Origin: an uncultured bacterium
GTDB lineage: Bacteria; Bacteroidota; Ignavibacteria; Kapaibacteriales; UBA2268
Assembly (NCBI GenBank): GCA_937875295.1
Contig: CALLXS010000054.1
Location: forward strand, 2,777-66,776
Direction of reading: 5' to 3'
DNA length: 64,000 bases
In this document: positions 1 to 64,000 of the stretch, piece after piece
Numbering within the stretch: the stretch's first letter is position 1
How the letters are laid out: every line of letters starts with the position of its first letter
Notes under the pieces: generated by a model
Seen by the model: the letters and a program-made list of their open reading frames with translations, nothing else
The model's database searches: none
What the model was told of the DNA's origin: nothing
Position numbers and translations under genes: made by a program

Positions 1-1
1 A

Positions 2-1345
2 ATTCGCAAAGATGAACCAATGCTCCCAGAAGTAAGCGAGAGCGAGGTATCTCGTCATTTTTATAGATTATCTACAAAGAACTATAATTTAGATTCTGGG
101 TTTTACCCATTGGGTAGCTGCACAATGAAATATAATCCAAAAGTAAATGAAGTAACAGCTTCGATGCCCGGATTTGCACAATTGCATCCATGCACATTGC
201 CTGAGCATTCGCAAGGAGCTTTGAGATTAATGTATGAGCTTGGAGAATGTTTAAAGGAAATATTTGGTATGCCGGGAGTTTCGTTGCAACCAGCTGCAGG
301 ATCTCACGGAGAATTTACAGGAATATTGATGTTTAGGGCTTATCATTTGAGTCGCAATGATTCTAAGAGAGTAAATATATTAATACCTGATTCAGCTCAT
401 GGTACTAATCCAGCATCTGCTACAATTGCAGGATTTAAAGTAATTACAATAAAATCTCAAGCAAATGGCAGAGTAGATTTAGAAGAGTTAAAGAGCAAAT
501 GCAACGAAGAGACCGCTGGAATTATGCTTACAAATCCAAATACTTTAGGCTTGTTCGAAGGTCAAATTCAAGAAATTGAGAAATTAATTCATGGTTGCGG
601 TGGATTAATGTATATGGATGGTGCAAATTTAAATGCTTTGATGGGACTTACACGTCCGGGCGATATGGGATTTGACTGCGTACATACAAATTTACACAAG
701 ACATTTTCTACTCCTCATGGTGGTGGTGGTCCTGGATCGGGTCCAGTATGCGTAAGCGAGAAATTAATTCCATTTTTGCCAATTCCACAGATTATTAAAA
801 ATGGCGATAAATATGAATTAATTGAAGATAATCCTTCATCAATTGGTAAAGTACATAGTTATTTTGGTAATTTTGGAGTTTTAGTTCGTGCTTTTACTTA
901 TATTAGAATGCTTGGAGCTAAGGGTTTGCGCACTACAAGTGAAATGGCAATTCTAAATGCAAATTATTTATTCACTATGCTGAAAGATACTTTTGATGTG
1001 CCACATGATGAATATTGCATGCATGAATTTGTACTTTCTGGCGATAGACAAAAGAAATTAGGTGCTTCGACTAAGGATATTGCTAAGAGATTGCTAGATT
1101 ATTCTTATCATGCTCCAACTATTTATTTCCCATTAATAGTTCATGAAGCTCTTTTAATAGAGCCAACGGAGACAGAGACTAAAGAGACTTTAGAAGATTT
1201 TGCAGAAGCTCTAAAGAAAATTTCAAAAGAAGTAGAAACTGATGTTGATTTAGTGCTAAATGCTCCACATAATTTTGATATTAAGAGATTAAATGATGCC
1301 TTAGCTGCAAGAAATTTAAATATTACTTGGACTAATGCAAAATAG
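2..1345 (+). CDS. gcvPB: Glycine dehydrogenase (decarboxylating) subunit 2, 5'-truncated by the window edge
   Basis: The translated ORF matches the P-protein subunit 2 family: the PLP-lysine region [18 protein letters not shown] is present together with the overall conserved layout. The frame is open back to base 2, so the true start lies upstream of the window. Confidence 0.85.
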
Positions 1346-1380
1346 AAGATAATTTTAATATTACAGCTTAAAAATAATAA

Positions 1381-1416
1381 AAAAAACCTGCTTTTTAAAA
1401 AGCAGGTTTTTATTTT
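1381..1416. terminator. Bidirectional rho-independent terminator between convergent gcvPB and trxA
   Basis: Perfect palindrome aaaaaacctgcttttt/aaaaagcaggtttttt with A/T runs on both sides. Confidence 0.6.
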
Positions 1417-1435
1417 ACATCACAAAAAAAATTTT

Positions 1436-1762
1436 TTATAATAAAGCTTTTAATTTTTCTTCTAATGTAGATTTAGGAACTGCACCAATTACAGTATCAA
1501 CTAATTCGCCACCTTTGAAAAATAATACAGTAGGGATAGAGCGAATACCGTAGTTCATAGCGGTATTTTGATTGCTATCTACATCAACTTTTCCTACTTT
1601 TGCTTTGCCTGTATATTCATTTGCAATTTCTTCTACATAAGGAGCAATCATTCTGCAAGGTCCGCACCAAGTAGCCCAGAAGTCGAGCATTACAGGTTGA
1701 GTAGAATTTTTTACTTCTTGATCGAAATTAGCATCAGTTATTTCTAATAAGTTATTTGACAT
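1436..1762 (-). CDS. trxA: Thioredoxin
   Basis: WATWCGPC active-site motif, 108 aa, classic thioredoxin fold pattern. Confidence 0.9.
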   Translation of the reverse strand: MSNNLLEITDANFDQEVKNSTQPVMLDFWATWCGPCRMIAPYVEEIANEYTGKAKVGKVDVDSNQNTAMNYGIRSIPTVLFFKGGELVDTVIGAVPKSTLEEKLKALL

Positions 1763-1839
1763 TTTTATTCCTTTGTGTAATATGAAATTTCAATTAGAAA
1801 CGAAAAGATTTAATCATTATTTTGAATTTGATTAAAATT

Positions 1840-4800
1840 TTATTTTTTAATGAAATTTTTAATTATGTTAAATTTATTGTTTTTAAATCTAATAAAGTAG
1901 TTTCCAGCACTAAATAGTTTTAAGTTTACTTTATAAATTGAATTAGAATTGAAATTGTTTTCAGTTAAAATTACTTTTCCTGCAGCATCGAATATTTCAA
2001 TGCTTACAATTCCTATTTCATTATCAATTTTGCAATTTATTTCATTTTCAGATGGATTAGGGAAGATATTAATTAAATATTCAAAATCAGGACTTTGCAC
2101 TAAACTTGCTTGACCGAGATTAAATGAATAAACTATTGAATATCCGAAATCAGGATTAAAAGATTTAAGTAATTTATTCTCTTTAGATACAATTTTTAAA
2201 TTGCCTGCAATCATACCATTTACAGCCCAATATTTAATGCCAACCATAGCTTCATTTGTAAGTTCCATTGTATAGCAACCATCTGGGAAATCTAAAGGTA
2301 TTTTATATGATTTTTGAGATTCGAAGTTGTCCTTTGAATATAATATATTGCCCATTATATCTTTTATTGTGAGTTTCATTTGCTCATAAGAATAATTTGG
2401 AGTAAGAAATTCTAAAGTAGAATTATTTTCAATAATATCAGGCATATTAAAATTCGCAGACATTGTATCATTTACGGCATATTCATCATTTTGATTATTT
2501 GGAGAACTAATTTTTACATCAAAAATATGATTATCATCGCCGAGCCAGAAACTAGATGAAATAATTGGAAGAGAAATTGTATCTAAAATATTTGGTTTTA
2601 AATCACCAGTCCAATTATATGTTTCTTCTACACCACCGCTAACTTTATAAATAAATTTTAGCGAAGTTAAATTAGTTTTTCCATTATTTCTAATAACTAT
2701 TACTGGATTATTACAAATTGGGTTTTTGCGAGAGAATAAGCCTTTATTATTTGGAGAGAATATTTCATATACTTCTGCATCTACAGAATGAGCTTGCTCG
2801 CCATATTCGAAGAAATGAAATGCCATTTCATAATTTCCATTTCCCATTCCTTCATTTTGAGATGGTACAGGAGTGATTTCATAATCAAAAGTATTTGAGC
2901 TTTCGACATTATTATAATTGCTTAATTCAAAATCAATATCTTTTACTACATCGCCGGGGCACCATCCTTCGCGAGAGCCAGGCCATGTGCCACCTTGAGG
3001 ATAAACTGGATTAGTAGCACAATCATATTGTTGCCAAATTGACCATACTTTTACATCGTCATTCATTGAAAGATAATGAGTATTTGCTTTCCATTCGCAG
3101 CAGTGTGGGAATGAGCCAGTATTGCTTTGGTGACCATGACCAGTTAAGCGGGTGCGTACTTTTGCAGAGAATGTATTAGGAGTTTTAGGCACTGAAATTT
3201 GATTTAATACGGTATTATTATCAAGGTTTTTATATAAATGATTACCATATCCGCCCCATAATTCTGTGAATTTTTCTACTTTACGAGGTGCTGTACCTTT
3301 GTAAAAATCGAAAGTAACATCAACTAATTCTTGCAAGTTTCCAGCAGAGAATTCTACATCACCAGTAAGTATTGGAGCATAATCTGTAACATCATATTTC
3401 CAAGTGAAACCATCGGGACCCAAATCTAAACCGATACCATAAGGAGTAATAAATCTACCAATTTCGATATTTTGGTAAATTGGTTCAGGTTCAGAATTAT
3501 ATACAAGAGTCTGATTAGTAATATTTTTTGTTCCTGCTATCATAACTGAATCGATTATATTACCATTTATATCGGTTGAATATTGATATCCGGATTTAAT
3601 TGTAGGAGTATTGCTCTCTAAAATTAATTTATCATTTTCTACTTTATATTTGCTTAGAGAATATATTTTAGGAGTAGTATAAATTTTTTCTTCTACAGAT
3701 TTAGATTCGATTTCAAAATCACCAATTACTATTTCAATAGCAGGTACGTTAGTATTAATTGGTTTAAATTTACTAAGTTCGTCACCGCTGAGCGTTTGAA
3801 TACGTGGGAAGCCAAAGTTAATACCATTGTTATTATTACCACTTACATCAGCAGTAGTATTAATATTATTTTCATTAGAATTAGGATAATTTAGAATTAA
3901 TCCATCTGTATTTGCTGGTAATACTTTATCAATATTATCAAATATTTCTTCTTCAGTAAGATTTTTATTCCATACGCGTACATTATAGACAGCACCATTG
4001 ATACAAGCTGTATTCCATTCATTAGAAGAGAGATTAAATGGTTTATTTAATTTTGGAGTTTGAGTAGGCAAAGTACCACTATAGACTCCTGATATTGATT
4101 TTCCATTAATATAAATTTTTAATTTTTCGCTATTTGATTCCTTATTTCCATTATATACAGCAGCAATATGATACCATTTTCCTTCAGTTAGAGCGCTTGA
4201 AATTTTAATATTTGAATTCATTTCATTACGGAGCATAAAGTATAGATCGCCTTTTACATCGCCTGTCTCGAAATGAATTTTGTCTCCGATACCCATAATT
4301 TTAGACCAATTAGACCATTTATTGATTTTTACAAAACCTTCGATTGTGAATTGGCTTTGATTACTTAATAATCCGGTTTTTTCTGATTGGATATAGTCAT
4401 TTTTCCCATCGAAAGTGGGGTAATGAATTAATTCATTTGAGAATATTTGCTTATCATTAATTGCGAGCATTTGCTGTTCAATAGGTTCTCCTGTCTCATT
4501 AGAAATGAATTTATCAGCAGAAATAGTTAAAACTATGCCAAGCCCATTAGATAAAGTCCTATGCTGCTTTGAGAATAGGATTTCGCTCCACTCTTCTTCA
4601 CCAATTGTGTAATCATTTTGAAATAATATTGTATTAGTACCACTAAATAGAGTCGTATCTATAAATTTATGATTAGCTATTGTGATTTTTAAATTTTTAA
4701 TAGTAACATTTTTGTTAGAAAATTTGATTCTTAATTTCCCTAAGTTCTCACCATTTAATCCTAATAATTTTAATTTTGGATTATCAAAATAATATTGCAC

Positions 4801-5319
4801 TTTAAAAGGTGTATCTTTTTTTATTGTGAGATTTTCGTTAGGGGAGTCATATAATGCTTTTATTTCATTATTACTTTCTGATTTAAGTGAATTTTGGAGC
4901 TTTGAAACAGTATAATAAATAAGTTTTTGATTTTTTATCGAGTTAAATTCATCATCAGTTAAAATAGTTAATTCATCGTCAGAGTAGCTTCCTACGCTAT
5001 ATTCTTGGTGCTTTAGCTGATATACAGTATCGCGACCGGTCTTAATATGCACTTTGATATAAGAGCTATAATCCCATTCTCCGCAATCAAATCTATCATG
5101 TGGAGTGCGTGGATCACATTTCAGAGTGTAATTCATTATTATTTTTCGGAAATCTTGATTAGCATCAGGGAATTTCCAAATACCACGCCGAGTAACTATT
5201 GAATCAAAAGTAAGAGTCTTTACTTTAATGACTGATTCGTCTGCCTTAAGAGAAGATAGGTCAGAAATTAGCATTACGATTAGAATTAATGGTAATGTAA
5301 TTAAAGTAGAAATTTTCAT
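1840..5319 (-). CDS. Large secreted multidomain protein (LamG/concanavalin-like domain) with T9SS C-terminal sorting domain
   Basis: N-terminal signal peptide MKISTLITLPLILIVMLIS. Internal LamG-like signature KWYHIAAVYNG...KIYINGK. Cys/Trp-rich module GHGHQSNTGSFPHCCEW...GWCPGD. C-terminal region of about 80 aa (FPNPSENEIN...IEIFDAAGKVI...YFIRF) typical of Por/T9SS CTDs. Confidence 0.6.
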   Translation of the reverse strand: MKISTLITLPLILIVMLISDLSSLKADESVIKVKTLTFDSIVTRRGIWKFPDANQDFRKIIMNYTLKCDPRTPHDRFDCGEWDYSSYIKVHIKTGRDTVYQLKHQEYSVGSYSDDELTILTDDEFNSIKNQKLIYYTVSKLQNSLKSESNNEIKALYDSPNENLTIKKDTPFKVQYYFDNPKLKLLGLNGENLGKLRIKFSNKNVTIKNLKITIANHKFIDTTLFSGTNTILFQNDYTIGEEEWSEILFSKQHRTLSNGLGIVLTISADKFISNETGEPIEQQMLAINDKQIFSNELIHYPTFDGKNDYIQSEKTGLLSNQSQFTIEGFVKINKWSNWSKIMGIGDKIHFETGDVKGDLYFMLRNEMNSNIKISSALTEGKWYHIAAVYNGNKESNSEKLKIYINGKSISGVYSGTLPTQTPKLNKPFNLSSNEWNTACINGAVYNVRVWNKNLTEEEIFDNIDKVLPANTDGLILNYPNSNENNINTTADVSGNNNNGINFGFPRIQTLSGDELSKFKPINTNVPAIEIVIGDFEIESKSVEEKIYTTPKIYSLSKYKVENDKLILESNTPTIKSGYQYSTDINGNIIDSVMIAGTKNITNQTLVYNSEPEPIYQNIEIGRFITPYGIGLDLGPDGFTWKYDVTDYAPILTGDVEFSAGNLQELVDVTFDFYKGTAPRKVEKFTELWGGYGNHLYKNLDNNTVLNQISVPKTPNTFSAKVRTRLTGHGHQSNTGSFPHCCEWKANTHYLSMNDDVKVWSIWQQYDCATNPVYPQGGTWPGSREGWCPGDVVKDIDFELSNYNNVESSNTFDYEITPVPSQNEGMGNGNYEMAFHFFEYGEQAHSVDAEVYEIFSPNNKGLFSRKNPICNNPVIVIRNNGKTNLTSLKFIYKVSGGVEETYNWTGDLKPNILDTISLPIISSSFWLGDDNHIFDVKISSPNNQNDEYAVNDTMSANFNMPDIIENNSTLEFLTPNYSYEQMKLTIKDIMGNILYSKDNFESQKSYKIPLDFPDGCYTMELTNEAMVGIKYWAVNGMIAGNLKIVSKENKLLKSFNPDFGYSIVYSFNLGQASLVQSPDFEYLINIFPNPSENEINCKIDNEIGIVSIEIFDAAGKVILTENNFNSNSIYKVNLKLFSAGNYFIRFKNNKFNIIKNFIKK

Positions 5320-5353
5320 TGTAGTTCCTTATATTTATACTATGTTTGATATT

Positions 5354-6946
5354 TTAATTATTATTCAGATCGCTAGGAGCAGTTTCTTCATTTATTTTTT
5401 CAGTTGTTTCTCTCTTTAGTGGGAATTGTACTGTAAAGGTAGAACCTTTGCCTAATGCACTTGTAATTTTAATTTTGCCTTTGTGCGCTTCAGTCAGTTT
5501 CTTTACAATCCAAAGACCAAACCCAGAACTATGTTCATTTGCTGTCGGAGTAGCACTTAGCTTTACGCCACGTTGAAATGCATTGCTAATATCTTCCTGC
5601 GACAATCCTAAACCATTATCCTTTACAGATATTTCAGCATAATCTCCATCTTTTCGTATAGTAACTAGCACGCTAGCACCTTTAGGAGAATATTTAATTG
5701 CGTTAGACATTAAATTATCGATTATTTCATCTACTTTTTGCGCATCTACAGGTACTTTTTCAATTGGTTTAAAATCAGTACTGATGACAATCTGTTTTTT
5801 GTCAGCATTTATTTTGTTTCTATGAACTATATCGCTTACAATTTCTTCAATATTTTCTTCTTCAATATTTAAATGAAGCGAACTGCTCTCGAGAGATAAT
5901 ATTTTGGTTACTTCTTGAGAAAGATTTACTATTCTTGAAGTTGTAGTGACGATATCTTGTATAATTTCCTTTTGCTCGTTAGCTGACAGATCATAAGAAT
6001 TAAGCAATTCAACTAATCCTTTTACTAATCCAGCAGGGTTTTTAATATCATGAATAACCATAGCAAAAAGGTCATCTTTTTGTTTTTGCAGTTCAGTTAA
6101 TTCGGTATTAAACTTGCTCAAAGAATCAGTTTTGCTTTTTAGCTCGTTATTTTGTTTGCTAAGCTCGCTACTTCTAATATTTAAATTATCTATTTGAGCT
6201 CTTAAAGCATCTACTTCTGCTTTTAAGTCAGAGTTTTCCCTTTTAAGTAATTGTAAATCATTTTGATCTATATTAGATCCCATATAATTATCTCCGATGT
6301 ATTTATTTAAATTAATGTTTTCATTGTAGTAATTAGCGTTAGAATCTTTGTTTTTGGAATTTTTGATTATCCAAAATATTGCTAAGGTTATTAATAATAT
6401 TCCTACAGCAAGAGCAATAATATTGACAAAAGCATTAGGACCAGTGAAGACATTTGTTTCAGCGGATAATCCATTTTTTCGAATGATTTCGTCAGCTTTT
6501 GCTTTTTCATCTTTAGTAATTTCGAGCTGCTTCATTAACTCCACTTCTCTATCGCTTATTCTGAAGTTTAATTGTAGAGGGATAGCATTTATTGTGTTAT
6601 TGGGGTCGAGAGCAGAAATAGTGATTGTATAATTGTTTTCTTGCAGGTTTGAATAAATTATAGATTTAGTATTCGTAGGTTGATTATATTCATTTGTTTG
6701 ATATTTTAAATTTACAATGAACCTAAAAGGTACTTTATTTTTTAAATCTGTTTTTAAATAATAAAAAAATTCAATTTTATCTTTTGTGCTAAAAACAAAT
6801 GTAGAAGGATCTAAGCTCTTTATAGCTTTGTTGTTGACTTCTATTTTTTCTAATATCACACTTGAATTTTGAGCATTTACTTCGAAATAATTAAAAGCTA
6901 TCAAAATAGAAATAATGCTATATACAAAAATCAAATTTCTTTTCAT
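5354..6946 (-). CDS. Sensor histidine kinase with extracytoplasmic beta-rich domain and coiled-coil linker
   Basis: Signal peptide, a single TM helix (IIALAVGILLITLAIFWII), a long coiled coil, H-box VIHDIKNPAG, and a HATPase_c domain with N, G1 (DNGLGL) and G2 (GFGLWIV) boxes. Confidence 0.8.
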   Translation of the reverse strand: MKRNLIFVYSIISILIAFNYFEVNAQNSSVILEKIEVNNKAIKSLDPSTFVFSTKDKIEFFYYLKTDLKNKVPFRFIVNLKYQTNEYNQPTNTKSIIYSNLQENNYTITISALDPNNTINAIPLQLNFRISDREVELMKQLEITKDEKAKADEIIRKNGLSAETNVFTGPNAFVNIIALAVGILLITLAIFWIIKNSKNKDSNANYYNENINLNKYIGDNYMGSNIDQNDLQLLKRENSDLKAEVDALRAQIDNLNIRSSELSKQNNELKSKTDSLSKFNTELTELQKQKDDLFAMVIHDIKNPAGLVKGLVELLNSYDLSANEQKEIIQDIVTTTSRIVNLSQEVTKILSLESSSLHLNIEEENIEEIVSDIVHRNKINADKKQIVISTDFKPIEKVPVDAQKVDEIIDNLMSNAIKYSPKGASVLVTIRKDGDYAEISVKDNGLGLSQEDISNAFQRGVKLSATPTANEHSSGFGLWIVKKLTEAHKGKIKITSALGKGSTFTVQFPLKRETTEKINEETAPSDLNNN

Positions 6947-7020
6947 TAACTAACGAATCAATAAATATAACAAAGTAACAAAAATAAGTATTTTTTCGTA
7001 AATCTACAAAGTAAATATAT

Positions 7021-7058
7021 AAAAAAAACACTTTTAATATATAATTAAAAGCGTTTTT
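7021..7058. terminator. Hairpin plus A/T runs at the downstream end of the phage-derived cluster
   Basis: aaaaaaaacacttttaatatataattaaaagcgtttttttt: a 10-bp stem with one mismatch (G-U on the minus-strand RNA), flanked by T-runs in both orientations. Confidence 0.45.
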
Positions 7059-7096
7059 TTTGTGAAGCAATATTTTCATGAGAAAGTAATAGCAAA

Positions 7097-8248
7097 TCAA
7101 ATGATTTCATTTTTTTTAAAACCATAATTTGACATTAAATATTCCTTACTAAGCCTATAACCACTTTCTTTTGCAATTTTCATATCAATTTCTAATTTTT
7201 CTGATTTTAATTCTTCGTCTGCATTAATAACAAAATACGGAGCATTACCGCTGAAATTTATTTCTACATAATATTCAATTAATTGATTTAAAGTCTTTTC
7301 TACTAATTTTATATCACTCAAAATGACTTCTTTACGTATTTTGAAGTGAGTTTGAGCTGCAGCATAAGATCCTAATTCCAATTCAGTAGTTAGAGTCTGC
7401 GACAGTATTGCTTTAGAAATTTCAGAATTGCAATATTTAATTAATTCGCGATAAAGAGAATTAGAAGTGGAACGAACTGCTTCGTGAAAAGAAATATTAA
7501 TATCTGCTGGAGTAACTATTACAGAATCTTCCGACATTAAAGAAAGTGCATCAGCTAATCTGTCAGCTTCGTCGCGAGTGCTACCACGAGTATACTGTCC
7601 CATTAAAATTGGCATTCCATAACGCTCAGCAAAATGTACCCAATTTTTCACTCCTGAATTTTTAAATATTATGGGCCAATAGCATTTAGCTAATAGTGCA
7701 TTACCGTATGGGTTATCATAAGTAGCTTCAAATCTTGGGCATAATGTTTTCAGTGGATGTAAAGGCATTTCACTATCAAATTCATTTGAAGTAATGCGAT
7801 TATTTAATACTAACTCACCATCGGAATTAAAACCAAACCATTCATGGGGTCTTGGAATTATATTTTTAGGAATTAATTCATAGTTATTTGGATCGATTTC
7901 CCAAATTATCTCCATCGGTTGCCAACCGAATAACGGTGCTTCTAAAATATCTCTCATAATATTATAAATATCGAGACGCTTTAGCATTGTATTAACTTTA
8001 GATAAGACTTCATCACTTGAATCATTGCATTCTAATTTATAGCTCATACTCAATAAACCACTTTTCCTCGACTGGATACAACTCCATAAATGAGCATCAA
8101 TTTTTAATTCTCTGTATGCGGAAATGCCTTTTCCAGACTGCCGCAGCACTAAATCTGGATTAGGCAAAATATGCATTTCAGAGAAAAATGAATCATCTGC
8201 AGTAGGTTTATAAATTTCTTTCGTTAGTATATTTAATTTTGTGTTCAT
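7097..8248 (-). CDS. Mu gp29-like portal protein (DUF935 family), shorter than canonical
   Basis: The conserved block WPIIFKNSGVKNWVHFAERYGMPILMGQY ... CNSEISKAILSQTLTTELELGSYAAAQTH matches the DUF935 portal pattern as I recall it. At 383 aa it is shorter than the roughly 500-aa typical length. Confidence 0.55.
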   Translation of the reverse strand: MNTKLNILTKEIYKPTADDSFFSEMHILPNPDLVLRQSGKGISAYRELKIDAHLWSCIQSRKSGLLSMSYKLECNDSSDEVLSKVNTMLKRLDIYNIMRDILEAPLFGWQPMEIIWEIDPNNYELIPKNIIPRPHEWFGFNSDGELVLNNRITSNEFDSEMPLHPLKTLCPRFEATYDNPYGNALLAKCYWPIIFKNSGVKNWVHFAERYGMPILMGQYTRGSTRDEADRLADALSLMSEDSVIVTPADINISFHEAVRSTSNSLYRELIKYCNSEISKAILSQTLTTELELGSYAAAQTHFKIRKEVILSDIKLVEKTLNQLIEYYVEINFSGNAPYFVINADEELKSEKLEIDMKIAKESGYRLSKEYLMSNYGFKKNEII

Positions 8249-8263
8249 TATTATAGTTTTTGT

Positions 8264-8857
8264 TTATTTTGATAAATATAATTTTAAGTCTGCCATTGTA
8301 ATTTTCTTTTTTTTATTGCTGTCTTCAGAATCTTCAATAAGCAAAATATCGTTATCTGAGAGAGTTGCTTTCGAATCAAAAGAATAAAAGTCGTTATTTC
8401 CCCTTGACAATTGAGCAATGTCATTTACATTTGATAGCCCAATTTGTTCTTTAGTGATAAGATGAGGATTAGAAGTATTATTTAAGTGCGAATTAAAATA
8501 ATTAATGACTTCGGAGTTGATTTGTAAATATTCCGGGTGAGTGTGGTTTTTAGCAGAGAAATCTGATAAAAGTGTAATTAAATCATTTTGCTGATTAATA
8601 GTTCCTATAATTTCGCCCCATTTTGGAGCAATATTATTATATTCTTGATGAGTATGATGAATTAGTGAATATTGAGCAAATTTATTTGATAAATCATTTT
8701 GTTCTGATAAATTACCTGAGATATTACCCCAGTAAATTATTGTTTCTGGTAAATTTAAAGCAATATTATTTATATGATTAACCAAATCAACTTGATTATT
8801 AATCTCTCCGGTGATTTCGCCCCATTTAGTTTTGTTGGTAATTTTAATATATGGCAT
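8264..8857 (-). CDS. Phage-associated repeat protein (possible fibre or receptor-binding fragment)
   Basis: Two internal repeats: KWGEITGEINNQVDL...HTHQEY and KWGEIIGTINQQNDL...HTHPEY. N- and H-rich. Located inside the phage-derived cluster. Confidence 0.35.
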   Translation of the reverse strand: MPYIKITNKTKWGEITGEINNQVDLVNHINNIALNLPETIIYWGNISGNLSEQNDLSNKFAQYSLIHHTHQEYNNIAPKWGEIIGTINQQNDLITLLSDFSAKNHTHPEYLQINSEVINYFNSHLNNTSNPHLITKEQIGLSNVNDIAQLSRGNNDFYSFDSKATLSDNDILLIEDSEDSNKKKKITMADLKLYLSK

Positions 8858-8866
8858 ATTGGATTT

Positions 8867-9223
8867 TTATTTTTTTGTTTGAAATATTCGAGAAACTAAT
8901 ATTACTGAAATTCTACCTTGATTATTAAGAGCTTTTGAATATGATACCCGGATATAATCTGCTATAGTATCAATATCGATAATTAGAGCATCTGATTCAT
9001 TATTTATAGTATTTATTTGATATTCAAAGAATTTAGCGTATGAGATAGCATCGTTAGAAAGTTCAATACTAATATTTCCACAATTAGCAATTGCATCTTC
9101 CCAATTAATTTGAATTGACCCAAGCTTATAAATTGAATTTTTCCAGCTTTCAGAAAAAACTGGTATCCAGTCTGATTGATAATTATTGTTAGAAGAGAAA
9201 TTTATTTCTAATAGATTTTTCAT
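8867..9223 (-). CDS. Hypothetical protein in phage-derived cluster
   Basis: ORF co-oriented and tightly packed with its neighbours; no recognisable motif. Confidence 0.3.
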   Translation of the reverse strand: MKNLLEINFSSNNNYQSDWIPVFSESWKNSIYKLGSIQINWEDAIANCGNISIELSNDAISYAKFFEYQINTINNESDALIIDIDTIADYIRVSYSKALNNQGRISVILVSRIFQTKK

Positions 9224-9267
9224 AAATATTATGATTTATAAAAATGAAATAATAAATTATTAATGAT

Positions 9268-9374
9268 GAGAATGGGATAGAGAAAACCTTATGAATACAA
9301 ATTGTAAAAATTAGATGATATTACTTTTAGGAATAACAACATTATTTTAATCGGCTTTCTCTATCCGTATTCTC
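9268..9374. repeat. Long-range inverted repeat (about 18-19 bp arms, one indel) enclosing a spacer of about 70 nt
   Basis: gagaatgggatagagaaa (9268-9285) and tttctctatccgtattctc (9356-9374) are reverse complements except for a single-base indel. Confidence 0.4.
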
Positions 9375-9430
9375 TTATTCTAATTGATGAAAAGAAGTAG
9401 TGGTTAATTATAAATTAATTTGATATTAGA

Positions 9431-10018
9431 TTAGGCATTATTAGTTCTAAATCCGATTAAACCTCGAATTGCTAAATTAGAAAGTGGATGATAAATATTT
9501 CTTTTCTTTATAAATACTCCCTCTACTTTTCGTCCATTAATAATGCTATTTGTGTTAAATGCAATTGTAGTAATATTTCCTTTTTCGCCGACTTTAATTA
9601 CTCTTTCTATATGCCCTCGGTAGCTAGATTTCCTTCTCCATACAATTAAATCATTAATATTTGCCTTGTATGGCTTTTTAATTCCATTAATTCGTGCAAA
9701 TCTATAAATGTCATTAGCTACCATAGTTTTGGGAATTGGAATAGAATCTTGAGGTAAGCTAAGTCTTTGTGAAGCGACAAAGAAAGTCCAATAAATGCCA
9801 GCAGCACAATAGGGCGTACCCGGAGCAGCTGAGAAAATTTTAAGATATTTATAAATATCACCTATATTTCTCCCATTTTCGAGAGTACCATTTTGAGAAA
9901 TTGCTATTTCTCCAGATAATTGCAATAAGTCGTAATTGCAATATAATTCATATTTGGAATATGGGAAAGCAGAAATGGAACTAATTAATATCAATATTAC
10001 TACTAAATTAAATCGCAT
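9431..10018 (-). CDS. Secreted CHAP/NlpC-P60 superfamily cell-wall hydrolase (endolysin-like)
   Basis: Signal peptide. Candidate catalytic Cys in PGTPYCAAGIYW and His in YRGHIERVIKV, with spacing typical of CHAP domains. Sits next to a small 3-TM protein. Confidence 0.5.
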   Translation of the reverse strand: MRFNLVVILILISSISAFPYSKYELYCNYDLLQLSGEIAISQNGTLENGRNIGDIYKYLKIFSAAPGTPYCAAGIYWTFFVASQRLSLPQDSIPIPKTMVANDIYRFARINGIKKPYKANINDLIVWRRKSSYRGHIERVIKVGEKGNITTIAFNTNSIINGRKVEGVFIKKRNIYHPLSNLAIRGLIGFRTNNA

Positions 10019-10096
10019 TTTATAATGTCTCCTTTAAAAAGTGAATGAATTAATTAATTTTAAATAGTTAGCTTGTTTCTTATTTATATTATTGAA

Positions 10097-10381
10097 TTAA
10101 GCAAATTGAGCTAAATATACTCCAAGAATTGTAAGACCTGTGAGAATATGTACGCTCAAGAAAATTAAACCCAAATTGAGTGGTGAAGATGTTTGTGTAA
10201 AATCAATTTTAGTATAAATATTTTGTGCGATGCTTGATAGCGCTATTGCTATACATTCAGCAATAATTAAAAGCAGAATAGTTCGTATTTCTGCAAAACT
10301 TGGCACCAAGAGAAAGGCAGCAACTAATCCGCCGAATATCCAAACGAAGTGCCGTTTAAAGAATTGAATGTAGGTTTCCAT
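10097..10381 (-). CDS. Small three-helix membrane protein, holin-like by context
   Basis: 94 aa with three predicted TM helices, immediately upstream of the CHAP hydrolase gene. Functional assignment is inference only. Confidence 0.3.
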   Translation of the reverse strand: METYIQFFKRHFVWIFGGLVAAFLLVPSFAEIRTILLLIIAECIAIALSSIAQNIYTKIDFTQTSSPLNLGLIFLSVHILTGLTILGVYLAQFA

Positions 10382-10402
10382 AATTTTATTTATTTAATTG
10401 TT

Positions 10403-10816
10403 TTATAATTCGTTAATTAAGGACTGATTTTTCCTTACCAAAATAAATGGAGGTTGATATTCCCGCCAATTTAATTGGATTTCTCCATTCTGGAGTTGTT
10501 TTAATAATTTATAAGTATCGATTTTTTTCAAGACAATTGCATTAGGCACAGACATTTTAGTATAAGCAGCTTCGTATAGATGTATTATTGTTAAATCTTT
10601 AGCTATTAATTCGATAAGAGGTGGAATGTTATCAAAATCAAAATGTAAGCTATATCTACCTGTTAAGTATGAATCGATAATAGTCTCAGCAAATTTCTCT
10701 GCTTCTTTGATTCTTTCAATATCAAGTTGTCCATCGCCATTATCAGTAAGCCTTAGAGCTTCTTTTGTACCCAATGCTTCAATTATTTTCTCTGGGGAAT
10801 AATAATAAAATATCAT
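10403..10816 (-). CDS. Mu gp36-like protein (DUF1320)
   Basis: Pattern LTDNGDGQLDIERIKEAEKFAETIIDSYLTGRYSL...LIAKDLTIIHLYE fits DUF1320. Start placed at the internal MIFYYY methionine, because the longer ORF overlaps the upstream gene. Confidence 0.55.
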   Translation of the reverse strand: MIFYYYSPEKIIEALGTKEALRLTDNGDGQLDIERIKEAEKFAETIIDSYLTGRYSLHFDFDNIPPLIELIAKDLTIIHLYEAAYTKMSVPNAIVLKKIDTYKLLKQLQNGEIQLNWREYQPPFILVRKNQSLINEL

Positions 10817-10853
10817 ATTTAGTTGAATTTTGAAATTATAATAATAGTTTATT

Positions 10854-11201
10854 CTATACAACTAATTTTATTTTAATAATAGAACCAGCCGTACCGGGGC
10901 TAAGTGCAGTAGCAACCCAATCAGAAGTTTCTGTTTTTTTACATGCTTTCCCTCCTGTATTCGATACGCTTACTTTTTCCCCTATATTAATAGCATCTAA
11001 TATTTCTACCAATACTACTCCATAGCTAATAATTGACATTGTGTCTCCCATATTCCATGAGGTTTCGCTCACACCTACTGGATTTTCACTTGCACCGCAA
11101 AGTGATCCTTTCGCATTTACGAAGCGAAAAGGTAATATTTCAGAATCTGCTTTAATTGTAATTAATTGTAGAGGGATTGCAGTTTGTTGTTTGGTTATCA
11201 T
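10854..11201 (-). CDS. DUF2190-like small phage head protein
   Basis: 115 aa, Gly-rich beta pattern (GDTMSIISYGVVLV...GEKVSVSNTGGKA...GTAGSIIKIKL) resembling DUF2190. Lies between the capsid and gp36 genes. Confidence 0.45.
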   Translation of the reverse strand: MITKQQTAIPLQLITIKADSEILPFRFVNAKGSLCGASENPVGVSETSWNMGDTMSIISYGVVLVEILDAINIGEKVSVSNTGGKACKKTETSDWVATALSPGTAGSIIKIKLVV

Positions 11202-11231
11202 ATTTCTTTCTTTCTTTTTTATGATTATTAA

Positions 11232-12170
11232 TTATGATACTACATTTGTAATAAGATGCGCAGCTTCTGGCATTGTCACTTTCCAACAAAAATTATCTGT
11301 ACATCTTATAATTTTGATTTTGCCACCATTTTCATAATATGTATCTACTTCTGGCATATTTTCAAGTTGGAATATATATCCTAATTGTGGATTATACTTA
11401 TTTTCTTTTTCATTGCCGACGCTCCTATAAGTCATTAAAATATTATTCTCCCAAATATTTCTTAAATTTATATTGTCTTGAGAATAAACTGCAGTGCTTA
11501 CAATTATATTTTCTATCTGTAGATAATCCTTTATCATATTTAAATTTGGTTTGATTAATTTATGATTATATATTAGCTCGGTGATAGTTTCTGAATTAAT
11601 AATTGCTTCTAATACAGAATTATTTAATATAACTGTATTTGGGATCCGACCAGTTTTTAATCTAATGCTTTCTTTTGTTGAATTAATAAGTTCGATAATA
11701 TTAATAGTCGAAGTTGGATTGTTAATAGAATCAGAATCGGAGATTTGAGTAAGGTTATTTAGATTAAAGTTATCTGGATTTTGTAAATAATTACAAATTT
11801 CTATTTCTCTATTTAAGGAGAGAGAGTCCCAAAGCTGTTTAGTAATTATTTGTTCATATTTGCTATAACTATTTGATTGACTGCTTTCTAAGTAATCTAT
11901 AGCCATTTCTAAATCTTGCTCTTGAGTTTCGTAAGGTGTGAGAATGAAGTCAGTAGCAGGTATCCTATTTGAATCAGCACGAATAGCGCGGTCGGTACTT
12001 CTTGCGACAAAAGCATCTTTACCAAAAATTGGAATGTTTCCTTTTGATTTCTTTACTTTTACAGTGTGAAATAATTCTTTAGATAGAAATAAATCATTTT
12101 TGTGCAACTGCACTAATGTAGTAAGCACAGGGTCAATACTACGCAAATTGTCTAATCTTTTTGCAGACAT
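11232..12170 (-). CDS. Putative major capsid protein (Mu gpT-like position and size)
   Basis: 312 aa ORF between the protease/scaffold gene and the DUF2190/gp36 genes. Assigned by synteny and size; no motif recognised with certainty. Confidence 0.4.
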   Translation of the reverse strand: MSAKRLDNLRSIDPVLTTLVQLHKNDLFLSKELFHTVKVKKSKGNIPIFGKDAFVARSTDRAIRADSNRIPATDFILTPYETQEQDLEMAIDYLESSQSNSYSKYEQIITKQLWDSLSLNREIEICNYLQNPDNFNLNNLTQISDSDSINNPTSTINIIELINSTKESIRLKTGRIPNTVILNNSVLEAIINSETITELIYNHKLIKPNLNMIKDYLQIENIIVSTAVYSQDNINLRNIWENNILMTYRSVGNEKENKYNPQLGYIFQLENMPEVDTYYENGGKIKIIRCTDNFCWKVTMPEAAHLITNVVS

Positions 12171-12218
12171 ATTTGATTATCTCCTTTATTTAAAAATGAA
12201 ATGATATAATAATAAAAT

Positions 12219-13142
12219 TTATTTGTCGATTAATTCTAAAGCTTCTTCGTATGATAATTCAGGGCGAGAAATCATAAGATCAATTGTATTATTGTGTTTT
12301 ATGAGTTTTTCATTATCGAAATGAGAAAAATTTGAATCAATTTTCGATATTGTAGAAATATTTTGTTTTGGTAATAATTGTTGCGAAATAGTTTTATTTT
12401 GAGAATTATTAATATTGCTTAAAATTGGTAATTTTACAATTTTTTCAGCAAAATTTTTAATTAGAGATAAATTATAATTTTCAGAATTATTTTGCGAATC
12501 ATATTCAAATGCTATATTCATTAATTCTGGTAAGCATTCATCTATAATTTGATTTAATGCGTTATTTGATGAAATATGAGTTATTTTAGAGCAGTAGTTT
12601 TTGTAATTCAATAATCTTTCAGCTTTTTGATATTTTTCAATATCTTTTTGATAACACGATATTTGTTCTTTCATTTTGCGATACTCTTCTGAATAATCAT
12701 TTTGTATTTTATAGTCATTTTCTTTTATCTCCAATTTATTAGCTAAATTATCATAATAATCAACAAATTCTGCAGGTTCTAATCCATTTACCGCAGGCGA
12801 GGCTGCTCCCAAAAAACCTTTATGCCTAAGCAATAGATCGGGATATAGGGAAATAGAGACTTTCTTAAATTTCCCTTGATTTAGTTCTTCTGAAAATTCT
12901 GGAGATATATCTCTTATTCCTGCTATTAATTTATCTGCGATTACTTTTAAGTACGCTACCCAGCCGTAAGCTGGAGAATTATCTTGAGGATGTCCCTTTA
13001 CAATTGGAGCTATAGCAGAATTATCAATTGCTAATTTTGAATTGTAATTATTAGCGATTTTCATCAAATCTTCTTTTGTGTATGTCTTTTCATTACCATT
13101 AGAGTCAATGAAAGTACCGATTCGAAATACTTCAATTTCCAT
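12219..13142 (-). CDS. Mu I-like prohead protease/scaffold protein
   Basis: N-terminal pattern IGTF..NG...TKEDL...NNYN...AIDNSAIAPIVKGH...PAYGWVAYLKVIADKL...KKVSISLYP matches the Mu-like I protease family. The C-terminal half is coiled-coil and low-complexity, as expected for a scaffold. Confidence 0.55.
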   Translation of the reverse strand: MEIEVFRIGTFIDSNGNEKTYTKEDLMKIANNYNSKLAIDNSAIAPIVKGHPQDNSPAYGWVAYLKVIADKLIAGIRDISPEFSEELNQGKFKKVSISLYPDLLLRHKGFLGAASPAVNGLEPAEFVDYYDNLANKLEIKENDYKIQNDYSEEYRKMKEQISCYQKDIEKYQKAERLLNYKNYCSKITHISSNNALNQIIDECLPELMNIAFEYDSQNNSENYNLSLIKNFAEKIVKLPILSNINNSQNKTISQQLLPKQNISTISKIDSNFSHFDNEKLIKHNNTIDLMISRPELSYEEALELIDK

Positions 13143-13400
13143 TATGTTTTTCCTTTATATGAGAAATAAAAATTATTTATTTTTTCTGAAAGCGAAATTA
13201 ATATCTTGTCTCGCTTGCGAAAACAAAAAGATTTTGAATTATTATTACATTCATTTTATAATTATTTTATTAGTACTAAATGACACAATCATTTTGCAGT
13301 TTAAAGTATAACAAAAAGAAATCAAATACGTTTACAATAAATTAGAAAAGAGAAATTGTAACTCTAAGACAAGCATAATCAATATTATTAGGTAATTACA

Positions 13401-14735
13401 TTGAATAAGAATAAAGTCCATTTTTTGAATTTTTTAATATTTCTTTGCATTATTGTAAGCTATAATTTAATTTCAAAGCCCACAACAAAAACCGAAAAAG
13501 CTCTCGAAAAAGCTTTTGAACATATCCAAAAGAATGAATTAGAAAAAGCTCACAAAGTATATTCTGATTTAATAAAGCAAAATCCAAAATCTCGAGATGC
13601 ACTTATTTCAAGAGCTGAATTTTATATTATGCTCGAGAAATATAATGAAGCAATTAGAGATTATAATCAATTATTGACTTTTGATACTCTAAATTCAGTA
13701 GCTTATTATAGAAGAGCTTACGCCAAAAATAAAGGTGATAGTATAGCTGTTGCAGTAAACGATTACAAAAAAGCACTTTCAATGGATAGCTCAAATATTG
13801 ATTTAATATTTGATTGGGCTCTATACAGTTTGACCTATGATAATATTCAAATCGCAATTGATAATTTAGAATTAGCATTAATTAAAGATTCTTCTCGTAC
13901 TGAAGGTTATGGCTATTTAGGGTATGCTTATTATAGAATGAATGAGTACGACAAATCATTAGAAAATTATAACAAAGCAATTTCTTATGATAAAAAGAAT
14001 ACTCAATTATACTTTAATCAAGCAAATACTTTATTGAAATTGGATAAATTCGACGAAGCAATTAATTCTTATACAAAAGCTATTGAATTAGACCCTAATT
14101 TTGAAGATGCATATGAAAATCGATCATTTGCATATTATCGCATAGGAAATCTTGATAAAGCTGAAGCTGATAAATTGACTATTAAAGAAGTAAAAGAAAG
14201 GAAAATGGCCTCGTATGATGATAATATTGATTTATCAAAAAGCAAAGTATTTACTGACTCTACAAATCAATTAAAAATTTATATGCCTGAAGAATTTCAT
14301 CAGACATTTCTTTCGGATAGTGAGATAATTTCAATGGGGGTCACTCGAGAAAAAATCCCTGATATTTTCCAAGGATTCATTGTAGGAGTAATAGTTGAAA
14401 AAATTTTAGATCCATCAAAAACATTAAAAATTTCTGAACCAAGTGATTTAATAGGATATTTAAAAGCTTATGCAATAAGCACTGGAGAAAATGCCTTTTA
14501 TTCTAATATTATTACAGAGAAACAAAAACCACTCGGAAGGTATGGTCAAGGTGCATTTTATCAATCTATTTTGCAACAAATCAAATATTCAAGAGATTCT
14601 GAAGAAATCACACAATATATAGTAGGATATTTAAAATATAATACTTTGGTTATTCATAGATTTATTTACCCATCAGTTTTATCAGCTAAGTATGATAAAA
14701 TGGTGGAAATTGCAATTGATAGATTTGAATTCTAA
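13401..14735 (+). CDS. TPR-repeat protein with N-terminal membrane anchor/signal and an uncharacterised C-terminal domain
   Basis: Multiple 34-residue TPR-like repeats (A..YYRRAYA, AL..D..N.D) after a hydrophobic N-terminus. The C-terminal roughly 170 aa match nothing I recognise. Confidence 0.6.
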   Translation: MNKNKVHFLNFLIFLCIIVSYNLISKPTTKTEKALEKAFEHIQKNELEKAHKVYSDLIKQNPKSRDALISRAEFYIMLEKYNEAIRDYNQLLTFDTLNSVAYYRRAYAKNKGDSIAVAVNDYKKALSMDSSNIDLIFDWALYSLTYDNIQIAIDNLELALIKDSSRTEGYGYLGYAYYRMNEYDKSLENYNKAISYDKKNTQLYFNQANTLLKLDKFDEAINSYTKAIELDPNFEDAYENRSFAYYRIGNLDKAEADKLTIKEVKERKMASYDDNIDLSKSKVFTDSTNQLKIYMPEEFHQTFLSDSEIISMGVTREKIPDIFQGFIVGVIVEKILDPSKTLKISEPSDLIGYLKAYAISTGENAFYSNIITEKQKPLGRYGQGAFYQSILQQIKYSRDSEEITQYIVGYLKYNTLVIHRFIYPSVLSAKYDKMVEIAIDRFEF

Positions 14736-14773
14736 TCTAAATAAAATTAAAGCAAAATGTATTATTTATTTAT

Positions 14774-15415
14774 TTATTTAGATCTTACAGAAAAAAGTAA
14801 AATTATTGTCAATACAGATGCCGAAGCTACAATTACTGGAGATATATAATTGTCAAAAAATGATTTTTTCTCCGGTGGAAGTGGTGATTTTGTAAAAGGA
14901 AGTTCTGAACGCTCCAACCATTCAATTTCTGAAATGTTAATCGTGTCTGATAAAATTAAAGAGAAAGAATTATTTTTAGCATTCAACTTTGGAGAGCTTG
15001 ATTCATTATTATTCTGCATGATAGAATATTGAAACTCACTTTTAGCAATTCTCTTAAGCTGTTTTTTAGAATTTTTAATTTTATCGTAGTAAATATTATT
15101 TTCTATAATGTTAATATTAAGATTATAAGAAATTGAATCCATAGATAGTAATTTTTTATTAGAAAACTCAGTACTAATAATATTTTGCAAGAAAATAGAA
15201 GAACTGTGCTGATTTACATTTATATTATTTATCTTAATTTTATCTATGGACAACTGATTTGCTAGAATATTTGCGAATTTATTATTTATTTCCTCGATTA
15301 GCGACAAATTATCTTTTCTAATATCGCTATTTTCTTCACAATAAACACTCAAATTCAATAAAAATCCAAAGATTAATATTGCCATTAGATTTCGAAATAT
15401 TATTATTTTTATCAT
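14774..15415 (-). CDS. Hypothetical secreted/anchored protein
   Basis: N-terminal signal sequence and C-terminal hydrophobic helix; N/S/I-rich low-complexity sequence. Confidence 0.35.
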   Translation of the reverse strand: MIKIIIFRNLMAILIFGFLLNLSVYCEENSDIRKDNLSLIEEINNKFANILANQLSIDKIKINNINVNQHSSSIFLQNIISTEFSNKKLLSMDSISYNLNINIIENNIYYDKIKNSKKQLKRIAKSEFQYSIMQNNNESSSPKLNAKNNSFSLILSDTINISEIEWLERSELPFTKSPLPPEKKSFFDNYISPVIVASASVLTIILLFSVRSK

Positions 15416-15599
15416 GGAAAAAAATCAATTCTATAATTAGAAGATAAATTAATATTTAACATATTTTTAAACAAAAAAATGTTATATTGCAAAATTATGT
15501 ATTAATTTAACAATTACAATAATAAATAATTATATTTTTGTAAATAAATTTTAATACAAATAATTAATCGAAAATCTATTATATAAAAATATAAATAAA

Positions 15600-16688
15600 A
15601 TGAAAAAAGTAGCAGTTATTATGGCCGGTGGCACCGGAAACAGACTCTGGCCCCGGGCAAATGAAAATACACCTGAGCAATTTTTACATTTCACAGGCGA
15701 AGGTACTATGCTTCAAAATACTTTCATAAGGCTTTTGCCAGTATTTAATATTGAAGATATTTATATTGTAGCATCTGATAATATGAAAGAGTTAATTTAC
15801 AATCAATTACCTCAAATTCCACCTGAAAATGTGGTTCTCGAACCATTTGGAAAGCATACTGCCCCTTGTCTTGCTTTAACAGATTTATTGCTTAAAGATA
15901 AATATGACGAGGATACAGTAATGACTGCTTTCCCTGCAGACCATTCAATATATAATATACGTGAATTTCAATATTGCATAGATTTAGCTATTGAATTTGC
16001 ATCTTTTAAAAATTGTATTGTTACAATAGGAGTCAAACCTACCCGGCCAGAAACTGATTTTGGATATGTACAAATTCGTAATTCTCAAGCAGGAATAGAA
16101 GAATATTATCCCAAAGGCATTCGGTATAGTGCTGCTTTTGCTGAAAAACCAGATATCGATACAGCTAAGAGATTTGTTGAATCGACTGATTTCTTATGGA
16201 ATACAGGTATATATACTTGGTCATTAAAAACTTTTAGAGAGCAATTTGCACAACATTTGCCGGAAAATGATATATTGTTCCAGACCTTGAGAGATAAAAA
16301 ATTCTCTGATATTTCTATGGAAGAAATAGAATACGTATATCGTCAAGTGCAAGCTGTTTCATTGGACTATAGTATTTTAGAAAAAGCAAGCGATGTATTT
16401 GTAGTCGAGGGGTCTTTCCGTTGGAGTGATTTAAGCAATTGGGACGAAATTTACAGACTTGCTATCAAAGATAGCAGAAACAATTTAATCGAAGGAAATG
16501 TTCTTGCAATAGATACTTCTAATTGTTTTATTAGCTCGCAAGAGAAAATGATTGGGGCTGTAGGAGTGAAAGATATTTTTGTTATAGAAGGTGATAATTC
16601 TATAGTAATATGCAAGAGAGGAGATTCTGAAAACATAAAGCAAATAGTAGATCATTTTAAAAGGAAACAAGTAAATAAATTTATATAA
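15600..16688 (+). CDS. manC: Mannose-1-phosphate guanylyltransferase
   Basis: N-terminal AVIMAGGTGNRLWP nucleotidyltransferase motif; length and layout match the ManC/CpsB family. Confidence 0.8.
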   Translation: MKKVAVIMAGGTGNRLWPRANENTPEQFLHFTGEGTMLQNTFIRLLPVFNIEDIYIVASDNMKELIYNQLPQIPPENVVLEPFGKHTAPCLALTDLLLKDKYDEDTVMTAFPADHSIYNIREFQYCIDLAIEFASFKNCIVTIGVKPTRPETDFGYVQIRNSQAGIEEYYPKGIRYSAAFAEKPDIDTAKRFVESTDFLWNTGIYTWSLKTFREQFAQHLPENDILFQTLRDKKFSDISMEEIEYVYRQVQAVSLDYSILEKASDVFVVEGSFRWSDLSNWDEIYRLAIKDSRNNLIEGNVLAIDTSNCFISSQEKMIGAVGVKDIFVIEGDNSIVICKRGDSENIKQIVDHFKRKQVNKFI

Positions 16689-16725
16689 GTAAATAAATAT
16701 CATTTTTATATAGCTGATTTTAAAT

Positions 16726-17610
16726 ATGAAAAAAAATACTAAAGGCATAATCCTCGCAGGAGGTAGCGGAACACGCTTATATCCTCTTACTGCTGTAGCA
16801 AGCAAGCAGTTGCAAGTAGTATATGATAAACCAATGATCTATTATCCCATTGCATTGCTTATGCTCTCCGGAATAAAAGAAATATTAATAATTACTACAC
16901 CTTATGATATGCCAAATTTCAAAAAATTGCTGAAAGATGGTTCGCAATGGGGAATTAAACTAGAATATAAAATTCAGGAAGAACCAAAAGGTATTGCCCA
17001 AGCATTTATTATTGGTAAAGATTTCATTGAAAATCATCAAGTTTGCTTAATATTAGGTGATAATCTTTTTTATGGAAAATTGGATTTCCTTAGAAATGGT
17101 ATAGCAAACAACAATGGTGGTACTATTTTTGGATACCCTGTAAATAACCCAAAAGATTATGGAGTAGTAGAATTTGATTCAAAAGGAAATGTAATAAGTA
17201 TAGAAGAAAAGCCGGAATCGCCAAAATCTAACTATGCAATACCGGGAGCATATATTTTTGATGAAAATGCATGCGAAATTGCTCAAAAAATAAAACCGGG
17301 CAAAAGAGGTGAATTAGAAATTACCGATATGCAAAGAGAATACTTAAAAATGAATAAACTAAATGTAGTTACTATCGGCAGAGGAATAGCTTGGCTCGAT
17401 ACTGGCACTCCGGAAACTATGCTCGAAGCCTCTACTTTTATACATTCTATTGAAAAAAGACAAGGTAGGAAAATTGCATGCTTAGAAGAAATTGCTTTGA
17501 ATATGGGATATTTGAATGAAAATGAATATCAAAACACATTAAATAATTTACCAAATTGTCTATATAAAGATTATTGCAATATGGTATTAAATGAATATAC
17601 TAAAGCCTAA
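16726..17610 (+). CDS. rfbA: Glucose-1-phosphate thymidylyltransferase
   Basis: GIILAGGSGTRLYPLT motif, with a KQL..VYDKPMIYYP region characteristic of RmlA. Confidence 0.85.
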   Translation: MKKNTKGIILAGGSGTRLYPLTAVASKQLQVVYDKPMIYYPIALLMLSGIKEILIITTPYDMPNFKKLLKDGSQWGIKLEYKIQEEPKGIAQAFIIGKDFIENHQVCLILGDNLFYGKLDFLRNGIANNNGGTIFGYPVNNPKDYGVVEFDSKGNVISIEEKPESPKSNYAIPGAYIFDENACEIAQKIKPGKRGELEITDMQREYLKMNKLNVVTIGRGIAWLDTGTPETMLEASTFIHSIEKRQGRKIACLEEIALNMGYLNENEYQNTLNNLPNCLYKDYCNMVLNEYTKA

Positions 17611-18238
17611 AATGAAAAAATTATTCTATATAATATTTTTTTATTTATTACTTACTCCTTTTATATCCTCAAGTATTATTGAATCAGAAAATATTATTAT
17701 TGATTCTAATATGACTTTCGAAGAATCAATTAAAGGTACTAAAGCTCCAAAATCAATTATTGATAATCTGATGCTGCTCGATGTAATGTATTATTCTACA
17801 GATAAAAAACTACATAAAGGACAAATTGTAATTTCAAAGTCTGTAGAAAAAGATATTTCAAGTATTTTTGAAATTGCTATTAAAGAGAAATTTATTATTG
17901 AGAAGTGCATTCCGATTGTAAAGTATAATTGGAGTGATAATAAATCAATGGCTAACAATAATACTTCATCATTTAATTATCGCAAGGTAAGTGGATCTAA
18001 AAATCTTTCTAAACATTCCTATGGTTTAGCAATTGATATTAATCCAAAATATAATCCCGTAGTTTATAAGAATGGGAGAATTTCCCCAAAAGGTGCTACA
18101 TACGATATAAATAAAAATGGGACTTTATCAAAGAAATCTGCTATAATAGACGCATTCAAAAAGCTAGGATGGAAATGGGGAGGAGAATTTAGATCCTTTA
18201 AGGATTATCATCATTTCCAAAAAATATCCAATAAATAA
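17591..18238 (+). CDS. M15-family (LAS) zinc peptidase, VanY/D-Ala-D-Ala carboxypeptidase-like
   Basis: SxHxxGxAxD-type motif HSYGLAIDINP and a C-terminal DYHHFQ His motif. Signal peptide. The true start may be the internal Met at 17612. Confidence 0.6.
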   Translation: MNILKPKMKKLFYIIFFYLLLTPFISSSIIESENIIIDSNMTFEESIKGTKAPKSIIDNLMLLDVMYYSTDKKLHKGQIVISKSVEKDISSIFEIAIKEKFIIEKCIPIVKYNWSDNKSMANNNTSSFNYRKVSGSKNLSKHSYGLAIDINPKYNPVVYKNGRISPKGATYDINKNGTLSKKSAIIDAFKKLGWKWGGEFRSFKDYHHFQKISNK

Positions 18239-18270
18239 CTACATTTTTAAAATTATAAATTACAATTTAA

Positions 18271-19284
18271 ATGAAAAGATTTTTACAATTCATTGTGATA
18301 ACTTTTGTTATTATGTCTATTACTGCTCAAAGCGAAGAAACAGATTCAGAAAATGAAAAAGTTGATATTACCCCCAAAATATTAGCTTTAGTTCGTGCAA
18401 AAGCTGAGCAAAATTTAAGTATTCAAAATATGAATTTTATGGTGCGTAACGCAAGATTTGGCGTAAAAGGTAGGCTAACTCACCAAATATCTTATAAAAT
18501 TGAAATTGATTGGATGGATAAAGAAGATATTGATATGAACGATGCCAAGATCATTTATAGTCCAATAAAAGTTTTAGAATTTACTATTGGTCAATTTAAA
18601 GTGCCGTTTGCAAACGATTATCATAGGAATCCAGCAGATTATTCCTTTGCAAATCGTAATTTTATTACTAAGAGAATTATGAAAAATTTACGCGATGTAG
18701 GGGTTATGGCTGGATATTCCTTGCCATTTAAAACAGTACCGACTAAGCTAGAATTAGGAATATTTAATGGAAATTCATCTAATACATTTGAGCATGATTT
18801 ATATAAAGCCGTAGCAGGCAAAATATCAATTTCTCCATTTAAAAATTCATTTTTAACTTTTTCTGGATATAATGGAGAAGTTACATTAGATAAAGTATCT
18901 AGAAAACATATTATGGCTGAAATGCTTGGTGCTTCTTTTACTCAAAATATAGGGAATTTCTTTATTGATATAGAAGGTGCTTATAAAGGTTATAAAGACT
19001 CATTAAAAACAAAATATTGGGCTGCTTTTGGAGTGCTTGCTTATGATATCCCAATTGCAAATAGTTCATTATTAAAAATTACTCCAGCAATTAGATTTGA
19101 TATGCAGGATAGAAATCATGACTTTTTAGATGAATCACCTCGCAGGATTTCTGCAGGAGTTACATTTCATTTAAAAGAAAATAATAATTCCTATTTTAGA
19201 TTAGACTTTGAAAAATACTCTTATAAGTCTGGATTCAAGAGTGAAAGCGACATGATTACACTTGAATATGTAATCAGATATTAA
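18271..19284 (+). CDS. Outer-membrane beta-barrel porin (phosphate-selective OprO/P-like, tentative)
   Basis: Signal peptide, alternating amphipathic beta pattern, and a C-terminal aromatic residue (..LEYVIRY). Confidence 0.4.
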   Translation: MKRFLQFIVITFVIMSITAQSEETDSENEKVDITPKILALVRAKAEQNLSIQNMNFMVRNARFGVKGRLTHQISYKIEIDWMDKEDIDMNDAKIIYSPIKVLEFTIGQFKVPFANDYHRNPADYSFANRNFITKRIMKNLRDVGVMAGYSLPFKTVPTKLELGIFNGNSSNTFEHDLYKAVAGKISISPFKNSFLTFSGYNGEVTLDKVSRKHIMAEMLGASFTQNIGNFFIDIEGAYKGYKDSLKTKYWAAFGVLAYDIPIANSSLLKITPAIRFDMQDRNHDFLDESPRRISAGVTFHLKENNNSYFRLDFEKYSYKSGFKSESDMITLEYVIRY

Positions 19285-19320
19285 AAAATAAAAAAAAAGA
19301 AAAAAAATTTAAAAAAAAAT

Positions 19321-19347
19321 TAAAGTTTTAAAAATCGATGTCGATAT
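19321..19347 (+). promoter_or_regulatory. Sigma-28 (FliA)-type promoter upstream of flagellin, preceded by an A-tract UP-like region
   Basis: TAAA-N15-GTCGATAT against the consensus TAAA-N15-GCCGATAA (6/8 in the -10 element). A-tracts at 19285-19320. FlgM is encoded in the same locus. Confidence 0.45.
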
Positions 19348-19358
19348 TTAATTCTGAA

Positions 19359-19415
19359 CAGGAAAACAATTTAAACGGCAGGATGCCTCAAACAAAATAA
19401 TTTTATACACGGAGG
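19359..19415 (+). promoter_or_regulatory. fliC 5' leader with three GGA motifs, including the hairpin ggca-GGA-tgcc and a GGA within the Shine-Dalgarno (CsrA-type site candidates)
   Basis: caGGAaaac (19361), hairpin GGCAGGATGCC (19377-19387), SD acGGAGGt (19409-19416). The start codon is at 19423. Confidence 0.35.
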
Positions 19416-19422
19416 TTTTTTT

Positions 19423-20382
19423 ATGCCAGTAGCAATTTCGGGTGGCTCCCGCATCAGAACAAATACACCTGCAGAAAATGCATATAACTCATTAATGACT
19501 AGTAGCAATGCAATTGCAAAGTCACAATTGAATATTTCAACAGGTAAAAGAATAAACGCCGCATCAGACGATGTAGCAGGTTATATCACAGCTCGCTCTT
19601 TACAAGCTCGTAATGGATCTTTAAAGTCAGCTTTAAAATCAGTTGGCGATGCAAAGAACGTTACAGCAATTACTCAAGATGCTTTAGACAATATCAATAA
19701 TTTGCTTAATGATATTAATAGTTCAGCAGCAACTGCTTCTTCTGCAGCTCTTGGTACAGATGAAAAAGTAACTTTAGCAAAATCTGCTTACAGATTAGCT
19801 CAACAAATTCAAACAGTAGTAGATTCTACAGTGTTCGGTGGAAAACAATTACTTGACAACTCGTTCTCAGGTGAATTCTCTATCGGTTTCAAAGCTGATA
19901 ACACAATTTTAACAATTGGTATCGACTTAACAACTTCAAACACTGACTTTAACACTTCATTTGTTAAAGATGGTACAACAACTACTACAAATACTTTTGA
20001 TATCAAAGGTACTAAAGCAACAGATTTCGCTGGTGTAACAGGATTAAACTTATCTAGTTTAAATGATGTATCTTCAACTGATTTGGGTATATTCTCATCA
20101 GAAAATATCAAAGCTACATTACAAAGTTTAACTTCTGCTATTAACAACATCAATAAAGTTGCTTCTTATGTAGGTGGTATTGAAAATAGATTAACTTCTC
20201 AAGAAGAACTATTGAAATCTCAAACTACTAACTATAATGCTGCGATTTCAAGAATTGAAGATGCTGACATGGCTTCAGAACAATTGAGCCTTGTTAAGAA
20301 TCAGTTCTTACAATCTACATCAATTACTTCATTAGCTCAAGCTAACCAAAATCCTAACACATTCATGCAATTGATGCGTTAA
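19423..20382 (+). CDS. fliC: Flagellin
   Basis: Conserved N-terminal flagellin region (SQLNISTGKRINAASDDVAGY) and C-terminal ..SITSLAQANQNPNTFMQLMR. Short (319 aa), with a T/S/N-rich variable middle. Confidence 0.85.
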   Translation: MPVAISGGSRIRTNTPAENAYNSLMTSSNAIAKSQLNISTGKRINAASDDVAGYITARSLQARNGSLKSALKSVGDAKNVTAITQDALDNINNLLNDINSSAATASSAALGTDEKVTLAKSAYRLAQQIQTVVDSTVFGGKQLLDNSFSGEFSIGFKADNTILTIGIDLTTSNTDFNTSFVKDGTTTTTNTFDIKGTKATDFAGVTGLNLSSLNDVSSTDLGIFSSENIKATLQSLTSAINNINKVASYVGGIENRLTSQEELLKSQTTNYNAAISRIEDADMASEQLSLVKNQFLQSTSITSLAQANQNPNTFMQLMR

Positions 20383-20459
20383 TCGATATAATTAGCACAC
20401 TTTACTCACGGATAGAGTACAAAAAAAGTCATTTGGCTAATGAATGATGCAAATAATTT

Positions 20460-20501
20460 GAGCGGGGGTGCGTTTATACTATCTCCGCTCATACTTTTAT
20501 T
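20460..20501 (+). terminator. GC-rich hairpin plus T-rich tail after fliC
   Basis: gagcgggg...ctccgctc stem followed by atacttttatt. Confidence 0.4.
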
Positions 20502-20530
20502 AAAAATATATTATATTCATAGAATTAATT

Positions 20531-20884
20531 ATGGCAAATATAGCACAACAATTAGCCGCTCAAAAAGCATACGGAAATCCTAAAAGTGGAAAGTTACCGA
20601 CTTATCTTGAACAAGAAGTCTTGTCGTGGAGCAAAGAAAAAATAATATTAAAAATGTATGATCTATTCCTCGTGAGTAATAAAAGAGGTGATATACAGAA
20701 AATGGGAAGAGTCCTAATCGAATTAATGAGTTCGCTAAATTTTGAATATGAAGAGACTTCTACTCGCTTATATAGATTATATGAATATTGCCAGAGATGT
20801 ATATATCAAAAAAGATATAAAGAAGCAGAAAAAATAATACAGGGATTAAGAGATGCTTGGAATGAAGCATTTAAAATTGAATAA
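20531..20884 (+). CDS. fliS: Flagellar export chaperone FliS
   Basis: Pattern KMYDLFLVS...IQKMGRVLIELMSSLNFE...LYRLYEYCQRCI...EKIIQGLRDAWNEAF matches the FliS four-helix family. Confidence 0.7.
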   Translation: MANIAQQLAAQKAYGNPKSGKLPTYLEQEVLSWSKEKIILKMYDLFLVSNKRGDIQKMGRVLIELMSSLNFEYEETSTRLYRLYEYCQRCIYQKRYKEAEKIIQGLRDAWNEAFKIE

Positions 20885-20974
20885 TCCAAAACTAAGAGAC
20901 TTAAAATATAAATATATATAATTTTATAAATTGATAAATAATGCTTCTAAATAATTAAAAAGGAGTAATTTAAA

Positions 20975-22540
20975 ATGTCGACTATTAGTTCAACATCTTC
21001 TACAGGTGGATATGCTAGTCAAATGGAACAATTAATTGATACCTATTACCAGACTAGACAACCAGAATTAGATGCTTTAAATACAAAAAAAACTACCTTA
21101 GAAAATAAGAGATTATTTTATACTAGGTTAAAAACGAACTTTAGTTCTTTAAATTCGCAATTAGATAAATTTTATCGACTCAATACTGATAAAACTTTTG
21201 ATAACGATTTTAAAGCAACTGCTGATAAATTATTAAACTCAAGAAAAGTAACTTCAAGCGATGAATCATTCGTAAAAGCTAGTGCCGGCGATGGTGCTGT
21301 CATTGGTAATACATCTGTTAGAGTAAATCAATTAGCTTCTAATGATATATTTATTGGAAAGCAAAATTTATATGCTGGCGATGCTGGAATAGAAGCTGGT
21401 GAAGTTACATATAATATTCAAGTGCTTAATAAAGACTATAAAGAAGCCACTGACCCTATTGAAAATAAATATAAGACAGTAAGCGTAAAAATTGGATTCG
21501 ACGGCACAGAAAGCAACGAACTTGCAATGAAAAAGATTTCAAATGCTTTTAATGCTAAATCAGAATTAAATTTTAATGTATCTTATGTGAAAGATACTTC
21601 ATTAACCGGTAGATTAAGCTTTACTTCTAAAAATACAGGAGAAGATAACAAGCTTGATTTTTCTTTCTTTACTGCTCCTGAAAGTACTAATGCAGGAGTA
21701 AATTCCTTACTTGGTTTAGATAATATTAATTCTGACAGAACTTCAGTTAATGCAGATAATACTCAAGCTAGATTTAAAGTAGCTAACGTAACCGATTTAA
21801 ATAGTAAGTTAAATATAAATGGTATTGACGTTACTCGCTCAAGCAATTCAATTAATGACTTATTGCCAGGAGTAACTTTAAATTTATTAAAAGTTCATAC
21901 TGATAAAGATAATGATGTAAATTTATCTACAGAAATGGATACCGGAGCTGTCACAAAAAATATTGAGCAAGTTATTTCTGCTTATAATGATATTGTAAAG
22001 CAATTAGGAAGCGATAAAACAATGCTCAGAAGCGATTCTTCTGTGAATAACTTAAAGAGCCAATTTAGAAATATTATTTCTACTTTTATCGAACCAGCTC
22101 AAGGTACTCCAAATGACGAAGAAACTCTAAAGACAACTCCACGCAGTATCTCCGATCTAGGCTATAAAAGCAATAAAGACGGAACTATTTCAATGGCAGA
22201 TTCTAGCAAATTAGAAGCTATTCTTAAAGCTGATGGTGGTGTTGAGAGATTATCACACTTTTTAAATTCTGAAAATGGACTTATTTCTAAACTAAGAGAA
22301 ATTGGTAAAAATTTCGGTGATGATGATAGTATTCTTGACTCACGAAGAGATTCAATTGATAAACAATTAGAAGCAAATAGACAAAAAACTGATAGACTCG
22401 AAACCAGAATAGATACTGCTGCATTAAATTTAAGAAAAGAATATACACAGTTGACTAAAATGTTTAATTATACTTCTAATCAATATAGCGCTATGATGAA
22501 TGTAATGGGTAGCTATAGTAGCTATGGAACGTCATATTAA
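20975..22540 (+). CDS. fliD: Flagellar filament cap protein (hook-associated protein 2)
   Basis: N-terminal heptad region (GGYASQMEQLIDTYYQ...LDALNTKKTTLENK) and C-terminal coiled coil (RDSIDKQLEANRQKTDRLETRIDTAALNLRKEYTQLTKMF), typical of FliD. Position next to fliC and fliS. Confidence 0.7.
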   Translation: MSTISSTSSTGGYASQMEQLIDTYYQTRQPELDALNTKKTTLENKRLFYTRLKTNFSSLNSQLDKFYRLNTDKTFDNDFKATADKLLNSRKVTSSDESFVKASAGDGAVIGNTSVRVNQLASNDIFIGKQNLYAGDAGIEAGEVTYNIQVLNKDYKEATDPIENKYKTVSVKIGFDGTESNELAMKKISNAFNAKSELNFNVSYVKDTSLTGRLSFTSKNTGEDNKLDFSFFTAPESTNAGVNSLLGLDNINSDRTSVNADNTQARFKVANVTDLNSKLNINGIDVTRSSNSINDLLPGVTLNLLKVHTDKDNDVNLSTEMDTGAVTKNIEQVISAYNDIVKQLGSDKTMLRSDSSVNNLKSQFRNIISTFIEPAQGTPNDEETLKTTPRSISDLGYKSNKDGTISMADSSKLEAILKADGGVERLSHFLNSENGLISKLREIGKNFGDDDSILDSRRDSIDKQLEANRQKTDRLETRIDTAALNLRKEYTQLTKMFNYTSNQYSAMMNVMGSYSSYGTSY

Positions 22541-22566
22541 TAATTAAATAAAAAGGGAAATAAATT

Positions 22567-22995
22567 ATGTTAGGCGAAATAGGTTCTATAAGTACTTCTG
22601 GGGCTACACTTTCTCACGATAATGCAAGTTTAGCAGAAAGCAAAAGATTTCTAAAAGCATTATTAGAATCTAATCAATTTGCTCCAACCCCAGGAATAAG
22701 TAACCAAAAAGTTACTAAAGAAGTATCTCAAAAAACTTTTGAAGAAAATCTAAAAATGGAATCAAGAAAAGTAGATTATGATTCTATTTCTAAAAAAGTT
22801 GAAGAATTAATTGCTAATGACGAAATAACAGTGAAATTCGATAAAGATGCTGATACTAAAATAATGATCATGAAATTCGTTGATAAAAAGACTGAAGATG
22901 TCTTAAAACAATTTCCAGCTGAAGTTTCTATTAAAATTGCTAAAATGATATCAAAATTAACTAGCCAAGGTAATTTGACTGATGCAAAAGTCTAA
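22567..22995 (+). CDS. flaG: Flagellar protein FlaG
   Basis: C-terminal block ITVKFDKDADTKIMIMKFVDKKTEDVLKQFPAEVSIKIAKMI fits the FlaG signature (V.FD.DT..VV.VVD..T.EVIRQ.P). Confidence 0.55.
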   Translation: MLGEIGSISTSGATLSHDNASLAESKRFLKALLESNQFAPTPGISNQKVTKEVSQKTFEENLKMESRKVDYDSISKKVEELIANDEITVKFDKDADTKIMIMKFVDKKTEDVLKQFPAEVSIKIAKMISKLTSQGNLTDAKV

Positions 22996-23335
22996 TGGAA
23001 ATATAGCAGAATTAACGACTACTATCGAAAAATTACACACAAATTGTAAAGAAATTTACAATTTGTGTGTAAATAATCAAGAACATCTTACAGAAATTTC
23101 TAAAGTATCAGAATTATTAGCCGATAATAATGAATATATACAAATCATTAAATCATATAAAGAAATGGAAAATAATGATTTATATAATTCAATTATGAAT
23201 GAAAAAGCTGATATAATTACTGAAACTCTTGAGTTAAGTAAAAATATTAACGAAATTTTTAAAACTCAAAAAGACGTTAAAGCTGATAAAATTAAAAATA
23301 TCAATCAAAAAAAAAACTTATTAATATATAAATAG
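22982..23335 (+). CDS. Hypothetical alpha-helical protein in the flagellar locus (possible FliT/YvyF-like chaperone)
   Basis: 117 aa, predicted helical, sits between flaG and flgM. Assignment is by context only. Confidence 0.3.
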   Translation: MQKSNGNIAELTTTIEKLHTNCKEIYNLCVNNQEHLTEISKVSELLADNNEYIQIIKSYKEMENNDLYNSIMNEKADIITETLELSKNINEIFKTQKDVKADKIKNINQKKNLLIYK

Positions 23336-23345
23336 GGACAAAATA

Positions 23346-23621
23346 ATGGTAATCGACAATAACAGCTATATTAAAAATCAAATATCGAATATTAATTCTA
23401 ATAATACTGCTCAAGTACAAAAACAGCAATTGCAACAAGAGCAGTCTGCTACTAATGCTGCTATTACTGCTGTACCAGTGCAAAATCAAAAATTAGATAA
23501 ACTCGAAATTTCTGAAACAGCTAAAAATTATAATCAAATATTTGATAAAGTGAAATCAGGTGAATATAATAAACCTGAGACTATCAATGCAGTTGCAAGA
23601 AAATTATCTAAATTAATATAA
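23346..23621 (+). CDS. flgM: Anti-sigma-28 factor FlgM
   Basis: 91 aa. The C-terminal FDKVKSGEYNKPETINAVARKL matches the FlgM signature (IK..I..G.Y.VD...IA.KL). Confidence 0.55.
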   Translation: MVIDNNSYIKNQISNINSNNTAQVQKQQLQQEQSATNAAITAVPVQNQKLDKLEISETAKNYNQIFDKVKSGEYNKPETINAVARKLSKLI

Positions 23622-23664
23622 TTTAGAATTTAAAAAACAAATACAAAAAATACAATGTATACAC

Positions 23665-23710
23665 AGGGTCATTTTATTAATTTTAATATTATAATTGACC
23701 CTTATTTTAT
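23665..23710 (+). terminator. Hairpin plus T-run after flgM
   Basis: agggtca...tgaccct stem with an AT-rich loop, followed by tattttat. Confidence 0.4.
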
Positions 23711-23749
23711 ATAAAAATTTAAAATAGCAAATGAAGGGATTAAATATTT

Positions 23750-24241
23750 ATGTCTAGAACATTAAACAAAGTTATGTTGATAGGGAATGTAGGAAAAGAA
23801 CCTGAATTAAAGTACACTCCGAGCGGTATCCCAGTTACTTCATTTAGGTTAGCTACTTCAGAGACTTGGAAAGATAAAGACGGCTCTGCTAAAGAACATA
23901 CAGATTGGCATACTATTGTAGCTTGGAGAGGACTAGCTGAAGTCATCAACAAACTAGTTACAAAAGGCTCACGCGTTTATATCGAAGGACGCATTCAAAC
24001 TCGCACATTCGACGATAAAAACGGTACTAAAAGATATGTAGTAGAAATATTAGCTGATAATATGCTGATATTAGAACAAAAGAAATCTAAAGACGATATA
24101 GAAAATTTAGATTCTGAATATTTCTCTAGCTCTTCAAGCGAAAATGAAAGCTTCGAATTAGATGATTTTAATGATGATTTGTTCTTAACAAATAATCAAG
24201 AAGATTTAAATGCTGATGATGATTCATCATTTAAATTTTAG
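23750..24241 (+). CDS. ssb: Single-stranded DNA-binding protein
   Basis: OB-fold signature (MLIGNVGKEPELKYTPSG...TDWHTIVAWRGLAE...VYIEGRIQTRTFDD) and an acidic C-terminal tail DDDSSFKF. Confidence 0.85.
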   Translation: MSRTLNKVMLIGNVGKEPELKYTPSGIPVTSFRLATSETWKDKDGSAKEHTDWHTIVAWRGLAEVINKLVTKGSRVYIEGRIQTRTFDDKNGTKRYVVEILADNMLILEQKKSKDDIENLDSEYFSSSSSENESFELDDFNDDLFLTNNQEDLNADDDSSFKF

Positions 24242-24309
24242 ATTAATCATATTTTAAATATAAAGAGATAATTATTATTTTAAATTCTCAAAAAAAAATG
24301 GTAATTTTA

Positions 24310-24350
24310 AAGCCCTTAATTATTATATAATTATGGGCTTAATTTTTATT
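24310..24350 (+). terminator. Hairpin plus T-run after ssb
   Basis: aagccc...gggctt stem followed by aatttttattt. Confidence 0.45.
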
Positions 24351-24377
24351 TATGTAATTTCCTAATTTTAAAATAAG

Positions 24378-25322
24378 ATGCAAGACAAACGCTCCGCTGA
24401 AATTAAAGTAGGATTAGTGTCTTTAGTCGCTCTAATACTACTTGTATTGGGGATTATACTTGGAAAAGGCTTGAGCATAAGCAATGCTAATCAAGTAAAA
24501 TTTAGATTTCCTAATTCCGGTGGTATTCAGACCGGTAGCCCAGTAACGATTAATGGTGTAAGTAGGGGCACTGTTTCATCAATAGAAAATGATAATGGAA
24601 GCGTACTAATTAAAGCAGATTTAAAAAATGTCGAAGATATTTTTTCTGATGCAACTGCTAAAATCTCAATGATGGAATTAACTGGCGGAAGAAAAATTGA
24701 AATGAATCCGGGTATATCAAAGATAAAATTTGATAAAAATAATGAAATTATTGGAATTACAAACCCAGATTTCTCTGATTTATTAGGTATGTTAGGAAGT
24801 TTGTCAGATGGATTGACTAATACTCTAGATAAGTTGGATTCTGTAGCATCTTCTGTAAATATTATGTTTGCTGATGGTGAAATCAATAAAAAAATTAGAT
24901 CTTCGCTAAGCAATACTGAAAGCTTGACAAATGATTTGCATCAGCTCCTATCTAATAATAAAAATAATATTAATTCTGCAATTAATGACCTAAAAACAAT
25001 TTCTAACGAATTGAAATCAAGTGTCCAAGCAAATGAACCTAAAATATCAAAAATAGTTGATAATATTGATGCAAAAATAAATGAGCTAAGCAAAATATTT
25101 AATAAAGCAGAAAATGGACTCGCAAATATTGAGAATCTATCAAAGGATTTAAATAGTATTTTAAGTGATATTAAAACAGGAAATGGAACTCTAAATAAGT
25201 TAATTTATGATAAAAAGTTTTCTAACCAATTAGATACAACTCTGAGAAATCTTAATATTTTAATGAAAAATATTGATAAAAAGGGCCTAAATGCAAATGT
25301 GCGATTAGGTGTAAGAGATTAA
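24378..25322 (+). CDS. MCE/MlaD-family protein
   Basis: N-terminal TM helix followed by an MCE domain (FRFPNSGGIQTGSPVTINGVSRGTVSSIE) and a long helical C-terminus. Confidence 0.65.
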   Translation: MQDKRSAEIKVGLVSLVALILLVLGIILGKGLSISNANQVKFRFPNSGGIQTGSPVTINGVSRGTVSSIENDNGSVLIKADLKNVEDIFSDATAKISMMELTGGRKIEMNPGISKIKFDKNNEIIGITNPDFSDLLGMLGSLSDGLTNTLDKLDSVASSVNIMFADGEINKKIRSSLSNTESLTNDLHQLLSNNKNNINSAINDLKTISNELKSSVQANEPKISKIVDNIDAKINELSKIFNKAENGLANIENLSKDLNSILSDIKTGNGTLNKLIYDKKFSNQLDTTLRNLNILMKNIDKKGLNANVRLGVRD

Positions 25323-25344
25323 ATTTAACAAGGATATAAATTAA

Positions 25345-27117
25345 ATGAACTTCTTAAAAAGAACTATGCTATGCGGAGAACCACGAGACTCGCATATTGG
25401 GAAAAATGTTATTTTAAATGGATGGGTGCAAAATGTACGTAATCTCGGTGGCTTAATTTTTATTGATTTAAGAGATAGAAATGGACTAATGCAATTAGTA
25501 ATCGAACCTGAAAATCAAAAAGAATTAGCTGAAAGAGCTACAGAACTAAAACAGGAATACGTTATTTGGGCTAAAGGGGATATCCGTAAAAGAGAAAAAT
25601 CAAATGAAAAAATGCCCACAGGACTCGTGGAAATGCTTGTGCAAGATTATGGGATCATTAATAAAGCAGAATTACCACCATTTGAGATCTTGAATGATAT
25701 AGAGACAAGTGAAGAAATAAAATTGCAATATAGATACTTAGATCTACGCAGACCTGTTTTATTGAATAAATTTGTTGTAAGAAATAAAGTATATCAGATC
25801 TTACATCAATATTATTATGAAAATAATTTCTTGGAAGTTGAAACCCCTGTTTTAATGAAATCCACTCCTGAAGGAGCGAGAGATTTCCTTGTACCTAGTA
25901 GGATAAATAAAGGTAAATTCTATGCATTGCCACAATCTCCACAATTATATAAGCAAATATTGATGATTTCTGGTTTTGATAGATATATGCAAATTGTGAA
26001 GTGCTTCCGAGATGAAGATTTGCGATCTGATAGACAGCCTGAATTTACTCAGGTAGATGTAGAAATGTCTTTCGTGGATATTGATGATGTGCTATCAATG
26101 ACTGAGGGCTTAATCAAAAGAATTTGGAAAGAAGTATTAGGTATAGAAATTGAAAATAAATTCAAAAGAATGACTTATGTCGAAGCAATGAGTCGCTACG
26201 GTAGCGACAAACCCGATTTGCGATATGATTTAGAATTAAAAGATATAACGGAAGTAGTGAAAAATTGTGGATTCTCCGTTTTTAAAGATAATATAAGCAA
26301 TGGAGGAAATGTAGCTGTTCTAAATGCAAAGGGATGTGCTGATTTCTCTAGAAAAAAAATAGATGAATTAACTAATTTAGCTAAAAAATATGGTGCAAAG
26401 GGATTAGCTTGGATGAAATTTGAAAATGGTGAAATTAATTCACCAATTGCAAAATTTTTACAAGAAAATGAAATAAATGAAATTAAAAACATTGCACATG
26501 CTGAAAATGGAGATTTGCTTTTATTTGTCTCAGACAAATGGACTAAAACTTATACTATACTCGGCGCTTTGAGAATAGAAATTGCAAAATTAAGTGGAAT
26601 TTATGAAAAAATTAAAAATGATTATTCTTTTCATTGGGTTACCGAGTTTCCGCTATTTGAGTATGATGAAGAAAGTAATAGGTATGTAGCAATGCACCAT
26701 GCATTTACTTCTCCTATGGATGAAGATGTAGAATTATTAAATACTGCACCTGATAAAGCTCGAGCTAAAGCTTATGATTTAGTTATTAATGGTGCCGAAT
26801 TGGGTGGTGGAAGTATAAGAATACATGACTCAAAGGTACAACAGAAAATCTTTGAGTTAATGAATCTAGGTCCGGAAGAAATTGAAAGCAAATTTGGATT
26901 CTTTACAAAAGCATTAAAATATGGCGCACCTCCTCACGGTGGAATTGCCCTTGGATTAGATAGAATTATTATGACCTTATGCAATACTGATAATATTCGA
27001 GATGTAATTGCATTTCCAAAAACTACAAGTGGGCTATCTCTTATGGATGGATGCCCATCGGCAGTTGATATCAAGCAATTAAATGAATTATCAATTAATG
27101 TGATAAAAGAAAAATAA
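25345..27117 (+). CDS. aspS: Aspartate--tRNA ligase
   Basis: Class II motifs (FRDEDLRSDRQPEFTQVD, GGGSIRIHD, GLDRIIM), an N-terminal OB fold, 590 aa. Confidence 0.95.
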   Translation: MNFLKRTMLCGEPRDSHIGKNVILNGWVQNVRNLGGLIFIDLRDRNGLMQLVIEPENQKELAERATELKQEYVIWAKGDIRKREKSNEKMPTGLVEMLVQDYGIINKAELPPFEILNDIETSEEIKLQYRYLDLRRPVLLNKFVVRNKVYQILHQYYYENNFLEVETPVLMKSTPEGARDFLVPSRINKGKFYALPQSPQLYKQILMISGFDRYMQIVKCFRDEDLRSDRQPEFTQVDVEMSFVDIDDVLSMTEGLIKRIWKEVLGIEIENKFKRMTYVEAMSRYGSDKPDLRYDLELKDITEVVKNCGFSVFKDNISNGGNVAVLNAKGCADFSRKKIDELTNLAKKYGAKGLAWMKFENGEINSPIAKFLQENEINEIKNIAHAENGDLLLFVSDKWTKTYTILGALRIEIAKLSGIYEKIKNDYSFHWVTEFPLFEYDEESNRYVAMHHAFTSPMDEDVELLNTAPDKARAKAYDLVINGAELGGGSIRIHDSKVQQKIFELMNLGPEEIESKFGFFTKALKYGAPPHGGIALGLDRIIMTLCNTDNIRDVIAFPKTTSGLSLMDGCPSAVDIKQLNELSINVIKEK

Positions 27118-27137
27118 TTACTTAATTTAAGAAAATT

Positions 27138-27176
27138 AAAAGCACTTGTAAATATTTTATAAGTGCTTTTTTCTTA
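27138..27176. terminator. Rho-independent terminator after aspS (possibly bidirectional)
   Basis: aaaagcactt...aagtgctttt stem followed by a T-run. Confidence 0.55.
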
Positions 27177-27229
27177 TCACATTAACAACTAAGACTGAGA
27201 ACATTGTTGTTATAAAATAAAATAGAACG

Positions 27230-28348
27230 CTAAAAATCATTTGGCAAAACAGTATTTTCGAGACTTCGTGATGAAAAAATATATCTATCACCACACATAA
27301 ATCCTAAGTCACCCCAATCGACATTATTTAATTTATCCTTGAGTAATACTAAATCAGCATCTTGGTTGCGTGGAAATATTCCTAATATAGAGCCATCATA
27401 ATTATTGCATTCGTTAAGGAAAAATGGATTTTTTGTTCGTGTCTTGCAATTCACATAAATTCTTTTTTGATTACTTTTATATAATAGTCTGCCCCACATC
27501 CACCAATTTGATTCATTGAATTTTTTTATTTTCCGATTTATCAATTGATCTTTGTATTGCAAAAGGTGTTTATGAGGATAATTATAAATCATCTTTTGTA
27601 GTTTACCAGTTTTTACGGTGCTTGATGTAATGAAATCTAAATTACCAAATTCATCAGATTCAAAAGCATAATCTAATCCACTTACAGCTCCAACTTTAAC
27701 GAAAAAGTAATCGCTAAAACTCTTGTTATATGTTTTTTCAGAAACAATTAGTTGTCCATTTATATTAAGGAAATGTTCATTATTATTAGTTTTTCGCGAA
27801 AAATTCCCTTTTTCAAATCTCCAGACAATACAATTTGGAGAAAATTTATTGAATATTTTTTTATCTCCAAAATCAATTAAATCAGTAATAGTACCTCTTT
27901 CATAAATATAATCATTAAGATCAAGTGAAGAAGTAGCTTTCATAAAATCTCTAGGTGTGATGAAAATGAGTTCTCCTCCATCATTTAGGTGATCTATACA
28001 TTTTTCTATAAAAAAAAGATATAAATTTGACCTTTCATCAAACATAACTGAATTAAATTTACTAATTGTACTATGTGGAATATCTTGATATCTAACAAAA
28101 GGCGGATTACCTATAATTGTATCAAATTTTTCTGTAATTGGATAATCAAAAAAATCCATATTTAAAGCATAGTCTGGACAAATTGTAGCATCAATTTCAA
28201 TTGCTACTGCATCTGGTAGTAAATTAGAAAACCGCCCATTCCCACAAGAAGGTTCTAAAATTCTGCCATTATTTCGTCTGAAAGATAGCATCAGATGAAC
28301 AATTTCAGTAGGAGTGAAGATTTGCCCAAAATTAATTATTTTATCCAA
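27230..28348 (-). CDS. N6-adenine DNA methyltransferase (gamma-class, TaqI/Eco57I-like), apparently orphan
   Basis: FTPTEIV..., the AdoMet motif EPSCGNGRF, and the catalytic motif IGNPPFVRY (NPPF). The C-terminal half is a likely target-recognition domain. No endonuclease ORF on either side. Confidence 0.7.
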   Translation of the reverse strand: MDKIINFGQIFTPTEIVHLMLSFRRNNGRILEPSCGNGRFSNLLPDAVAIEIDATICPDYALNMDFFDYPITEKFDTIIGNPPFVRYQDIPHSTISKFNSVMFDERSNLYLFFIEKCIDHLNDGGELIFITPRDFMKATSSLDLNDYIYERGTITDLIDFGDKKIFNKFSPNCIVWRFEKGNFSRKTNNNEHFLNINGQLIVSEKTYNKSFSDYFFVKVGAVSGLDYAFESDEFGNLDFITSSTVKTGKLQKMIYNYPHKHLLQYKDQLINRKIKKFNESNWWMWGRLLYKSNQKRIYVNCKTRTKNPFFLNECNNYDGSILGIFPRNQDADLVLLKDKLNNVDWGDLGFMCGDRYIFSSRSLENTVLPNDF

Positions 28349-28541
28349 CTTTATACAGAATTACTTAATTTTTAAAAAAATTTTAAAAAAAAAAAATTTA
28401 AGAAAAGTTAAATTAAATTCCAAATTATTTTTAGTAAAGTTTAAGAAATAATATCTTTTTTAATAATTATTTGGTATTTGACTAAAAAATCATTAATTTT
28501 GTAGTCCTATAAAATAAAAATAATTTTTCGGAGATAGAAAA

Positions 28542-28721
28542 ATGGCAAAAAAAGAAGCAAGAAATATTATTACTTTAGAATGTACTGAAGCTAAAAAAGA
28601 AGGCAAACCAGCTTCAAGATACACTACTACTAAGAATAAACAAAATACACCAGAGCGTATTGAACTTAAGAAATACAATCCTTTCTTACGTCGTCATACT
28701 GTTCATAAAGAAATTCGTTAA
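28542..28721 (+). CDS. rpmG: 50S ribosomal protein L33 (absent from the supplied ORF track because it is under 60 aa)
   Basis: [59 protein letters not shown] contains the L33 signature YTTTKNK....E.LELKKY.P..R.H...KE. SD gagatag sits 6 nt upstream. Confidence 0.8.
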
Positions 28722-28796
28722 TTCTCTTTAGTATAATATTAATCCTTATATTTCGGATAAATATTTCTTTTTATAAAAGAAAAATTTAAATAAATT

Positions 28797-28840
28797 AAAT
28801 CTACTTTAAATTTTATTAATTTGAAGTAGATTTTTATTAT
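28797..28840 (+). terminator. Terminator after rpmG
   Basis: aaatctactt...aagtagattt stem with an inner AT pairing, followed by tttttattatt. Confidence 0.5.
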
Positions 28841-29000
28841 TAACAGCTTAATTATCGCTCAATATCATTAAAATGATTGAATTATTTAAGATATTTTTTT
28901 TATTTCTGAATAATTGCTTATTTTAGCAATTCATATTTTTTATAAAATTTAAATAAATTTTATTTATACATACGGAAGTAATAGACTCATAAATAAATAA

Positions 29001-30410
29001 ATGAATATATTATTAGTAGATGACAATAAAGACTTCACCGCTACTCTTAGCGATTTAATTCAATCATTTGGATATTCTACTACATCAATAAATCACCCCG
29101 AAGAAGCAATTAACTTTCTCGCTATCAATAATAATAATATAAATTGTATATTGTTAGATATTGAGTTCGGAAATGATGTAGCTATGAATGGCATCGATGT
29201 ATTAGAGCATTGTAGAAAAAATTATTTTTCGATACCTGTTGTAATGATTAGCGGAAAAGGAACAATTGAAACTGCAGTTAAAGCAACCAAATTAGGTGCA
29301 GCGAATTTCATAGAAAAAAGCATCTTAACTAAAGAAAAATTAAAAGAAGTACTAGAAAGCGTAGTAAAAGATTTTGCTAAAAAGGAAGAATCAGCTGAGA
29401 TTATTAAATTGCTCGAATCTCAAGGAATTATATCAAAAAGTAAGGCAATGGTAGAGCTTGGAGATTCTATTATTAGATATGGCAGAACCGATTTAAATGT
29501 TTTAGTTACCGGTGAGACAGGTACAGGTAAAAAGCTTGTGGCACAAGCTATTCATAGCTTTAGTCGCAGAAATAAATCTTCTTTTGTAACTGTAGATATT
29601 CCAAATATACCGAGAGAACTATTCCAAAGTGAATTATTTGGTCATATTAAAGGCTCATTCTCTGGTGCTTCAGAGACTAAGAAAGGGCTATTCCAGCAAG
29701 CTAATCGAGGTACAATATTTTTAGATGAAATTGGCGATCTATCGCCTGAACTGCAATCAAATTTGCTTATTCCTATTGAAGAGCGTACTGTGCGAAAAGT
29801 TGGCTCTATTGAGTCAGAAGAAATTGATGTAAGATTTATATCTGCGACAGATAAAGATTTAATAGCAGGTATTCAAAGTGGAAAATTTCGCGAACAACTA
29901 TTTCACAGATTAAGAGAATGTGGTATAAATATTCCACCGCTCAGGGAAAGAAAAGATGATATTCCCGGTATAATTAATCATTATGTAAAAAGACATAATC
30001 AGGAATTTAACGAAGCAAGAGAAATTTCCTCTTCAGCAATTGGTTATATGATTGATCAAGAATGGAGTGGAAATGTTAGAGAATTAGCAAGTGTAGTACG
30101 CGTTGTATTACAAACTGCTTCAAGCGACATAATTGAAGCAAACGACATAAGCAAACTTATATCTAATAATATTAATAAGCAATCACATAATATCAGCATT
30201 GAATTAAATAATGAGTCCGTTCTCAAACCAAATCGCACTCTAAAAGAAGATTTGGCAGAACTCGATAAATTAAAAATTATTAAGACGCTCGAAATGACCA
30301 AAGGAAATGTAAGCAAAGCTGCAGCACTTTTGGATATCAGTAGAGAAACACTTCATAATAAAATCAGAAAATACGAAATAAATACTCAAGAATTTAGGAA
30401 AAGATCCTAA
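29001..30410 (+). CDS. Sigma-54-dependent response regulator (NtrC family: receiver, AAA+, Fis-type HTH)
   Basis: Receiver domain with DD, D53 and K residues. AAA+ sigma-54 interaction domain with GETGTGK and the GAFTGA-like loop GSFSGA. C-terminal HTH KGNVSKAAALLDISRETLHNKI. Confidence 0.85.
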   Translation: MNILLVDDNKDFTATLSDLIQSFGYSTTSINHPEEAINFLAINNNNINCILLDIEFGNDVAMNGIDVLEHCRKNYFSIPVVMISGKGTIETAVKATKLGAANFIEKSILTKEKLKEVLESVVKDFAKKEESAEIIKLLESQGIISKSKAMVELGDSIIRYGRTDLNVLVTGETGTGKKLVAQAIHSFSRRNKSSFVTVDIPNIPRELFQSELFGHIKGSFSGASETKKGLFQQANRGTIFLDEIGDLSPELQSNLLIPIEERTVRKVGSIESEEIDVRFISATDKDLIAGIQSGKFREQLFHRLRECGINIPPLRERKDDIPGIINHYVKRHNQEFNEAREISSSAIGYMIDQEWSGNVRELASVVRVVLQTASSDIIEANDISKLISNNINKQSHNISIELNNESVLKPNRTLKEDLAELDKLKIIKTLEMTKGNVSKAAALLDISRETLHNKIRKYEINTQEFRKRS

Positions 30411-30467
30411 ATATATTTATTAAATTTGAAAAATCATTATAACTATATTAAATAAATTTTAAATCAA

Positions 30468-30992
30468 ATGAACAGACAAGAATTAGCAAAAGCAATTTAT
30501 GAAGTGTCTCACATTACCGGTGTGTTTAAACTTCGCTCAGGTATTGAATCAAATGAATATTTCGATAAATATAGATTCGAAAGTAACCCAAAAATTTTGC
30601 AAGCAATTGCTAAACAAATGGTAAGTCTTATTCCTACTGGAATAGATTACCTCGCTGGATTAGAGATGGGCGGAATTCCTATTGCTTCCTTACTTTCAAT
30701 TGAAACAGGTATTCCTGCTGTTTTTATCCGCAAAACTCCAAAAGAATATGGCACTTGCCAATTTGTAGAGGGAGCTTTAGTGCAAGGGAAGAAATTACTT
30801 ATTATTGAAGATGTAGTTACCAGTGGTGGACAGATAATTATTAGTACAAATGATTTACGTAATGAAGGAGCAATTATCGACCAAGCAATTTGTGTGATAG
30901 ATAGAGAAGCTGGAGGAAAAGATAATTTGATGAAATCAAATATTACGCTTAATGCACTATTTAATATGAATGACCTAAAACCAAAGAAATAG
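30468..30992 (+). CDS. pyrE: Orotate phosphoribosyltransferase (type I PRTase)
   Basis: PRPP-binding motif LLIIEDVVTSGG. Length and layout match short PyrE. Confidence 0.6.
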   Translation: MNRQELAKAIYEVSHITGVFKLRSGIESNEYFDKYRFESNPKILQAIAKQMVSLIPTGIDYLAGLEMGGIPIASLLSIETGIPAVFIRKTPKEYGTCQFVEGALVQGKKLLIIEDVVTSGGQIIISTNDLRNEGAIIDQAICVIDREAGGKDNLMKSNITLNALFNMNDLKPKK

Positions 30993-31019
30993 GTTTTTTC
31001 TTATTCTAAATTTATTAAT

Positions 31020-31850
31020 TTAAGCCCTGATATCTACTCTATTTTGAGCCAATGGGGAGTTTATTGCCGTTTGTGAGTTTGAATTACTTTTATAAGCCGA
31101 AAGTAATTTACTTGAATTGCTTGCAAGAGTATTATTTGAAGTATTGATTCCTGATTTCGAGCTATCACTATCTTCAGATTCCGAAGAAGTTAATTCAGAT
31201 CGTGCAGCTGCTTCGTTGCTTTTTGCTGATGATGCGACGCTGTAATCTTGTCCAGATGGTTCAGAGGGTGCCATAGCTGCTCTTTGGACTTGTTGCATTT
31301 TCCTAATTGTTGCTTCAGGGTCGCCTTCGACTGGACTCATATCGATTTGAACTTCTCCACCGATAGCATATTGCTTACCATCTGGTCCAGTTTGATAAGA
31401 ATATGATGCCCCACCACGTACAATACCACTACCTGCTGCTATATGAGTTTGTTCATGCTGACGAACTTCTGCATCTCTTTTTTCTAAATTTTTAATTAAA
31501 GCTTTATCTTCGTCAGAGAAATCTTCTTCACTATTTGACTCATTATTTACATTATTATCTTTTTTGGATTTTTTCTCTTTTTCATCTACTTTTTCATCTT
31601 TTAATTTATTATCTGTTTCTTGTAAAGTTTTTGGTAAAAATCGAGTTGCGTTCTCTGAAGCGATAAAAGTTTTATATTCCTCAGATAGCGCAATAGAATC
31701 ATCATAATTTGGTTTATATATAGCACTTTCTTGCTCTTGCAGTGGTTGGTTAGTACCATTACCTTGAGTAGGAAAATCAATTGATTTAGCAGCATATAAT
31801 GGGTGCGACCTAAATAAATTAATTGCCATATGTGTAGCGCTTACAGCCAT
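31020..31850 (-). CDS. SprA-related family protein (putative metalloprotease with an HExxH-like HEQTH motif)
   Basis: Block KRDAEVRQHEQTHIAAGSGIVRGGASYSYQTGPDGKQYAIGGEVQIDMSP resembles the SprA-related family as I recall it. The N- and C-termini are acidic and S-rich low complexity. Confidence 0.4.
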   Translation of the reverse strand: MAVSATHMAINLFRSHPLYAAKSIDFPTQGNGTNQPLQEQESAIYKPNYDDSIALSEEYKTFIASENATRFLPKTLQETDNKLKDEKVDEKEKKSKKDNNVNNESNSEEDFSDEDKALIKNLEKRDAEVRQHEQTHIAAGSGIVRGGASYSYQTGPDGKQYAIGGEVQIDMSPVEGDPEATIRKMQQVQRAAMAPSEPSGQDYSVASSAKSNEAAARSELTSSESEDSDSSKSGINTSNNTLASNSSKLLSAYKSNSNSQTAINSPLAQNRVDIRA

Positions 31851-32010
31851 ATTATAATTTTTTATTTTGATTTATAAAAACGATAAAACGAATAATAATG
31901 AAAAAATAAAATATCCGATAATTATATATAGAATGTACTATTTTTTTGAATTATCGGATATTTTTAGATAATCTTTAATTTTTTTTTCGTTTGATAAAAG
32001 TTAATTATAA

Positions 32011-33204
32011 TTATATTATACCATTTTCTTTATATTGTTTTATATCCTCAAGTGAATAACCTATTTTAGTCAGGATTTCTTCAGTATTTTGAGATAAAGT
32101 TGGCGGTGGAGCATCTACTTCACCCGGTGTTTTGCTTAGCTTTGCTGTCATATTGAATACTTTAATTTCGCCTATACCTTCTGCATTTACTGTAGCGAAA
32201 GTATTTCTATGTTTAATTTGAGGAGCATTGAGTGCATCTTCGAGAGAGAGAATTTCACCAGAAGGAACTCCTTCTTTATTTAATATTTCAACCCATAGCG
32301 ATGTATCTTTAGTCATTAATTTTTCTTCTAAAAGAGGAGTAAGCTCAAATCTATTTTTTTTGCGATTTTCACGTTCTTTAAATCTTGGATCTTCTAATAA
32401 TTCTTGACATCCGAGTAAATTACAAACTGATTGCCATTGTTCTTGTTTATTTGCTGCGATATTAATGAATCCATCTTTAGTGCGGAAAGTGCCAGAAGGT
32501 GCAGCAGTAAAATTATCATTTCCTAATAATTGTGGTTGTTGATTGCCTATCATTAAATTAGCTGCTACCCATCCTAGTGCAGGCATAATTGAATCGAGAA
32601 GGGCTACATCAATGAATTGACCTTCACCGGTTCTTTCGCGGTGAAATAGTGCTGCCATTATTGCATTTGATGCATTTAGTCCCCCTACTGTATCGCAAAG
32701 TGGGAATCCAGTTCTAAGAGGATTTAGAGTTTTATCGCCATTAATTGACATTACTCCACTTAATCCTTGAATTATTTGGTCATAAGCAGGTTTTTTAGCA
32801 TCTGGACCAGTGGAACCGAAACCAGAAATAGCACAGAAAATAATTTTATTATTTATTTTTTTTAGTTCTTCATAACCAATTCCGAGTTTATCCATTACTC
32901 CTGGTCGGAAGTTTTCGACTACAATATCAGCAGTTTCAGCTAATTTTTTAAATATCTCGACAGCTTTAGGCTCTTTTAAATTTAAAGTAACAGACTTTTT
33001 ATTAGAATTTTGAGCTAAAAAGCTCGTACCCATTAACTTTTTATTATATTCTGGTACGCATCCTAAAGCTCGTGCTAAATCCCCTCCCTTTGGATTTTCA
33101 ATTTTAATTACTTCAGCTCCTAAAAAAGCTAAATTTAATGTTGCAAAGGGTCCAGAGAGAACATTTGTCATATCTAATACTCTAATACCTTCTAATACCT
33201 TCAT
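32011..33204 (-). CDS. CoA-transferase family III protein (CaiB/BaiF-like)
   Basis: N-terminal LEGIRVLDMTNVLSGPFATLNLAFLGAEVIKIE motif typical of family III CoA transferases, 397 aa. Confidence 0.8.
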   Translation of the reverse strand: MKVLEGIRVLDMTNVLSGPFATLNLAFLGAEVIKIENPKGGDLARALGCVPEYNKKLMGTSFLAQNSNKKSVTLNLKEPKAVEIFKKLAETADIVVENFRPGVMDKLGIGYEELKKINNKIIFCAISGFGSTGPDAKKPAYDQIIQGLSGVMSINGDKTLNPLRTGFPLCDTVGGLNASNAIMAALFHRERTGEGQFIDVALLDSIMPALGWVAANLMIGNQQPQLLGNDNFTAAPSGTFRTKDGFINIAANKQEQWQSVCNLLGCQELLEDPRFKERENRKKNRFELTPLLEEKLMTKDTSLWVEILNKEGVPSGEILSLEDALNAPQIKHRNTFATVNAEGIGEIKVFNMTAKLSKTPGEVDAPPPTLSQNTEEILTKIGYSLEDIKQYKENGII

Positions 33205-33271
33205 TTTAAAACCTCGATTAATTTAATATATTTTAAAAATTATAAATTCCCAAATAAACTATAAAAAATAA

Positions 33272-36019
33272 TTATTTTCTACTAAGTTTAATTTCAATTC
33301 TTCTATTTTTTGCTCTTCCTTCTTCAGATTCATTTGTTGCAATAGGTTTTATACTACCCATGCCGATTGAAATAATAGAATTATTATCAACGCCATGGTT
33401 AATTAAATATTTAGCAACAGCGTCAGCTCTTTGCTTTGATAGATTATTATTGCTTTCTTCAGTTCCTATGGCATCAGTATGAGCTGAAATTTCAATTATT
33501 AAATTTGGATTTGATTTAAGGAAATCTGCTAATCTATTTAAATAACTATAAGCTGCTTCGTTTATGACGAATTGTCTTGATTCAAAAACAATTTCTTCTA
33601 ATATTATACTTTTTTGCTTAGAAACAACATCATCTATCGATAATAATTTGAAATTTTCTATAAGCGGTGTGCCTTTTAAGATATGAATTGCATCAATTTC
33701 TTTAGTAAAAGGGATATACCCATTAGCCGAAGCAGTCATAAAATAAATTTTACCTTCTTGCAAATTTGTAAAATATTTACCATTTGTATCGGTATCCATA
33801 GACAATAATGTTTCATCAGAAAGCATTTCATTTATATAAATTGTTGCATTAATTGGAGTGCCGTTTTCATTTGATACTGAGCCTGATATTGTAGATTTCG
33901 GATTTTTAAAGACAAAATTATATTCCAAAGTATCGCCTTTTTGGATTTGCGACATATCGATTATTGTCTGAATAGTGTCGTAATTTGGTGTAGAAGCAAT
34001 TACTTTATATATTTGATTTTCTGGTAAATCAATTTCGTAATACCCCGTAATTGCATTTGAAATATTCTTGTATAATTTTCCAGTTTTATCAGTAAAAGTG
34101 AGTTGTGATTGCACTTTCCAATTATCTTCATCTCTGCATATTCCTCTTAAAAATGCTGAATTAGTTGCTTCTTGTCCTTTTGGTTTAATTATAGCAGAAT
34201 AAGTAGAAATAATATCGCTAGAAATGTTATTTAAATTTTTATCAATATCGTCATAGATTTCATATTCCTTGCCGAGAGTTAGCTTTGTGAGAAGACCAGA
34301 ATTATATTTAGAAAAATCTAAAATCGAATAAACTGAAGCTCCGGCTTTCCAATATTTTTTTATTAATTCTGGTTCGGTAATTTGAGAATTAGTCTGGAAA
34401 GTTGGTTCATCGGTGATGAGAATAATGATTTTTTTAGAGTCTGGTCTAAATTTTAAATCTAAAGCTTCATCTAAAGCAATTGACGAGACTTCATCGATAG
34501 CATTAGCTCTTATCCCGGAATAAAATTTTACAAATTTGTTGATTTCATCAGTTGGTTGTAATACTTCATAAATTTGTTCTCCATAAAGTATACCACCAAT
34601 ATTAAAATCAATACCTTTAATTTCTAATGCTCTAAAGAAATTATTTAGTTTTAATTTTATTTCATCAATTATATTAATTAGAGTTGGTGAGCAATCTTGA
34701 AGAAAGACTATATCAATTTTTTCTTTTGGCATAGCATTAACTTCATCTATTGTAACAAATTTATATGAAGTATCTGCTAAAATAAAATCTTTTCGGCTTA
34801 ATTTAGGTACATCTCTGCCGTATTGATCTTTTACTTTAAATCTAATAATTTTTTGATTTGTATTAATAATTGCTTCTTTTTGTGAAATTATGTTATAATT
34901 CCAAGGTGTGCGAATTATTGATTTATTTAAATCATCTAATAGCAAGTTTGGAGTTTGGTAATACCTATTTGCAATATATTTCATTGCATTGTTTTTCTGC
35001 GAAGCAGTATTCAGTTCATTATAAATTGTTTTATAATTTGAGCCAGCATTATTAATAATTTGTATAATTTCTTTTGGTGTGGCTGTATTATCAGCTGGAC
35101 TCCACAAATAACCATTATCAGAAATACCAGCATCAGAGGACTTCACAGAAATTGTGCTACGATTTCTTAAATCAGCAGTATTAAGGAATCTCTCAGTTTT
35201 TAATCTAAGAAATAGGTTGCTTCCTGTATATTTATTAGTAGAAAATTTCGGAATTATGCCAACTGAAAATTTATCAATAGATAATTCCACTCCTAATCTA
35301 AAAGTATTATCTTCATATTTATAACCCAAACTAAATATAGCATAATCACTCAATCCTCCTAAACTGATATAAACATCAGGTGAAAATTTAGAATTACCTC
35401 TAAAATGAGCTTGAGGAGAATATCCAATATTTGTATGCAATGTCATCCATTCAAACGGAGAATATATGAGACCAAGAGTCCAATTAAAATAATCAAAATC
35501 TTTATACATATTACTCACTCCAAATGAAGTAATAAGCGAAGAAATTGGAGTATAAACTAAAGATGAATTGAATCTAAATGTCTTTAAGTTATATTTATCA
35601 TCAAATTTCCCTCTGTACATAGCTGAAGCTCCCCACCACAACTTATTTGGTACTATATTAAATCCAATTCCGGCAAAAAGTGATTTATAAGCTTTAATAG
35701 AATCTATATTATCAGGATATTTATCCATTACGAAACCAAGCCCAAAGTTATTTACTTTAGCAAATAAATCAAATTGACCATTAATTAATCCAAATTTATT
35801 ATCTACAGGTACTCCTACTAAAAAATCAGCTACTCCGCGAATACCCAATAATCCGGGATTCCATTGTACAGCACTTGCGTCGCTGAGCATACCAAGAGGT
35901 CTGTTAGTGAAATCATAAGGTGTGTTATAATATGGAGAGCTAAAATTTTGGCTAAATAAATTATAGTAACCTAAAATTATAGTCAATATAATAAATATAT
36001 TTTTAGATATTTTTATCAT
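33272..36019 (-). CDS. Large outer-membrane protein: N-terminal beta-barrel-like region, vWA-like domain, CarbopepD_reg-like domain and C-terminal OmpA peptidoglycan-binding domain
   Basis: Signal peptide. C-terminal OmpA signature (ISAHTDAIGTEESNNNLSKQRADAVAKYL...NRRIEIKL). vWA-like DIVFLQDCS...ILITDEP. Ig-like ISGSVSNENGTPINATIYIN. Confidence 0.7.
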   Translation of the reverse strand: MIKISKNIFIILTIILGYYNLFSQNFSSPYYNTPYDFTNRPLGMLSDASAVQWNPGLLGIRGVADFLVGVPVDNKFGLINGQFDLFAKVNNFGLGFVMDKYPDNIDSIKAYKSLFAGIGFNIVPNKLWWGASAMYRGKFDDKYNLKTFRFNSSLVYTPISSLITSFGVSNMYKDFDYFNWTLGLIYSPFEWMTLHTNIGYSPQAHFRGNSKFSPDVYISLGGLSDYAIFSLGYKYEDNTFRLGVELSIDKFSVGIIPKFSTNKYTGSNLFLRLKTERFLNTADLRNRSTISVKSSDAGISDNGYLWSPADNTATPKEIIQIINNAGSNYKTIYNELNTASQKNNAMKYIANRYYQTPNLLLDDLNKSIIRTPWNYNIISQKEAIINTNQKIIRFKVKDQYGRDVPKLSRKDFILADTSYKFVTIDEVNAMPKEKIDIVFLQDCSPTLINIIDEIKLKLNNFFRALEIKGIDFNIGGILYGEQIYEVLQPTDEINKFVKFYSGIRANAIDEVSSIALDEALDLKFRPDSKKIIILITDEPTFQTNSQITEPELIKKYWKAGASVYSILDFSKYNSGLLTKLTLGKEYEIYDDIDKNLNNISSDIISTYSAIIKPKGQEATNSAFLRGICRDEDNWKVQSQLTFTDKTGKLYKNISNAITGYYEIDLPENQIYKVIASTPNYDTIQTIIDMSQIQKGDTLEYNFVFKNPKSTISGSVSNENGTPINATIYINEMLSDETLLSMDTDTNGKYFTNLQEGKIYFMTASANGYIPFTKEIDAIHILKGTPLIENFKLLSIDDVVSKQKSIILEEIVFESRQFVINEAAYSYLNRLADFLKSNPNLIIEISAHTDAIGTEESNNNLSKQRADAVAKYLINHGVDNNSIISIGMGSIKPIATNESEEGRAKNRRIEIKLSRK

Positions 36020-36350
36020 TCAATTTTTTTAATAATTAGATTATTTTATTTCAGAAATTTAAATATTGCAAATATATGATTTTTGTAACAATTTTTAATA
36101 TTAAATAAATAATATTTTATTTGATAGAACAAAATGATTCATTCAATTTATTGTTGTTTATTATTTGTAGAATATTATACTTTGGCTAATAATCTACGTA
36201 CACTTTTTTTGAAATTTGTGATGAGAAATTATTAATTGATTTTGTAATTAATTATAAATAAAAGAGTTAGAAGAAATATTTAAAAATGGCATTGCTTTTG
36301 TAAAATACCCTACATTAATTAAAATAATTTTTAAATAATTAGGTGAAACA

Positions 36351-36773
36351 ATGATTTATAATAATTCTTTATTTAAAAATAGAGTACCAATTCTAAATAA
36401 AGCTCTTGATGCTTATGCTTTAAGACAGCAAACAATATCCAAAAATATTGCAAATGCGACTTCACCTCATTATAGACCAGAAGAAGTTCGTTTCGAAGAA
36501 TATTTTCATACTCCGGAATTAGCAATCTCCGGAGTGCAAAGCGAAGACACTCATATTCCAATAGGTGCACCGCAGGTCAATGGTATTGAAGCAGGGAAAG
36601 ATGAAGCTCCTGTACCGCGCCCAGAAGTGTATTTCTCTGGCGAGACTCATGTAAATATAGATAAGGAAATGAGCGAATTAGCTCAAAATCAAATAAAATT
36701 CCGATTTGCTTCTAGAGCAATGAAAAATTATTTTACTGGGATGATGTCCGCAATTACCGGATATAAACAATAA
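36351..36773 (+). CDS. flgB: Flagellar basal-body rod protein FlgB
   Basis: N-terminal rod motif LDAYALRQQTISKNIANATSPHYRPEEVRFEE, 140 aa, first gene of the flgBC-fliE array. Confidence 0.8.
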   Translation: MIYNNSLFKNRVPILNKALDAYALRQQTISKNIANATSPHYRPEEVRFEEYFHTPELAISGVQSEDTHIPIGAPQVNGIEAGKDEAPVPRPEVYFSGETHVNIDKEMSELAQNQIKFRFASRAMKNYFTGMMSAITGYKQ

Positions 36774-36806
36774 TATTTAGATTATAAACTTAAAAAATAT
36801 AAAACT

Positions 36807-37292
36807 ATGGCAGAGAATTTATTTTCATCATTTGATATTACAGGGCAAGGCTTAAGTGTGCAAAGAATGCGATTAAGCTCAATTGCCAAAAATATTGCAA
36901 ATGCAAATACTACTCGTGGGGAATATGGAAAACCTTACGAAAGAGAAGTTGTAGTAGTACGTTCGATCCCTCAAAGTCCCTTTGGGCAAGAGCTCGATAG
37001 CAGAATAAAACTATCTCGCACAGATAATGCTCATTCTCCAAATGCTGAACCATACTCATATCCCGGTGATTATAGAGTGCTAAAAGCAAATACTTCAAGG
37101 GATAATACTCCCGCAAGGTTAGTTTATGACCCTGCACATCCAGATGCTGATGATAATGGTTATGTACATTATCCAAATGTAAATATTGTAACTGAAATGG
37201 TAGAAATGATTTCCGCTCAGCGTGGATTCGAAGCAGGAGCAAATGTATTAGAAAGTGCAAAAAATATAGCTCGTGATTCGATGGAAATATAA
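36807..37292 (+). CDS. flgC: Flagellar basal-body rod protein FlgC
   Basis: N-terminal QRMRLSSIAKNIANANTTRG and C-terminal VNIVTEMVEMISAQRGFEAGANVLESAKNIARDSMEI motifs. Confidence 0.85.
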   Translation: MAENLFSSFDITGQGLSVQRMRLSSIAKNIANANTTRGEYGKPYEREVVVVRSIPQSPFGQELDSRIKLSRTDNAHSPNAEPYSYPGDYRVLKANTSRDNTPARLVYDPAHPDADDNGYVHYPNVNIVTEMVEMISAQRGFEAGANVLESAKNIARDSMEI

Positions 37293-37365
37293 TTTATTGG
37301 TTTTGAAATAATAAAAAGTAATTAAAACAAATTTTCCAATATAAAACAATTAATTAATAAAAGGT

Positions 37366-37665
37366 ATGAATTTAACTGCATTAAAAATTTATCAAGATAA
37401 TCAAACTACTAAAAAAGTAGTCCAATCTGCGATAATTAAAAGTAGCAGAGTAAATTCAAATTCGGCAACAGATATGATACAATCTAAAATATCAAATACA
37501 TCCGCCGAAACAAGAGGTGTAATTTCTAAAGGTGAAAGGAGTCACAATACGAAATTTAATCCTCATAATTCAGCCAGAGTAGAGCTTCATGAGGTATTTA
37601 ACCGTAATGGGAAAATATCAACTCAAAGCTTTACCAAAGGTAGTTTGGTGGATTTCACAGTTTAA
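37366..37665 (+). CDS. Questionable S/T/N-rich ORF in the 500-bp flgC-fliE gap
   Basis: ORF only. Poor SD spacing (AAGG one nt before the ATG), low-complexity composition, and no family resemblance. Confidence 0.2.
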   Translation: MNLTALKIYQDNQTTKKVVQSAIIKSSRVNSNSATDMIQSKISNTSAETRGVISKGERSHNTKFNPHNSARVELHEVFNRNGKISTQSFTKGSLVDFTV

Positions 37666-37788
37666 GGATGAACTGCAGGAAATTAGATAAGTCAAAAATA
37701 AATTGCTGATTAATATTTTGCAGGATGCACAATATTATACAATAACTAAAATAAGTATATAATATAATAAATAGAAGGAAGCTCTATT

Positions 37789-38097
37789 ATGGTAGTAAAT
37801 GAAATTGACCCCTCTAAATTATATTCTCCGTTAATACAGCAGAGAATACAAAATGACCCGGTATATAGACCGCAAGATACTACATTCGTAGACTCATTAA
37901 AGTCTTTTATCAAAGACGTTGATAATCAGCAAAAAGAGTCCGGCGAAATGACTGAAATGCTCATTAAAGGTGAAGCCGTTGACCTCCACGATGTGATGAT
38001 TTCTGCTGAAAAAGCAAAAACCACTTTTACATTATTGATGGAAGTAAGAAATAAATTCCTAGATGTATATCGCGAAACGATGCGAATGTCTGTGTAA
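37789..38097 (+). CDS. fliE: Flagellar hook-basal body protein FliE
   Basis: C-terminal DLHDVMISAEKAKTTFTLLMEVRNKFLDVYRETMRMSV matches the FliE signature. SD gaaggaag. Confidence 0.75.
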   Translation: MVVNEIDPSKLYSPLIQQRIQNDPVYRPQDTTFVDSLKSFIKDVDNQQKESGEMTEMLIKGEAVDLHDVMISAEKAKTTFTLLMEVRNKFLDVYRETMRMSV

Positions 38098-38157
38098 TTA
38101 TTTAAATTCAACAAAATTTAACTTAATAAATTATTAAAAAAGGAATATTTTAATAAA

Positions 38158-39897
38158 ATGGCTAATAATAAATTTATAGAGCAAACCAAAAGTATATATA
38201 CAAAGATGCCAATGTGGCAAAAATTAGGCTTATTTGCTGTGATTGGTATAGCAATAGCAGGTATGATTCTACTTATTGCAAATACCGGAAACAAAACTAC
38301 ATATGCGGTGTTATATTCTGATATTGATCCATCAGAAGGTGCAAAAGTAGTAGAAAGCTTAAAAGGGAAAAATATTCAGTATAAACTACAAGATGGAGGT
38401 AAGACAATCTTAGTTGATTCTGCCTTTGTCTATGAGCAAAGACTTGAACTCGCTAAAGAAGGCATTCCAGCTTCTGGTGGAATAGGTTATGAAATATTTG
38501 ACCAAACTAATCTCGGAATGAGCGAATTTGTACAACAATTAAATTACCGAAGAGCTTTAGAGGGTGAATTAGCTCGTACTATTGGTACTTTAAATGAAGT
38601 GCAAAAAGCAAGAGTACATATTGTAATTCCAGAAAAAACACTTTTTGAGAAAGACCAAAAGCAACCTACTGCATCAGTGATTTTACATTTTAAAAATGGA
38701 AGAAATATTGATAATGCAAGCATTTCTGGAATTCAAAATTTAGTCGCAAGCTCTGTCGAGGGAATGAATACCTCTGCAGTTACAGTTGTTGATTATAGAG
38801 GTAAAGTATTATCTGCACCTCCACTTGATAATAATAGTATTACCGGGCTTACCTCACAGCAATTCTCTCAGCAGGTAGAAGTAGAACAAAATATGTCTAA
38901 TAAAGTGCAATCACTTTTAGACGGAGTCCTTGGATTTGGAAATTCTGAAGTGAGAGTATCGGCTGAATTAGATTTCACACAGGTAGATAAAACAATCACT
39001 GATTATGACCCTGATAAACAAATTGTTCGTAGTGAGCAAACAATTATTGATAGTAGCAAATCATCTGATTCTCTTAGCTATCCTGCTGTTAATATGTCTA
39101 AAGGTACAAGTAATCAAATTGCAAATTATGAAATAGCGAAGTCTGTATCGAGAATAATTGAAGGAGTGGGCAGTATCAAAAGGTTATCTGTTGCGGTATT
39201 AATTAATGGTACTCAGAAAATTACAGACGTTAACGGTACTCCACAGGCTCAATATATTCCTCGTACTGAAGAAGAAATTAATAAATTAACTGAAATAGTA
39301 AAAAATGCAGTTGGATATGACGTTACAAGAAATGACCAAGTATATTTAGAAAATGTTCCATTCGAGACATTGAATGAGAGTCTAATACCGGTAAAAAAAG
39401 AAGAAATTATATGGTATCAACAACCAGAGAATCTAAAATTGATTGGTTTAGTAATTGTGATGTTAATCACTCTGTTTTTAATCTTTAGACTACTGCAATC
39501 TAAAGTAATGAAAGATAGAATTCGTATAGCTATGTCATTACCTGATAAAATAGTTTATTCTCCTGAGGAAAGCGATTCGGATTTATTAGATCAAAAAGAA
39601 CTCGAGGAATTAGTATTCGAAGATGATGAACTATTATTACTTCCTGCTCAATTACCTGACCAACTATTGCTCGAAGGTGATAGAGAAGATATGAGCTTCG
39701 AGGAATTCGAAGAAGATGAAAGTGATAATAGCTTCCATGATAATGCTATACCTTCTGCGTCTCCTATAGAAATTCCAGAAATGACTGAAGAAGATTTATT
39801 TAGGATAGATTTGAGGAATAAAGTAACTGATTATATTGATGAAGACCCTCAAGAAGCCTTAAAATTAGTAAGAATATTGTTATCTAAAGATAGCTAA
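38158..39897 (+). CDS. fliF: Flagellar M-ring protein FliF
   Basis: N-terminal TM helix, a YscJ/FliF family region (LNYRRALEGELARTI), a second TM helix, and an acidic C-terminus; 579 aa. Confidence 0.85.
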   Translation: MANNKFIEQTKSIYTKMPMWQKLGLFAVIGIAIAGMILLIANTGNKTTYAVLYSDIDPSEGAKVVESLKGKNIQYKLQDGGKTILVDSAFVYEQRLELAKEGIPASGGIGYEIFDQTNLGMSEFVQQLNYRRALEGELARTIGTLNEVQKARVHIVIPEKTLFEKDQKQPTASVILHFKNGRNIDNASISGIQNLVASSVEGMNTSAVTVVDYRGKVLSAPPLDNNSITGLTSQQFSQQVEVEQNMSNKVQSLLDGVLGFGNSEVRVSAELDFTQVDKTITDYDPDKQIVRSEQTIIDSSKSSDSLSYPAVNMSKGTSNQIANYEIAKSVSRIIEGVGSIKRLSVAVLINGTQKITDVNGTPQAQYIPRTEEEINKLTEIVKNAVGYDVTRNDQVYLENVPFETLNESLIPVKKEEIIWYQQPENLKLIGLVIVMLITLFLIFRLLQSKVMKDRIRIAMSLPDKIVYSPEESDSDLLDQKELEELVFEDDELLLLPAQLPDQLLLEGDREDMSFEEFEEDESDNSFHDNAIPSASPIEIPEMTEEDLFRIDLRNKVTDYIDEDPQEALKLVRILLSKDS

Positions 39898-39960
39898 TTA
39901 AAATAAATTTTTAACTTAGTATTCTATCTTTAATTAAATAAAAATATATTGCAATAAAAG

Positions 39961-40983
39961 ATGAAATCAAATAAAGTAGCATTAGAAAATTTAACAGGTA
40001 AGCAAAAAGCTGCTATTCTTCTTATGTCGCTCGATGTGGAAGTAGCTGCAAAAGTGTTCCAAGAATTAGATATGAAAGAAGTGGAGCAAATTGCAGTTGA
40101 AATTACTAATATGAAAGACGTTGGTCCGAATATAGTAGAAGATGTAATTGAAGAATTTTATCAATTAATGACTGCTCAAAACTACTTAGTAGAGGGTGGA
40201 TTAGACTACGCACAAGTCTTGCTTGAGAAATCTTATGGGATGGATAAAGCAAGAGAAATTATTGAAAAAATTCGAATACTTACGACAGTAAGAGGATTTA
40301 GCGTATTAAAGAAATCTGATCCTCAACAGCTCGCTAGCTTTCTCTCTAAAGAGCATCCACAAATTATTGCATTGATTTTATCTCATCTGCCACCGGATCA
40401 ATCTGCAGAAGTGCTTACTGAATTTAATGAAAATTTACGCACTGATACTCTATTTAGAATAGCTACTATTGGGAAGGTATCTCCTGCAATGGTTACTCAA
40501 GTAGAGAATGTGGTTGACCAATTAGCAGAATCAACTCTTTCTCAGAATTTATCTTCTACTGGTGGAGCTCAATTAGTAGCAAGTATATTGAATAAATCAA
40601 ATAATAATGCTGCTAAGCAACTAATTGAATCGATCCAAGATAAAGACGCAAATCTTGCTTTAGAAATAAAACGATTAATGTTCTTATTCGAAGATATTGC
40701 ACAAATCGACGATAAAGGTATTCAAAGAATATTACGAGATGTTGACAAACGCGACCTAGCTCTTGCTCTTAAAATTAGCGATGAAAAAATGCAAGCTAAA
40801 TTCTTTAAAAATATGTCTGAAAGAGCTGCTGCAGTGGTCAAAGAAGAGCTTGAATATATGGGTCCTGTGAAATTGAAAGAAGTAGAAGGTGCGCAAATGC
40901 GAATTGTTGATATTGTTAAAATGCTTGAAGAACAAGAAGAAATTGCAATCGGCGGTCGTGGTAAAGAGGATGTATTTGTTTAA
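39961..40983 (+). CDS. fliG: Flagellar motor switch protein FliG
   Basis: FliG middle and C-terminal domains (..MGPVKLKEVEGAQMRIVDIVKMLEEQEEI), 340 aa, immediately after fliF. Confidence 0.85.
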   Translation: MKSNKVALENLTGKQKAAILLMSLDVEVAAKVFQELDMKEVEQIAVEITNMKDVGPNIVEDVIEEFYQLMTAQNYLVEGGLDYAQVLLEKSYGMDKAREIIEKIRILTTVRGFSVLKKSDPQQLASFLSKEHPQIIALILSHLPPDQSAEVLTEFNENLRTDTLFRIATIGKVSPAMVTQVENVVDQLAESTLSQNLSSTGGAQLVASILNKSNNNAAKQLIESIQDKDANLALEIKRLMFLFEDIAQIDDKGIQRILRDVDKRDLALALKISDEKMQAKFFKNMSERAAAVVKEELEYMGPVKLKEVEGAQMRIVDIVKMLEEQEEIAIGGRGKEDVFV

Positions 40984-41076
40984 AATTGATATTATATTTA
41001 CCTTAAACTTAATTTTAATTAAAGGCTTTGATAATAATTTTCAAGTAATAATGAGAAGTTGTGGAAATAAAAAGTA

Positions 41077-41967
41077 ATGAATAGTATAAAAATCACATTA
41101 CCAAAGAAATTATCTCGAGTGGAAATACTTAGTTCTAAAGAATTAAGTAATGAAGATTATTTCCAATATATTCCTCTTACTCAAGTTCCTGTAGAGAATT
41201 ATTCTCCCGATACTTTTAATGAAGAAATAGCAAATTTAAGGAATATCGATTATGAAAAAGATATTTTCGAAATGCTTGATATTCCTATCCAGCAGACTTT
41301 TTATAGAGAAGTATCTTTCACAGACCAAAGACGCCCAATACAAATTTCTTTAGATAAGCTGCCTAAAGAAACCATATTGCTATCAGATGCGAAAAGAAAA
41401 ATTCAAGAATCTTATGATATGGGCTTTAGGGAAGGTCAAGAAATCACTGAAGACCATTTAAAAGAAGAAATCTCTCGGCATCAATCTTGGATTAAAATAT
41501 TTGACAATCTTTCAATTGATTTACGCAAACAATATTCTAATGAAATTAGTAAATTAGAAGAAAGCATAGTTGGCTTATCTATTGAAATTGCAAAGCATAT
41601 TTTAAATAATGAATTAAAATCTGATACTAATATTTTTACAACTCAGATTAAAAAAGCTCTCTCCGAAATAGATAATGAAACTATATTTAAAATACATATT
41701 AACCCTAAAAATTTTGCTGTATTAGAAACTATTAAGAGCGAATTATTATTGGGCTATGATGCTGATAAAGTTGTAATCGAACCAAATAAAAATGTAGATT
41801 TGCTTGGTTGCATTTTGGAGACATCTACTGGGAAAATTGATGCTACAATAGATTCTCAATTGAAAAAAATTACAAATAAATTAAGCTCTCTGCCGATTGA
41901 AACTGATCCCGATGAAGATATAAAAGAATCAACCAAAGAAAATATTAAATTAGATAATTTAGAATAA
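41077..41967 (+). CDS. fliH: Flagellar assembly protein FliH
   Basis: Position between fliG and fliI; helical N-terminus and a FliH-like C-terminal region. Assigned mainly by synteny. Confidence 0.5.
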   Translation: MNSIKITLPKKLSRVEILSSKELSNEDYFQYIPLTQVPVENYSPDTFNEEIANLRNIDYEKDIFEMLDIPIQQTFYREVSFTDQRRPIQISLDKLPKETILLSDAKRKIQESYDMGFREGQEITEDHLKEEISRHQSWIKIFDNLSIDLRKQYSNEISKLEESIVGLSIEIAKHILNNELKSDTNIFTTQIKKALSEIDNETIFKIHINPKNFAVLETIKSELLLGYDADKVVIEPNKNVDLLGCILETSTGKIDATIDSQLKKITNKLSSLPIETDPDEDIKESTKENIKLDNLE

Positions 41968-43293
41968 ATGATACACCCTGACGCTATAATCAATAAATAT
42001 TCAAATGCTTTGGATAATTTTAATACTATCTCAAAGACAGGAAGTGTGTCTAAGGTTGTGGGAGTATCATTAGAAAGTATCGGGCCAAAAGCTCCTGTAG
42101 GTGAAATTTGCTTTCTAAAAAATAAAAAAGATGAAATAATAAATAGAGCTGAAATAGTAGGATTTAAAGACAATAGAATAGTTTCAATGATCCTCGGCGA
42201 AATGAATGAAATTACTCCCGGGATGGAAATCGAAGCCTCAGGAGAAGCTTTAAGCATAGATTTAAGTGATAAATTATTGGGGAGAGTAATCAGCGGGCTA
42301 GGAGAACCGATGGATGGACTTCCGCCTGTACGTTCTATTGAAAGAAGGTCTGTAAATGCAGTTCCACCTACTCCACTAAAAAGAAAAAGAATTACTGAAC
42401 CAATCTTTACCGGAATTAGAGCAATTGATGGTATGCTTACAATGGGCAAAGGGCAAAGAGTTGGTATTTTTGCAGGTTCTGGAGTAGGGAAATCAACTTT
42501 ATTAAGTATGATAGCCAGAAATACAAGCGCAGATATAAATGTGATTGCTTTAATTGGTGAGCGAGGAAGAGAAGTAAGAGAGTTTATTGAAAAGGATTTA
42601 GGGACTGAGGGCTTGGCTCGTTCAGTTGTAGTAGCTGCTACAAGTGATGTGCCCGGATTAGTAAGAATAAAAGCTGCACTTACAGCTACTACTATTTCTG
42701 AGTATTTTCGTGATAGAGGTATGAATGTAATGCTTATGATGGACTCAGTTACTCGATTGGCTATGGCTCAAAGAGAAGTGGGGCTAACTGTCGGAGAACC
42801 ACCTACTACTAAAGGTTATACTCCATCTGTTTTTTCAATTATGCAAAAAACTATGGAACGCGCCGGCACAAGTGATGTAGGCTCAATTACTGCTTTATAT
42901 ACTGTACTTGTAGAGGGAGATGATTTTAATGAACCCATTTCTGATACTGCAAGAGGTATTTTAGATGGGCATATTATACTTTCGCGTAGAGTCGCTACAA
43001 CTGGTCATTATCCTGCTATTGATGTTTTGGAAAGCATTTCTAGACTAAGGAAAGACGTTACAACTGCAGAGCATAGTGCCGCTGCTTATGAAATACAAAG
43101 TATTATGGCTGCATACCGCGGAGCAGAAGATTTAATTAGTGTAGGAGCATATCAAAAGGGGGCAAACCCCAAAATTGATAGAGCAATTAGATTAATTGAC
43201 CCAATTAATAGTTTCCTTAGACAAAAGACCGATGAGAAAATCAATTTCCAAGAAACGGTAAATAATTTAATTGCAATTGCAAAATCTGAATAA
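41968..43293 (+). CDS. fliI: Flagellum-specific ATPase FliI
   Basis: Walker A GSGVGKSTLL and F1/T3SS ATPase family blocks, 441 aa. Confidence 0.9.
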   Translation: MIHPDAIINKYSNALDNFNTISKTGSVSKVVGVSLESIGPKAPVGEICFLKNKKDEIINRAEIVGFKDNRIVSMILGEMNEITPGMEIEASGEALSIDLSDKLLGRVISGLGEPMDGLPPVRSIERRSVNAVPPTPLKRKRITEPIFTGIRAIDGMLTMGKGQRVGIFAGSGVGKSTLLSMIARNTSADINVIALIGERGREVREFIEKDLGTEGLARSVVVAATSDVPGLVRIKAALTATTISEYFRDRGMNVMLMMDSVTRLAMAQREVGLTVGEPPTTKGYTPSVFSIMQKTMERAGTSDVGSITALYTVLVEGDDFNEPISDTARGILDGHIILSRRVATTGHYPAIDVLESISRLRKDVTTAEHSAAAYEIQSIMAAYRGAEDLISVGAYQKGANPKIDRAIRLIDPINSFLRQKTDEKINFQETVNNLIAIAKSE

Positions 43294-43312
43294 GAAATAT
43301 TGAATAGGAAAA

Positions 43313-43747
43313 ATGCCAAAAAAATTCTCTTTTAGATTAGATTCAGTTTTGAAATTGAGGACATATAAAGTAAAACAAGAAAAAGAAGCTTTATTACAAG
43401 TACAATCTTTGAGAATTAAAAAAGATGAAGAAATTGACAATCTAAAAAATGAATTAGAATCTACTTATAAAAATAAAAAAGGCAAAATCTCAGTAGAAAT
43501 ATTGCAACAAAATTTCTATAGACAGGAATATATTAAAGAAAATATTAAAAAATTAGAAAACGATAAAAAAAGACTTCTTGAAATTGAAGAACAAAGGAAA
43601 AAAATCTTTTTTGAAGCAATGAAAGAAGAGAAAGTGTTATTAAAATTAAAAGAAAAAAAATTAGCTGAATATAAATTTGAATTAGACCAAGAAGACCAAA
43701 AAGTAATGGACGAAATTGCTGTAAATTTGGATTATGACGATAAATAA
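43313..43747 (+). CDS. fliJ: Flagellar export protein FliJ
   Basis: 144 aa all-helical coiled-coil protein directly after fliI (synteny plus composition). Confidence 0.5.
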   Translation: MPKKFSFRLDSVLKLRTYKVKQEKEALLQVQSLRIKKDEEIDNLKNELESTYKNKKGKISVEILQQNFYRQEYIKENIKKLENDKKRLLEIEEQRKKIFFEAMKEEKVLLKLKEKKLAEYKFELDQEDQKVMDEIAVNLDYDDK

Positions 43748-43775
43748 TTGAAATTAATATTCAAAGAGGTGCGTA

Positions 43776-44504
43776 ATGAGTTATAAAAAGTTGATTATCA
43801 TAATAGTATCATTAATTATATCACTATTAATAGCAATAGTGGGCTTAATGTTATTGTATAAATTCAAACCAGAATTAATTGGTTTAGCTCCTAAAAATAA
43901 TAATTCTAAAGAAAAAGTTGAAGAAAATAAAAATAAAGATAAGCTACTCAAAGCAGATGCTAAAATGAATATCTCTCTTTTAGAATTTAACAAAATGCAG
44001 TCTGAATTAATTAAAAGTGCTATCTTAAAGTATCAAAATGAAGATATACAAAAACAAAAGAATTTTCTCTATGATAGCCTAAAAAATGTATCTATATCGA
44101 TGAAACCAACACGTGATTCACTTGTGATGCTGAGAGATTCATTCCAAATTTCAAGGACTTATATTAATCATTTGAACGATTCATTAAATAAATTAAGCAC
44201 TCTCTATAATACTGCTTTAAGTGATATTAAGAAAACTAAAAGCACAATTAAAGATAAAACTGAAAAAACTAAACAAGAGCAAATTGCCAAGAAAACCGCT
44301 GATTCTACTAAACAGTATAACTTAATGAATTATGCAAAAATTTATAATAATTCTAATCCACAGGAAGTTGCTCTCATTCTTGACCAATTAGATGAAAAAG
44401 ATGCTGCTTTTATCATAAAAAATATGAACAAGAAAAAAGCTGCAAAAGTAATTGAAAAAATGCAACCAGAAAGTGCTGCAGCAATTATGTTGCTTGGATC
44501 TTAA
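43776..44504 (+). CDS. YlxF/MotE-like flagellar protein with C-terminal MgtE_N-like domain
   Basis: N-terminal TM helix and coiled coil. The C-terminal QEVALILDQLDEKDAAFIIKNMNKKKAAKVIEKM resembles an MgtE intracellular N-domain. Same position as Bacillus ylxF after fliJ. Confidence 0.5.
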   Translation: MSYKKLIIIIVSLIISLLIAIVGLMLLYKFKPELIGLAPKNNNSKEKVEENKNKDKLLKADAKMNISLLEFNKMQSELIKSAILKYQNEDIQKQKNFLYDSLKNVSISMKPTRDSLVMLRDSFQISRTYINHLNDSLNKLSTLYNTALSDIKKTKSTIKDKTEKTKQEQIAKKTADSTKQYNLMNYAKIYNNSNPQEVALILDQLDEKDAAFIIKNMNKKKAAKVIEKMQPESAAAIMLLGS

Positions 44505-44550
44505 AACTATATTAAAACTTTTTAGCTCGAAATGTGTCTATAAATTAGAG

Positions 44551-44600
44551 GAGATAATTTAAATTATAAATTATCTCTTTTAGTTTTTAGTTTTTTTGTT
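44551..44600 (+). terminator. Rho-independent terminator closing the flgB-ylxF operon
   Basis: gagataattt...aaattatctc 10-bp stem followed by a long T-rich run. Confidence 0.5.
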
Positions 44601-44613
44601 TATTGGTGATCTA

Positions 44614-45696
44614 ATGTTTCAATATAAATTATTTAATATGGATAGCACTTTTATTGCTGTTGAGAGTATCGCAATAACTGATTATCATCCATTCCTAATT
44701 AATTTTTATACAAATACTCTTACTCAAAACGACGATTCATTAACGAGTTCAATAGAAAGTAAATTTCATAAATTATTGCCACAAACAATAATTAATTTCG
44801 TGAATCAACCTCTTATTTATAATAATATAAATAAGACAGGTACATTTGTTATAGAAGTATTTTATATTAACTTTCTTAATTCGAAAGTAGAATTTGATAA
44901 AAATGCTAATACATTTCATTTAATAAATGAAAATATTGACTTTCTCTGTGTGCCATCAAGAGATAATTCAACCGAAAAATATTCCAATATATTTAAAAAT
45001 TTGAATCAACAATTGCTTCTACATAATCATAGTTTTATTGATGTAATAAGGCAATGGAATTATCTTCCAAGAATATGCGATATTAATAATAATAGAAAGA
45101 GTGAATATTCAATTTTTAATTCTATAAGGAAGGACTTTTATCTTCGCGACAAGATAAAAATATTCCCAGCAGCGACGGGCATAGGCATTAGTGGGAAAAT
45201 TGCTCAAATTATTGTTTTTTCATTAAAAGGTAATTTTATTAAATATCAAATTGAAAATAATCTACAAACCTCTGCCTATCATTATTCAGAAAATACAATC
45301 GTGTCAGAAAGCAAAACAAAATTTGCTACTCCTATGTTTTCGCGAGGTGTAATATTAGAAGTCGAAAATAAAAAAACATTTTTTCTATCTGGCACCGCCT
45401 CAATTAGAGGTGAAGATACAATCGGTGATGATATTATTGCTCAATTTAATACAACAATAGAAAATATAAAATATTTGATTAGCCAAGAAAATATTGAAAA
45501 ACAAATTAATAAAAAATATAAGTTAGTAAAACCTAATTATTTAAAAATTTATATTAAAGATAGAAATCAATTAGGTTTGATTCAAAATAAAATCCAATTG
45601 GCTTTCCCTAATTGCGATTATTTTATTGTAGAAGCAGACGTCTGCCGTTCAAATTTGCTTTTAGAAATCGAAGGTATTTTTGATATTATTGAATAA
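44614..45696 (+). CDS. Hypothetical protein with a YjgF/RidA-like C-terminal fold signature (possibly FkbO/Hyg5-type)
   Basis: The C-terminus (FFLSGTASIRGEDTIGDDIIAQFNTTIENIKYL...IYIKD...CRSNLLLEIEGI) follows the RidA pattern. The TTG at 44596 overlaps the upstream terminator, so the ATG at 44614 is preferred as the start. Confidence 0.3.
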   Translation: MFQYKLFNMDSTFIAVESIAITDYHPFLINFYTNTLTQNDDSLTSSIESKFHKLLPQTIINFVNQPLIYNNINKTGTFVIEVFYINFLNSKVEFDKNANTFHLINENIDFLCVPSRDNSTEKYSNIFKNLNQQLLLHNHSFIDVIRQWNYLPRICDINNNRKSEYSIFNSIRKDFYLRDKIKIFPAATGIGISGKIAQIIVFSLKGNFIKYQIENNLQTSAYHYSENTIVSESKTKFATPMFSRGVILEVENKKTFFLSGTASIRGEDTIGDDIIAQFNTTIENIKYLISQENIEKQINKKYKLVKPNYLKIYIKDRNQLGLIQNKIQLAFPNCDYFIVEADVCRSNLLLEIEGIFDIIE

Positions 45697-45715
45697 TTTC
45701 AATTCTATAATTTAA

Positions 45716-47293
45716 TTAATCTATAATTACAGTTTTTAAAGTTTTTATATTATTATTTATTGTAATTTTCGTATAATAAATACCGCTTTGAAGATTTAAT
45801 TTTGATATATCTATTAATTCGGAATATGCTCCACTTTCATATATTACATTATCCTTTAAAGAAAAAATAATTTTTCCGTGAATATCATATAAACCAATGC
45901 TAACTTTTGATTTTTCTTTTAATTTAAATGAAGTATATACATAGTTGTCGGCAGGATTAGGATAAGTTTTTGCATTTATGTTTTCATTAAATTCATTAAT
46001 GAATTCTTCTTTCACAGAGCTTTTGCTTAGAGGGTCGGTTTCAGTCATTATAGAATTTATATTTCTATCCATTCTTATCCAAATTGGTCTAATAATGCCA
46101 TTATGCACAGAAATATTTATATAATCACCAAAAAATATATTTGAATTTGGGACGAAAGGTGTGTCGCTTATTTTGAAATTATTAAAAGTATTACCTCCGT
46201 CAGTAGATACTGCCATATATACATCTGTAGCATAATCATTATAAGCTCGTCTATCATAAAAAATTATATAGATATAACCATTAGTTTGGTCTATATCCAT
46301 CCAAGTGAAAAATTGATGTTTTCCAGCAGAATCATTATTCACTCTAATTCTCTCAGACCATGTATTGCCACCATCTTTTGATTTAATAAGCCAAATATCA
46401 GTGTCATAAATTCCATTTCTTTGGTCTGACCAATTAATATAAATATTTCCACGATTATCGCTGTTGCTTAAATCACATTTAATAATTGGGAATCCATTAG
46501 AACGCATTATTCCGGGTATATTAAAATCCCATCCACCGGGTAAATCTTGTAATACTTTTTCTTGAGGCATCCAAGTCTGGCCATCATCGATACTTTTATT
46601 GAAAACTAATCCGAGTGGCCCCATCCACGTAACATAAATTTCTCCATTTACCCCTATTGCTGGCACTGCTCCTTCTGTTGTATTATCACTATCAATACAA
46701 TCTCCGGCTACAGAATTCAGCCTTGTAGCTTTTGACCAAGTTAAGCCCTTGTCATTAGATTTAGCGAACATTATTGATGAGCTATCTGTCGGCAACGTAG
46801 AGCCATAAGAATCAAATTGAGTCCATGTAACATAAATATTATTATTTTTAGGGTTAATTACGCTCCATTCTTTATCTTGAGCTTTATTGCCATCTACATA
46901 AAGATAACTTTTATAATTAAATATTTCCTCATTAGCATCTAATCTTTGGCACATTATTCTATCTATCCATTTTCCTACAGTAATAGGTGGATTAGATAAA
47001 TGAAAAAAATAAAAATTACCATCGGAATCAACGTCAATGCAAGGGTCGCCCCATACTCCCAAAGGAGCAGTTAATTTAATTTTCTTCCATGTCTTGCCCG
47101 TATCGTTACTAATATAAGAATTATCAATATTAGCTCCTGCTACTATCCTTGCTGGATTATTTGGATCTATTTTAATTGCCGGCTCGTTAATGTTTGAATT
47201 CTTATCAATGATAATATTTTCTGCTGTAAGGTTACAGCAAGCAAACGATAAAATAAATATTAAAATCATTAAATAATTTTTCATAATAATCAC
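45716..47293 (-). CDS. Secreted BNR/Asp-box repeat glycosidase (sialidase-like) with T9SS C-terminal domain
   Basis: Signal peptide. Several S-x-D-x-G-x-T-W/F repeats (SNDKGLTWS, SIDDGQTWM, SKDGGNTWS, STDGGNTFN). C-terminal roughly 80-aa T9SS sorting domain. Confidence 0.65.
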   Translation of the reverse strand: MIIMKNYLMILIFILSFACCNLTAENIIIDKNSNINEPAIKIDPNNPARIVAGANIDNSYISNDTGKTWKKIKLTAPLGVWGDPCIDVDSDGNFYFFHLSNPPITVGKWIDRIMCQRLDANEEIFNYKSYLYVDGNKAQDKEWSVINPKNNNIYVTWTQFDSYGSTLPTDSSSIMFAKSNDKGLTWSKATRLNSVAGDCIDSDNTTEGAVPAIGVNGEIYVTWMGPLGLVFNKSIDDGQTWMPQEKVLQDLPGGWDFNIPGIMRSNGFPIIKCDLSNSDNRGNIYINWSDQRNGIYDTDIWLIKSKDGGNTWSERIRVNNDSAGKHQFFTWMDIDQTNGYIYIIFYDRRAYNDYATDVYMAVSTDGGNTFNNFKISDTPFVPNSNIFFGDYINISVHNGIIRPIWIRMDRNINSIMTETDPLSKSSVKEEFINEFNENINAKTYPNPADNYVYTSFKLKEKSKVSIGLYDIHGKIIFSLKDNVIYESGAYSELIDISKLNLQSGIYYTKITINNNIKTLKTVIID

Positions 47294-47343
47294 CTTTTGA
47301 TTTTATATAATCTAAATTAAATATTTCTTAATTTTAGATTTCT

Positions 47344-48663
47344 TTAATAATTGTCTTTTTTATTCTTTTTACGGAAAATAAATGATATTGGTACTCCCTC
47401 TAAATCAAATAATCTCCTTAACACTCTTTCGGTAAATCTCTTATATGAATCTGGAATTTGCTCTGGGAAATTACAGAAAAATGCAAATACAGGTGGTTCT
47501 GTGCTAACTTGAGTTATATAGTTTATCCTAAGATCTTTGCCACCTACAGCAGGTGGAGGAGTTTTTTCTAATTCTGGGAGAATTAAATCATTTAGTTTCG
47601 AAGTTGGAATTCTTTGAGAACGGCGTCTTTGAATATCTTTACAAATATCGAATATTTTTAATAATCTTTGCTTCGTAACTGCGGATACAAATAATAATGG
47701 AATATAATCATACATTTTCATATTTTCGACAAATTCTTTTTTGAATTTATCAGCTGTTTTTTCATCTTTTTCTATTAAATCCCATTTATTATATACAATT
47801 AGCATCCCCTTGCGAGCAGCATCCACTTGATTAATAATTTTTTTGTCTTGGTCTTCTAAACCTCTTTCAGCATCGATTACTACAATTGCTACGTCGCATC
47901 TGTCAATTGCTCTTGCTGTTCGCATTATAGAATAAAACTCTATATTTTCATTAATTTGAGAGCGACGTCTTAGTCCAGCTGTATCGATTAATACAATTTC
48001 TTCGCCATAATATTTTACAGTACTATCAATTGCATCGCGAGTAGTACCAGGAATATTTGTTACTATTGATCTGTCTTTGCCGGTAAGAGCATTTGTGATG
48101 CTTGATTTACCTACATTTGGTCTTCCGACGATTGCAATTTTTAATCTATTGTCATCTTCGTCTTCGTTAATTCCTTGTATTGACTCTACTGCATTATCCA
48201 AGAAATCACCGGTACTTCTCCCACTTAATGCAGAAATTGGAAATGGATCTCCCAAGCCTAATTTATGAAATTCAAAGGAATTAGCATCGCTTTTTGCATT
48301 GTCGCATTTATTTATTACTAGTGTAACAGGTTTAGAAGATTTTCTTAGAATTTTTGCAATATCTTCATCAAAAGGAGTAATACCCTCAGCACCGTCGCAT
48401 ACAAAGATTATTGAATCTGCATCTTCAATTGCAATAAAAGCTTGCTCTCGAATAGCTTTCTCAATTTGATTTTCACTTCCGGGTACGAACCCACCAGTAT
48501 CAATAAGTATAAATTTTTTCCCGTTCCAGTCAGATTCGCCATAGATCCTATCTCGAGTTACACCGGGAGTATTTTCTACAATTGCTTCTTTTCTACCGAT
48601 TATTCTATTAAATAAAGTGGATTTGCCAACATTTGGCCTGCCAACTATTGCAATAATGCTCAT
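47344..48663 (-). CDS. der: Ribosome-associated GTPase Der (EngA)
   Basis: Two tandem GTPase domains, each with GRPNVGKS, followed by a KH-like C-terminal domain. Confidence 0.9.
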   Translation of the reverse strand: MSIIAIVGRPNVGKSTLFNRIIGRKEAIVENTPGVTRDRIYGESDWNGKKFILIDTGGFVPGSENQIEKAIREQAFIAIEDADSIIFVCDGAEGITPFDEDIAKILRKSSKPVTLVINKCDNAKSDANSFEFHKLGLGDPFPISALSGRSTGDFLDNAVESIQGINEDEDDNRLKIAIVGRPNVGKSSITNALTGKDRSIVTNIPGTTRDAIDSTVKYYGEEIVLIDTAGLRRRSQINENIEFYSIMRTARAIDRCDVAIVVIDAERGLEDQDKKIINQVDAARKGMLIVYNKWDLIEKDEKTADKFKKEFVENMKMYDYIPLLFVSAVTKQRLLKIFDICKDIQRRRSQRIPTSKLNDLILPELEKTPPPAVGGKDLRINYITQVSTEPPVFAFFCNFPEQIPDSYKRFTERVLRRLFDLEGVPISFIFRKKNKKDNY

Positions 48664-48809
48664 AATTAATGTATTATTATATTGTAATTATCAAATTTAA
48701 GAATACAAAAATACGGAATTTGTGATAATTAATTGAGATTGTCGCCGAAATAATCAATAAAAAGATTTATTTATTGAATAAGTCTTATGATTACTTTTTA
48801 ACTTGTTAT

Positions 48810-51008
48810 TTATTTACTAATTATCAATTTATTAAAAGTGCTTTTATTATTTATTGTAGTTTTCAAGAAATATGCACCATTTGATATAGATTGAGTCAAC
48901 AAAGTCTTATGTAAAATACCACTCTGAGAATATCCAGAATATATTTGCATAATTTCATTACCAAAAATATCACAAATTGCAATTTCTATATGAGAAGATT
49001 TTTCTAATATAATTTCTAAAACAGCTTCATTCGTTGTAATTGGATTAGTATATTTTAATTCAAAAGAATTTTGCAAATTGGATACATTTACTGGTCTAAA
49101 AATATTATATAAATTTAATTTTCCCCAACCCCATAATTCATTTGGTACTTCTTTTGTTTCATTATCTTTGGTAGCACCATTTTTCAATAATTCAATGGTT
49201 TCTTGTGGAGTTAAATTATTATTTTGAGATAATAAAATTGCAACTGCTCCAGTTACTACAGGTGAACTCATAGATGTACCATTTAAACAAGCATAAGGAT
49301 AACTATTACCGTTTTTTTCAATTACCGCAGTTACAAGTAGTCTACTTTGTCCATTATCGCTATATTCACTATCAAAAGAACTTACTGCAGAGGAAATACA
49401 CATTCCCGGGGCAACTATATCTGGTTTTACTCTATTATCAACACTTGGTCCGTGACTTGAGAAGGAAGCTAAACCTCCAGATTTCCCACCTGATTTTATA
49501 GTCATTCCTCTATAATTCATATAACTCGTCTTTGATGTAAATGCTCCTACAGCTATAGCACTTTTAGTAGAAGAAAAGTCAGAAATGGTAGAATTCGTGT
49601 TTCCTTCATCTTCAATCCCTCTATATCTAAAAAATGAACTTTCGATACCATAATAATCTACTAAATACCAATTCCACATATTAATTTTTCCTTCATCGGC
49701 TTTGGCAGAGATTCTAAATAAAAATTTATTATTGCACTTTGCATCAACAAAGGCGTGAGGTTTGTTATTAAAAGGACTTTTGTTAAGAAAAATACTAATC
49801 TCGCAAGTATCATTACCTTCGACAAATAAATGATTAATAATTGTATCGATAGCAGTACTATGATATTCAGTTTGATATTTTGCTTTTAATGAATTTCTAT
49901 CTACAATTTCAAAATTAAATTCAAATGGTTTGTCCTCTTCGCCCCAAGCATCTATCCAAATTCCATTTTTTGTTTGTTGAGAATTATAATAATTATTAAT
50001 ATTTGTAATAAGTGGTGCATCTTGAGTAAGATTTTTGTCAATATGGAGTTTTGTATTGCCATCATTTCCAGCAGAAAGAACAAAGATTTTTCCTTTTCCT
50101 GTCAATCCATCAATAGCTTGAGAAAAAAGTGAAGTACCATCATGAGGTCCTATTTGCCCACCCCAACTTAAATTAACTACTGCTGGCTTGCCAATTGATT
50201 CAGCATATTTAAAGATATAATTCACACCATCTACAATATCGCTTGCCCCGGTATTTTTCCATTGTTCTTGTGATGGTGGAGTGAGTGAGACAATTACCAA
50301 CTCTGACTTTTTTGCAATTCCAATGCTTTGCTCTGCAGTTTCGACATTTTGCCCTACAGCTATTCCGGCTACATGAGTACCATGAGACCCGGCTCTCGTA
50401 TCAGATTTTGCTTGCAGAATTTGATTGCTACCTACTAATTCTCTTCCATAGGAGAAGCCTTCAGGATGCTTTCCAGAAGTCCCTTGCTCCCAAACTCTTG
50501 TAATAATTAAAGTGCTGTCAAGTGGATTCACAAAAGCAGGATGAGTATAATCGAAACCTGCATCGATAATCCCAACTACTACTCCTTCGCCATTATATGC
50601 TTTAGGCAAATCTTTACCTTCGATTACTTCTTGTATGTGAGTAATAATTTTAGCGCTATCTAAAGTGGGCGATGCGTAATTTCCTGTCTCGATATAAACT
50701 ATGCCAGGTAATTGAATAAATTCAATATATTTATCGAAACTTACTCTCACTGTAGCTATTCCAGCTACAACTGTTGAAAATTTTGCTCCTATTGCTTTAG
50801 CTTTTTCAAAGTCAAAGTCATTATTTAATTTGCAAATAATCGATATATCATAATCATTTGCCAACAATTTATTTGCTTCTTTTGATTCAGATTGCAAAGT
50901 TTTGAATAATTTATATGCTTCTGGAGAAAACTTAGAATTTGCATTTGCAATAATATTACTCATCATCATCAGAGCAATAACTAATATTATTTGTAATTTT
51001 CTTTTCAT
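48810..51008 (-). CDS. Subtilisin-like S8 serine peptidase with T9SS C-terminal sorting domain
   Basis: Catalytic triad motifs VGIIDAGFD (Asp), GSHGTHVAG (His) and GTSMSSP (Ser). Signal peptide. C-terminal domain ..NGAYFLKTTINNKSTFNKLIISK. Confidence 0.85.
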   Translation of the reverse strand: MKRKLQIILVIALMMMSNIIANANSKFSPEAYKLFKTLQSESKEANKLLANDYDISIICKLNNDFDFEKAKAIGAKFSTVVAGIATVRVSFDKYIEFIQLPGIVYIETGNYASPTLDSAKIITHIQEVIEGKDLPKAYNGEGVVVGIIDAGFDYTHPAFVNPLDSTLIITRVWEQGTSGKHPEGFSYGRELVGSNQILQAKSDTRAGSHGTHVAGIAVGQNVETAEQSIGIAKKSELVIVSLTPPSQEQWKNTGASDIVDGVNYIFKYAESIGKPAVVNLSWGGQIGPHDGTSLFSQAIDGLTGKGKIFVLSAGNDGNTKLHIDKNLTQDAPLITNINNYYNSQQTKNGIWIDAWGEEDKPFEFNFEIVDRNSLKAKYQTEYHSTAIDTIINHLFVEGNDTCEISIFLNKSPFNNKPHAFVDAKCNNKFLFRISAKADEGKINMWNWYLVDYYGIESSFFRYRGIEDEGNTNSTISDFSSTKSAIAVGAFTSKTSYMNYRGMTIKSGGKSGGLASFSSHGPSVDNRVKPDIVAPGMCISSAVSSFDSEYSDNGQSRLLVTAVIEKNGNSYPYACLNGTSMSSPVVTGAVAILLSQNNNLTPQETIELLKNGATKDNETKEVPNELWGWGKLNLYNIFRPVNVSNLQNSFELKYTNPITTNEAVLEIILEKSSHIEIAICDIFGNEIMQIYSGYSQSGILHKTLLTQSISNGAYFLKTTINNKSTFNKLIISK

Positions 51009-51240
51009 TGCACTTTAACCTTTATTATTTATTTGTTTAGTTCAGATTCTATATTTAAACTTAATATACTATGCAAAAATAATAAAATTGATCAATATTG
51101 TAATAGTTAAATAAAAAACATCTTATTATTTTTTTTTGCAAAATTGTAAATTATTCTATTATTTATTAATAAGCATAATTATATAAAATTGTGTATTTTT
51201 GTAGTTTGATAATAATTATAATATTAAATAGAAAATAATA

Positions 51241-52179
51241 ATGGCAAGAGTTTTAATTACTGGTGGTGCAGGATTTTTAGGTTCGCATTTATGCGATAAA
51301 TTTATAAAAGAAAATTATGAAGTGATTTGTATGGATAATTTCCTTACAGGTACAGCAGAAAATATTTCGCATTTACTCGGCAATCCTAATTTCACTCTAA
51401 TTCAATATAATGTCAGCAATTACATTCATATCACTGGCGAATTAGATTATATCCTTCATTTTGCTTCTCCGGCATCTCCTTTCGATTATCTTAAATATCC
51501 TATTCAAACTCTTAAAGTCGGCTCGCTTGGCACGATGAATTGTCTAGGATTAGCCAAAGCAAAAAATGCTCGCTTTCTATTAGCTTCTACGAGCGAAGTG
51601 TATGGTGATCCACTAATTCATCCACAATATGAAGGATATTGGGGAAATGTAAATCCAATTGGTATACGTGGTGTATATGATGAAGCTAAACGCTTTGCTG
51701 AAGCTATCACAATGGCATATTATAGGTATCATAATGTAGATACTCGAATCGTTAGAATATTTAATACTTACGGTCCAAGGATGAGAATTAATGATGGTCG
51801 TGCTATACCAGCTTTTATTTCTCAAGCCTTAAATAATGAAGATGTTACTGTATTTGGTGATGGATCTCAGACGCGTTCTGTATGCTATGTAGATGATTTA
51901 GTAGAAGGAATTTATAAACTTTTACTCAGCGATGAAATTGAACCTGTAAATATAGGCAATCCAAGTGAAATTACTATGCTCGACTTAGCTAAAGAAATTA
52001 TAGAATTAACTAACTCAAAAAGCAAGATCGTCTATAATGATTTACCTCAAGATGACCCAAAAGTTCGCAAACCTGATACAACAAAAGCTAAAACTTTATT
52101 GAATTGGTCTGCAAAAGTAGATAGGAAAATCGGATTACAGAAAACTATTGATGATTTTCGAAAAAGATTAGGAAAATAA
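51241..52179 (+). CDS. UDP-glucuronate decarboxylase (UXS-type short-chain dehydratase)
   Basis: Rossmann motif [10 protein letters not shown] and a YxxxK region (YDEAKR). Sequence strongly resembles UDP-xylose synthases. Confidence 0.8.
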
Positions 52180-52324
52180 AATCAAATTATTGTTAGCAAA
52201 CTGAATTTTAAAATTCTTTTTTGCATTAAATTAATTATTTGTTAGAAATAATAAATTTTAATCTTATAATAACGACGGCTTAATTCCGTTTCAAATTAAA
52301 TAAAAATTAAACTTAGATAAATGT

Positions 52325-53320
52325 ATGGAAAATAATACCTATAAAGCAGCTGGAGTCGATATCCAAGCTGGCGAAGAAACTGTAAAACGAATTAAACCAA
52401 TGGTTAGGTCTACTTTTTCTGAAAAAGTTCTAGCAGATATTGGACTATTTGGTGGACTCTATGACGCTAAATTCGAAGATTATAAGCACCCTATCCTATG
52501 CTCCTCTACTGATGGTGTTGGTACAAAGCTTAAAGTTGCTTTTTTAGCTAATAGGCACAATACCGTTGGGCAAGATTTAGTGAATCATTGTGTAAATGAT
52601 ATTCTATGTTGCGGTGCAAAACCACTTTTCTTTTTAGATTATTTCGGTTGCGGCGAGCTTGATCCTGATGTTGCTGAGCAGGTAATAAGTGGATTTGTAA
52701 AAGCATGCAGAGAAAATTCAACTGCCCTAATAGGTGGCGAAACAGCTGAAATGCCTTCTATGTATCAAAAAGGAGAATATGATTTATCCGGCACTATAGT
52801 AGGAGTAGTAGAAAAGGACAAAATATTAAATGGTAGCAGGGTAGAATCCGGAAATGTTTTAATCGGTATACCTACTAATGGTTTGCAAACAAATGGTTAT
52901 TCGCTTGCTAGGAAAGTCCTTTTAGAAAAATATAAAGTAAATGACTTTATACAAGAAATTAATTCAACTATTGCAGATGCTCTTCTTGCAGTACACCCAT
53001 CATTTTTGCATTTAGTTATGCCACTTTTAGATAAAGATATAATTAATGGAGTTTCGCATATCACAGGAGGAGGTATAGTAGGCAATACAAATCGCATCTT
53101 AAGAAAAGATACTCTATCTTTACAAATTGATTGGAATGCATGGGAAACATTGCCTATTTTTAAATTAATACAAAATACAGGAAAAATTTCCGATGAAGAA
53201 ATGAGATATGTATTTAATTTAGGAATTGGAATGGTGCTTTGTGTTGATAAAAATCATACTGACGAGGTTCTAAAGAGTTTAGCAAATGCAAAAGCTAAAA
53301 TAATTGGTGAAGTAAAATAA
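52325..53320 (+). CDS. purM: Phosphoribosylformylglycinamidine cyclo-ligase
   Basis: AIR synthetase blocks YKAAGVDI, DGVGTKLK and HITGGG; 331 aa. Confidence 0.9.
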   Translation: MENNTYKAAGVDIQAGEETVKRIKPMVRSTFSEKVLADIGLFGGLYDAKFEDYKHPILCSSTDGVGTKLKVAFLANRHNTVGQDLVNHCVNDILCCGAKPLFFLDYFGCGELDPDVAEQVISGFVKACRENSTALIGGETAEMPSMYQKGEYDLSGTIVGVVEKDKILNGSRVESGNVLIGIPTNGLQTNGYSLARKVLLEKYKVNDFIQEINSTIADALLAVHPSFLHLVMPLLDKDIINGVSHITGGGIVGNTNRILRKDTLSLQIDWNAWETLPIFKLIQNTGKISDEEMRYVFNLGIGMVLCVDKNHTDEVLKSLANAKAKIIGEVK

Positions 53321-53354
53321 ATTTTTTAAATAAATTAACAGAAAAAAGAATAAA

Positions 53355-54014
53355 ATGGAATTATATTTAGATACAGCAAATATAGAGCATATTAAAGAAG
53401 TAGCAGCTCTTGGGTTTATTAGCGGAGTAACCACTAATCCCTCACTTTTAGCAAAAGAAGACCCGAAAATTGATATTAAAAAGAGGATCTTGGAGATACA
53501 TCAATTAGTTGGTGGACATTTGTCTGTGGAAGTTAATTCTCTCGATACAAATGGAATGCTTAAAGAAGCTGACGAAATTATTTCATGGTTCCCGGAAGCT
53601 ACTATTAAAATCCCAATGATTCCTGCAGGGCTTGCTGCCACTAAGGAGCTATATAAGAAAGATATTCCGACTAATGTAACACTTATTTTTAGTCCTACTC
53701 AAGCTCTTGCTGCTGCTAATGCTGGTGCAACTTATGTGTCAGTATTTATGGGTAGATTAGATGATATTGCTGTCGATAGTTATGCAGTACTTAACGAAAT
53801 TGGTGAGATTTGGGAGAAACAATGTTTAGATTCCTCAATAATTGCTGCCTCTATTCGACATCCTTTGCATATTATCCAAGCTGCAAAAGCTGGAGCAGAT
53901 ATTTCTACAGTACCATATAAAGTATTAATGCAATCTCTTCAGCATCCTCTTACTGATAAAGGGGTAGATGCATTTGTAGCAGATTATCAAAAAATGATGT
54001 CTATGAAAAAGTAG
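53355..54014 (+). CDS. Fructose-6-phosphate aldolase/transaldolase (TalC/FsaA subfamily)
   Basis: MELYLDTANIEHI..., the catalytic Lys region TIKIP, 219 aa, typical of short transaldolases. Confidence 0.8.
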   Translation: MELYLDTANIEHIKEVAALGFISGVTTNPSLLAKEDPKIDIKKRILEIHQLVGGHLSVEVNSLDTNGMLKEADEIISWFPEATIKIPMIPAGLAATKELYKKDIPTNVTLIFSPTQALAAANAGATYVSVFMGRLDDIAVDSYAVLNEIGEIWEKQCLDSSIIAASIRHPLHIIQAAKAGADISTVPYKVLMQSLQHPLTDKGVDAFVADYQKMMSMKK

Positions 54015-54037
54015 AGATAAATAAGAAATTAATTGAA

Positions 54038-54082
54038 ATAGGCTGTCCCAAGTATTTTGGAGCAGCCTATTATTATTTTTGG
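54038..54082. terminator. Hairpin plus T-run between the convergent transaldolase and hutU genes
   Basis: ataggctg...cagcctat stem followed by tattatttttgg. Confidence 0.5.
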
Positions 54083-54192
54083 ATTATTGAATAATGATTA
54101 TAATTGAATAAAGATTTATTTTATATACATTATATCAAATTTTAAAAAAAAGATTTCTACGCAAGGAAAAAACCTAGCAATAGAAAGAAAAT

Positions 54193-55842
54193 CTATTTCA
54201 TCATTGGAATTTTAATTCCGAATTTTTTAGCATTTTCTATAGCTCTTTCATATCCAGCATCAGAGTGTCTTATTATTCCCATTAACGGATCATAAGTCAA
54301 TACTCTGCTAAGACGTGTATTTGCTTCATCAGAGCCGTCTGCTACTACTACCATACCAGCGTGAAGAGACATTCCCATTCCGACTCCTCCTCCATGATGT
54401 AAAGATACCCATGAAGCTCCACCTAAAGTGTTTAATGCAAAATTAAAATAAACCCAATCTGCAATTGCATCAGAACCATCTTTCATTGATTCAGTTTCTC
54501 TGTGCGGTGATGCTACAGAACCGCAATCTAAATGATCTCGTCCAATTACTATAGGAGCTGATACTTTACCAGTTTTAACTAATTCATTGAATTTTAGACC
54601 AGCTTTCATTCTATCACCATATCCGAGCCAACAAATTCTTGATGGTAGAGCCTGATAACCTATTCTACTTTGTGCATTTTTAATCCATCGGTGCAAAGGT
54701 TCATCATTAGGGAATAATTCCATTACAGCATCATCAGTTACTTTTATGTCTGCAGGATCTCCAGAGAGAGCTACCCAACGGAAAGGACCTTTTCCGTCGC
54801 AGAATAATGGACGAATATAGGCAGGGACGAATCCAGGGAAATCAAAGGCATTTTGAACATTAGCATATTCTTTAGCAATGCCTCTAATATTATTTCCATA
54901 ATCAAAAGTAATTGCACCACGTTTTTGCATTTCGAGCATAGCTTGTACGTGAATACCAATTGATTTATATGATTCTTCTAAATATTTTTCGGGATTATTT
55001 ATTCTTAATTCGTCAGCTTCAGCTTTAGTATATCCAGCTGGATAATAACCATTTAATGGGTCGTGTGATGAAGTTTGATCAGTAAGAACATCTGGAATAA
55101 TATTTCTACGAATTAATTCAGGTAATACTTCTGCAGTATTTCCAATTAATCCAATTGCAACAGCTTTTTTCTCTTTTTTGTATTGTTCGACTAATTCGAG
55201 TGCTTTGTCTAAATTATCGACTTTCAGATCGCAATATCCATCGTGAATGCGTTTATCGATACGAGTTTCGTCGATTTCTACAGTTATTGATACAGCTCCA
55301 GCGAAGGTTGCAGCAAGAGGTTGAGCTCCACCCATTCCGCCCATTCCGCCAGTAAGTAAGAATTTTCCACATAAATCACCACCGAAATATTGTCTTGCTA
55401 CTTCAGCAAAAGTTTCGTAAGTACCTTGCACGATTCCCTGAGTACCGATATAAATCCAAGAGCCTGCGGTCATTTGACCATACATAATTAATCCTAAAGC
55501 ATCAAGTCGGCGGAATTCTTCCCATGTAGCCCATTTAGGTACTAAATTTGAATTTGCAATAATCACACGTGGGGCAGCTGTATATGTGGGGACTACAGCA
55601 ACAGGTTTGCCAGATTGCACTAATAATGTCTCGTCCGGCTCTAAGTTAATTAGTGAGTCAATTATTGCGTCGTAGCATTCCCAATTTCTTGCAGCTTTGC
55701 CTAAGCCACCATATACGATTAATTGTTCGGGTTTTTCAGCATTTTCCGGGTCAAGGTTGTGCTGAATCATTCTATAAGCGGCTTCAATTTGCCAATTTTT
55801 ACATTTTAAATTAGTGCCTCGAGGCACTTTTACAGTACGCAT
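54193..55842 (-). CDS. hutU: Urocanate hydratase
   Basis: Strong family match across the whole protein (NAD-binding [11 protein letters not shown] region, 549 aa). Confidence 0.9.
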
Positions 55843-55977
55843 TGCTTTATATTACCTTAGTTAATATTTATATAATGTTATTATTTTTTGTTTAGAATAT
55901 ATTATTGATAATTTAAGAAAATCTTATTATATAATGCAAAATTACGGAAAAAGTAGGAGAAATGATAATCATAATAA

Positions 55978-56598
55978 TTATTTAATTATTTCGCCATTTT
56001 CATAACTCCAGAATAGTAAATCGAGTTCATCGATAGGGATATCAATATCTTTTGCAAAATCATTGAATATTTTCTCAGTTTCTAAATAATTATTTTTAGT
56101 ATTTATTTGTGGTAATTTTTTAAAAATTCCATTATTTACCAAATTTTTCAAGATATGTCTATCTAATATAGCTAATCCTTCGTAACCTATATTTCTCATA
56201 AAATGTGAGGCTTCTTTCATTCCGAAACCATTTACAACTTTTTGCAAGGTATTTCTTTTTTCAATTGTACTAAAATTAGAATCAAGAATTGCTAAAACAT
56301 CTGGAAAATAATCAATAGCTTTGATTAGTCTTTCTGACTTTTGATTATGAAATCGAATATAATGCAAAGGGGAATTTAATAGCTCTACTGGATTAAACCT
56401 TTTATTATAAAAATCAAGTGATTGTAATTTGTTTTGTACTTGTAAAGCAGATTTAGCCTTGCTCTGAGGTGTGCAAATACAAAAGCATAATTCATAGAAA
56501 TAATTCTCTCGCTTAATTTGCTTAAATTCAAGCAAACGTAATTTAATTTTATCTTTATTTTTTTGGTAATGCTTAATTAATTCAGGGTCTAATGGCAT
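55978..56598 (-). CDS. Ogg2-type (archaeal/Thermotoga-type) 8-oxoguanine DNA glycosylase/AP lyase
   Basis: About 206 aa with the HhH-GPD-like block GFGMKEASHFMRNIGYEGLAILDRHIL, containing the candidate catalytic Lys and Asp. Confidence 0.55.
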   Translation of the reverse strand: MPLDPELIKHYQKNKDKIKLRLLEFKQIKRENYFYELCFCICTPQSKAKSALQVQNKLQSLDFYNKRFNPVELLNSPLHYIRFHNQKSERLIKAIDYFPDVLAILDSNFSTIEKRNTLQKVVNGFGMKEASHFMRNIGYEGLAILDRHILKNLVNNGIFKKLPQINTKNNYLETEKIFNDFAKDIDIPIDELDLLFWSYENGEIIK

Positions 56599-56698
56599 TT
56601 TCTCTTAAATCTCAGAAATAATATTATTAAATACACGGAAAATTTTTATTTTTATTTTTATACATTAATTTAAATTATTAAATTGCATATTAATAATA

Positions 56699-56712
56699 AT
56701 AATGTACATTAT
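56699..56712. promoter_or_regulatory. 14-bp perfect palindrome ATAATGTACATTAT upstream of the metal-type ABC transporter (candidate Fur/Zur-family operator)
   Basis: The palindrome was verified base by base. It lies about 45 nt upstream of the ATPase N-terminus, in an AT-rich promoter region. Confidence 0.3.
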
Positions 56713-56757
56713 ATTAAATTAAATTAGGTAAATACGATAAATAAAGAGATAAATCAG

Positions 56758-57510
56758 ATAGAAGATATATTAAAAGTACAGAATTTATCACTCAATATTG
56801 ATAATATTCAGATATTAGATAATATTAATTTCACTGCTAAAAGTGGGGAATATATTTCTATAATTGGACAAAATGGTGCTGGAAAATCTACATTAATAAA
56901 AGCAATTGCAGGACTCTATTCTCAATACTCAGGGGAAATAATTGTACTAAATCAAAATGCTAAGCACATTAAAATTAATGAAATTGGTTATGTCCCTCAA
57001 GTAAAATCATTAGATAGAAATTTCCCAGCTAAGCTAATAGAATTAGTTGCCTCCGGCATCACTCGCACTTGGAATTGGAAAATATCAAAAAATAACTTTG
57101 AAAAATCTTTTGAAATATTAAAAAAATTTAATATTGATAGATTATATAATAGAAATTTAAATTCATTATCCGGTGGAGAACTTCAGAGAGGATATTTAGC
57201 TAGAGCTTTAGTGGGCAATCCAAAATTATTATTACTCGATGAACCAGCTTCAGGAGTCGATTCAAATGCAGAATCTGATTTAATTTTAATTTTAGAAGAA
57301 TATAAGCTTAATAATAAAATTGCTATAGTTTCGGTTACTCATGATTGGAATGCTGCATATCACCACTCAGACAAAGTTCTTATGCTTAATATTAAGCAGT
57401 ATTGTTTTGATTCCCCTAAAGTAGCTTTTACAGACGAAAACCTGCGTAAATTATATGGTCACTTAAACCATAAGCACAAAATGCAATTCGGAGGGCAACA
57501 CAATGATTGA
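56758..57510 (+). CDS. ABC transporter ATP-binding protein (ZnuC/MntA-like) with no canonical start codon in frame
   Basis: Walker A GQNGAGKST, signature LSGGELQRGYLARAL, and Walker B LLLLDEP all lie in one open frame from 56728. There is no in-frame ATG, GTG or TTG before 57211. Start proposed at ATA 56758, 9 nt after aaagag. Confidence 0.7.
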   Translation: MEDILKVQNLSLNIDNIQILDNINFTAKSGEYISIIGQNGAGKSTLIKAIAGLYSQYSGEIIVLNQNAKHIKINEIGYVPQVKSLDRNFPAKLIELVASGITRTWNWKISKNNFEKSFEILKKFNIDRLYNRNLNSLSGGELQRGYLARALVGNPKLLLLDEPASGVDSNAESDLILILEEYKLNNKIAIVSVTHDWNAAYHHSDKVLMLNIKQYCFDSPKVAFTDENLRKLYGHLNHKHKMQFGGQHND

Positions 57511-58303
57511 TATTATACTTATGCCATTTATGCTTAGAGCTTTGGGAGCAGGCATTTTAGTTGCGATTATGGGTAGCATTTTAAGTCCATTTATAGTGCA
57601 GAGGAAAATGAGTTTCCTTGGTGATGGTCTAGCTCACGCAGCTTTTGGTGGAGTTGCATTGGGACTATTATTAGGTTTCGAACCACTTTGGATTGCAATA
57701 CCATTCACACTTTTTGTATCTTTAGGAATTTCTTGGGTGAAAGATAATACAAATATTGAACAAGATACTTCTATAGGGATATTTTTTGCAGTATCGGTAG
57801 CTTTAGGTGTAGTATTTCTTTCTTTAAAGCATTCATATACAGTAGATGCTTATTCTTATTTATTTGGCTCTATATTATCAGTATCGCAGTTTGATTTGTT
57901 TATATCGTTAATTATGACAATAATTACATTAATATTAATGTATTTATTTTGGGGATATTGGGCTTATGCTACATTTGATATTGAATTAGCAAAAGCTGAT
58001 AAACTAAATGTAAAGCGTGATGATATGATTTTATCTGCTTTAATTAGTTTAGTAATAGTTTTATCAGTGAAATTAGTCGGAATAGTTCTAATAGCTTCAT
58101 TTTTAGTAATACCAGCAGCATCAGCTAAATTAGTTTCTAAATCATTTTCGCAAATGTGTATTTTATCTGTGATTATTGGAGTAAGTGGTTCAATAATTGG
58201 ATTAATTTTATCTGTTTATTTGGATATGCCATCGGGTGCAATAATCATTCTGGTGCAAGCATTCGTATTTATAATTTTTACAATTTTTAAATTACGCAAA
58301 TAG
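57503..58303 (+). CDS. ABC-3 family metal permease (ZnuB/MntB-like)
   Basis: FLGDGLAHAAFGGVALG motif and 8 predicted TM helices. Overlaps the ATPase stop by 8 nt. Confidence 0.8.
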   Translation: MIDIILMPFMLRALGAGILVAIMGSILSPFIVQRKMSFLGDGLAHAAFGGVALGLLLGFEPLWIAIPFTLFVSLGISWVKDNTNIEQDTSIGIFFAVSVALGVVFLSLKHSYTVDAYSYLFGSILSVSQFDLFISLIMTIITLILMYLFWGYWAYATFDIELAKADKLNVKRDDMILSALISLVIVLSVKLVGIVLIASFLVIPAASAKLVSKSFSQMCILSVIIGVSGSIIGLILSVYLDMPSGAIIILVQAFVFIIFTIFKLRK

Positions 58304-58308
58304 AAAAA

Positions 58309-58971
58309 ATGAGCATAATTTCTGGAATTAAGGGAATATTATATAAAGAATTTAAAAGTGAATTCAGAAGTGCTTTTAATACATCATCTATATTAATATT
58401 TTCGATTATTTCAGTAATTATCATTTATCTTGCTTTAGGAGAATTACTCAATGAACCAAAAGTATTTTCTGGGGTTTATTGGTTAATAATATTTTTTAAT
58501 TCGATGATTACTCTACCAAGGAGTTTTATAAGTGATGAAGAAACTGGTGTAGCCTTATTAATAAAATTAAATTCTGATAGTTTAGGAGTATTATTTGGGA
58601 AATTGATTTATAATTTAATAAATAATCTTTTGATTTCAGTTATAGCTGGGCTATCACTTTGGTTAGCTTCAGGATTATTTATTAATCAAATATTTGAATT
58701 TATAATCGTTATTTTTTTAATTTGCCTCAGTTTTGCGATAGCTTGCACATTGCTCTCAGCTATTATAGCTAAATCATCTAAGCGTGCATCATTATTACCT
58801 ATTCTTGGTTTTCCCATATTAATACCTATTATATATTTAGGTATAGATGCATCTCAATTAGCTATTTCTGGATTACTTGAAAATTACTATGATATATTAT
58901 TTTTGCTTATTTATTCAGCAATATTAATTTCAATTTCTGTAATTTTATTCGATTTTATTTGGGAAGATTAA
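58309..58971 (+). CDS. CcmB-like/ABC-2-type six-helix membrane protein
   Basis: 220 aa, 6 TM helices, with a C-terminal SLLPILGFPILIPIIYLGIDAS block reminiscent of CcmB. Confidence 0.35.
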   Translation: MSIISGIKGILYKEFKSEFRSAFNTSSILIFSIISVIIIYLALGELLNEPKVFSGVYWLIIFFNSMITLPRSFISDEETGVALLIKLNSDSLGVLFGKLIYNLINNLLISVIAGLSLWLASGLFINQIFEFIIVIFLICLSFAIACTLLSAIIAKSSKRASLLPILGFPILIPIIYLGIDASQLAISGLLENYYDILFLLIYSAILISISVILFDFIWED

Positions 58972-59468
58972 TTCAATTTATACACTTCCGATTCATCTTC
59001 GCATTCTTGCAATAATTCGCTGATAGTTTTGCATGTGCGTGGGTCTACAGCTTTTGCAGCTATTTCTGCAGCCGGGATTAATACAAATTTTCTCTTAGCA
59101 AGAAATGGATGTGGTGTAATTACTTTCTCGCTTGAAATTATGTGATTACCATATATTAAAATATCTATATCGATTTCTCGCTCGTGCCAATGTTCCCTTT
59201 TTTTTCTACCTAAATCTGATTCAATTTGCTTGCAAGCAGACATTAATTCAAATACTGATAAATCGGTAATCCCCGATAGAGCTAAATTAATAAAGGCATC
59301 TTGCTCCTTTATTCCAAAGGGTTCAGTTTCGTAATATGAAGAAATTTGAATATTAGATAATATATTTCTGATTTCTAATAATTGGCATGCATCATCAATA
59401 AATTTCTTTCGATTACCAATATTCGACCCAAGCGATAATAGGACGTATTCTTTTACTTTGTTATCCAT
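58968..59468 (-). CDS. folK: 2-amino-4-hydroxy-6-hydroxymethyldihydropteridine pyrophosphokinase
   Basis: HPPK motifs LSLGSNIG, ETEPFG and REIDIDIL; 166 aa. Confidence 0.85.
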   Translation of the reverse strand: MDNKVKEYVLLSLGSNIGNRKKFIDDACQLLEIRNILSNIQISSYYETEPFGIKEQDAFINLALSGITDLSVFELMSACKQIESDLGRKKREHWHEREIDIDILIYGNHIISSEKVITPHPFLAKRKFVLIPAAEIAAKAVDPRTCKTISELLQECEDESEVYKLN

Positions 59469-59495
59469 TACATTTATTTTATTAATAAAAAAGAG

Positions 59496-60536
59496 TTATT
59501 CAAAGAGTGTATTATCTCTGTTGATTTTATTTAAATCGTATCCAAAGTGCAAATATGATAAGTCCAGTGCTTTTCTGCCTCGCGGAGTCCTTTGAATAAA
59601 TCCATTTTGAATTAAAAAAGGTTCATATACTTCTTCAATAGTACCAGCTTCTTCGCCCACAGCTGCTGCAATATTAGAAAGACCAACAGGTCCTCCCTTG
59701 AATTTATCGATAATTGCAAGTATAATGCGTTTATCCATATCTTCTAACCCATATTCATCAACATCAAGTGCTTCGAGTGTCATTTGGGCTATTTCTAAGT
59801 TTATTTTGCCTTTACCTTTAATTTCTGCGAAATCTCTGCCGCGTCTTAATAACCGATTAGCAATTCGAGGTGTTCCTCTGCTTCTGCTTGCTATTTCTGT
59901 AGCTCCTTCTTCATCAATTGGTACGTTTAAAAGTGCGGAAGAGCGAATGATTACTTTTGTAAGTTCAGTTGTATTATAATAATCTAAGCGATTTGTTATC
60001 CCGAATCGAGAACGCAAAGGAGCAGTCAGGAGTCCAGCTCGAGTTGTAGCACCAATTAATGTAAATTTTGGTAAACTTAATTGTACAGAACGAGCAGCAG
60101 CACCTGAATCAATCATAATATCGATTCTATATTCCTCCATTGCAGAATAAAGATATTCTTCGACGATAGGAGAGAGCCTGTGAATTTCATCAATAAATAA
60201 AACATCTCGTTCTTCTAAATTTGTAAGCAAGCCAGCTAAATCCCCTGCTTTCTCGAGGACTGGACCAGAAGTAATTTTAATATTACTTCCCATTTCTCGG
60301 CTAATAATATAGCTTAGAGTTGTTTTTCCAAGTCCCGGAGGACCAGTAAGCAACACATGATCGAGTGCATCACCGCGTTTTATAGCAGCTTTAATGAAAA
60401 TTTTTAAATTCTCGACTATCTTATCCTGTCCGGTGAAGTCATTAAAAGTTTTTGGTCTTAGAGCAGCTTCAATTTCTTCTTCGTTTTGAGAAAATCCAGA
60501 TAATGGTGAATTATTTCTATTAAAATCTTTAGACAT
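59496..60536 (-). CDS. ruvB: Holliday junction branch-migration helicase RuvB
   Basis: Walker [16 protein letters not shown], and a winged-helix C-terminus; 346 aa. Confidence 0.95.
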
Positions 60537-61530
60537 TTATTTCATTCTGATTATTTTTTTGAAAAGGGCAATTGTTAGGTCCATTTTTACAATTATTATT
60601 GCAAGGAGTCATATAAATTCTTGGTATTGCATTAGGATATTTTGACTTAAGTTCATTATGTATTTTCATTTCTAATTGGTATGAATCCCTGATAGTAGCA
60701 TCACCGGGCATTACAATATCAATTTCTATAAAAATATTATCTCCGCTTCGGCGCGATCGCATTGATTTATATTCACAAAATTGGCTATGATTATCAATTA
60801 CAATAGATAAAAAATCAAATAAAATGGGTTCTGGTAATTTTTTATCTAAAATATTATTTACATATTTATTTGTATTTTTTATTAGAGGATATAATAACAC
60901 TCCTGAATATATTATTGCGATGACAAGTTGCAAAATATATTGATTCAACTTAAAGAAAAATGAAATTAAAAACCCTATTAATGATAAAATGATAAAAATA
61001 ACTTCCTCGCTTTTAAGTATATTTTTATTTAAAAAAATATCTTTAAAAATTTCTTGCTGAGAATTTGAATAATAAAAGTTATAAAATCGACTTTTTAGTA
61101 AAAGTGCAATTAAAAGAATCACTGATATAAAAACAAATAATAATTTATTAGTAAATAAAAAATTATAATGAAGCCCTAGATTACTATTATAAAGAACATT
61201 GAACAATAAACCTGAAAAATATATAAGTGTGAAAAAATAAATAATCAATCTACTTAAATTCGATAAATCTATATATTTTCCATAGCCATAATCATATTGT
61301 AAATCTGGGGTATATGACATTTTATAATTTGCTTTGCTTAAAAGAGTTAAAATTATTAAATTAACTATTTCTAAGAATCCGAAAAGCAAAAATAATGGTG
61401 ATCGCAAAAATATCCCTAATACAAATCCAATAATACTTTCAAAAATTGTTATGTAAATTATATATTGTAGATATTTATTAGATGTTGAATTATCTTTATA
61501 AATTATTTGACTATCGTTTTTATCATCCAT
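60529..61530 (-). CDS. Membrane protein with CDF-type cytoplasmic C-terminal domain and an atypical TM region
   Basis: The C-terminal block ([45 protein letters not shown]) resembles the cation-efflux dimerisation domain. The TM region is N/Y/F-rich and lacks clear metal-site motifs. Confidence 0.4.
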
Positions 61531-61642
61531 CTATGATTACTTTAATATTCATTATTTTTTATTTAGCATATAAAATTAAGAAAAATGAATTACTTTGCAA
61601 AAATAAATTTAATAAATTTCAATTATTTCGGATACATTTAAT

Positions 61643-61672
61643 AAAAAAAGACTTAAGCGTTAGCTTAAGTCT
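61643..61672 (-). terminator. Rho-independent terminator downstream of tig
   Basis: agacttaagc-gtta-gcttaagtct perfect 10-bp stem, adjacent to a run that reads as U-rich on the minus-strand RNA. Confidence 0.6.
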
Positions 61673-61725
61673 ATATTTACTAATATATTTTAGGATTAAA
61701 AAGAAAGTCGTATTTCGGTTAATGT

Positions 61726-63183
61726 TTATTCTTTTTCTGATTCAGGTTTTTCTGTTTCAGATTTATCTGATTTTTCTTTTTTAGTAGTAGCTTTTTTTCT
61801 CTTTGCCTTTGGTTTTGATTCTTCTTCTTGTGATTCTTGGGTAACTATAGTTTTTTGTTCTTCAATTTCTTCATTCACTTGATTTAATTTCTCGATTCTT
61901 TCCATTTCATTTTTTTGATATTGCTTTTGCATATATTCATCAAATTCTATTTCTTCAGTAGTAGAGAAATCGAGCAATAGATCCATTAATTTTTTATTTA
62001 AAATATGAGATTTAAATTCATCATTAGATCTAATTATGTGATTTAAATTATCAATTGGCACACCAGGGAACATTTTAGAAATATTTTCTATATGGTCGTC
62101 GATGTCTGTATCTTCAATTTCAATTTTTTCTTTTTGAATTATTTTATCAGAAATAAAATTCCAGCGAATGCCCTTATTTACAGTTTCACCAAAGTATTTT
62201 TCGAACATTGGGAATTCTTCCATTACATCAGCTTCAGTTAATTTCACTTTTTGTTGCTTATAGAAATCGATTGAATATTTCACTAAGCTTTCTTTATAGA
62301 AATTAGTAGGTGTCTCGAATGAGTGCATTTCCACTAATTTATCTATTAAGTTAGTTTCCATAGCTTCGCGAGCTTTTTCATCCCATTTTTCTTGCAATTG
62401 GAATCCAATTTCTTGCTTGAAGTCATCTACATTATCGAATTTATCTTGTGATAATGTTTTAATTGTATCGCTATCTGCAACAAGAGGTACAATTTTTTGA
62501 ATTTCTTTAATTCTATAAATTGATAATGCTCCATTTGGATGTGGATATTCGATTTCATCACCGATTTTTTTATCGATGAATTTTTCTAATAAATCCTTAG
62601 GATATCTATCGTCTTTTAAATCTAATTCAAAATCTGCAGGTGGCTCTGGAGCTGTATCAGAGTTTTCAGCTGGTTTTAGTTCAAATTCTACTTTTACTAT
62701 TGAATTTAAGTTCTCAATTTCTTGAGCTGGTTCTTTAGGACCATTTGATTCTAAAATTCTATCTAATTGTTCATTAATTTCTTCATCATTTACTCTATGA
62801 ATTGGCTCTTCAATTGTAAGAGAGCGATAATCGCCTAATTCAAAATCAGGATTAGCCTCAAAACGAACTTTAAATGTAGTCTTATTATCTTCTTTAATTA
62901 CATCTTCGAGCGATGGCTGGCTAAGTATCCTAATTTGATTTTCTTTAGTGATTTGCTGAAGAAAATGATTTGTAGCGTCCAAATTAGCTTCAGCTTCTAT
63001 TTGTGGTCCATAAAGCTTCATTATCATATTCCTTGGCACTTTACCTTTGCGAAAGCCTTTAATATCAACGCGAGGTGCAGTTTTGTTATATGCTTTATTG
63101 AAAAAGTCTTTTGCTTCTTCAGGGCTTACAGAAATTTCTAATTCTCTCTCGCAAGCATTTATATTTTTTAATTCGTATTCCAA
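61726..63183 (-). CDS. tig: Trigger factor
   Basis: GFRKGKVPRNMI ribosome-binding motif, PPIase-like middle domain, K/E-rich tail. The track ORF runs into the tRNA. Start reassigned to TTG 63183 (AAGG 8 nt upstream), or possibly ATT 63189. Confidence 0.85.
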   Translation of the reverse strand: MEYELKNINACERELEISVSPEEAKDFFNKAYNKTAPRVDIKGFRKGKVPRNMIMKLYGPQIEAEANLDATNHFLQQITKENQIRILSQPSLEDVIKEDNKTTFKVRFEANPDFELGDYRSLTIEEPIHRVNDEEINEQLDRILESNGPKEPAQEIENLNSIVKVEFELKPAENSDTAPEPPADFELDLKDDRYPKDLLEKFIDKKIGDEIEYPHPNGALSIYRIKEIQKIVPLVADSDTIKTLSQDKFDNVDDFKQEIGFQLQEKWDEKAREAMETNLIDKLVEMHSFETPTNFYKESLVKYSIDFYKQQKVKLTEADVMEEFPMFEKYFGETVNKGIRWNFISDKIIQKEKIEIEDTDIDDHIENISKMFPGVPIDNLNHIIRSNDEFKSHILNKKLMDLLLDFSTTEEIEFDEYMQKQYQKNEMERIEKLNQVNEEIEEQKTIVTQESQEEESKPKAKRKKATTKKEKSDKSETEKPESEKE

Positions 63184-63231
63184 TTTAATAGCCTTAATTA
63201 AATATGATAAAATTATACAATTGTTGAATTG

Positions 63232-63313
63232 TGCGGATGGGGAGACTCGAACTCCCACGAATCGCTTCGCTAGATCCTAAGTCTAGTGCGTCTACCAATT
63301 TCGCCACATCCGC
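63232..63313 (-). tRNA. tRNA-Leu (anticodon TAG), CCA not encoded
   Basis: 82-nt cloverleaf folded by hand: acceptor GCGGATG/CATCCGC, D-arm, anticodon stem CTAGA/TCTAG with loop CTTAGGA (anticodon TAG), long variable arm, T-arm GGGAG-TTCGAGT-CTCCC. Confidence 0.85.
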
Positions 63314-63543
63314 TTAGATTTGCTTTTTAAATTTCTAATACAAATAAATTGCTTTAGAAATAAGACTACTAAAATAACATTTTTTTTACATTCTACAAAA
63401 GATTAATAATAATTATTTAACAAAAAAAATACTTAATATATATTTTCTCTTTAAATAAATATTTTTCAACTATTTATTAATTACTTTCGTCTCAATGCTA
63501 ATATACAGGAATTTTTTTTAAATTAACTAAAATTGGTAATATA

Positions 63544-64000
63544 ATGAAAGTATTAGTAAGCGATGGCATCGAAAAAATTGGTGCTGATATGATGAAAAAA
63601 GCAGGTCTCGAAGTTGTAGAGCAAAAAATGAGTCCTGAAGAATTATTACAAAATATTGAGCAATACGATGCTATTATCGTTCGTTCTGCTACTAAAGTAA
63701 CTAAAGAAGTTATTGACAATGGTAAAAATCTTAAAGCTATTGGTCGCGGCGGTGTAGGTCTCGATAATATCAACGTAGAATATGCCAAATCAAAAGGCAT
63801 TCCAGTATTAAATACTCCAGGAGCTTCATCGATTTCCGTAGCTGAATTAGCAATCGCTCATATGTTTGCTGTTTCTCGCTTCTTAAATAAAAGCAATATT
63901 GAAATGAGAGAAGGCAAATGGCCTAAAAAAGATTATGCAAAAGGTATGGAATTAACTGGCAAAACTCTTGGATTAATTGGATTTGGAAATATTGGCAAAG
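63544..64000 (+). CDS. serA: D-3-phosphoglycerate dehydrogenase (D-isomer 2-hydroxyacid dehydrogenase family), 3'-truncated by the window edge
   Basis: MKVLVSDGIEKIG...GRGGVGLDNIN... and the NAD-binding GLIGFGNIGK motif. The frame is open to the window end. Confidence 0.8.
   Translation, partial: MKVLVSDGIEKIGADMMKKAGLEVVEQKMSPEELLQNIEQYDAIIVRSATKVTKEVIDNGKNLKAIGRGGVGLDNINVEYAKSKGIPVLNTPGASSISVAELAIAHMFAVSRFLNKSNIEMREGKWPKKDYAKGMELTGKTLGLIGFGNIGK

Follow-up and report, generated by a model that had tools for sequence, protein, structure and literature searches.

A Mu-like head-and-lysis cassette of Ignavibacteria/Kapaibacteria-type bacteria: candidate main locus of a GTA-like system

Introduction

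The main cluster of RcGTA, a GTA of the Alphaproteobacteria, encodes both a large terminase (TerL) and a siphovirus tail. Phage satellites are mobile, and carry integrase, regulation and replication modules. In Brachyspira hyodysenteriae, BhGTA or VSH-1 (Brachygtaviriformidae) is encoded by a 16.3-kb cluster with tail genes; its tail measures 65 nm and its transfer of DNA has been shown experimentally, while a single-copy terL, presumed to serve the structural cluster, lies outside it (PMC9662315).

How does a small block of phage-like genes in the window (the whole 64-kb stretch of DNA analysed here) compare with these systems? An earlier note on this DNA offered two readings, a decayed prophage remnant or a domesticated capsid-plus-lysis cassette making a tail-less or GTA-like particle.

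Results

The block measures about 6 kb, and its nine genes are co-oriented on the minus strand, running from 13142 to 7097 at the positions that the earlier note had given them. Gene order was counted in 47 loci with at least 7 kb of upstream flank. The features of the window copy are listed here.

13193–13239, minus strand: cassette promoter; proximal element ATTCAAAATCTTTTTGTTT (13239–13221), 20-nt spacer, −7 box TAATTTCG (13200–13193)
12219–13142, minus strand: head maturation protease with a scaffold-like C-terminal part, 307 aa (phrog_976)
11232–12170, minus strand: major capsid protein, 312 aa (phrog_1005, 3.9e-60, full length)
10854–11201, minus strand: capsid cement/decoration protein, 115 aa (PF09956 Phage_cement_2, the DUF2190 family)
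10403–10861, minus strand: Mu gp36-type head–tail adaptor (PF07030 Phage_Mu_Gp36, 4.4e-15; phrog_195, 3.5e-18)
10097–10381, minus strand: holin-like small membrane protein, 94 aa (3–4 hydrophobic segments by hydropathy analysis)
9431–10018, minus strand: exported CHAP-type peptidoglycan hydrolase (endolysin-like), 195 aa (CHAP 2.9e-4, below the cut-off)
8867–9223, minus strand: conserved protein, possibly a beta-sandwich, 118 aa (family in 45 of 47 loci)
8264–8857, minus strand: tail-fibre anchor protein, 197 aa (short tail fibre/tail collar PHROG matches)
7097–8248, minus strand: short Mu-type portal, 383 aa (PF06074 Portal_Mu, 5.8e-89, model positions 2–336 of 336)
7020–7061, minus strand: intrinsic-terminator-like hairpin after the portal gene (18-bp AT-rich stem, 5-nt loop, U-run)

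As had been claimed, host genes stand on both sides, a histidine kinase (5354–6946) and a TPR protein (13401–14735), and the base composition is host-like (GC 0.27–0.30 in the block, about 0.30 in the window). By tblastn the 64-kb window contains no terminase. Neither the cassette flanks nor the sampled large ORFs of the rest of the window include a tail, integrase or transposase gene, and the ORFs sampled across the remaining 57 kb are all of host type. Terminase and tail genes contiguous with the block, which would make it one end of a complete prophage, were sought just outside it; none was found, and the idea of domestication stands. The rearranged gene order is also real: in Mu and the closest phage relatives, TerS, TerL, portal and MuF either precede the protease and capsid genes or diverge from them.

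What kind of head do these genes encode? Searches with Pfam and PHROG profiles agreed with the families first proposed for the protease, capsid, DUF2190, gp36 and portal proteins. The protease matches phrog_976 (6.7e-40) over residues 2–140 only, its N-terminal ~140 aa; the remainder is of low complexity and scaffold-like, and the ORF has no Pfam match. Its gene comes first in the cassette in 39 of the 47 loci. The capsid protein also matches PDB entry 3bjq, a ‘phage-related protein’ (1.4e-16). For the cement protein, PF09956 (6.3e-5, 23.7 bits against a cut-off of 24) and PF22758 (1.3e-4) both fall slightly below the cut-off, phrog_673 matches at 1.5e-16, and length is constant across loci at 113–115 aa. 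The adaptor ORF encodes 152 aa from a TTG; gene callers choose an ATG that gives 137 aa (10403–10816), the length called in L001–L004.

The portal lies at the 3′ end of the block and is some 120 aa short, both as described earlier. At 383 aa it compares with 512 and 526 aa for the solved portals of Mu and JBD30 and with a median of 487 aa in the phage relatives; the shortfall is mainly C-terminal, about 120 C-terminal residues of the Mu and JBD30 portals being missing. These two portals, JBD30 (8rka) and Mu (9khx), are matched at 1e-26 to 1e-27 by sequence, and are also the top fold matches of the predicted portal (model pLDDT 63).

The proposed lysis pair is upheld. The 94-aa membrane protein matches no family in Pfam or PHROG searches and we infer a holin-like role; its family occurs in 46 of 47 loci, and its gene directly precedes the CHAP gene in the phage relatives too. 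CHAP is matched by 26 of 36 members of the hydrolase family (best 1.5e-7), which match no other family; C71, H136 and E138 are invariant, and residues 3–21 form an N-terminal hydrophobic signal.

Two genes had been left as unknowns. One, the 118-aa protein, belongs to a conserved family and is possibly a beta-sandwich, with weak matches to jelly-roll or discoidin folds. The other is not an unknown: the product of 8264–8857 is a conserved, N-terminal, tail-fibre-like anchor. It has three WGxIxGxIxxQxDL repeats and an NPHxxTKxQxGLxNV...LIEDS...KKK module, and aligns with the first ~120 aa of a family of 147–703 aa found at this position in 29 of the 47 loci; its N-terminal profile matches cassette loci only. 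Between the 118-aa gene and the portal lies a hypervariable slot that accommodates fibres of 147–703 aa, a Laminin_G_3 lectin and a CBM-like protein. The window's anchor lacks the variable C-terminal part of its relatives. Because in most relatives the fibre protein has a long variable C-terminal part and adjoins lectin-like genes, the particle is probably not bare.

The −7 box of the promoter is of Bacteroidota type and lies 58 nt 5′ of the first start codon. Most of the 47 loci have, ahead of the cassette, the pattern TTTTnAAAYGnTTTnnTTG, ~21 nt, TAnnTTYG, the element usually preceded by phased ~11-bp TTTYRAAA repeats. The window's own element scores low (11.7 bits); its promoter is the sole intergenic site in the window with both element and box. 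At the other end, a terminator had been said to border the block. The hairpin at 7020–7061 is a candidate (−16 kcal/mol, z = −8, none of 200 shuffles as good); a GC-based consensus scan of the block ends found no terminator and missed it.

Is the block a prophage in decay, or the end of a complete one? All its genes are phage genes, none has an obvious cellular function, and many phage modules are missing. The comparative data, all from MAGs and with the taxon labels of the database records, are hard to square with decay. A close portal relative (41–76% identity) is encoded by 108 species-level Ignavibacteria/Kapaibacteria-type genomes, and the cassette itself is confirmed in at least 80 of the 108 in which it is detected. 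It measures 5.0–10.1 kb (median 6.5 kb), and a few loci contain split ORFs; in the synteny comparison that the earlier note had proposed, it is kept without tails, and 38 of 47 loci preserve the order of all seven core genes. Across eight species pairs dN/dS is 0.02–0.36 (one value 0.50) for all nine families, with 0.05–0.18 for the protease, 0.02–0.10 for the capsid protein, 0.09–0.50 for the hydrolase and 0.05–0.19 for the 118-aa protein. The remnant is thus refuted by conservation of the cassette over more than 100 species, by the chromosomal sites that species share and by purifying selection on every one of the nine genes, and the host-type flanks, the host-type ORFs sampled in the other 57 kb and the host-like GC speak against it as well; we give this explanation almost no credence. 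The same conservation, selection and shared sites support the domesticated cassette, and we are confident that the block has been domesticated and that selection acts on it.

Could it instead be a capsid-forming satellite or other mobile element, drawing on the terminase, tail and replication of a helper phage? It has its own capsid, portal and adaptor and lacks terminase and tail, in part as such satellites do, and distant loci lie in unrelated neighbourhoods. But the cassette is single-copy (80 fetched loci come from 80 different assemblies) and related species share its site: the window species' downstream flank (histidine kinase, 1159-aa T9SS protein, thioredoxin) is common to L010 and L011 (portal identity to the window species 76% and 74%), and common flanks recur in five other species groups. 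No integrase, transposase, excisionase, primase/replicase or repressor was found among the annotated flanking genes (for integrase and transposase, the Pfam-annotated called genes flanking L005–L009). In one subclade (L037, L070–75, L080, L088) the cassette is split, the gp36-to-portal block being kept beside nrfHA or acyl-CoA synthetase genes and the protease gene lying elsewhere, a separation into two distant pieces that a mobile element could not survive. The terminase, too, is chromosomal and orphan in nine contexts, not helper-borne. A satellite is very unlikely.

The cassettes are also distinct from phages in descent. In a neighbour-joining tree 78 cassette portals form one clade that includes just one of 48 IMG/VR portals; the nearest IMG/VR phage relatives (portal identity at most 41%) are non-transposable phages with genes for DnaB/primase and ParB. 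Within 10 kb a TerL homologue occurs once in 85 cassette loci against 34 times in 52 phage-type loci; the corresponding counts are 0 and 39 for MuF and 0 and 28 for gpS. Searches in and around the cassettes examined found no gene for a tail tube, sheath, tape measure, baseplate or nozzle.

If the cassette has no terminase, what might fill its portal-bearing head? The absence of terminase, tail, integrase and transposase noted earlier holds locally, in the flanks and sampled ORFs, but related cassette-bearing genomes encode an orphan TerL elsewhere. This family is found in the same taxa (46–55% identity, ~470–500 aa), with Walker A (PPRHGKSE), Walker B (IIDDP) and the nuclease aspartates invariant, and lies between housekeeping genes in all nine contexts examined. 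Where it shares a contig with the cassette, the two are 8.4, ~43, ~83 and ~110 kb apart. The cassette's proximal promoter element recurs upstream of four of nine orphan TerL genes (24.0, 17.6, 16.3 and 15.3 bits; in 533 control upstream regions the 99th percentile is 14.5 bits and the maximum 15.4), and is weak or absent at the other five. In L038 an exact 15-mer is common to the cassette and TerL promoters (0 of 200 shuffles match). A TerS-like gene, found at two genome loci only, adjoins TerL in L226 and the cassette in L018. Portal and TerL identities do not co-vary across 10 genomes (r = −0.35, with a star-like spread), and the link between TerL and cassette therefore rests on co-occurrence and the promoter.

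Might the domesticated particle have a job other than gene transfer, with the orphan TerL unrelated or serving that job? It could draw off the DNA or terminase of invading phages as a decoy or sink (an abortive-infection-like defence), hold protein or nucleic acid as a container, or act as a bacteriocin-like or adhesion particle. Conservation and purifying selection show a function and not its kind, the cassettes carry their own lysis genes, and the missing ejection apparatus, like the missing tail and the lack of portal–TerL co-variation, would suit such a role. On the other hand, a portal, a head–tail adaptor and a TerL with intact ATPase and nuclease make up a DNA-packaging set, TerL shares the cassette's promoter element in four of nine genomes, none of the nine proteins matches a PADLOC defence model, and the hypervariable fibre and lectin genes suggest binding to other cells. 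We consider another job unlikely, and lean modestly towards a system that makes DNA-packaging, GTA-like particles.

The window copy is a reduced variant with an anchor-only fibre. It lacks a ~97-aa neck-like gene (kept in 23 loci) and a ~148-aa bitopic spanin-like gene (kept in 58 loci). Accessory genes are disappearing from its lineage, and the losses go further in L010 and L011: the 118-aa gene and the fibre are missing from L010, and the holin-like gene as well from L011. Taken with the low-scoring promoter element, these losses could mean that the family is functional and that this copy, with L010 and L011, was recently inactivated, only accessory genes having gone so far. Yet four independent assemblies of the window species all have the nine ORFs intact, anchor-only fibres in other lineages are under purifying selection (L085/L089, dN/dS 0.15), and between L010 and L011 non-synonymous differences are fewer than synonymous ones in the four genes tested, synonymous sites being saturated. 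Recent inactivation strikes us as distinctly improbable.

Discussion

We favour, with a little more belief than doubt, the reading in which the block is the main locus of a GTA-like (viriform) system that Ignavibacteria/Kapaibacteria-type bacteria inherit vertically and encode at several loci; this sharpens the earlier idea of a domesticated cassette. How might such a system operate? The host-type promoter with its unusual upstream element, itself read from the sequence, would turn on the operon. Protease/scaffold, capsid, cement and portal proteins would then form a small Mu-type procapsid, into which the stand-alone TerL encoded elsewhere, seen in related genomes only, may package DNA, assisted in some genomes by the TerS-like protein. 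The gp36 adaptor would seal the portal and the fibre anchor join the particle; in relatives the fibre protein would bring variable receptor-binding ends and lectin-like partners. Finally, the holin-like protein and the exported CHAP hydrolase would lyse the producer cell, freeing the particles.

Several known systems share parts of this design. Mu and Mu-like phages (JBD30) have the same portal (PF06074) and adaptor (PF07030) families, a gpI-type protease/scaffold and a gpT-type capsid, and the necks of JBD30 and Mu give the best portal matches; the cassette, in contrast, has no transposase, repressor, MuF, gpG/gpS or contractile tail, and its portal, truncated at the C-terminus, closes the block instead of lying upstream. 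Capsid-forming satellites (cf-PICI type) likewise have capsid, portal and connector genes of their own without a full phage, but none of the integrase, regulation and replication modules is present in the cassette, which is fixed in place and passed on vertically.

RcGTA-type agents (Rhodogtaviriformidae) resemble the system in several ways: their ‘genome’ is spread over several loci and inherited vertically, the host controls its expression, lysis and fibre/spike functions are separate, and purifying selection has acted over the long term (PMC5026251, PMC9662315). Their ancestor is unrelated, the cassette's portal and adaptor belonging to Mu-type families and its fold matches being to Mu and JBD30, and TerL and tail are both missing from the cassette's main locus. 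The candidate FpGTA of Faecalibacterium, likened here by description, combines a compact phage-derived operon with a second small structural/lysis operon, is podovirus-like with no long tail, and is conserved across its genus; it differs in belonging to Firmicutes, in its 10.5-kb main operon and in the observed packaging of 8.4–8.9 kb of host DNA (PMC12946183).

The nearest parallel is BhGTA, likewise a chromosomal head-plus-lysis cluster conserved in its host clade and rearranged between species (PMC9662315), with terL outside the structural cluster in both. BhGTA is confined to one genus, whereas the cassette extends over two classes, is only ~6 kb long, has no tail genes and has a Mu-type portal and adaptor. 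The system looks like an undescribed GTA-like kind, with a Mu-like head and a logic closest to that of Brachyspira BhGTA.

The cassette and its surroundings

What does the block at window positions 7097–13142 encode? The earlier note had claimed nine genes, and nine tightly packed minus-strand ORFs are found there. Searches with family profiles, which that note had proposed, matched the protease, the capsid, the cement protein, the gp36 adaptor and the Mu-type portal. The genes follow one another from 13142 to 7097, as listed here with best matches and E-values.

13142 (−), first gene: head maturation protease with a scaffold-like tail (phrog_976, 6.7e-40)
(−): major capsid protein, 312 aa (phrog_1005, 3.9e-60; PDB 3bjq, 1.4e-16)
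(−): cement protein (PF09956, 6.3e-5)
(−): Mu gp36 adaptor (PF07030, 4.4e-15)
10097–10381 (−): holin-like protein, 94 aa, with 3–4 hydrophobic segments
9431–10018 (−): CHAP protein, 195 aa, with a weak CHAP match and an N-terminal hydrophobic signal
8867–9223 (−): 118-aa protein, without assignment
8264–8857 (−): 197-aa protein, fibre anchor
7097 (−), last gene: Mu-type portal, 383 aa (PF06074, 5.8e-89, entire model covered)

At E ≤ 0.01 the cassette proteins gave no match to any further portal or capsid family in Pfam, and the PADLOC defence models matched none of the nine. Two proteins had been left as unknowns: the 118-aa protein remains so, while the 197-aa protein belongs to a tail-fibre-like family, as its conserved N-terminal anchor. 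CHAP is the sole family matched in 26 of the 36 members of the 195-aa family, in which Cys71, His136 and Glu138 are invariant. A PDB sequence search with profiles of the CHAP and 118-aa families, and of a 148-aa family described below, returned nothing significant; a single-sequence structure model of the CHAP protein (pLDDT 37) was too poor for use.

The setting is as the earlier note described it. The portal gene stands at the 3′ end of the block and is followed by a terminator-like element, an 18-bp AT-rich hairpin with a U-run; the GC content of the block is host-like, and host genes frame it. On one flank lie a histidine kinase, a T9SS-sorted 1159-aa protein, thioredoxin and GcvP, and on the opposite flank a TPR protein, sugar nucleotidyltransferases and flagellar genes. 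Large ORFs sampled across the rest of the 64 kb were all of housekeeping type. The 64-kb window contains no terminase, and no integrase, transposase, replication or tail gene was found among the window ORFs scanned or in the annotated flanks of the related loci L005–L009.

Three neighbours deserve mention. The histidine kinase gene (5354–6946, −) is directly 3′ of the portal, as it is in the two nearest relatives, L010 and L011; kinase genes, with or without a response regulator, also adjoin the cassette in several unrelated lineages (L033, L036, L038, L015, L031, L037). This could be a regulatory link, or chance in kinase-rich genomes. A Peptidase_M15_4 (VanY-like D-Ala-D-Ala carboxypeptidase) gene (17591–18238, +), of a fold also used by some phage endolysins, lies 4.4 kb from the cassette and is conserved beside sugar nucleotidyltransferase genes in the related locus L002. 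Finally, an Eco57I-type N6 DNA methylase gene (27230–28348, −) adjoins the window's lowest-GC stretch (28001–29000, 22%); together they may form a small acquired restriction–modification island.

Conservation, selection and inheritance

How widely is the cassette distributed? Close relatives of the portal number in the hundreds. Among the 120 matches listed, most are about 370–390 aa long and a minority 321–357 aa, and the named ones belong to MAGs of Ignavibacteria, Kapabacteria or ‘Bacteroidetes/Chlorobi’. When one genome per GTDB species was scanned, portal relatives at 41–76% identity turned up in 108 species. The 80 loci that were fetched derive from 80 different assemblies, with one copy per assembly. 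These data are MAGs and metagenome contigs in which ORFs were called mechanically throughout; taxon names come from record titles, some of them clearly placeholders. Many MAG records titled ‘uncultured Hyphomicrobiales’ (L010, L013, L017–L019 and others) carry the cassette. Such titles look like placeholders; where flanks are annotated (e.g. L143, L227), there are T9SS-sorted proteins nearby, of the kind typical of the FCB group.

Iterative searches with the nine window proteins gave the usual gene order: protease, capsid, cement, gp36, TM protein, CHAP, 118-aa gene, a variable slot and portal. The earlier note had proposed a comparison of synteny, and the tail-less order is indeed kept: all seven core genes occur in it in 38 of the 47 loci having at least 7 kb upstream of the portal (cassette length 5.0–10.1 kb, median 6.5 kb). 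Across eight species pairs, dN/dS in every family was 0.02–0.36, with one value of 0.50; between the window and L010, and between L010 and L011, the ratio was uninformative because synonymous sites were saturated. In a few loci single core genes are split into two ORFs (the portal in L038, at 10001–11155, L016 and L087; the protease in L020 and L027; CHAP in L033 and L078; the capsid in L116), through either MAG sequencing errors or local pseudogenisation.

The flank downstream of the cassette in the window recurs in L010 and L011; their portals share 76% and 74% identity, respectively, with the window portal. Flanks are shared in five further species groups, and distant loci lie in unrelated neighbourhoods. 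In a neighbour-joining tree without support values, all 78 portals from cassettes (median 377 aa) group in a single clade, into which just 1 of the 48 IMG/VR portals (median 487 aa) falls. Single copy, shared flanks and a separate portal clade point to vertical transmission with the host genome and co-diversification. Compact cassettes of the same order are also filed as viral contigs in IMG/VR (L113, L116 and L127; portal 342–369 aa). Of these, L113 groups within the clade of cassette portals, L116 outside it; the three may extend the family to other lineages.

Of the two readings that the earlier note had offered, a decayed prophage remnant is ruled out by the cross-species conservation, the low dN/dS and the shared sites. 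The other, a domesticated, GTA-like capsid-plus-lysis cassette, agrees with what we find: a conserved, apparently vertically inherited set with particle and lysis genes in one putative operon.

The variable slot

Between the 118-aa gene and the portal is a slot whose content differs among lineages. It may hold a fibre family of 147–703 aa with a conserved N-terminus of about 120 aa and a variable C-terminus, a conserved anchor with variable ends being the usual pattern of a receptor-binding module. Sometimes there is a Laminin_G_3 lectin (about 220 aa) or a CBM-like protein (about 310 aa). A family of about 97 aa, homologous to a phage neck-region protein, occupies the slot in 23 loci, and a bitopic family of about 148 aa does so in 58.

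The window has the anchor only (197 aa) and neither the 97-aa nor the 148-aa gene. Measured against window 8248–10381, L010 (8785–9923) has also lost the 118-aa gene and the fibre, and L011 (985–1784) additionally the holin-like gene. We conclude that the window lineage carries a reduced version. Less probably, the copy in the window's sub-clade may be decaying; the capsid, adaptor, CHAP and portal genes are intact in both L010 and L011.

An orphan terminase and a shared promoter element

If the window has no terminase, what might package DNA? The earlier note's statement that there is none holds for the window and fails for related genomes, which carry a conserved large terminase gene (TerL) away from the cassette. 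In L038 it lies 8.4 kb from the cassette, beside M16 peptidase genes. Used as a query, this TerL recovered a family of about 470–500 aa at 46–55% identity in the same taxa. Three further members share a contig with the cassette, about 110 kb (OW818654.1), 83 kb (CAZDXB010000002.1) and 43 kb (CAYVTD010000017.1) away. Five more contigs, of 135,831, 94,297, 30,792, 19,859 and 10,317 bp, may carry both as well, judging by coincidence of length; the MAG HW421 has TerL and cassette on separate contigs. TerL stands alone among housekeeping genes (secG/queA, dnaK/hsp20, argS, nadABC, queC, ftsAZ and others) in each of the nine contexts examined, and its motifs (Walker A, Walker B and nuclease) do not vary.

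A TerS-like gene immediately precedes TerL in L226, and in L018 one adjoins the cassette. The L018 protein found only itself in a large protein database, and jackhmmer found two genome loci only. Co-variation of portal and TerL identity across 10 genomes was uninformative, all pairs being about equally distant. A metagenome scan with the TerL profile added few orphan loci; the matches listed were mostly real phage terminases (33–44% identity). In a single case, L227, the orphan TerL has an HNH endonuclease gene (4305–4898) 1.1 kb upstream; some terminases are assisted by HNH proteins.

Are the unlinked genes controlled together? Upstream of the cassette, most loci have two to five phased TTTYRAAA repeats of about 11 bp, then a proximal element, TTTTnAAAYGnTTTnnTTG, a spacer of about 21 nt and a Bacteroidota-type −7 box, TAnnTTYG. 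Among L005–L089 the repeats, with helical periodicity, occur for example in L026, L023, L038 and L044; the corresponding window region is 13193–13300 (−). They look like a binding array or curved-DNA element for a regulator. The window element is weak, at 11.7 bits, and is the sole intergenic site in the window that pairs the element with a −7 box.

Upstream of the nine orphan TerL genes, a weight matrix for the proximal element gave 24.0, 17.6, 16.3 and 15.3 bits at four and 11.5 and 10.7 bits at another two; the controls, 533 upstream regions taken from the same loci, had a 95th percentile of 10.4, a 99th of 14.5 and a maximum of 15.4 bits. In L038 an exact 15-mer is common to the cassette and TerL promoters, matched in none of 200 shuffles. 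Shared long words were significant there and not in L018/L143 or L053/L142. These scores suggest that cassette and TerL belong to a common regulon, though not at every TerL.

Phage relatives and other element classes

From what kind of phage might the cassette derive? IMG/VR contigs at 41% portal identity or less are real phages, with a DnaB-primase (and ParB) and no transposase despite their Mu-like heads. A block of ParB, TerS-like, TerL, portal (about 485 aa), MuF and gpS genes lies divergent from or upstream of their head block, which comprises protease, capsid, sometimes cement, gp36, two small neck proteins, a TM protein, CHAP and a bitopic protein of about 148 aa; fibre and then large structural genes follow. 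The cassette had no match at the DNA level among deposited phages.

The TM–CHAP pair recurs in the head block of these phages, so it is ancestral. In L097, L098, L109/L144 and L134, all from IMG/VR, the holin-like, CHAP and bitopic genes sit inside the structural block, between neck and fibre genes, and TerS–TerL–portal–MuF run divergently from protease and capsid. The 148-aa protein has TM segments at both termini, and the three together look like a holin, endolysin and spanin-like trio.

The cassette portal has moved to the 3′ end and lost its C-terminal 100–120 residues or so. It aligns over the entire ordered core of the Mu and JBD30 portals, its own model being moderate (pLDDT 63). Within 10 kb of 85 cassette loci we found one homologue of the phage relatives' TerL and none of MuF or gpS; in 52 IMG/VR loci the corresponding counts were 34, 39 and 28.

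In one subclade (L037, L070–75, L080, L088) the cassette itself is split, with nrfHA or genes for acyl-CoA synthetase adjoining the gp36-to-portal block; the protease gene of L088 is on the opposite strand, at a distance of 5.6 kb. L055 shows a direct junction between capsid block and portal. Since a mobile element could not be kept in this way, the persistence of split cassettes argues for a cellular, multi-gene function.

Five other classes of element were considered and rejected. A Mu-like transposable prophage has TerS–TerL–portal–MuF, then protease and capsid, a contractile tail, MuA/MuB transposase and a repressor; here MuA/MuB, repressor and contractile tail are missing from the window and the flanks examined, and the portal is at the 3′ end. 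A mini-Mu or other transposable element does not accord with the lack of transposase and mobility, nor with a site fixed among relatives. An RcGTA-like element (Rhodogtaviriformidae), which would show homology to the RcGTA head–tail cluster, is excluded because portal and adaptor match only the Mu-type families PF06074 and PF07030. Capsid-forming phage satellites have an integrase, an excision and replication module, and mobility; the annotated flanks of L005–L009 hold no integrase, excision or replication gene, the site is fixed and split cassettes persist. An encapsulin is an HK97-fold shell with cargo and no portal or connector, and here portal and gp36 adaptor genes are present under purifying selection.

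Discussion

The findings fit a domesticated, vertically inherited, multi-locus phage-derived system, with particle-forming and lysis genes in one operon and the packaging motor unlinked. On every point testable by sequence alone, the cassette appears to match the published GTA and viriform criteria, as given in PMC9662315. Structural genes of Caudoviricete origin (protease, capsid, cement, adaptor, portal) reside between host flanks in a cellular genome. The annotated flanks of L005–L009, the window ORFs scanned and the 85-locus scan revealed no means of self-propagation, be it replication, integration or a complete virion set. For packaging, related genomes have an orphan TerL with intact motifs, four of them on the cassette's contig, and the window has none; for adsorption, cassettes have fibre-anchor, fibre and lectin genes. 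As to host-controlled production, which would take place in a subpopulation and end in release by lysis, the cassette has a conserved, predicted host-type promoter whose distinctive element recurs at four of the nine TerL genes, and holin-like and CHAP genes are present. By the same criteria, a GTA particle packages random host DNA, in an amount too small to encode the system.

How would such a particle deliver DNA? In the cassette loci scanned, no gene for a tail tube, sheath, tape measure, baseplate or nozzle was found. Together with the fibre anchor, the gp36 adaptor and the 97-aa protein might form a minimal plug or needle; alternatively, tail genes may lie at yet another locus.

The cassette, whose parts are Mu-type, belongs to no described GTA family, and the full-text literature searched, on Ignavibacteria or Kapabacteria with GTA, portal or prophage among other subjects, yielded no description of the system. 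The boldest reading, slightly less likely than not, is that it represents an independently exapted, undescribed GTA lineage, the first in the Ignavibacteria/Kapaibacteria branch of the FCB group: a Mu-like head reduced to about 6 kb with scattered single genes (terL and sometimes terS), tube-less fibre-bearing capsids and a dedicated promoter regulon, older than the split of two bacterial classes. The particles may instead have a role other than transfer, for example in defence (as decoys), as containers or in adhesion.

How often have phages been domesticated for DNA exchange? The cassette bears on this question. According to PMC9662315, the genetic basis of particle production is established for only three GTA groups, two alphaproteobacterial and one spirochaetal. 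The cassette is a clean and testable candidate in a different lineage, environmentally widespread in digesters, sediments, hot springs and groundwater; its parts list is unusually minimal and its phylogenetic depth already shows long-term selection. If it transfers DNA, then head, portal, adaptor, fibre and lysis pair with an unlinked terminase are sufficient, and other members of the regulon could be sought with the promoter motif. Should it not transfer DNA, the cassette is a conserved capsid-plus-lysis system whose function is new. In both cases annotators should stop labelling such loci, several of which are in IMG/VR, as incomplete prophages or viral contigs.

Two known systems offer parallels. 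BhGTA has its single conserved terL outside the structural cluster (PMC9662315), much as the cassette has an unlinked terL in related genomes; the cassette also parallels FpGTA, which is compact, two-operon and podovirus-like (PMC12946183).
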